DNA from: Phycisphaerae bacterium
GTDB taxonomy: Bacteria; Planctomycetota; Phycisphaerae; UBA1845; Fen-1342
Length of the DNA: 26,393 bases
Direction of reading: 5' to 3'
Assembly: GCA_050115495.1 (NCBI GenBank)
Contig: JASFQK010000054.1
Coordinates: 1 to 26,393, forward strand
The first letter of the stretch is position 1, and every line of letters starts with the position of its first letter. Position numbers and translations under genes: made by a program. Positions 1-26,393 of this stretch are shown in pieces. The notes beneath the pieces are model-generated. The model searched no databases and was not told the origin of the DNA. It saw nothing but the letters and a program-made list of their open reading frames with translations.

Positions 1-124
1 CGCGTCGTTACTCTCGTGCATCGGCGTACTCCTCTGCCCAGCGTGGGCGGCTCGGAACCAATCTTGATCCCGAGAGTACGCCGCCTTTTTTCATCCCGCC
101 ATCAACGAAATTCGGTTATAGCTC
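1..124 (-). mobile_element. IS256-family insertion sequence, left end (IRL 124..97) and transposase start (ATG at 21, MHESNDA..., runs off the window)
   Basis: Minus-strand GAGCTATAACCGAATTTCGTTGATGGCG matches the 26287-26314 terminus GAGCTATTGTCAAAAGTCGTTGATGGCG at 22/28 as an inverted repeat. GAGGAG RBS precedes the ATG at 21. The adjacent gene is cut short at this point. Confidence 0.8.
22..83 (-). promoter_or_regulatory. Inverted repeat overlapping the transposase ribosome-binding region
   Basis: CGGCGTACTC (22-31) is perfectly complementary to GAGTACGCCG (74-83). One arm covers part of the RBS and the spacer up to the ATG. Confidence 0.55.
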
Positions 125-1068
125 CGCAGGTACGGGTCCGCACGCGTCGGCTCAAATAACAGGTACTCCCACGCGTAGCCGGGCCGGATGGAGAGCGCGT
201 ATTCAGTATCCGGGTGATTCCCAAGGTACAGGTTCAGAGCACCTGAGGAGGGAAAGATCGTGAACTGACCGTCGTTTCGCTGGACCGCCAGCGCCGCCGG
301 CAGGGCCAATATCGCGAACCCGGCGGCAGCCGCCAGCGAGGCCGGCGCCACCCTTCGAAGAAAGGCCTGCCACCCAGCGGTGCGCAGGACGGCGTAGAGC
401 AGCCACGCCGTGCCTACTACGACGAATGGCAAAAACGTGGGACGCAGCAGCACGCTCGCAGCGCCGCATACCCCCACGGCCGCCCATGCCCACCAGCGTC
501 GCGGTTCGCTGCCTGTCCAGAGCATGGTCAGCACGAGCAACAGGCCGACGAGTGCCTCCAGTCCCGTGCCCAGCAGTTCGCCCTCGAAGAAGACAAGGGG
601 ACCGCACACGGCCGCCGCCACGCCTGCCACCCAGCCGCTCGCTGCCCCGAACGTGCGGCGTGCGAGCCAAGCCGTGAGAACGCAAGTCAATGCGCCCAGG
701 ATCGCCTGCACGACCTTTGCGGTCCAGATCGAGATGCCGCCGACTCGGTACACCTGAGACAAGAGATAAGGGTAGAGGAACGGCTGGAAGAAGAAGTTGG
801 GCGGCGGCGTTCCCGTTTGCGCCAAACCAGCTGCAAAGGTGTGGTAGCTCAGTGCGTCGTTGGTGGGAGCGTAGAACGTCGGATTATCAAGGCTGTCGAT
901 CAGATAAACCACACGCACAAGCAGCGCCAGGCCAAATACGGCCACGAGCATGAGACCGACGCGTCGGCGACGGCCACGCTGCTCCGGCAGATCGCCGGCA
1001 CTGCGGAAGGGCGGCGTCTCCAACGCCGGATCGTCCGGGCAATCCCGACTCGCGGAGCGTCTCGGCAT
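91..1068 (-). pseudogene. GT-C fold membrane glycosyltransferase (GT39/ArnT/PMT_2-like), 3'-truncated by IS256 at 124/125
   Basis: Multiple TM segments with motifs NDALSYH, FFQPFLYPYLL, FFEGELL, LLRPTFL and LNLYLGN. The last ~10 codons (SYNRISLMAG*) come from IS sequence. Start at ATG 1068 after GAAGGG. Confidence 0.8.
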
Positions 1069-1149
1069 GTGTCCCTTCTCCTCGCGATGACTCACCGGCG
1101 CGAGTGGTTCCGTGCACGATGCGTCGATTCGCCGGACCCGGGGGCCACG

Positions 1150-1608
1150 TTACGCCTGCACGAAGCCGTGCGCCCGCCAGACAACCAGGACGGATTCGTT
1201 CTCGATGCCGTTGAAGCCTCGCTCTGGCCGGCGTCTGTGAAGGAGCAGTTCCGTCCACTGCTCGGAAGGAAGTGGGCCGTCGATATACGTCGCCCCCGCG
1301 CTGCGCACCAAACGCTCCAGGTCGTGCTGCACCGATTCAGTGTACACGCTGACGCACATGCGGGCCGTATCCGGATCTATCGTGCGGATGAGCGACGTCA
1401 CGTTCTCGGGCGTGTGCGTGGCATCCGCAATGAGCGGCGAGTCACGGTCCAGCAACGTGCTGATCTGCCCTTCCACAGACGCCGGCATGCGCAGGAGGGC
1501 GCAGTCGGGGTTCTGCTCGATCCACTCGGCCATTTGCCTAAGCAGGGACTGGCTGGCCTGATAGAGCAACACGCGCTGATGAAACACACACGCATTCATA
1601 ACGGTCAT
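1150..1608 (-). CDS. Stand-alone atypical receiver (CheY-like) domain protein
   Basis: GGAG RBS before ATG 1608. The pattern RVLLY..SLLRQMAEWI..PLIAD..VSVYT..SAGATYIDGP parallels the receiver fold, but the acidic pair and the conserved Lys are missing. Confidence 0.55.
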   Translation of the reverse strand: MTVMNACVFHQRVLLYQASQSLLRQMAEWIEQNPDCALLRMPASVEGQISTLLDRDSPLIADATHTPENVTSLIRTIDPDTARMCVSVYTESVQHDLERLVRSAGATYIDGPLPSEQWTELLLHRRRPERGFNGIENESVLVVWRAHGFVQA

Positions 1609-2023
1609 ACTCCGCCACGATCGACGTGGCCCCGCGCTGCGCCCCGAGCCCGCGGACGGCCGTACCGCCGGCACGCCCCATTGGCGACGCGCCCGGCCGA
1701 GGGCGGCGACGCAAGCGGCCGCACGGCGCTCCCGTCGACCGACGGCGTTGTCCCGGCACGCCCGGCGGTCCTTGCTGACCCGCATCCTTCACGGTCATCA
1801 GTCTGCCACCCGCGGTCACCCGTGCACGATGTAACCGCCAGCAGCGGCGCAGCTTAGCGCGTTCGGGCAGGCAACGCGTCGCCGCCGCCGTCTTGTGGCT
1901 CTGCCTGCGGTTCCGCGTAACGCAATGCGCACCGGAGACCGCGCGGTGCGCAGCCGTCCAAGCCATCCCGGCATGTTGCGGACACTGCGCATCCTGTTCT
2001 CATCGCAACCCATTAATCCCGAC

Positions 2024-2251
2024 CTACGGCTCGCGCATCAACACGGCATCCAGTACGGCACCCGCCCCCGAATCGGCAAGGGACGCCCCCTCGGAGAACG
2101 CGGGCACACCGTTGCCGAGTGCACTGCGGTACAGGCCCGTGCGGCGTTCCAACTCGGCGTTCACGGCGGCGCGGCAGTCCACGTTGCCGGCCAGTACCGC
2201 CAGTAGCCGCAATTCCGTGTCATGAAGTGTTCGCAGACTGTGGTCGGACAT
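2024..2251 (-). CDS. Small hypothetical protein (75 aa, MSDHSLRTLHDTELRLL...)
   Basis: Helical-looking composition, GGAGTAAGG upstream, and position downstream of a sigma-54 promoter. Start is uncertain (ORF is open to 2410). Confidence 0.4.
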   Translation of the reverse strand: MSDHSLRTLHDTELRLLAVLAGNVDCRAAVNAELERRTGLYRSALGNGVPAFSEGASLADSGAGAVLDAVLMREP

Positions 2252-2405
2252 AAGCGGCTGCCTTACTCCCAGCAATCCCTGTCTCGCGTCAGCTCTCGCA
2301 CATGCGGCGGTCAAAGCCCGAAACAAAACAGCGAGTTGCGACGCCGCGCGGTCGCGCCGACGCCTCGCACCCGGACAGGCTCTGCCAAGCCACGACCATG
2401 TATCC

Positions 2406-2421
2406 TGCAAGATTCGCGCCG
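2406..2421 (-). promoter_or_regulatory. Sigma-54 (-24/-12) promoter
   Basis: CGGCGCGAATCTTGCA = GG-N10-GC with TTGCA. An IHF-like TCAA-N4-TTG lies at 2448-2458 and a palindromic motif ~100 bp upstream. Confidence 0.65.
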
Positions 2422-2520
2422 TGAGCTTGCCAACGCTCGATCTTGCGTCAACTCGTTGTGCCGGCCGCCGTTAGCTGCTCCTGCCCATGCAAACGTTTTG
2501 TTGGGGTCTTGTCAGGCGCG

Positions 2521-2538
2521 GCGCGTGGCGCGGCGCGC
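2521..2538. promoter_or_regulatory. 18-bp palindromic motif copy (candidate enhancer/UAS)
   Basis: GCGCGTGGCGCGGCGCGC, 16/18 to the 3922-3939 copy; intergenic. Confidence 0.4.
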
Positions 2539-2572
2539 GCTGCAGTTCATGACATTGTCGTTATGAATGTGC

Positions 2573-3499
2573 TCAGGTAATGCCATACCGCTGCATCTTG
2601 CGCAGAAGCGTGCCCCGATGTATTCGCAGCATTTCCGCAGCGCGCGTGCGATTGTGCTCAGTCGCTTCGAGCGCCTTCAGGATCAGTGCCCGCTCCGCGT
2701 CCCCGGGCGCCACGTCACTCAGGCAGGCCGTTCTTGGCCGAGATACGAGTGCGGACGTCGAGGTGGCCAATGCCAGGACGAGCAGTTCTGGAGCCATCCC
2801 CGTCGCGTATAGCTGTCTGACCCACACGGCCAGTTCACGCACGTTTCCCGGCCATGCATACGCCCGGAGCTGCTCGCGAACGATCCCGCCGATCCGCACG
2901 ATGGGCCGCGCGAAGCGCCGGGCGTACGTCACGAGGAAGTGATCGAGCAGAGGCAATATGTCATCGGGTCGCGCCCGCAGCGGAGGCACGTAGATATGAA
3001 CGCGGTTCAAACACTCGTATAAGTCTGTGTGAAGGGCACGCCGCTGCACATCCTCAAGCAGATCACACCTGGTCGTCACCACACAGCGCACGTCCACGCC
3101 TACCGCAGAACTTCCGCCGACCGGTGTGAGCCGCTTTTCCCGGAGCAGGTGCGCGAGCTGCAACTGCAGATCCAACGATAACTCGTTGACATTGGCAACG
3201 TACAGGGTGCCCTGGTCCGCGCAGCGTATGACGCCGAGCGTCGCGAGTTCCCGCCCGAGTAACTGCGCTGCGCCATCCGCCAGACGGAGGTCGGCGCAGT
3301 CAACCGGCACAAACGGCTGGGCAGCGCGGGGGCTTCGCTCGTGCAGGCGCCGCGCGAGCAGCTTCTTGCCGGTACCGGCATCACCCTCGAGCAGCACCGG
3401 GCAGTCGTTCCCGGCGACCTCGTCGAGCACGGTCAGCACGTTGGTCATCACCGGTGACTCGGCGACAATCTCACAGGCTTCATGAATTCCCGCCGCCAT
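2573..3499 (-). CDS. Degenerate sigma-54 enhancer-binding protein (AAA+ plus Fis-type HTH, no sensory domain), predicted catalytically inactive
   Basis: Walker A GDAGTGK, WPGNVREL and HTH NRTRAAEMLRIHRGTLLRKM are kept. The GAFTGA loop is deleted, Walker B reads LYVANV and the Arg fingers are lost (LHTDLYECL). ATG 3499 follows GGAG. Confidence 0.9.
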   Translation of the reverse strand: MAAGIHEACEIVAESPVMTNVLTVLDEVAGNDCPVLLEGDAGTGKKLLARRLHERSPRAAQPFVPVDCADLRLADGAAQLLGRELATLGVIRCADQGTLYVANVNELSLDLQLQLAHLLREKRLTPVGGSSAVGVDVRCVVTTRCDLLEDVQRRALHTDLYECLNRVHIYVPPLRARPDDILPLLDHFLVTYARRFARPIVRIGGIVREQLRAYAWPGNVRELAVWVRQLYATGMAPELLVLALATSTSALVSRPRTACLSDVAPGDAERALILKALEATEHNRTRAAEMLRIHRGTLLRKMQRYGIT

Positions 3500-3597
3500 T
3501 GCGCACTCCCGCCACTCGCCTGGTTCATCGATCTGCCGACGGGCGCGTCGCCGGCGACTGTCCGCCGCCACAGTGGCGCACCAGCCATGCCGTAGCG

Positions 3598-3615
3598 CCG
3601 CGCGGCGTCGCGCGC
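3598..3615. promoter_or_regulatory. 18-bp palindromic motif copy
   Basis: CCGCGCGGCGTCGCGCGC, 16/18 to the 3922-3939 copy. Confidence 0.35.
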
Positions 3616-3712
3616 GTTCTGGTGTGCGCCACAGGCCAGCTTTGCCCCTCTTGCCACCGATCTGTTCTCATGCACGCTTGCCCGCGTTGAGCCATGCTGC
3701 TCCTCTTGCCAC

Positions 3713-3728
3713 TGCATCATAGGCGCCG
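3713..3728 (-). promoter_or_regulatory. Candidate sigma-54 promoter for the degenerate bEBP
   Basis: CGGCGCCTATGATGCA, GG-N10-GC, imperfect match to TGGCACG-N4-TTGC. Confidence 0.4.
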
Positions 3729-3871
3729 GTTGCTCACGCCCGCAACCCGCGGTCCGAAATACGATGCAGCACACCGGTCGGGACGCCGTGGCGCATTCGG
3801 GGCACCGACACCACGCCACACACCACATAGCGTGGGCCTCCGCGGGCGTTCGCGTCCGGCACAGCACCGAG

Positions 3872-3888
3872 TGGCACGCAGCGTGCCG
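3872..3888. promoter_or_regulatory. Palindromic GG-N10-GC site readable on both strands
   Basis: TGGCACGCAGCGTGCCG, i.e. inverted repeat GGCACGC-A-GCGTGCC. Confidence 0.35.
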
Positions 3889-3915
3889 ACCGTCATAGCG
3901 AACGCGCAGGGATGT

Positions 3916-3945
3916 AGCGCCGCGCGCGGCGCCGCGCGCGGCGCT
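3916..3945. repeat. Perfect 30-bp palindrome containing the 18-bp motif (3922-3939)
   Basis: AGCGCCGCGCGCGGCGCCGCGCGCGGCGCT equals its own reverse complement. Confidence 0.85.
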
Positions 3946-4336
3946 CTGTTTGTGGCGAGCGGCGCGCTGCAGTACATGTAGCATGGTGGCGCGCACGCAC
4001 CAGTCAGGAATACGGGAGAACGAGTGTGGCGTAGTGCCATTGTATTGACTGGCGCAGGCGTGGCGGCTATTCTCACGCAGGAACACAGTGCCGGGGTCTA
4101 CCTGGTCACGCGGGCCGGCAACGACTGCAGGTGTGTATTACCAGCGGTGTATGCTATACCACAGCCGCGCAGTGACCGGTGGCATGTTGACTGATGAGAT
4201 CAGATGTTATTGATGGGTGCGGGGACAGGAAGAACCGTTGCAGGCGCGCGGGCCGGCGCAGGCCACGTTGGCGCGTGCATACACAGCATGACAAGTATAT
4301 CGAGCCTTAGCCAGTAGGCAACAGGAGAGTAGCACA

Positions 4337-5326
4337 ATGAGACAGCGTGCGCGGTCCGCGTTTACCTTGATTGAGTTGCTGGTGGTCGTGGCGATTATTG
4401 CCGTTCTGCTGTCGATTCTGCTGCCTGCTCTGGGCGGGGCGCGACGACTGGCGCAGCGTGTCCAGTGCGCCACGAGACAGAAGGGGCTGGGTATGGCGTG
4501 CGCGCTGTTTCGAGATGAGCACGACGGGTACTTCCCGATGGCCGACGATGACTCGGAGATCCATGACGGGATAGCGCTGCTGCCGTACTCCCTCCAGGAC
4601 CTTCTGCAAGGATCCACCTCGTTCCGGGATCACCGTTTGTGCTGGGTGTTCGCGCTGGATCCGTACTTCAGCGTACCGGTGACGCCACCGGGTGATGTGT
4701 GGAAGCCGACGAGCGCGCTGCAATGGCTGGAGGTCAAGCAGTGTCCGAGTTGGTCGCAACTGCCCAGCGAGCGACGGTTCGGCGATTCGACCCCGCATCC
4801 GACGCGTCTGGAAATCAACTTCACCATCGGCATGAACGCGTACTTCATGCGCGGTGATGATTTCAACAACATTCCGAATTCCGGGCACCGCGACCATGCA
4901 ACACGGACGGCGCAGCTCATCGTGGCCGAGGAGTCGGAAATCAAGTACCCGGCGCGCACGGTGTTGTTCGCGGACAAGTTCGCGTACGACATCACGGGCG
5001 CGTATCGCGATGCGGATCCCAACGTCGGTGTCCGTGACGAAGAGCCGTATGTCTTCCCGAGCATTATCGGCATCCGCCATGGGGACCGTGGAAGCAACAT
5101 CGCGTTCGTCGACGGACACGTGGAATGGGCGGTGCAGGAGACGCAGAAGTGGGTGAGCGCGGCGACGGGGGCGTCCCTGCCCATCTCGGTGTGGTACGAG
5201 GAAGTGGCCGATCCGACCTGCCGAAATGATCCGCTGATGGGCGAGGATGCCCAGGAATATACGTATCAGGAACGTGATCCACGGCAGCGTTTCATCTGGA
5301 ACTGGCAGCAGCCCTGCAACCAGTGA
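4337..5326 (+). CDS. Prepilin-type N-terminal cleavage/methylation protein with C-terminal H-X9-DG motif (DUF1559-like)
   Basis: [25 protein letters not shown] at the N-terminus, RHGDRGSNIAFVDGHVE near the C-terminus, AGGAG RBS. Confidence 0.92.
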   Translation: MRQRARSAFTLIELLVVVAIIAVLLSILLPALGGARRLAQRVQCATRQKGLGMACALFRDEHDGYFPMADDDSEIHDGIALLPYSLQDLLQGSTSFRDHRLCWVFALDPYFSVPVTPPGDVWKPTSALQWLEVKQCPSWSQLPSERRFGDSTPHPTRLEINFTIGMNAYFMRGDDFNNIPNSGHRDHATRTAQLIVAEESEIKYPARTVLFADKFAYDITGAYRDADPNVGVRDEEPYVFPSIIGIRHGDRGSNIAFVDGHVEWAVQETQKWVSAATGASLPISVWYEEVADPTCRNDPLMGEDAQEYTYQERDPRQRFIWNWQQPCNQ

Positions 5327-5386
5327 AGAACGGCGCGGGGACCGGCGGCCGCTCGCGGGCCTACGGTTCGGCGGGGAGAGCGGCGT

Positions 5387-7633
5387 CTACGGAGCGCGGT
5401 CGAGCTTCCGCAATTGTGCAGTGAGACGCTCGATGAGCTGCGTGTCACGGCGCTGCCGGGCGAGCATAAGTGCCCGCTCCGTCGCCTGGCGGGCTTCGCC
5501 GGTGGCCCGGTTCCGCAGGTGAATGTAACAGAGCTGCAGCCACAGGCGAAGGTCCTCGCGGTGCTGGAGAGCCTCCTGCGCTACGGCTGCGGCCTCGTTG
5601 TGCTTGCGTTTCATCAGCAGAAATTGCACGAGCGTCAGGGCGGCTTCCACATCTTCGGGGGCTTCGGCGTGTCGCGTGCGCAGGGCGTCCGTCGCCTCCG
5701 TCAGGATCAGATTCTGCGTGCGCGGCGTGGCGAGCGGCTGAAAGTCGAAAGCCGGGAAGCGTGCCCGCGCGGCAGGGGCGCGCTGCGGCAAGACCACCAG
5801 AAAGTACCAGCCCTCGCCGGCGTCGGCCACGTACGGCGCATCGGCGGCCCGCGGATCGCTGCGGAGCGAGGCCTGCACCCACCGTGGCCACGCGGGGTCC
5901 GTAATGCGCATCAACAGGTGTGTCGGCCCCTGCGCCCAGAGATCGACACCTTGTTTCCGGGCATGCGCCAGAGTGGCGCGTTTGCCGTGGGCGACCAGAC
6001 GCTGCGAGAGGAACGGTTGCCGGGCAACCTCCCGGTCGTTCAGTCCCAGCCGGTCCAGCGTCGGCAGTCCGCTGAAATACGGTATCGCACCGACACCATC
6101 CAGGGCGATCTGCGTATCGCGGGGTAGGCGTCCTTCCTCCACAAGCGACGCCAGGCGGAGGCCCTCGTCGCGCAAGTCGTGCAGCAGCGCGGCGTGTTCC
6201 TCCTGTCGAATGTTCGCTGCGCACGCCCGGACGTAGGCTGAACAGGCGCAATACTGCTCGCCGGCTGCCCGCAGGGGCCACCAGCGGTACAGGGGATCTT
6301 CATCCGGCCACCAGGGGGCGATCGTCCCCGCGCCGTGCAGCAGACCTCGATACCGCAGGTGCATTTGTGCGGGTAGCCACGTGATGCCCGCCGCGACGAC
6401 GAGCAGATATAGGGCCACGACGGCCTGCCGCCACCACTTGTGCCCGGAGATCAGGCAGGCCCCTTCGAAGACGAGCAGGTACAGAAGCGGGAAGTAGAGC
6501 GTCAACGGGCGAAACTCGAAGTGGTCCCCGCCAATGGAGGCGATGTAGAGCGCGTGTCCGCCGACGACGAGGAGGAGCAGGACCGGAGTGGCGGCGCGGT
6601 GCTGGCGGATGGCGTGCACGATGCCGGCGACGACCAGCGGAACCCAAAGGTAGGCGGCGTATTCCAGCGCGGCCGTGGTCAGGTATGCGCCGCCGACGGA
6701 CCACCAGGTCTGGCCGTCGACCTTCGCGTAGTACGTGTTCGGCAGCCAGTCCCCGTAGTAATACAGGCGAAAGCACGCCTGGGCGCCGACCAGCAGTGCC
6801 AGGGTACCCCCGTGGGCCAGGCAGTACCGCAAGTTGGCGCGGCGATAGACCAGGAGAACGGCGAATGCTCCGCCCGTCACCAGCAGAGCGATGAGCACGC
6901 CGTCCGGCCGGGTCAGCGAGGCCAGCGCCAGCAGCAATGCGGCGACTGGTCGGGCACCCCGTTGCGCCAGCAGGCGCTGCAACTCGACCAACTGCCGCAG
7001 CACGCCGGCCACGACCAGCAATTCGAACCAGCGCGTCTCCAGCCCGCTCGTCGCCCAGACGGCGACGCTGCGCGTGATGGCGAGCAGCCCCAGCGGGACC
7101 AACACGAGCCAGCGCGGCGCTGTGGGGGGAACGTGGTGGTATGCGTACCAGGCCAGCGCCCCCCACAGCAGAACCGTCGCCGCGATGGACAGCACGTTGG
7201 CGGTGTACTCGGGAGCGATACCGAGGGCGGCGGGTATCGACAGCAGTATCACCCACAGGAAGTTCGTGTAACCCTCCACCGGCGGCCGCCCCGGGTTGAA
7301 AACCAGGCCATGGCCATTGACGAGATTCTGCACGTAGCGAAACGAGATGTAAGCGTCATCACACATGAAGCGGTAGTACAGCACGTGAGCGAGGAGCAAC
7401 AGCAACGTTGTTGCGGCGAGGCAGTCTGCGGTTCGTCGCCAGCGCGTGCGCGGGAGCACAGGGGTCGGCTGTGCGGGGGACAGCGACTCGCTCGTAGTGA
7501 GCATTGGCGCCGCACTGGGGAGTTGCGGCAAGCGATCACACGGCGCCGCCGGCTCAGAGAGGCTGTCGCACACGCGTGGCGCACCGTCTGCTGGTTCTGG
7601 CGGTTGTTCAATCGGATTTTGCTCGTTCCACAC
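5387..7633 (-). CDS. GT-C-type membrane glycosyltransferase (arabinofuranosyltransferase-like) with TPR-like helical C-terminus
   Basis: [62 protein letters not shown] and many TM helices. Start codon uncertain. Confidence 0.8.
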
Positions 7634-7994
7634 TCATTCACCCCTCTCGCTATCCGGCGCGACTTCGCGCGATGGCCTGCCAAGCTGCCGCACGCCGTGG
7701 CATCGAATGTGCGGTCTCCTGGCCACGATCACTCGCTGCGCTGGGCGTCGAGCACAGCGTTCAGCAGCCCGCCGCAGCGCGCCTCGCCCGGGAGCGGTAG
7801 CGGGCTGTCGCGCAGCGCTGTCACGTGCCCCTTTCGCACGCCGGCTTGCGCGCCACGCCATACCGGCCCACGAAACACAGCGGCGAGCATGCGGCGTGCC
7901 ACGGCACGTTCGAGCGGGATCTGGGCCGCGGGCGAGGATCACCAGCGGTATTGCGCCGGCCGGAGCATGGCCGCGTACGACGTGCACGCAGGAC

Positions 7995-8016
7995 TGTCGC
8001 GCGCAGCGCCGCGCGC
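7995..8016. promoter_or_regulatory. 18-bp palindromic motif copy with TGTC flank
   Basis: TGTC-GCGCGCAGCGCCGCGCGC. The core is the exact reverse complement of 12194-12211. Lies in a divergent intergenic region. Confidence 0.5.
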
Positions 8017-8234
8017 TGAGACAGAGAGACTGGGTGTGGCCGGCGGCAGCAAGGAGCTTAGCGCGAATATCGTGCACTCGGCACAGGGATTTAAAGGCTC
8101 AAGGGTATTCTGCAATGTGATTGGGGACGGATGTGTCCGGGGAACTGCTTGTCACCGCACAGAGGGTTCGACTGGTGCGCTGACTCGCCGGGCCGGATCG
8201 CGAGTGCTGGGCGAGCTCCTGTGGAGGGTGCTTG

Positions 8235-9587
8235 ATGAAGACGCGGACCAGGCAGGCGGTTGTGGGTGGGATCATCCTCGCGTACGTGCTGATCGGGTGT
8301 CCCGACGAGCGAAGCGCTGTCGCCGACGAAGTCGTGCGCTTCATGACTTACAACGCGCACATGTCGGGATTCACACCACCGTACGATCTCGCGTACATGC
8401 TGAGTACGCCTGACCGGCCGGCGTTCCGCAATCTGGCGCACGTCGTGCAGACGCTGCGTCCCGACGTGCTCGCGCTTGACGAATTCGATTTCGACGAGAG
8501 CGGTACGGCGGCAGCTCTGTTCCAGGCGAATTACCTGTCGGTTAGTCAGTCCACGCCGTACACCGGGACCACCGAGCCGATTGAGTACCCGTACGTGTAC
8601 CTCGCTCCTTCGAACACGGGCATTTCGGCGGGGCATGACTTCGACAACAACGGGGTTATCGTGACCACGCCGGGCTCTGCCGGCTACGGGGACGACTGCT
8701 TCGGGTTCGGGGACTACGAAGGCGAGTACGGAATGCTCCTGCTGTCGCAGTACCCGATTCTCGATGACCAGGTGCGCACGTTCCAGTTGTTCAAGTGGAA
8801 GGACCTGCCGAATGCGGACCGTCCGCCGTGGCCGGGCGAGCCAGACCCGTATTGGTACTCGGACGCCGAATGGGATGACTTTCGCCTGTCATCGAAGAGC
8901 CACTGGGACGTCCCCATTGCCGTCGCCGGGCACGTGGTGCACGTGCTGATGTGCCATCCCACGCCGCCGGTCTTCGACGAGGACGCTCCGGACGAGACTG
9001 ACTATAACGGACGACGCAACTTCGAGGAGATTCGCTTCTGGGTGGCGTACGTGGACGGCCTGTCCGTCGCGGACGACCTGGGGCTAAGCGCGGCGTTGCC
9101 GGGAAACGCGGAGTTCGTGGTTCTCGGCGACATGAACGCCGACCCGGACAGCGATGGCCGGCCGGGCGCTTCAGAGCAGTTGACCGAGCACCCCCGGATC
9201 ATCGACCCAGCTCCTGTCGGGCTCGGCGGCGACGTAACGTATGGCGGCTGGCGTCTTGATTATGCGCTGCCGGCGGCGCACATGACCGTGCTGGGCGGTG
9301 GTGTGCTCAACGACTTCGTGGATCTCAGCAGCCCGTGGATGTATGTGTACCCGCGTCCTTCTGATCATTACCCCGTATGGGTTGACGTTCTGCTGCGCGA
9401 CCCCCACATTGAGGCTGACCTCAATGCGGATTGCGCCGTCGGCGACGACGATCTCGCTATCCTGCTGGGGGCGTGGGGCACGGATGATCCGATCGCCGAC
9501 ATCAACGGAGATCGCACGGTTGACAATGAGGACCTCGGCCTCCTGCTGAGCGCCTGGGGCAACGAGTGCGGCACAGGGGCACCGTGA
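8235..9587 (+). CDS. Secreted endonuclease/exonuclease/phosphatase (EEP) family hydrolase with C-terminal dockerin/EF-hand-like repeats
   Basis: Signal peptide; RFMTYN, PDVLALDEFD, RLSSKSHWDVP, HPTPPVFD, GDMNADP, SDHYPVWVD; tail ADLNADCAVGDDDLAILLGAWG / ADINGDRTVDNEDLGLLLSAWG. GGAGGG RBS. Confidence 0.9.
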   Translation: MKTRTRQAVVGGIILAYVLIGCPDERSAVADEVVRFMTYNAHMSGFTPPYDLAYMLSTPDRPAFRNLAHVVQTLRPDVLALDEFDFDESGTAAALFQANYLSVSQSTPYTGTTEPIEYPYVYLAPSNTGISAGHDFDNNGVIVTTPGSAGYGDDCFGFGDYEGEYGMLLLSQYPILDDQVRTFQLFKWKDLPNADRPPWPGEPDPYWYSDAEWDDFRLSSKSHWDVPIAVAGHVVHVLMCHPTPPVFDEDAPDETDYNGRRNFEEIRFWVAYVDGLSVADDLGLSAALPGNAEFVVLGDMNADPDSDGRPGASEQLTEHPRIIDPAPVGLGGDVTYGGWRLDYALPAAHMTVLGGGVLNDFVDLSSPWMYVYPRPSDHYPVWVDVLLRDPHIEADLNADCAVGDDDLAILLGAWGTDDPIADINGDRTVDNEDLGLLLSAWGNECGTGAP

Positions 9588-9817
9588 GACCAGGAGGGTG
9601 AACGGAGTGGCGACGGCGTCTGTACGAAACGCCGGATGCGCCAGGGACTCGCTCAACGAAACGAACGCAGCACACCGGCGGCTCGATGGCCTGGACACGA
9701 GGCTATATGCCCACCGGGCGACCCGAGCCTCGCGTGCCTCCTCGTGGCGAGCGACCTTGAGACGAGGGCGAGCGTACTGCAGGCGCCGATGGAAGGCGCG
9801 TACGGAACGGTGATGTC

Positions 9818-10780
9818 GTGACGGCCGAATCCTCGAACGATTTCGAGATTGTCGCCCGCTCCGGCGTGATGCGACAAGTGCTGGCATTGGTGGACGAAGT
9901 CGCGCGCAGCAATTGCTCGGTGCTCATTGAAGGTGATAGCGGGACGGGCAAGGAGCTGATCGCGCGACGCATCCACGCGCAAAGCGACCGGTGCCAGGGA
10001 CCATTTGTGCCGGTGAACTGCGCCGGAATCAGCAGCGGCGTGTTCGAGAGCCAGTTGTTCGGTCATGTCAAGGGTTCGTTTACCGGCGCCGACCAAACGA
10101 CACTGGGGCTCGTGCGCTGCGCCGATCACGGAACGCTCTTCCTCGACGAGATCGGTGAGATGGCGCTTGAGCTGCAGCCCAAACTCCTCCGTGTGATGCA
10201 GGAACGGGAGGTCATGCCGGTCGGCATGACCTCCACGTTCAAGGTCGACGTGCGCTTTGTCGTGGCGACCAACCGGAATCTGCTGAAGGAGATGCAACGC
10301 GGGGCGTTTCGAGAAGACCTGTACTATCGTCTCAACGTCGTTAGTGTCTACGTACCGCCGTTGCACGCGCGGCGCGAGGACATCGGCCCGCTGCTTGACC
10401 ATTTCCTGATCAAGTTCGCCGGCCGCTCCGGCAAGCCGGTTTGCCGGGTTAGCCAGCGCGTGCGCGATCGCCTGACACGCTACGCCTGGCCGGGAAATGT
10501 GCGGGAACTGGCCACCTGGGTGGAGCGGCTGTACGCCACGAGCATCTCACCCGAGCTGCTGACCATGGCCCTCGAGTTGCAGGGGCCGCCGCGCATTCCG
10601 GCGGCCCGCACGTCGCTCCGGAGGGATGTCGCTGCCGGCGAGGATGAGCGTGCCCTTATTCTGCGGGCCCTCGAAGCCACCGGCAACAACCATACCAGAG
10701 CGGCGGAGCTGCTTCAGATCCACCGCGGCACGCTCCTGCGCAAGATGCAGCGGTACCAGATCACGGATCCGGGGCGGTAA
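9818..10780 (+). CDS. Sigma-54 enhancer-binding protein without N-terminal sensory domain (PspF/HrpR-like architecture)
   Basis: GDSGTGKE, VNCA, ESQLFGHVKGSFTGA, LFLDEIGE, FREDLYYRL, WPGNVREL and a Fis-type HTH. Confidence 0.95.
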   Translation: MTAESSNDFEIVARSGVMRQVLALVDEVARSNCSVLIEGDSGTGKELIARRIHAQSDRCQGPFVPVNCAGISSGVFESQLFGHVKGSFTGADQTTLGLVRCADHGTLFLDEIGEMALELQPKLLRVMQEREVMPVGMTSTFKVDVRFVVATNRNLLKEMQRGAFREDLYYRLNVVSVYVPPLHARREDIGPLLDHFLIKFAGRSGKPVCRVSQRVRDRLTRYAWPGNVRELATWVERLYATSISPELLTMALELQGPPRIPAARTSLRRDVAAGEDERALILRALEATGNNHTRAAELLQIHRGTLLRKMQRYQITDPGR

Positions 10781-10869
10781 CCGCCGGCCGCGATCCTGTG
10801 CATGCCTTGGGAGCACCCCCTGACGAATGTGCCCGCCGCCGCAGCGCCCCCCGGCGTGGCCAGTGTGCT

Positions 10870-11931
10870 CTACGGAACCAGGTCGCCCCGCTCGTACTCC
10901 ATGTGACCCTCGCCGTTCAGCCACATCGCCCACAGCTTGCTGACGTCGTTGATCGTGGAACCGGATGGAGCGTACAGGGCCGGGTCTATTGCCTGCAGCA
11001 GGCGCAGGCCATCCACATGACCATCGAGGAAGGCCACATTCATTCTGCCTTGGTGCCGCAACGAAACCAGTGTGAATACCGGCGATACGCTCTTGGCGTT
11101 AGGGAACCACTCGTCGGCAAACGGCGGGGCCTCTCCACCCCCGCTGAACTCCTTGAACGCGGGCCCGCGCGAGGCCATGTTGCCCTGCGGCGTACCAACC
11201 AGCCCGGTGGTCGGGATTGTCGTCGTGTAGTCGAAGTAAGTATCCCCGTAGCGGGGGTCGAAGTAACGAGCGCCCTCGAATGCGTACACCTTGCGGGCCG
11301 GTGTGCCGGCGAATTCGAACATCGGCCGGTACGCATCCGGCACGCTGATACCCTGCATCCCTGGAACGTCCATCGGTTTGTTGGTGTCCTGGGGATCGGG
11401 GGGGCCGTGCGAACCGCTTGGATATAGATGGAAGTACGCGGGCAGTATGTAGCTCAGTGTGAGAGGGTGCTTGCGCTCATTCAGCCACATCGGCAGATCC
11501 GGTCCCTGGTACTTGCCGCCGTACCGCAGGTTGTTGTCAGGACAGGATAGCGCGCTCATGCAGATGTCCTGGAAGCGTGTGAGGCGGTCGCCCGAGAAGC
11601 CACGAACCTCGCCGAGCACAGGCGAGACCCAGTCCCAGCGCGTGCACGGGCGCGTCGCGCCCCAGGCATTATCGTCGGCCAGTCCCAGACCGGTGGTGTT
11701 CGGACCTGCGAACCAGCCGTTCTCTTCTGTCGTGTAGTTGGTGGCGGCCTGTGCCAGACCACGCAGATGGGCTGCGCACTTGACAGCTCTCGCGGCCTTG
11801 CGCGCGTGCTGCAGCGACGGCAACAGAATGGACAGCAGCACAGCGATGATCGCGATTACGACAAGCAGCTCCACCAACGTGAACGCACGTGGGCCGTAAC
11901 CGGAACGAATACTCCAGCCGTGTTTTATCAT
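10870..11931 (-). CDS. Prepilin-type N-terminal cleavage/methylation protein with H-X9-DG motif (DUF1559-like)
   Basis: [25 protein letters not shown] at the N-terminus; [16 protein letters not shown] near the C-terminus. Confidence 0.92.
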
Positions 11932-11943
11932 GATGCGCTCTCA

Positions 11944-11959
11944 TGCATGGGACGTGCCA
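11944..11959 (-). promoter_or_regulatory. Sigma-54 (-24/-12) promoter
   Basis: TGGCACGTCCCATGCA, one mismatch from TGGCACG-N4-TTGCA. Confidence 0.7.
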
Positions 11960-12193
11960 TTGTCACGTTCTGTTCATAGCCAGTATTGCACTGTGTCCGC
12001 ACGCTGGTGCCGGAATGATGGTGTGCGCGCTGTAACCGCGGCAACAAGCAACACCCACGATTATTACGCAGTGTAGTCGGCAGCGCGAGAATAGCGAGTG
12101 AAGTTTGCGCAAAGCGCTCGGCGAGGATGGCGCATGCGATTAGCTGTTCAAGAAGGCAGTACGATCTGTATGCAACTGCCGCCTTGCGCTGCG

Positions 12194-12215
12194 GCGCGCG
12201 GCGCTGCGCGCAACA
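12194..12215. promoter_or_regulatory. 18-bp palindromic motif copy with AACA flank
   Basis: GCGCGCGGCGCTGCGCGC-AACA, ~235 bp upstream of the 11944-11959 promoter. Confidence 0.5.
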
Positions 12216-12530
12216 CCGGCAGTGACGCATGTTGTAAGTCGCGTATCACCTCGCGTGCTCGTATGCGCGCGAGTGGCCCCCGTCCCTACTGAATGCCGCG
12301 ATCGCTGTGTTGGGCGAGGGTCTGCGGATTGCATGCCGCGCGGTCGAATCGGCTGAGATAGGCCGAAACAGGGTGCTGCGCAGCGATCGCCTGCTGGTGC
12401 CGGGCGTTGCCGTGCGATGCATGCCTAAGCAGCATGGGCTTTGGGTGACCGCGGCCACGTGATGGATGTGCGCCACCCTGAGGCGCTCAGACACACGACG
12501 CCGGCCCAAGGCTCCTGCTGCCCGCATCGC

Positions 12531-12553
12531 TGCGCGGAGCGCTCCGCGCAACA
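12531..12553. repeat. Perfect 20-bp palindrome (motif variant) with ACA flank
   Basis: TGCGCGGAGCGCTCCGCGCA, extended by CCGCAT/ATGCGG arms (12522-12558). Confidence 0.7.
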
Positions 12554-12704
12554 TGCGGAGGACGGCGCGACGTCCCGACGCTCCACCTGGGGCGGATGGG
12601 GTGAGCGGCATTCCCGTTGACGTTCGACTCGCTGCACTGCGACGTGACCGTGCGGCGGTGGGAGCAGTCCACGGGGCGGAAGGCGGAACAGGCTTCCACC
12701 TCGC

Positions 12705-13193
12705 TTATGAGGCGTCAGGACAGTCGTCGCGACGGGGTACCAGCGAATCTTTGATGAGCACATCGCACAAGGCGTCGTACATGTCCTGCACAAGACCGGG
12801 CACCTTGTCTTTCTCGAACCGCTTCGCAATGGTGCTAGCGGGCGCGAGCACGACTTGATCACCCTCGCACGGCGGTTCCACAGCCAACCCGATGAACGGG
12901 CCATCGGCATCCTCAACAGCGTGCCACGCCAGCTTGAACTCCTTCGCCAGCGCGTCACCGAGCGCCACGCCGGCCATGTCGATTATCTCATCCTGGCTGA
13001 ACGCGTCCCGGTTCCTGGCCACGTGCCACCAGGCAATCAGCCCGTCTGCAATCTCCATGGCACTGATGTCGGCTTCCGGGGGCCAGCGCACTGGACCAGA
13101 TTCGGCCGCGCTCCGTAGGCTATCCCGTACACGTCGGAGCCACAGCGTTTGCTCGCTGTTCAGGGCGGTCACTCGAACCGTTTGTTCGTCCAC
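12705..13193 (-). CDS. DUF3806-like protein
   Basis: GVALGDALAKEFKLAWHAVEDADG..GLA..VLAPASTIAKR pattern; GAGGAAGG before the GTG. Confidence 0.7.
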   Translation of the reverse strand: MDEQTVRVTALNSEQTLWLRRVRDSLRSAAESGPVRWPPEADISAMEIADGLIAWWHVARNRDAFSQDEIIDMAGVALGDALAKEFKLAWHAVEDADGPFIGLAVEPPCEGDQVVLAPASTIAKRFEKDKVPGLVQDMYDALCDVLIKDSLVPRRDDCPDAS

Positions 13194-13257
13194 AGTTGCC
13201 GTCCTTCCTCAATACTCAGTGAGATTCTACCCGCATCGAGGCGCGAAGCAGTGGATG

Positions 13258-13293
13258 AAAAAAGACAGCCGGCCGAAGAAACACACCGGCATC
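13258..13293 (-). terminator. Possible intrinsic terminator behind the HARE-HTH remnant
   Basis: GATGCCGG-loop-CCGGCTGTC followed by T6 on the minus strand; the loop is long. Confidence 0.3.
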
Positions 13294-13338
13294 GTCGACC
13301 GAGGTCCTGGCAGTGGAACCTTGGCGTCGTGCGTTTCG

Positions 13339-13458
13339 TCCCGCGCGCTCGAACTGCCCCCGCTCGACCTTGCGAAACCGGGTGGCGTCGCCCTTGCGGC
13401 TGATCTCGCGGAGGATCGCGCCGTGGAGCGTGGACTTCGGCGTCTTGCCGTTGGCTGA
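13339..13458 (-). pseudogene. C-terminal remnant of a HARE-HTH (winged-helix) protein
   Basis: [36 protein letters not shown] matches the GKTPxxTL..I.REI..KG..RF.K..RG.F signature. The N-terminal part is absent. Confidence 0.7.
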
Positions 13459-13461
13459 GCA

Positions 13462-14041
13462 GTGCGCCGGCGACGACGTCGTGGCAGAGCAGCATTGTGT
13501 GCGGGACGTGGGTATGATCTGAGGGGTAACGTCTCCGGAGTGTGCTTCGAATGCGGGGCGCAGATCCAAGGAAACGCAACCGACCGGCGGCCTGGTGCTC
13601 ACCGGTATCCGGCGGCACGTGGATGTGGAACGGGTGTTTGGATGGAAGACGATCCTTCACGTACTGCTGCGGAGAGCTCGGGCGGGTTGCGGGCGGAGAG
13701 CGCGGCCGCGAGTGACCGCAGGCGGCGGCGGTGGCTGATGGGCATCTTCGTGGTCGCCGGCGGCGTGACGGGTTTGTTTTGTGCGCTGGGGGCGTGGTCT
13801 GTCGTGCTCTGGGCCGGGATTGTCGCCGGTTTGTCGGGGGTGGCGTGGGTTCTGCTGCGCTGGCGCGAACAGCTTCGCCGGGCGGAAGCGTGGCGGGGGA
13901 TGCGGTTATGACCTGCGCGGCGGCCATCCGCCGTTTGTCTGCCCGGAATGCGGGTGCGAGAATTACACGGTGGATCGTTGCCATGCGGTGCTCCACAAGG
14001 TGCGCGACGATCAGGAAGAAGGCGCCCAGCATGGCCCGTAA
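13462..14041 (+). pseudogene. Decayed membrane protein with two CxxCGYDLRG..CPECG zinc ribbons
   Basis: First ribbon is [20 protein letters not shown] (one Cys lost), followed by two TM helices and a frameshift near 13880-13900. Second ribbon is GGGCGYDLRGGHPPFVCPECG. No clear 5' end. Confidence 0.65.
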
Positions 14042-14594
14042 ATGGTGGCGCCGCATCGGCGTTGTCTCGGCCGTCGTGGCGCTGGGGATGGTCGGACTGG
14101 CGGTGCGGAGTTACGTGGTCTTTGACTCGGTGGACTGGGGATGGGGCGGCGGCTATGAATGGTCGATCTATGCCGCGGCAGGGGAGTTGGCTTTCTGCGA
14201 CCGCACGAACCCGCGTCACGACGAGCCGGGTCTGCATCTGCGATCAGAGACGGCGAACGACTACCGCCTTCGAGAGGAATTCGATGGAATGTTCCTGGGC
14301 TTGTCCGTTGAGACGGGCACGTACCATTACCGCGATGGTGGAGCGATACGCGTCCGCCGGGTGCTTGTGCCGCTGACGGGGATGGCTGTCGTCGCGGTCG
14401 CGGCGTCGGCAGGGCTACTCTTTGTTGCGTACAGAAAGCCCGCCGGTATGAGCGGGTTGTTGGTCTGCAAGACGTGCGGCTACAACCTTACCGGGAACGT
14501 CAGCGGGCGGTGCCCGGAATGCGGAACGGCTGTCGAATCCGCAGGCGCGAAGCCGCCGGCGGACGTATATGCGGGAAAGGTGGGGGAGGCGTAG
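14031..14594 (+). CDS. Membrane protein with C-terminal zinc ribbon
   Basis: N-terminal TM ending VRSY, a second TM, then CKTCGYNLTGNVSGRCPECG. Confidence 0.85.
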   Translation: MARKWWRRIGVVSAVVALGMVGLAVRSYVVFDSVDWGWGGGYEWSIYAAAGELAFCDRTNPRHDEPGLHLRSETANDYRLREEFDGMFLGLSVETGTYHYRDGGAIRVRRVLVPLTGMAVVAVAASAGLLFVAYRKPAGMSGLLVCKTCGYNLTGNVSGRCPECGTAVESAGAKPPADVYAGKVGEA

Positions 14595-14778
14595 AATGTT
14601 GCAGAGTGCTCTGTAATCGCGCGGACTGGCGTGTGTTGGCGGGTTTGTGTCGATATCGTGGGTGGTCCGTTCGGCCAGCGAGGTCATGGTATGGGGAACC
14701 GGGCGTTGCGCGGGCATCCCCTCTGTTCCCCCTTGTCTGTGCGTGGAACCAACCGTGCGAAGGCCGGCCATAGGACGG

Positions 14779-15869
14779 ATGATCAGGCGGGCAGCGTGTG
14801 GTGCCCTGGCACTCGGCGGTGTCGGGGCACTCGGGCTGGCTTGCGCCGTCAGCGCGTGGCCGGGCGACCGGTGGCTGTGCACGCTGCCGTACGTACCTGT
14901 ACAGGTGTACCACATCGAGCGGTACCTCGTGTTCACGCCGCATCGATACGCAGAGTATCACTATGCCCAGCCGCGGAAGAGCCGGGTGTAGCGCCAAACG
15001 TCATCGGGTACATCACTGGCGGGACGTCGCGGACTTGGCTAGTACAGGAGAAAGAGGGGGTACGTGAGTATGAAGTGCCACACTGGCGCGGGGGCTGGCG
15101 CTCGCCGCGGCTGGCACCCGATCGAGAATCGCTGGCCACCGTCTTCGCCGAGGTTCGCAACCCGACGCTGGTGCTAGGCGTCCCGTACTCCGGCCTCACG
15201 CGCGACCCGACGCCTCCGTGGTGGGGCGTGAGTGTCCTGCCCGGTGCGGCGATGGCGGTGGTGGCCCCGCGGGTGCTGGTGCTCCCTGGCGTGCTGATGT
15301 GCGTTCCGCCGTTGATCGCGCTGCGGCGGGCCGGGCGGCGTTTGTGGCGCCGCTGGCACGGACGCTGCGCGGGTTGCGGTTACAACCTCACCGGCAACGT
15401 CACCGGGCGCTGCTCGGAATGTGGAGAGACATTCGCATCCGCGGACCTGACGAGGTGGCGGGAGAAGCGCCTGCCGGTCTGGCTCGTGCCATACGTTGCA
15501 GCCGGGCTGGCGAGTGTTGGCATCTGGGGCGGCGTGAGCATGCTGGCGGGCTGGGCTGAACTGTGGGAAGACGCTGTCTACTGGAAACTGGGGCCGCCAC
15601 TGCTGCTGGCGGCGAACGGGCTGCTGGGTTACGCATGGCCCAGACGGCCATGGCGCTGGAGCGTCCTGTCGGTGGCGGTGCTGGCCGTGCTGATCCTCGT
15701 GTCGGCCGTCGCCCGCGGGCTTGTGGGGCTCGTGCCTCTCGCGGCGTTCCTCGGGCTGGCTCTGTGTATCGTCTGTGTGGCGCCGGCCTACGCCGGGGCA
15801 GCGTTACGCAGAGCACGCCGCCAGGTGCGGCGCGACAGACGGTGTGATTCGGTGGCCGGGCGGTGCTGA
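14779..15869 (+). pseudogene. Membrane protein with internal zinc ribbon, apparently frameshifted near 14960-14990
   Basis: MIRRAACGALALGG... TM segment stops at 14991. The -1 frame continues to a TM, CAGCGYNLTGNVTGRCSECG and four further TM helices. Confidence 0.6.
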
Positions 15870-16119
15870 AGGTGGTGTCGCGGTCTGGGCTACGCTTCGT
15901 TTAGAGGTGGTCGGATGTCGCCGGCGGGAGGGGACCGAGGATCAGGCGGGTGGCTCGGGGGCACTTGTTCGGCGATCGCTCGCTCCATACACTAAGGGCA
16001 GAGGCGCAGCGGGGGCGACCGGCGATATGCGCTGGCGGTGGTGAGCGATGACATGTCTGTTTGAACGCTGGCCGGCGCCGAGATGCCTCGGCGCGGGCGT
16101 CGCTTGGCCGTTGCGAGCA

Positions 16120-17643
16120 ATGCGCGCGGCGGTGGTCGTTGTATCGCTCGGGCTCTGCCTGGCCGGCGGGTGCGGGAAGAACGCCGATCCGCAGCAGGCG
16201 CAGAAACTGCGCACGGCCGCCGACTCGCCGAACGTGGTGCTCATCTCGATCGACATGCTGCGGCCCGATCACCTGCACTGCTACGGCTACGAGCGAGCGA
16301 CGAGCCCGCAGCTCGACCAGGTGGCCGCCGAGGGCGTGCTGTTCGAGAACCACATCAGCAGCACGTGCTGGACGCTGCCGGCCCATGCGGCGATGTTCAC
16401 CTCGCTGAGCGACTCGGTGCACGGCTGCACCGACACGGACCGCAAGCTGCCGGACGACATGGTCACGCTGGCCGAGCGGTTCCACGCCGCCGGCTACACG
16501 ACCGCGGGGTTCTTCTCGGGCCCGTACCTGCACCCGGCGTTCGGCCTGGGGCAGGGCTTCGAGCACTACGAAAACTGCACGTCGTACGCTGCGGCCCTCG
16601 ACGAAAACGCGGTCGAGCAGTGGGCGATGGACAGTGGCGTGATGCATGAATCACACCACGACGTCACCAGCCCACGGCTGTTCGCCGCCGTGAAGAGGTG
16701 GCTCGACGCGAATGGCGGGTCGAAGTTCTTCATGTTCGTGCACATGTGGGACCCACACTTCGACTTCATTCCGCCGGCGCCGTACGACAAGATGTTCGAC
16801 CCGGACTATGCGGGCACGCTCACCGGCGAGGATTTCTTCTTCAACGCGCAGGTCAACGCCGATATGCCGGCGCGGGATCTGCAACACCTGCTGGCCCTGT
16901 ACGACGGCGAGATCGCCTGGACCGACCTGCACGTGGGCAAGATCATCGACGAGCTCCGGCGGGCGGGGCTGCTCGACACGACGGTCGTCGCGATCACGTC
17001 CGACCACGGCACGGAGTTCTTCGAGCATGGGGCCAAGGGGCATCGGCAGGCGCTGTTCGACGAGTCGATCCGTGCGCCGCTGATGATCCGCTATCCGGCG
17101 TCGCTGCCGGCGGGCCTGCGCGTCGGGCCGCAGACACGGCTGATCGACGTCGGGGCGACGCTGCTGGAGCTGGCTGGCGTGCCGGTAGGGGAGGGCGAGA
17201 TTATGGGACATTCGCTGGTGCCCTTGGTGCGGACGGGAACGCCAGGATTTGACAACCTGGCGGTCAGCGAGCTGTTCTCGGTTGGCCGGGAGATGCGGTC
17301 GATCCGCACGTTGGACTGGAAGTTCACCGACCTGATGCTGATGAAGGGCCAGCGGATGGATCGAGCGTTCTACGTGAACCTGCGGGATGATCCGGGCGAG
17401 CAGCAGCTCATGTGGGACTTCAACCTGGCCGCCGCCCGCCGACTCGTCGAGCAGTATCGCGCGGTCGTCGACGAGCAGGCTGCGTGGACGGAGCGCATCG
17501 CCGTCCAGGCGGAGAAATCCACGATTCCCGGCGATGTACGCAGGAGCCTCGAATCGCTCGGCTACGTCAGTTGTGAGTCAGAGGGCGACGAACACGCGAC
17601 TATCACTTCAGCGCCGGCGGCGACGACGCAGCCGGCACCGTGA
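16120..17643 (+). CDS. Sulfatase-like (alkaline phosphatase superfamily) lipoprotein
   Basis: Lipobox-like LAGGC; PNVVLISIDMLRPDHL, WTLPAHAAMFTS, WDPH, YDGEI, TSDHG and C-terminal LESLGYV. Alternative start at 16048. Confidence 0.9.
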   Translation: MRAAVVVVSLGLCLAGGCGKNADPQQAQKLRTAADSPNVVLISIDMLRPDHLHCYGYERATSPQLDQVAAEGVLFENHISSTCWTLPAHAAMFTSLSDSVHGCTDTDRKLPDDMVTLAERFHAAGYTTAGFFSGPYLHPAFGLGQGFEHYENCTSYAAALDENAVEQWAMDSGVMHESHHDVTSPRLFAAVKRWLDANGGSKFFMFVHMWDPHFDFIPPAPYDKMFDPDYAGTLTGEDFFFNAQVNADMPARDLQHLLALYDGEIAWTDLHVGKIIDELRRAGLLDTTVVAITSDHGTEFFEHGAKGHRQALFDESIRAPLMIRYPASLPAGLRVGPQTRLIDVGATLLELAGVPVGEGEIMGHSLVPLVRTGTPGFDNLAVSELFSVGREMRSIRTLDWKFTDLMLMKGQRMDRAFYVNLRDDPGEQQLMWDFNLAAARRLVEQYRAVVDEQAAWTERIAVQAEKSTIPGDVRRSLESLGYVSCESEGDEHATITSAPAATTQPAP

Positions 17644-17707
17644 TCTGCGGGCGTGAGTAAGCGCCAAATGTCGTTCGTCCCGGGTGATGACCCGACGGGC
17701 CCACTGA

Positions 17708-19815
17708 CTACGGGCTGCTCAGCAACTGGATGAACGGGCTGATGTCGAAATTGTTGACGAGGCCATCGCCGGTGAGGTCGCCGAGGGCTGCGTTGCAGTT
17801 CGGGTAGCGCTCGGCGTAGGCCTCGGGGTCGGTGATCGCCAGGACGAAGGCGCGGATGTCGAAGTTGTCGATGGCGCCGTCGCAATTGAGGTCGCCGAAG
17901 ACGTAGGAGCCGAACTCGTCGGCGCCCATGTCGACGATGGCGACGTCGTCTTCATCGCCATCCCAGACACGGTACTCGCCATCGAGGTCTGCGTCGCCGG
18001 GCGAGGGGACGAACGCGGGGTCGCCGGCGTCGATGCAGGGCGAATCGGGGGAAAGGTGGAAGTCGTCGTTTTCGGGATCGACGAAGAGCGGGTCTTCGTC
18101 GATGTTGCCGGCGCCGCTCCAGCCGTCTTCGAAATCGCTGAAGGTTACGTAGAGATCGCTACCGCCGGCGAGCTTGGCAGGCGTCTCGCCGTTGTCCCAG
18201 ATGATGCAGTTGTTCAGCGTCGGCTGACTGGCCCAGCAGTCGATGCCGGCGCTGTTGCTGCTGGTCGTGACATTGGAGGCGACCGTGCAATTGGCCAAGA
18301 CGGGCGCGCTGTTTTCGCAGTCGATAATGCCCCCATGTTCGGCGGAATTGGCGGCAATCGTGCAATTGGTCAACACCGCATCGCTGTCCGAGCATCTGAC
18401 AGCGCCCCCATACACGGCGGAATTGGAGGCGATCATGCAGTTGATGAAGACCGGATTACACTGCGAGCTGTCGATGCCCCCCCCCTCGTAGCGGAATTCC
18501 AGGTGATCGTGCAGTTGCTGAAGGTGGCGACGCAAGACCAGAGATCGGCGCCGCCGCCGGAGCTCCCTGCAGAGTTGCCGGTGATCGTGCAGTTGCTGAG
18601 CGCGAGTGTGGTGTTCGGGGAGCCGAGGACCCCGCCGGAGGTGGCGCCTGTGTTCTCCGAGATCGTGCAGTCGATGAGCGTGGCACTGCCTGCACTGAAG
18701 GTGGCTCCGCCAGCGCCCTCGGTACCGGAGTTCCGCGTGATCACGCAACGGGTCAGCAGGGAAGTGGACGAGCCCGGGCAAGTGATCCCGCCGTTGTGAG
18801 CCGCCGTATTCTCCGAGATCGTGCAGTCGGTCAGTGTCGAGTTGCTGGCATAGGCGTAGATTCCCCCGCCAGTGTACTCGGCCGAGTTCCCGTTGATCGT
18901 GCAGTCGGCCAACGTGATGGTGCAGTCGCGGCACCACACGCCACCACCTTCGCGGGTTGACGAATTCGCTACAACCGTCGAGCCCGTCAGCGTCGCGGTC
19001 CCTCCCTCGCAGTAGAGGCCGCCACCGGCCGAAACGTAGCTTTGCTCGGTCACTGCGTTCTCGGTGAACGCGCAGTCAGTGAACGTCGGGTTACTCTCTG
19101 TGGAGTAGAAGCCGCCGCCGCAGTAGCCGGCCTTGTTCTCGCTGAAGGCGCAGTCGATCGAGAGCGGACTGCCGTCGACGCAGTACATCCCGCCGCCGCA
19201 ACTGGGCGCCGAATTGGCGGTGAACGTGCAGTTGAGCAGCGTAGGGCCTCCGTGATGGCAGGCGAGGCCGCCGCCGTCGTCGCGTGCGACATTCTCGCTG
19301 ATCGTGCAGTCGGTCAACGTGGGTGAACTGTGCGTGCAGTAGACGCCGCCGCCGTCGTTGGCCGCGTTTCCGGTGATCACGCAGTGCCTCAGTGCCGGGC
19401 TGCTTCCGTCACAGCAGATCCCGCCGCCGCCGGTCGTCGGGCCGTCGGGGACGACGTAGCCGTTCGTAATCGTCAGGCCGGCGACAATGCTGTCCGAGCC
19501 TTCGGCGCTGTGGAAGTGGAAGCCGCGGCCAGCACCGTGACAGTCGATGATGGTCGTGGCCACGATGTCGGGATCGGTCGGGTCGATGCTGCGGACGGTG
19601 ATGGCCTTGCCGGCGAAGTCGAGGTCGCGGTTGCCGGGGCCGGTGTACGTGCCGACGGCGATGACGACCTCGTCGCCGGGTTGGGCGGCGTCGATGGCGG
19701 CCTGGATGGTGGCGTACACGCCGGGCACGTGGAGTTCCTCAGCCCACGCCGCGGGCAGAATCAAAGCACAGACAGCAATGGCCGCCAGGGTCCGCCTACT
19801 GAGCAGTTTCGACAT
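17708..19815 (-). pseudogene. Secreted right-handed beta-helix repeat protein with dockerin-like C-terminus, frameshifted at a G9 tract (18477-18485)
   Basis: Signal peptide, TIQAAIDAA, repeated DCTISEN.A..GGG units in two overlapping frames, and tail GDLNCDGAIDNFDI. One added G gives a continuous 702-aa ORF. Confidence 0.85.
19625..19773. repeat. 149-bp exact direct repeat (second copy 21288-21436)
   Basis: Base-by-base identity between the 5' regions of the two tandem beta-helix genes. Confidence 0.9.
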
Positions 19816-19927
19816 AATACTCCCCTTTGAAGTACGCAATCAGACAACGAGGCAAACACGCATAGCACGTTCCGCGGCGTGGGGTCCGGCACGGACGCGG
19901 ACGCCACGCCCGAGACAGTCGACTGGA

Positions 19928-21478
19928 TCATCCTCCCGCCAACAGGGCGAGGAACGGACTGATATCGAAGTTGTTGACGAGGCCGTCGCCGGTGAGGTCG
20001 CCGAGGGCCGCGTTGCAGTTCGGGTAGCGCTCGGCGTAGGTGTCGGGATTCGTGATCGCCAGGACGAAGGCACGGATGTCGAAGTTGTTGATGGCGCCGT
20101 CGCAGGTTACGTCGCCGAGGACGTAGGAGCCGAACTCGTCGGCGCCCATGTCGACGATGGCGACGCCGTCTTCATCGCCGTCCCAGAGGCGGTATTGGCC
20201 GTCCATATCGCTCACGCCGGGCGAGGGGACGAACGTGGGGGCGCCGGCGTCGATGCAGGGCGAATCGGGGGAGAGGTGGAAGTCGCCGTTTTCACGGTCG
20301 ACGAAGAGCGGGTCTTCGTCAATGTTGCCGGTGCCGACCCAGCCGTCCTGGATATCGCTGTACGTCCCCATCACGCAGGCCGCGCGGTAGAGCGCATAAG
20401 TGCTGTTCTGCCAAACGATGCAGTTGTGCAGGGTCGTGTTGCCACTGATGCAATGCACAGCGCCACCGTTCTCGCTGGCGGTGTTCTCGGTGATGGTGCA
20501 GTGGGTGAGGGTGAGGGAGCCGTCTTGGCAGTAGAAGCCGCCGCCGTAGTGCGCTGTGTTCCCCGAGATCGTGCAGTCCGTTAGCGTCATGACGCCTTCG
20601 TAGATGCAGGCGACACCGCCGCCGGTAACGCCGTCGTTGCCGGAGATGGAGCAGTTGCTAACGTCCAGCGCTCCGCCGTAGGTGGTGATTCCTGCACCCC
20701 ACAACCGGCACTCGTTGTTGTTGATCGTGCAATCACGCACGACTGCCCAATTGTCGCCGGACGCAGCGATGCCGGCGCCCCAGGCGGACTCGTTCGCCGT
20801 GATCGTGCAGTTGGCGATGGTCGGGTTGGCCGTGCCACAGTGTATCCCACCGCCACCCCGTGCCACTCCGTCGTACAGCACGGAGTTCTGCCTGATCACG
20901 CAGTCGATGATGAGGGGGCTGCCGCTGCCGCAGTGGATCCCTCCGCCGGAAGCTGCCTCCGTCGTGTTGCCGCTGATGTAGCACGCACTGACCGTCGGGC
21001 AGCCAGCCTCGCAACGGATCCCGCCGCCGTAGCCGAGCGCGGTGTTCTGGTCGATGTGGCACTTCGTGATAATCGGACTGCCGGTGTCGCAGAGGATGCC
21101 GCCGCCGTTGCCCTCGACGTAACCGTTCATGATCGTCAGGCCGGCGAGGACGCTATCGGGCCCTTCGTTATTCTGGAAGCGGAAGCCGCGGCCGGCGGCT
21201 TCGCAGTCGATGACGGTGGTGGCCACGATGTCGGGGTCGTTCGGGTCGGTGCTGCGGACGGTGATGGCTTTGCCGGCGAAGTCGAGATCGCGGTTGCCGG
21301 GGCCGGTGTACGTGCCGACGGCGATGACGACCTCGTCGCCGGGTTGGGCGGCGTCGATGGCGGCCTGGATGGTGGCGTACACGCCGGGCACGTGGAGTTC
21401 CTCAGCCCACGCCGCGGGCAGAATCAAAGCACAGACGACAACCGACGCCAGAATCCGCGTATTCAGCACTTTCGACAT
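19928..21478 (-). CDS. Secreted right-handed beta-helix repeat protein with dockerin-like C-terminus
   Basis: MSKVLNTR signal peptide, GGGIxC/CTIxxN repeats, GNIDEDPLF..LSPDSPCIDAG..VDMGADEF and GDVTCDGAINNFDI. Confidence 0.9.
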   Translation of the reverse strand: MSKVLNTRILASVVVCALILPAAWAEELHVPGVYATIQAAIDAAQPGDEVVIAVGTYTGPGNRDLDFAGKAITVRSTDPNDPDIVATTVIDCEAAGRGFRFQNNEGPDSVLAGLTIMNGYVEGNGGGILCDTGSPIITKCHIDQNTALGYGGGIRCEAGCPTVSACYISGNTTEAASGGGIHCGSGSPLIIDCVIRQNSVLYDGVARGGGGIHCGTANPTIANCTITANESAWGAGIAASGDNWAVVRDCTINNNECRLWGAGITTYGGALDVSNCSISGNDGVTGGGVACIYEGVMTLTDCTISGNTAHYGGGFYCQDGSLTLTHCTITENTASENGGAVHCISGNTTLHNCIVWQNSTYALYRAACVMGTYSDIQDGWVGTGNIDEDPLFVDRENGDFHLSPDSPCIDAGAPTFVPSPGVSDMDGQYRLWDGDEDGVAIVDMGADEFGSYVLGDVTCDGAINNFDIRAFVLAITNPDTYAERYPNCNAALGDLTGDGLVNNFDISPFLALLAGG

Positions 21479-21777
21479 GATGATCACCTGTGAAGAGAGA
21501 GGGGCAAAGGGGCCGAGGAACAGAGGGGCAGAGGGGCGCAGGGCGACGGCGGATTGCGCAATTCCTGCTTGCGGTGGCTGAGCACGTGGAGCCCCATCGT
21601 CCCTCACCCTGACCCTCGCCGGCGACCGAGAAGACGCTCGGACCGGCCCAGTTCATACAACGTATTGTACCGCCGACGCGGGGTGGAAGGCAATGGGGGA
21701 AGAAGGAAGACAGGAGTCAGGAGTCAGAAGGTTGCGGGGACGGGCGCACGTTGGCAGCGCCGCGTTGTTGACGCTCT

Positions 21778-21891
21778 ACGTCGGCCACGGGGGGCCGACG
21801 CTACGGGGTGCGTCGTGCGGTTCCTGGCGGTCGACGGCCGGCACAGAGACCGGCCGCTACGGGGACGTCCGGTGCGGAGCCCGGACGCTAG
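21778..21891 (-). repeat. Cluster of three co-oriented REP-like hairpins
   Basis: GTAG-CGTCGGCC-N6-GGCCGACG (21778-21804), GTAG-CGGCCGG-N8-CCGGCCG (21835-21860) and CTAG-CGTCCGG-N8-CCGGACG (21866-21891). Confidence 0.75.
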
Positions 21892-21914
21892 GCGCGGGAG
21901 CGATTGCGCCATCG

Positions 21915-23462
21915 TCACGGCAGGGCTATGAAGGCTATGATGTCAAAGTTGTTCACGACGCCGTCGCGGTTGCAGTCGGCCAGCATGCGGTCGCAATTGG
22001 GGTACTGCTGGGCGTAGACGGTCGGGTTGGTGAGGGCCAGCACGAAGGGGGTGATATCGAAGTTGTTGACCGCCCCGTCGCAGTTCAGATCGCCGAGCTG
22101 ATAGACCATGCCGCCGGTGCAGTCGTGAACGCCGGGCGTGGTCAGGCCTTGCAGCAGGGCGATGCGTTCCGCGTCGTTGTCCGCCTCGAGAGCGTAATAC
22201 CCGCCGACCACCCAATTGTCGACGTCGAAGTAACCCTGGTTCGGGAAGCGGTTTGGCCGGCTGTAGGCGTAGCTGTCCTCGTAACCCCAGTCTGACCACA
22301 TGCCGTCGACGCCGATGACGCCATACGTGTCGACCACGGTTGTACCATTCTGGAGACTGTAGACGTCGTTGCCGTCGCCGAAGGCGTCGTCTGTGTAGAG
22401 GTCGGCGTGGAAGCCGTAGGCGGCAAAGAACGCCGCATCGCCGCCGTCGGCGGAGGAGGCCAGCACGAGCGACTCGCCGACGGGCAGGGCGTAGTTGCTC
22501 AGCGGCACGATGGTGCCGGGCGTCGTGTTGCCGTCGAAGTAGATGGCCACGTAGGCAGCATCGCTGAAGATCACGTCGAGCTCGCCGCAGTTGGTGAGTT
22601 CGACGTACCGGGGGGCGCCGAGGCCGAGGTCGCCGTCGACGACCTCGGAGATGACGACGATCTCTTCGAGCAGGCGCAGCGCGAGCGTGCCGCGGAAGAT
22701 GCAGGACGACAGGTCATCGCGGGGCGGGTCGACCATCGCCGCATCGACATAGGCGTCGAGGTCGACGGTGACCGACGCCGACGAGCCGACGGCGTCGAAG
22801 GTCACGCTGCCACTGCCGGTGTCGTACTTGTACATGACGCCACCAAGGCCGTTGTCCACGGCCTCGTCGAAGATCAACCCCGGTCCCCCGCCGACGATGT
22901 CGAGCTCGAGCGTGCCATAGGCCGCCGCCGGATCGTCGCCGGGTGGAAACACTTCATGCTCCTCGTCGGCGTCACCCTCCATCGTCCAATAGTACTGGAC
23001 GGTGTACGTGCTACCCGGCAGCAGGTCCGTCAGGGCGAAGGCCAGGAAGGCCTCGGTGTTGGCGATGCCTTGCAGGAGATAGGGCGCCGTGGGGTTCGGG
23101 AGATTCGAGTCGAGCAGGACCCAGGCCTTCCAGGCGATGCGGACCTGCTGCGTGCCCTCGCCGTCGATGCGGACGAGCGGATTGGCGCTGGCCACCAGGC
23201 CCTCGCCGTCCCAGGCGGCGATGTTGATCGTATTGCCCCAGTTCGCCACGCCGCCGGAGTAATAGAAGGGGGAGACGAAACCGCCGTTGGCGTCGTCGGC
23301 GAATCCCGGCATATCGATGTAGTCGTCGGCGTACACGCTGGCGGCGAGGCTGGAATCAGAGGCCGAGCCGAAGGTGAAGCGTGGTTGGGCCAAGGCGGGC
23401 GTTACGGCCAGACCGCAGACCGCAAGCAGGGAAAGGAGAGCGAAGATGATGTGTCGCGACAT
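21915..23462 (-). CDS. Secreted acidic protein with lamin-tail-like domain and dockerin-like C-terminus
   Basis: AAGGAG RBS, signal peptide ending ALA, VVISEVVDG..YVELTNCG..GDGNDVYSL..TPG and GDLNCDGAVNNFDITPF. Confidence 0.85.
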   Translation of the reverse strand: MSRHIIFALLSLLAVCGLAVTPALAQPRFTFGSASDSSLAASVYADDYIDMPGFADDANGGFVSPFYYSGGVANWGNTINIAAWDGEGLVASANPLVRIDGEGTQQVRIAWKAWVLLDSNLPNPTAPYLLQGIANTEAFLAFALTDLLPGSTYTVQYYWTMEGDADEEHEVFPPGDDPAAAYGTLELDIVGGGPGLIFDEAVDNGLGGVMYKYDTGSGSVTFDAVGSSASVTVDLDAYVDAAMVDPPRDDLSSCIFRGTLALRLLEEIVVISEVVDGDLGLGAPRYVELTNCGELDVIFSDAAYVAIYFDGNTTPGTIVPLSNYALPVGESLVLASSADGGDAAFFAAYGFHADLYTDDAFGDGNDVYSLQNGTTVVDTYGVIGVDGMWSDWGYEDSYAYSRPNRFPNQGYFDVDNWVVGGYYALEADNDAERIALLQGLTTPGVHDCTGGMVYQLGDLNCDGAVNNFDITPFVLALTNPTVYAQQYPNCDRMLADCNRDGVVNNFDIIAFIALP

Positions 23463-23795
23463 GATGTGCTCCTTTGCGAGAGAGATGTGCGGTGCGGGTG
23501 CGCCGGCCAGTCCTCGCCGGCACTCGTCCGTCCCGCGAACGGGACCGGTGCGATAGGCCGGGCCCGTCGATCCGTATAGGGTACCGTGGCGAGGTGGGGC
23601 AGAGCCACAGAATTTCGGAAAATGGGGGGGAACGGGCGACATAACCGCACGGGCGTGGACGCTGGAACCGGAGTATCATGGGTGCGAGGGAGTGGGGCTG
23701 TCAGGCGGTGACGCGGCGTGGGAGCGGCATGTATGGTCGCCGGGCCGCCGGGTGCGTTTGTCCATGACAGCCCGCTTACGGGAGGATCGCCGCAG

Positions 23796-24566
23796 ATGGC
23801 TGTGGATCGAGCGACGAGAGACGCGATGGCCGGGCTCATCGCGCAGCATCTGCGCGGAAGGCTGTCGTACGGCGCGTTCCACGACAAATGGGGGGACCTG
23901 GTCACTCCAGATGATGATGATGCGGTCGCCGAGGGCATGTGGCCGGCGATGAGCAGCGTCTTCGATTATCAACCGGGTGGCCCGACGGCCATCGGCGTGG
24001 AGACTGGGCGGTTTGTGCGGCAATGTGTGGCGCTGCTGCGGTCCGATCTGGACTTGAGCTGGCGTCGCGTCAATGTCCGCCGAGTACATCCGGGGTTCAT
24101 CTGCGCTGTGTCGTGCCTGGCTGCGCTGGGCTGCGCCGCGTGTTTGTCTGTTATGTATAGCTGGTGGATCTTTGCGGCGTGCTGGGTGGTGATCGGTTTC
24201 GGCTGGGCCGTCGAGCACGGCATTCGCCTGCCCCGGCGAGTTGCCCGAGAACCTTACCCCGAGCACGGGCCGTTTCTGAATATGGAGCAGTGGCAGCACT
24301 ACGAGCACCTCGCGCCGAGCGAGGAGTTTCCGACGTTCACCGACATGCCGCGCTCGAAGTTCAGCAAGTCGGCGCTGGGGCGGGTGTGCAGCAACGTCCT
24401 GGGGCCGCTGCTATGCTGCGCGATCTGGTCGCCGACGGGGCCCCTCGTCATGTTGGGCTACCTATGGCCGGACTACGATGCGGAGTGGTATTTGCAGGAT
24501 GACGGTCACGAGGATCGAGACAATGATGAGACTGGCGTCCGGCCGGCAATGACCTCCGGCGGGTAG
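23796..24566 (+). CDS. Hypothetical membrane protein (256 aa)
   Basis: GGAGGA RBS, ATG 23796, two to three hydrophobic segments; no family recognised. Confidence 0.7.
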   Translation: MAVDRATRDAMAGLIAQHLRGRLSYGAFHDKWGDLVTPDDDDAVAEGMWPAMSSVFDYQPGGPTAIGVETGRFVRQCVALLRSDLDLSWRRVNVRRVHPGFICAVSCLAALGCAACLSVMYSWWIFAACWVVIGFGWAVEHGIRLPRRVAREPYPEHGPFLNMEQWQHYEHLAPSEEFPTFTDMPRSKFSKSALGRVCSNVLGPLLCCAIWSPTGPLVMLGYLWPDYDAEWYLQDDGHEDRDNDETGVRPAMTSGG

Positions 24567-24585
24567 GTCGGTGAGCACGGGAGAG

Positions 24586-24675
24586 TGTGTGGCATGCCGA
24601 AGCGGAGCGCCGGCATGTTGGCTGCTTGCGCAGGCGGCGACACACGTACGCTTCGTCACTTCGGCATGCCACACA
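24586..24675. repeat. REPIN-like 17-bp perfect inverted repeat
   Basis: TGTGTGGCATGCCGAAG (24586-24602) and CTTCGGCATGCCACACA (24659-24675). The left arm also folds as CATGCCG..CGGCATG. Confidence 0.75.
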
Positions 24676-24700
24676 GGCGATACGGCATGGTTGCCGTTCG

Positions 24701-24727
24701 ACGTCGGCCACGGGGGGCCGACGCTAC
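24701..24727 (-). repeat. GTAG-type REP-like hairpin identical to 21778-21804
   Basis: 27-bp exact match ACGTCGGCCACGGGGGGCCGACGCTAC. Confidence 0.85.
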
Positions 24728-24784
24728 ACGTCGCGTGCGGAGTCCGGACGCGACGTGCAACGACGGCCGGGGTGCGGCGGGCGG

Positions 24785-26299
24785 TCAGTTTCTCGCCAGC
24801 AGCGCGAGGAAGGGGGGGATGTCGAAGTTGTCCACGGCGCCGTCGTGGTTGATGTCGGCCAGGACGGCGCTGCAGTGCGGGTACGTGGCCGCGTAGGCCT
24901 GCGGATTCGTCAGGGCGAGGACGAGGGCACTGAGGTCGAAGTTGTCGACGGCACCGTCGCAGTTAAGGTCGCCGAAGACGTAGGAGCCGAACTCGTCGGC
25001 GCCCATGTCGACGATCGCAACGCCGTTGCCGTCACCGTCCCAGAGGCGGTACTGGCCATCGAGGTCGGTTTCGCCCGGTTGGGGCACATAAGACGGATCG
25101 CCGGCGTCGATACAGGGGGAGCCGGCGGAGAGGTGGTAGTCGCCATTGCCGGGATCGACGAAGAGGGGGGCCGCGTCGATGTTGCCCTGGCCCGCAAAGC
25201 CACCCTCGATGTCACTGAACGTGACAGCGGCACTGCTTGGCAGCCCGAGAGGCTCGTTGCCCCAGACGATACAGCCGACAGTCAGGGGAGTGCCGCACAC
25301 GCCGCCAAACCGCGCGTCGTCGCCGGTCACGGAGTTGCCGGCGATCGTGCAGTTCGTGAGCGTCAACTGAGTGAAGCTGATCGCACCACCCCTGGCCGAG
25401 CCTGCCGAGACCGAATTGCCGGTCATCCAGCAGCCGACCGCCAGCAGTTGCCCCCAACAGCCATGGATACCACCGCCGGCAGCAATGTCGATGGAGGTGA
25501 TGCTATTGTCTCTGATCGTGCAATTGGCGAGTGTAAGGTCAGTCTGGGCAGCGCCGTCGATCGCCCCGCCGTAAGCCCGCTCGGTCCCGTTCAGCACATT
25601 GTTGTCGATTGTGCAGTTCGTCATCGTCAGGCTGCCGCCGGCGAAGAAGTACAACCCGCCGCCGTACGCGAGCCGACCACTGACGCTGTTGCCGCTGATC
25701 CGGCAGTTGGTCAGCACAGGGTGGCACTCGTAGTAGAACGAGATGCCACCGCCATCTGACCAGGCGCTGGGCTGGTGGCATGTGTTGTCCGTAATCGTGC
25801 ATCCGATCAGCGTCGGGTCGGAGTAGTCGCAGAACAAACCCCCGCCCTCGAGCGCGACGTTCTGCGAGAAAACGCAGTTGACGAATGTGGGACTGCTCCC
25901 GTAGCACGCGACCGCTCCGCCGGCATCGCCGTGGCCGTGGGTGATGGTCACGCCGGCGAGGATGCTGTCCGGATCTTCGCCGCTCGCGAAAGTGAAGCCA
26001 ATGCCGCTGTTCTCGCAGTCGATGACCGTACCGGCGACGACGGCCGGGTCGTCCGGGTCGGTGCTGCGGACCGTGATGGCCTTGCCGAGGAAATCGAGGT
26101 CCTTATTGCCCAGACCGGTGTACGTTCCTTGGGCGATCACGACCTCATCACCCGGCTGGGCGGCGACGATCGCCGACTGGATCGTGAAGTATGTGCCCGG
26201 CACGTGGAGTTCCTCGGCCCACGCCGGCGCGAGAATCAGACCACAGACAACAGCAGCCGCCAGAAACCGCGTGTTCAGCACTTTCGGAGCTATTGTCAA
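24785..26299 (-). CDS. Secreted beta-helix repeat protein with dockerin-like tail; native start codon displaced by IS256
   Basis: Third paralogue (KVLNTRFL..AWAEELHVPG). Homology to the paralogue start ATG TCG AAA GTG stops at 26286. The in-frame TTG at 26299 lies inside the IS terminus. Confidence 0.8.
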   Translation of the reverse strand: MTIAPKVLNTRFLAAAVVCGLILAPAWAEELHVPGTYFTIQSAIVAAQPGDEVVIAQGTYTGLGNKDLDFLGKAITVRSTDPDDPAVVAGTVIDCENSGIGFTFASGEDPDSILAGVTITHGHGDAGGAVACYGSSPTFVNCVFSQNVALEGGGLFCDYSDPTLIGCTITDNTCHQPSAWSDGGGISFYYECHPVLTNCRISGNSVSGRLAYGGGLYFFAGGSLTMTNCTIDNNVLNGTERAYGGAIDGAAQTDLTLANCTIRDNSITSIDIAAGGGIHGCWGQLLAVGCWMTGNSVSAGSARGGAISFTQLTLTNCTIAGNSVTGDDARFGGVCGTPLTVGCIVWGNEPLGLPSSAAVTFSDIEGGFAGQGNIDAAPLFVDPGNGDYHLSAGSPCIDAGDPSYVPQPGETDLDGQYRLWDGDGNGVAIVDMGADEFGSYVFGDLNCDGAVDNFDLSALVLALTNPQAYAATYPHCSAVLADINHDGAVDNFDIPPFLALLARN

Positions 26300-26393
26300 A
26301 AGTCGTTGATGGCGTCGTGATCAGGCGGCGGCTTTCTCGGGTTTTTCTCCGTCGATGAAGCGGACGCTGGCGATCACGTCCGGCAGAAGCTTC
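26287..26393 (-). mobile_element. IS256-family insertion sequence, right end (IRR 26287-26314)
   Basis: Terminal repeat matching 97-124, immediately downstream of a transposase-like C-terminus. Confidence 0.85.
26321..26392 (-). CDS. IS256-family transposase, C-terminal 23 aa (partial)
   Basis: KLLPDVIASVRFIDGEKPEKAAA* resembles the L..VI.GV.F.DG...AA end of IS256 transposases. Confidence 0.75.
   Translation of the reverse strand, partial: KLLPDVIASVRFIDGEKPEKAAA

Follow-up and report, generated by a model that had tools for sequence, protein, structure and literature searches.

Within the window, i.e., the whole stretch of 26,393 nucleotides from a Phycisphaerae bacterium that has been analysed here, two paralogous homologues of sigma-54 activators are encoded, one of which is complete (live copy) while the other has lost its catalytic and sigma-54-contact motifs (dead copy). 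On balance, the dead copy probably serves as a dominant-negative brake on the live copy at predicted enhancer boxes shared by the two. The way in which sensor-less sigma-54 activators are switched off is known from few cases, and the proteins involved are unrelated inhibitors (PspA, HrpV). If the proposed reading is true, a dead paralogue that shares the activator's DNA specificity represents a different route of switching off, and also a natural counterpart to experiments in which mixed rings have hitherto been made with engineered PspF mutants. Both genes lie inside one 12-kb stretch, together with two predicted promoters and the boxes of these promoters, and the two genes are:

2573 to 3499, minus strand: dead copy, AAA+-HTH pseudo-ATPase with conserved lid and HTH (alignment, column counts, structure model)
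9818 to 10780, plus strand: live copy, intact sensor-less sigma-54 activator (GSFTGA, LFLDE and FREDLYYRL present)

The genes lie on opposite strands with 6.3 kb between them, and their products (308 aa for the dead, 320 aa for the live copy) share about 53% identity by alignment (52% in the protein search). An earlier note, made from the sequence alone, had described two AAA+-HTH paralogues without a sensory domain, with an uninterrupted frame at 2573–3499 and a full motif set at 9818–10780. This description has proved correct, as both frames are open, PF00158, an AAA lid and HTH_8 occur in both proteins, and the domain search has found no sensor family domain in either. The live copy (PF00158 score of 220.7 bits) carries Walker A GxxGxGKE, the switch Asn, a GAFTGA-type loop, Walker B DE, RxDxxxR and sensor II, i.e., all motifs of a canonical sigma-54 enhancer-binding protein, and retains 104 of 114 conserved columns, every catalytic motif included. 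The genome encodes rpoN and offers predicted −24/−12 promoters with upstream predicted boxes, and from its motifs the live copy is the genome's only family member that should be able to contact sigma-54. Loss of a sensor domain through a frameshift has been rejected, as neither gene has any trace of the cassette receiver or small proteins (see below) upstream; the upstream open frames add at most 56 and 19 codons. A Logan contig of run X1 covers positions 1000 to 12500 with zero differing letters and zero gaps, which argues against an assembly error, even if X1 may be the source sample and its agreement is not that of an independent isolate.

The losses listed for the dead copy in the earlier note have all been recovered. 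In live-copy numbering, the GSFTGA loop is removed by an in-frame deletion of eight residues, Walker B is changed from DE to AN (D110A/E111N), the switch Asn is replaced by Asp (N67D), and both arginine fingers are gone (R165H, R171C); in addition to what the note lists, sensor I is altered (N152R), and further changes are K122Q, R125H and Q128R. Walker A, said to be kept, is so only in its GxxGTGK core, as the activator-specific acid following the Lys has been lost (E46K). Sensor II and the recognition region are indeed retained, with WPGNVREL and IHRGTLLRKMQRY both present, and the recognition helix is identical to that of the live copy at 13/13 positions, compared with 7–11/13 in the other 51 rows. 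Among 542 AAA domains compared, loss of all four motifs has been found in the dead copy only. With the loop deleted, AN in Walker B and His/Cys at the fingers, it is, judged by these residues, a homologue of sigma-54 activators and not a functional member. The predicted structure is nevertheless a normal AAA+-HTH fold (pLDDT 83), in which low confidence is restricted to the deleted loop, the linker and the N-terminus. As PspF numbering equals live-copy numbering minus 3, D110A and R165H correspond exactly to the PspF substitutions D107A and R162H, for which a Vmax of 0.23 and 0.08 vs 39.5 per min has been reported, and PspF R-hand mutants still form hexamers (PMC3419264).

The dead and live copies are sister sequences in the tree (support 99/96; branch lengths 1.09 vs 0.33), and a quick tree agrees on their sisterhood. 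For the dead-copy branch, dN/dS values of 0.134 and 0.120 have been obtained with two outgroup pairs, which are branch averages and compatible with a very recent loss of function; dN/dS = 1 is rejected (p = 6e-4 and 1.5e-4), and the live copy does not differ significantly (p = 0.24–0.27). The dS split between the branches is loose because synonymous sites are near saturation. Conserved columns are altered in 13/17 catalytic or sigma-54-related positions vs 17/92 elsewhere (Fisher p = 6e-6), and are retained in 13/13 positions of the HTH and 17/20 of the lid. In simulations of neutral decay the catalytic skew has been reproduced in 0/3000 runs, and 12% remained stop-free. In the HTH (dN/dS 0.021), 20 synonymous differences stand against 9 amino-acid differences, a synonymous divergence that argues against recent gene conversion as the source of the identical helix, which has therefore been rejected. 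The earlier note's selected pseudo-ATPase thus finds support in the branch dN/dS, proposed there as a check (0.12–0.13, not near 1), in the concentration of losses in catalytic positions and in the retention of the HTH. Fold and DNA-recognition helix of the dead copy appear to be under selection and not in random decay.

The dead copy occupies the position of the activator within a conserved family cassette, which the earlier note had not recognised. The activator family has been found in 56 of 400 class genomes, and its cassette comprises the activator, tandem 17-bp boxes, a sigma-54 promoter, small protein(s) and a stand-alone atypical receiver. The last two are represented in the window by:

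2024 to 2251, minus strand: small ORF of 75 aa, homologue of the cassette small protein (ELxLxxxL...AELxRR motif), with homologues at 9/51 related loci
1150 to 1608, minus strand: stand-alone atypical receiver-fold protein, conserved cassette partner, single copy in the genome

For the small protein, the Atlas search has given no usable match. The receiver-like protein has been modelled as a CheY-like (beta/alpha)5 fold (pLDDT 83; best matches CpaE and CheY), and its family profile matches the FleR receiver (E = 2.8e-4), with no Pfam match above cut-off. Asp62 is present, the acidic pair after beta1 and the Lys after beta5 are absent, and the phosphorylation site, which in full consists of an acidic pair, Asp, Thr/Ser and Lys, is accordingly incomplete; the Asp is found in this protein and its 11 closest rows and is missing in 25/37 rows. 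Upstream of the family genes themselves, no consistent promoter or box indicative of autoregulation has been found.

All 51 family copies examined elsewhere, out of 64 found in class genomes, are intact. No dead orthologue has appeared in a word-indexed protein search (after the live copy, best matches of 41–46% identity, all 11 intact), in an unfiltered representative search, where close relatives could sit under one 50% representative, in 40 relatives, elsewhere among the 400 class genomes (best five candidates scored per genome, a search that did recover the window's dead copy), in 278 order genomes (three matches near 365–370 bits, below family scores), in 400 phylum genomes, or among the metagenome matches listed. 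The matches listed in the contig scan are generic activators. With no dead orthologue found in these searches, the dead copy is a lineage-specific duplicate, so far of one genome only, and not a conserved planctomycete switch. The orthologue pairs for which the earlier note had proposed a search across Planctomycetota have therefore not been found; from its overall interpretation the selected pseudo-ATPase stands, the conserved switch falls and a helper role is disfavoured (see below). A dead copy known from one genome limits generality and, as regards stability of the arrangement across lineages, counts against the proposed reading. All eight other two-copy genomes hold two intact activators and two receiver-like genes, compared with two copies and one receiver here.

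Models of boxes and promoters, for which other genomes had served as training data, have been used to rank 888 candidates genome-wide, with the following features at the two leading sites of the window:

2406 to 2421, minus strand: predicted sigma-54 −24/−12 cassette promoter, followed after 170 nt by the small ORF (score weak at 8.4, position conserved)
2519 to 2554: two predicted enhancer boxes, 2519–2535 and 2538–2554 (19-bp period), degenerate versions of the family 17-bp palindrome
10870 to 11931, minus strand: predicted target, a gene of prepilin type (DUF1559 / H-X9-DG) in convergent orientation to the live copy (domain search, promoter rank)
11944 to 11959, minus strand: predicted sigma-54 promoter of the prepilin gene, which starts 28 nt downstream (promoter model)
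12177 to 12215: tandem predicted enhancer boxes, 12177–12193 and 12199–12215 (22-bp period), with promoter 11959 rank 3/888

By the tandem box and promoter models, promoter 2421, downstream of the dead gene, ranks 1/888, with a box spacing of 19 bp (mode 22) inside a permitted range of 18–23 that was chosen after data inspection; on its own it is the weakest of 40 cassette promoters scored. The window boxes are degenerate, with single-box scores of 7–10, while unrelated window positions reach 12.5, and the tandem model gives poor fits (−6.4 to 7.6) for six loci whose receiver, and in five of them also the small protein, is similar to that of the window. The best predicted boxes lie 100–260 bp upstream of −24/−12 promoters. 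Identical helices and family-type boxes at the locus's top-ranked sigma-54 promoters lend indirect support to the shared enhancers of the earlier note, and sites common to the dead and live copies are predicted. A further candidate, C14:6930 (rank 8/888), is followed by a gene with a terminal VPEP motif, and here the arrangement resembles the PrsR / PEP-CTERM box system with its sigma-54 promoter and upstream box before surface-protein genes (PMC1569441). However, in PrsR the receiver is fused and a cognate kinase exists (PMC1569441), its box differs from the window's, and the two window proteins score 283.8 and 175.9 bits against the cut-off of 502.6 for PrsR (TIGR02915).

Sister relationship, motif loss, selection pattern and cassette synteny show that an activator has been duplicated and that one copy has lost the motifs for ATP hydrolysis and sigma-54 contact and retained fold and helix. 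In the proposed mechanism, tandem 17-bp boxes would serve promoter 2421 for the small protein and the receiver-like gene, promoter 11959 for the prepilin gene, and perhaps C14:6930; the live copy alone could open these promoters, and the dead copy would occupy their boxes. If it enters mixed rings, each dead subunit would disable two sites, because its cis and trans catalytic residues are both gone. Expression of surface-protein genes would then depend on a threshold given by the ratio of live to dead protein, in a family without a built-in sensor domain. More tentatively, and as a possibility we hold to be rather doubtful, a natural dominant-negative twin may sit inside an undescribed split cassette (the 56/400 class genomes), in which the activator promotes expression of the very regulators that act on it in trans, and in this lineage the ancestral copy has been turned into a DNA-binding, ring-poisoning inhibitor of the new one. 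Gene regulation has been little described in these bacteria, for which the cassette, with its predicted 17-bp tandem enhancer and atypical receiver in 56 genomes, provides a module that can be tested.

Activators that lack GAFTGA (VpsR, NtrX), as well as pairs of paralogues (HrpRS), have been described before, and it is unlikely that the dead copy is simply an independent regulator of the former type, acting on sigma-70 promoters regardless of the live copy. Loss of GAFTGA with an HTH kept for DNA binding is shared with VpsR, B. abortus NtrX, TyrR, HupR and Caulobacter NtrC according to the passages cited (PMC6158489; bioRxiv 10.1101/2023.06.06.543975); in V. cholerae VpsR, an activator of sigma-70 promoters, Walker B is degenerate, too (ND), NtrX acts as a repressor (PMC6158489), and Caulobacter NtrC carries an eight-residue L1 deletion (bioRxiv 10.1101/2023.06.06.543975). 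NtrX is moreover the top structural match of the dead-copy model, and three sigma-70-like sites occur in positions 1–13000, two of them just upstream of divergent genes, but this count is near chance (3 vs 1.6 ± 1.4). VpsR, NtrX and NtrC, as presented in those passages, bear a receiver domain of their own and act on their own, whereas the dead copy has no N-terminal receiver, also lacks arginine fingers, switch Asn and sensor I, and is no NtrX or TyrR orthologue (153 vs a cut-off of 600 and 138 vs 576). For none of them do those passages describe an intact activator as a twin with an identical helix, and with the helix unchanged and the best boxes near −24/−12 promoters the two proteins would in any case encounter each other on common sites.

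It is likewise improbable that the dead copy is a helper subunit (for DNA anchoring, ring nucleation or docking of the receiver-like or small protein) and that, as in HrpRS or FleQ/FleT, a mixed ring is what is active and regulated. Such a role would suit its place in the ancestral cassette beside the genome's only receiver-like gene, and PspF rings with alternating Walker B mutant subunits remain active (PMC4132715). HrpR/HrpS of Pseudomonas syringae likewise go back to one duplication of a sensor-less AAA+-HTH protein; small proteins control them in trans, and one copy is partly degenerate, but they lie in tandem, are co-dependent, and both keep and strictly require the GAFTGA-type loop (PMC3105312), whereas here one copy is dead and one complete. 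FleQ/FleT of Rhodobacter sphaeroides, two sensor-less activators, act at the same promoters, yet FleT co-activates without a DNA-binding domain (PMC7277832, PMC7175178), while the dead copy has lost catalysis and has preserved its HTH better than any other part. In Azotobacter vinelandii, VnfA1/VnfA2/VnfA3 have similar recognition helices and bind the same promoters, VnfA1/VnfA3 co-activate shared ones, and negative control by hetero-oligomers has been suggested; in contrast to the window pair they carry GAF sensor domains, and they are described as activators (PMC9542535). Being defective in cis and trans, the dead copy has no access to PspF-type cis/trans complementation (PMC3419264), and the live copy has no matching degeneration. 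Literature searches have brought up no case of a dead twin sharing the helix of its partner.

Least probable is a pseudogene that decays after its function passed to the new copy: the dead copy is a singleton on a long branch with a GC3 slightly below that of the live copy (0.75 vs 0.80) and a very weak cassette promoter, but its sole internal indel is the in-frame loop deletion, its damage is focused on catalytic motifs with the HTH fully preserved, a pattern never given by the neutral simulations, and the adjoining receiver-like gene retains 16/22 subclade-conserved columns.

Besides the boxes on which the proposed brake would act, the window holds two further sites:

7886 to 7901, minus strand: candidate sigma-54 promoter (score 14.0, rank 327/888) upstream of a membrane glycosyltransferase-like gene (5387–7633)
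3918 to 3943: GC-rich palindrome between the dead gene and a divergent prepilin-type gene (4337–5326), a possible further site

Regulon membership of the former is uncertain because its GC box (7995–8020) fits the tandem model poorly, and near the palindrome only weak sigma-54 candidates occur (3873–3888, minus, and 4180–4195, plus; ranks 68 and 382). Another palindrome (12528–12553) has been dropped as an enhancer, being a member of a five-copy repeat. A 26-bp GC motif derived from five window sites has been abandoned for the family-trained 17-bp model; off the contig, 0/22 of its non-coding matches had a sigma-54 site 40–260 bp away. Its best outside match lies at C14:6447.

The dead copy of the activator gene pair (2573-3499, minus strand) is a real, selected pseudo-ATPase twin of the live copy (9818-10780, plus strand), seen in one genome. 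Both AAA+-HTH genes claimed in the earlier note have been confirmed at these positions, with every activator motif present in the live copy and 53% identity between the two, and both are sensor-less as proposed, with neither a trace of a sensor domain nor room for one. An in-frame deletion of eight residues in the dead copy covers GSFTGA of the live copy, and the substitutions E46K, N67D, D110A/E111N, K122Q, R125H, Q128R, N152R, R165H and R171C (live-copy numbering) have been found, with sensor II and the recognition helix intact. A contig of sequencing run X1, possibly the source sample, matches the window from 1000 to 12500 with zero differences. The genome holds rpoN, 14 activator-like ORFs and 43 DUF1559-type paralogues; from these paralogues and a related protein that carries the label Phycisphaerales, we place it in the Planctomycetota, probably in the Phycisphaerae. 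A further activator (C24:78042-79112) has intact motifs and belongs to a different family; 77 residues precede its Walker A, so it is probably also sensor-less. Four proteins (P0122, P0123, P0124, P0133) carry two or three activator AAA+ modules in tandem on one chain; in some of these the loop, Walker B or the arginine fingers are degenerate, which amounts to fused live/dead combinations.

In a tree of 36 rows picked out of 74, the live and dead copies are sisters (support 99/96; branches 1.09 and 0.33). With a codon model and two outgroup pairs, the dN/dS of the dead branch has been determined as 0.134 and 0.120, well below rather than near 1, which is rejected (p = 6e-4 and 1.5e-4); the live branch has given 0.045 and 0.042, a difference that is not significant, with dS near saturation. 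The damage pattern is a stronger test of selection than these branch values. Conservation in 90% or more of 51 intact relatives defines 114 columns, of which 104 are kept in the live copy and 79 in the dead copy, and changes in the latter concern 13 of the 17 columns for catalysis or sigma-54 versus 17 of 92 others (p = 6e-6, deleted columns left out), a catalytic skew matched by none of 3000 neutral-decay runs simulated without indels. All 13 HTH columns and 17 of 20 lid columns are kept, the HTH codons of the two copies show 20 synonymous and 9 amino-acid differences, and the recognition stretch of 13 residues is identical, with 7-11 of these residues found in each of the other 51 rows counted. 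Judged from sequence, the dead copy has undergone long drift at catalytic residues with its fold and predicted DNA binding meanwhile retained, and the earlier claim of a selected pseudo-ATPase is thus supported, though function may have been lost very recently.

PspF numbering equals live-copy numbering minus 3 across all motifs, and D110A and R165H of the dead copy are the same substitutions as PspF D107A and R162H, for which a Vmax of 0.23 and 0.08 versus 39.5 per min has been reported (PMC3419264). Most GAFTGA mutants are reported to be unable to activate (PMC7175178). Based on these PspF and GAFTGA mutant data, the dead copy has very likely lost both ATP hydrolysis and contact with sigma-54. 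Hexamers have still been formed by PspF R162/D164/R168 mutants (PMC3419264), and by analogy the dead copy may assemble into rings. Its predicted structure is that of a normal AAA+-HTH protein (pLDDT 83), nearest to NtrX and other activator structures.

A family profile has been run against 400 class genomes, and 56 of them contain members (64 copies, with two weak matches dropped), whereas 22 genomes sampled from the window's own family contain none; 278 order genomes have given no match at family-level score, and no family member has been found in 400 phylum genomes. This lack in near kin suggests that the cassette came from a different order. All 51 copies inspected (43 genomes) retain the loop, DE and both arginines, three having Ser at the switch position, and both copies are intact in each of the eight other two-copy genomes. 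The co-occurring orthologue pairs envisaged earlier for Planctomycetota have not appeared, as protein searches, 40 relatives, 542 AAA domains and a metagenome scan have yielded no dead-copy orthologue among the matches listed. With the copies of relatives intact, sequence comparison identifies the live/dead pair as a lineage-specific duplication.

The surrounding cassette is conserved and apparently undescribed. Of 51 related loci, 39 have a stand-alone receiver-fold gene no more than 2.6 kb downstream of the activator and on its strand; among the other 12, three terminate no further than 100 nt from a contig end. In the same 400 genomes, 56 carry the receiver-like family, 53 of which also have the activator (kin are not independent), and the receiver-like protein shows a CheY-like fold, nearest to CpaE, with an incomplete phosphorylation site. 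Of the 51 loci, 9 encode a small protein and 8 a second one. A -24/-12 promoter, for which a matrix has been built from 21 such cassette sites, lies ~100-140 nt ahead of the first cassette gene, and upstream of it (median 138 bp) 36 of 39 regions carry the palindrome YGYCGCA-N3-TGCGRCR, at 96 sites in total, with a period of 22 bp in 28 of 60 gaps and 108 matches versus 2.5 in shuffles for a model trained on these same regions. The second small protein (~60-70 aa; L118, L122, L124, L126, L128, L131, L132, L134, downstream of family activators) ends in Ala-Ala at all eight loci, resembling ssrA-type degradation tags, and has no match among ORFs of at least 60 aa in the window's genome. One of these loci, L128 (G124:C98), carries four near-identical sigma-54 promoter motifs, 235-320 bp apart, between activator and receiver-like gene.

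In the window, the cassette position is held by the dead copy, not the live one:

2519-2554, predicted enhancer boxes, downstream of the dead copy
2406-2421, predicted sigma-54 promoter of the cassette
2024-2251, small ORF of the cassette
1150-1608, receiver-like gene of the cassette

None of these elements is present downstream of the live copy, and receiver-like genes number two in each of the other two-copy genomes but one in the window's genome. From their position under the predicted promoter, our guess is that the receiver-like and small proteins could exert feedback control on the activator.

Box and promoter models trained on other genomes have been applied to the window's genome, ranking 888 sigma-54 candidates. 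The 2421 promoter ranks 1, the 11959 promoter of the prepilin-type gene adjoining the live copy 3, and C14:6930, on another contig, 8, with 3888 (68) and 7901 (327) lower; scores of at least 14 are reached by 0.16% of random windows. The 2421 promoter is weak, with a predicted box spacing of 19 bp in an allowed range chosen after the data had been seen, and for several loci of the most similar subclade the tandem model is a poor fit. Surface or envelope genes make up the candidate targets, which recalls the PEP-CTERM system (PMC1569441), but neither copy is the PrsR of that system. The site at 6930 (score 21.4, strong) lies with GC boxes in a 2.4-kb intergenic region (L006:5000-7425) flanked by a dockerin-like gene and a gene with a terminal VPEP motif; an endonuclease-dockerin paralogue and a TPR membrane gene near it echo the window, and the region is possibly a second regulon locus. 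At 3872-3888, between the dead gene and a divergent prepilin-type gene, a palindrome forms a -24/-12 candidate on both strands.

We lean slightly towards the dead copy being a dominant-negative brake on the live copy at the predicted shared boxes. According to the motifs, only the live copy would open the predicted promoters, and the dead copy, because it has the same helix, would bind the same boxes, where blocking would be all it could do, either through occupancy or as a member of rings; in a mixed ring a dead subunit would spoil its own site and that of its neighbour. The predicted binding sites within the cassette make this mechanism directly testable. That the dead copy is an independent sigma-70-type regulator is unlikely; GAFTGA-less regulators have been described (VpsR, NtrX, TyrR, HupR; PMC6158489), and Caulobacter NtrC shares with the dead copy an eight-residue deletion, in its L1 (bioRxiv 10.1101/2023.06.06.543975). 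Next, and also with a low probability, comes a helper subunit, as rings in which Walker B mutant subunits alternate can be functional (PMC4132715); this reading is weakened by the reported need for loops in both HrpR and HrpS (PMC3105312) and by the lack of matching decay in the live copy. A pseudogene is the least probable reading. Paralogue pairs have been described as HrpRS, FleQ/FleT, RedR1/2 and VnfA1-3 (PMC9542535, PMC7277832); in mainly open-access literature we have found no account of a dead twin antagonising its own paralogue, nor of the cassette, which the available text of the Planctomycetota part of a cross-phylum sigma-54 survey does not mention (PMC12316311).

Elsewhere in the window and genome, an 18-bp, REP-like GC palindrome has five copies (window 12528-12553, C1:20428, C11:59470, C22:4114, C67:10620). 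A beta-helix/dockerin-like gene (17708-19839) is apparently split into the overlapping frames 17708-18937 and 18433-19839, a probable frameshift, with intact neighbours at 19928-21607 and 24785-26299. Two adjacent radical-SAM-like genes at L006:9691-11939 resemble a His-Xaa-Ser system pair.
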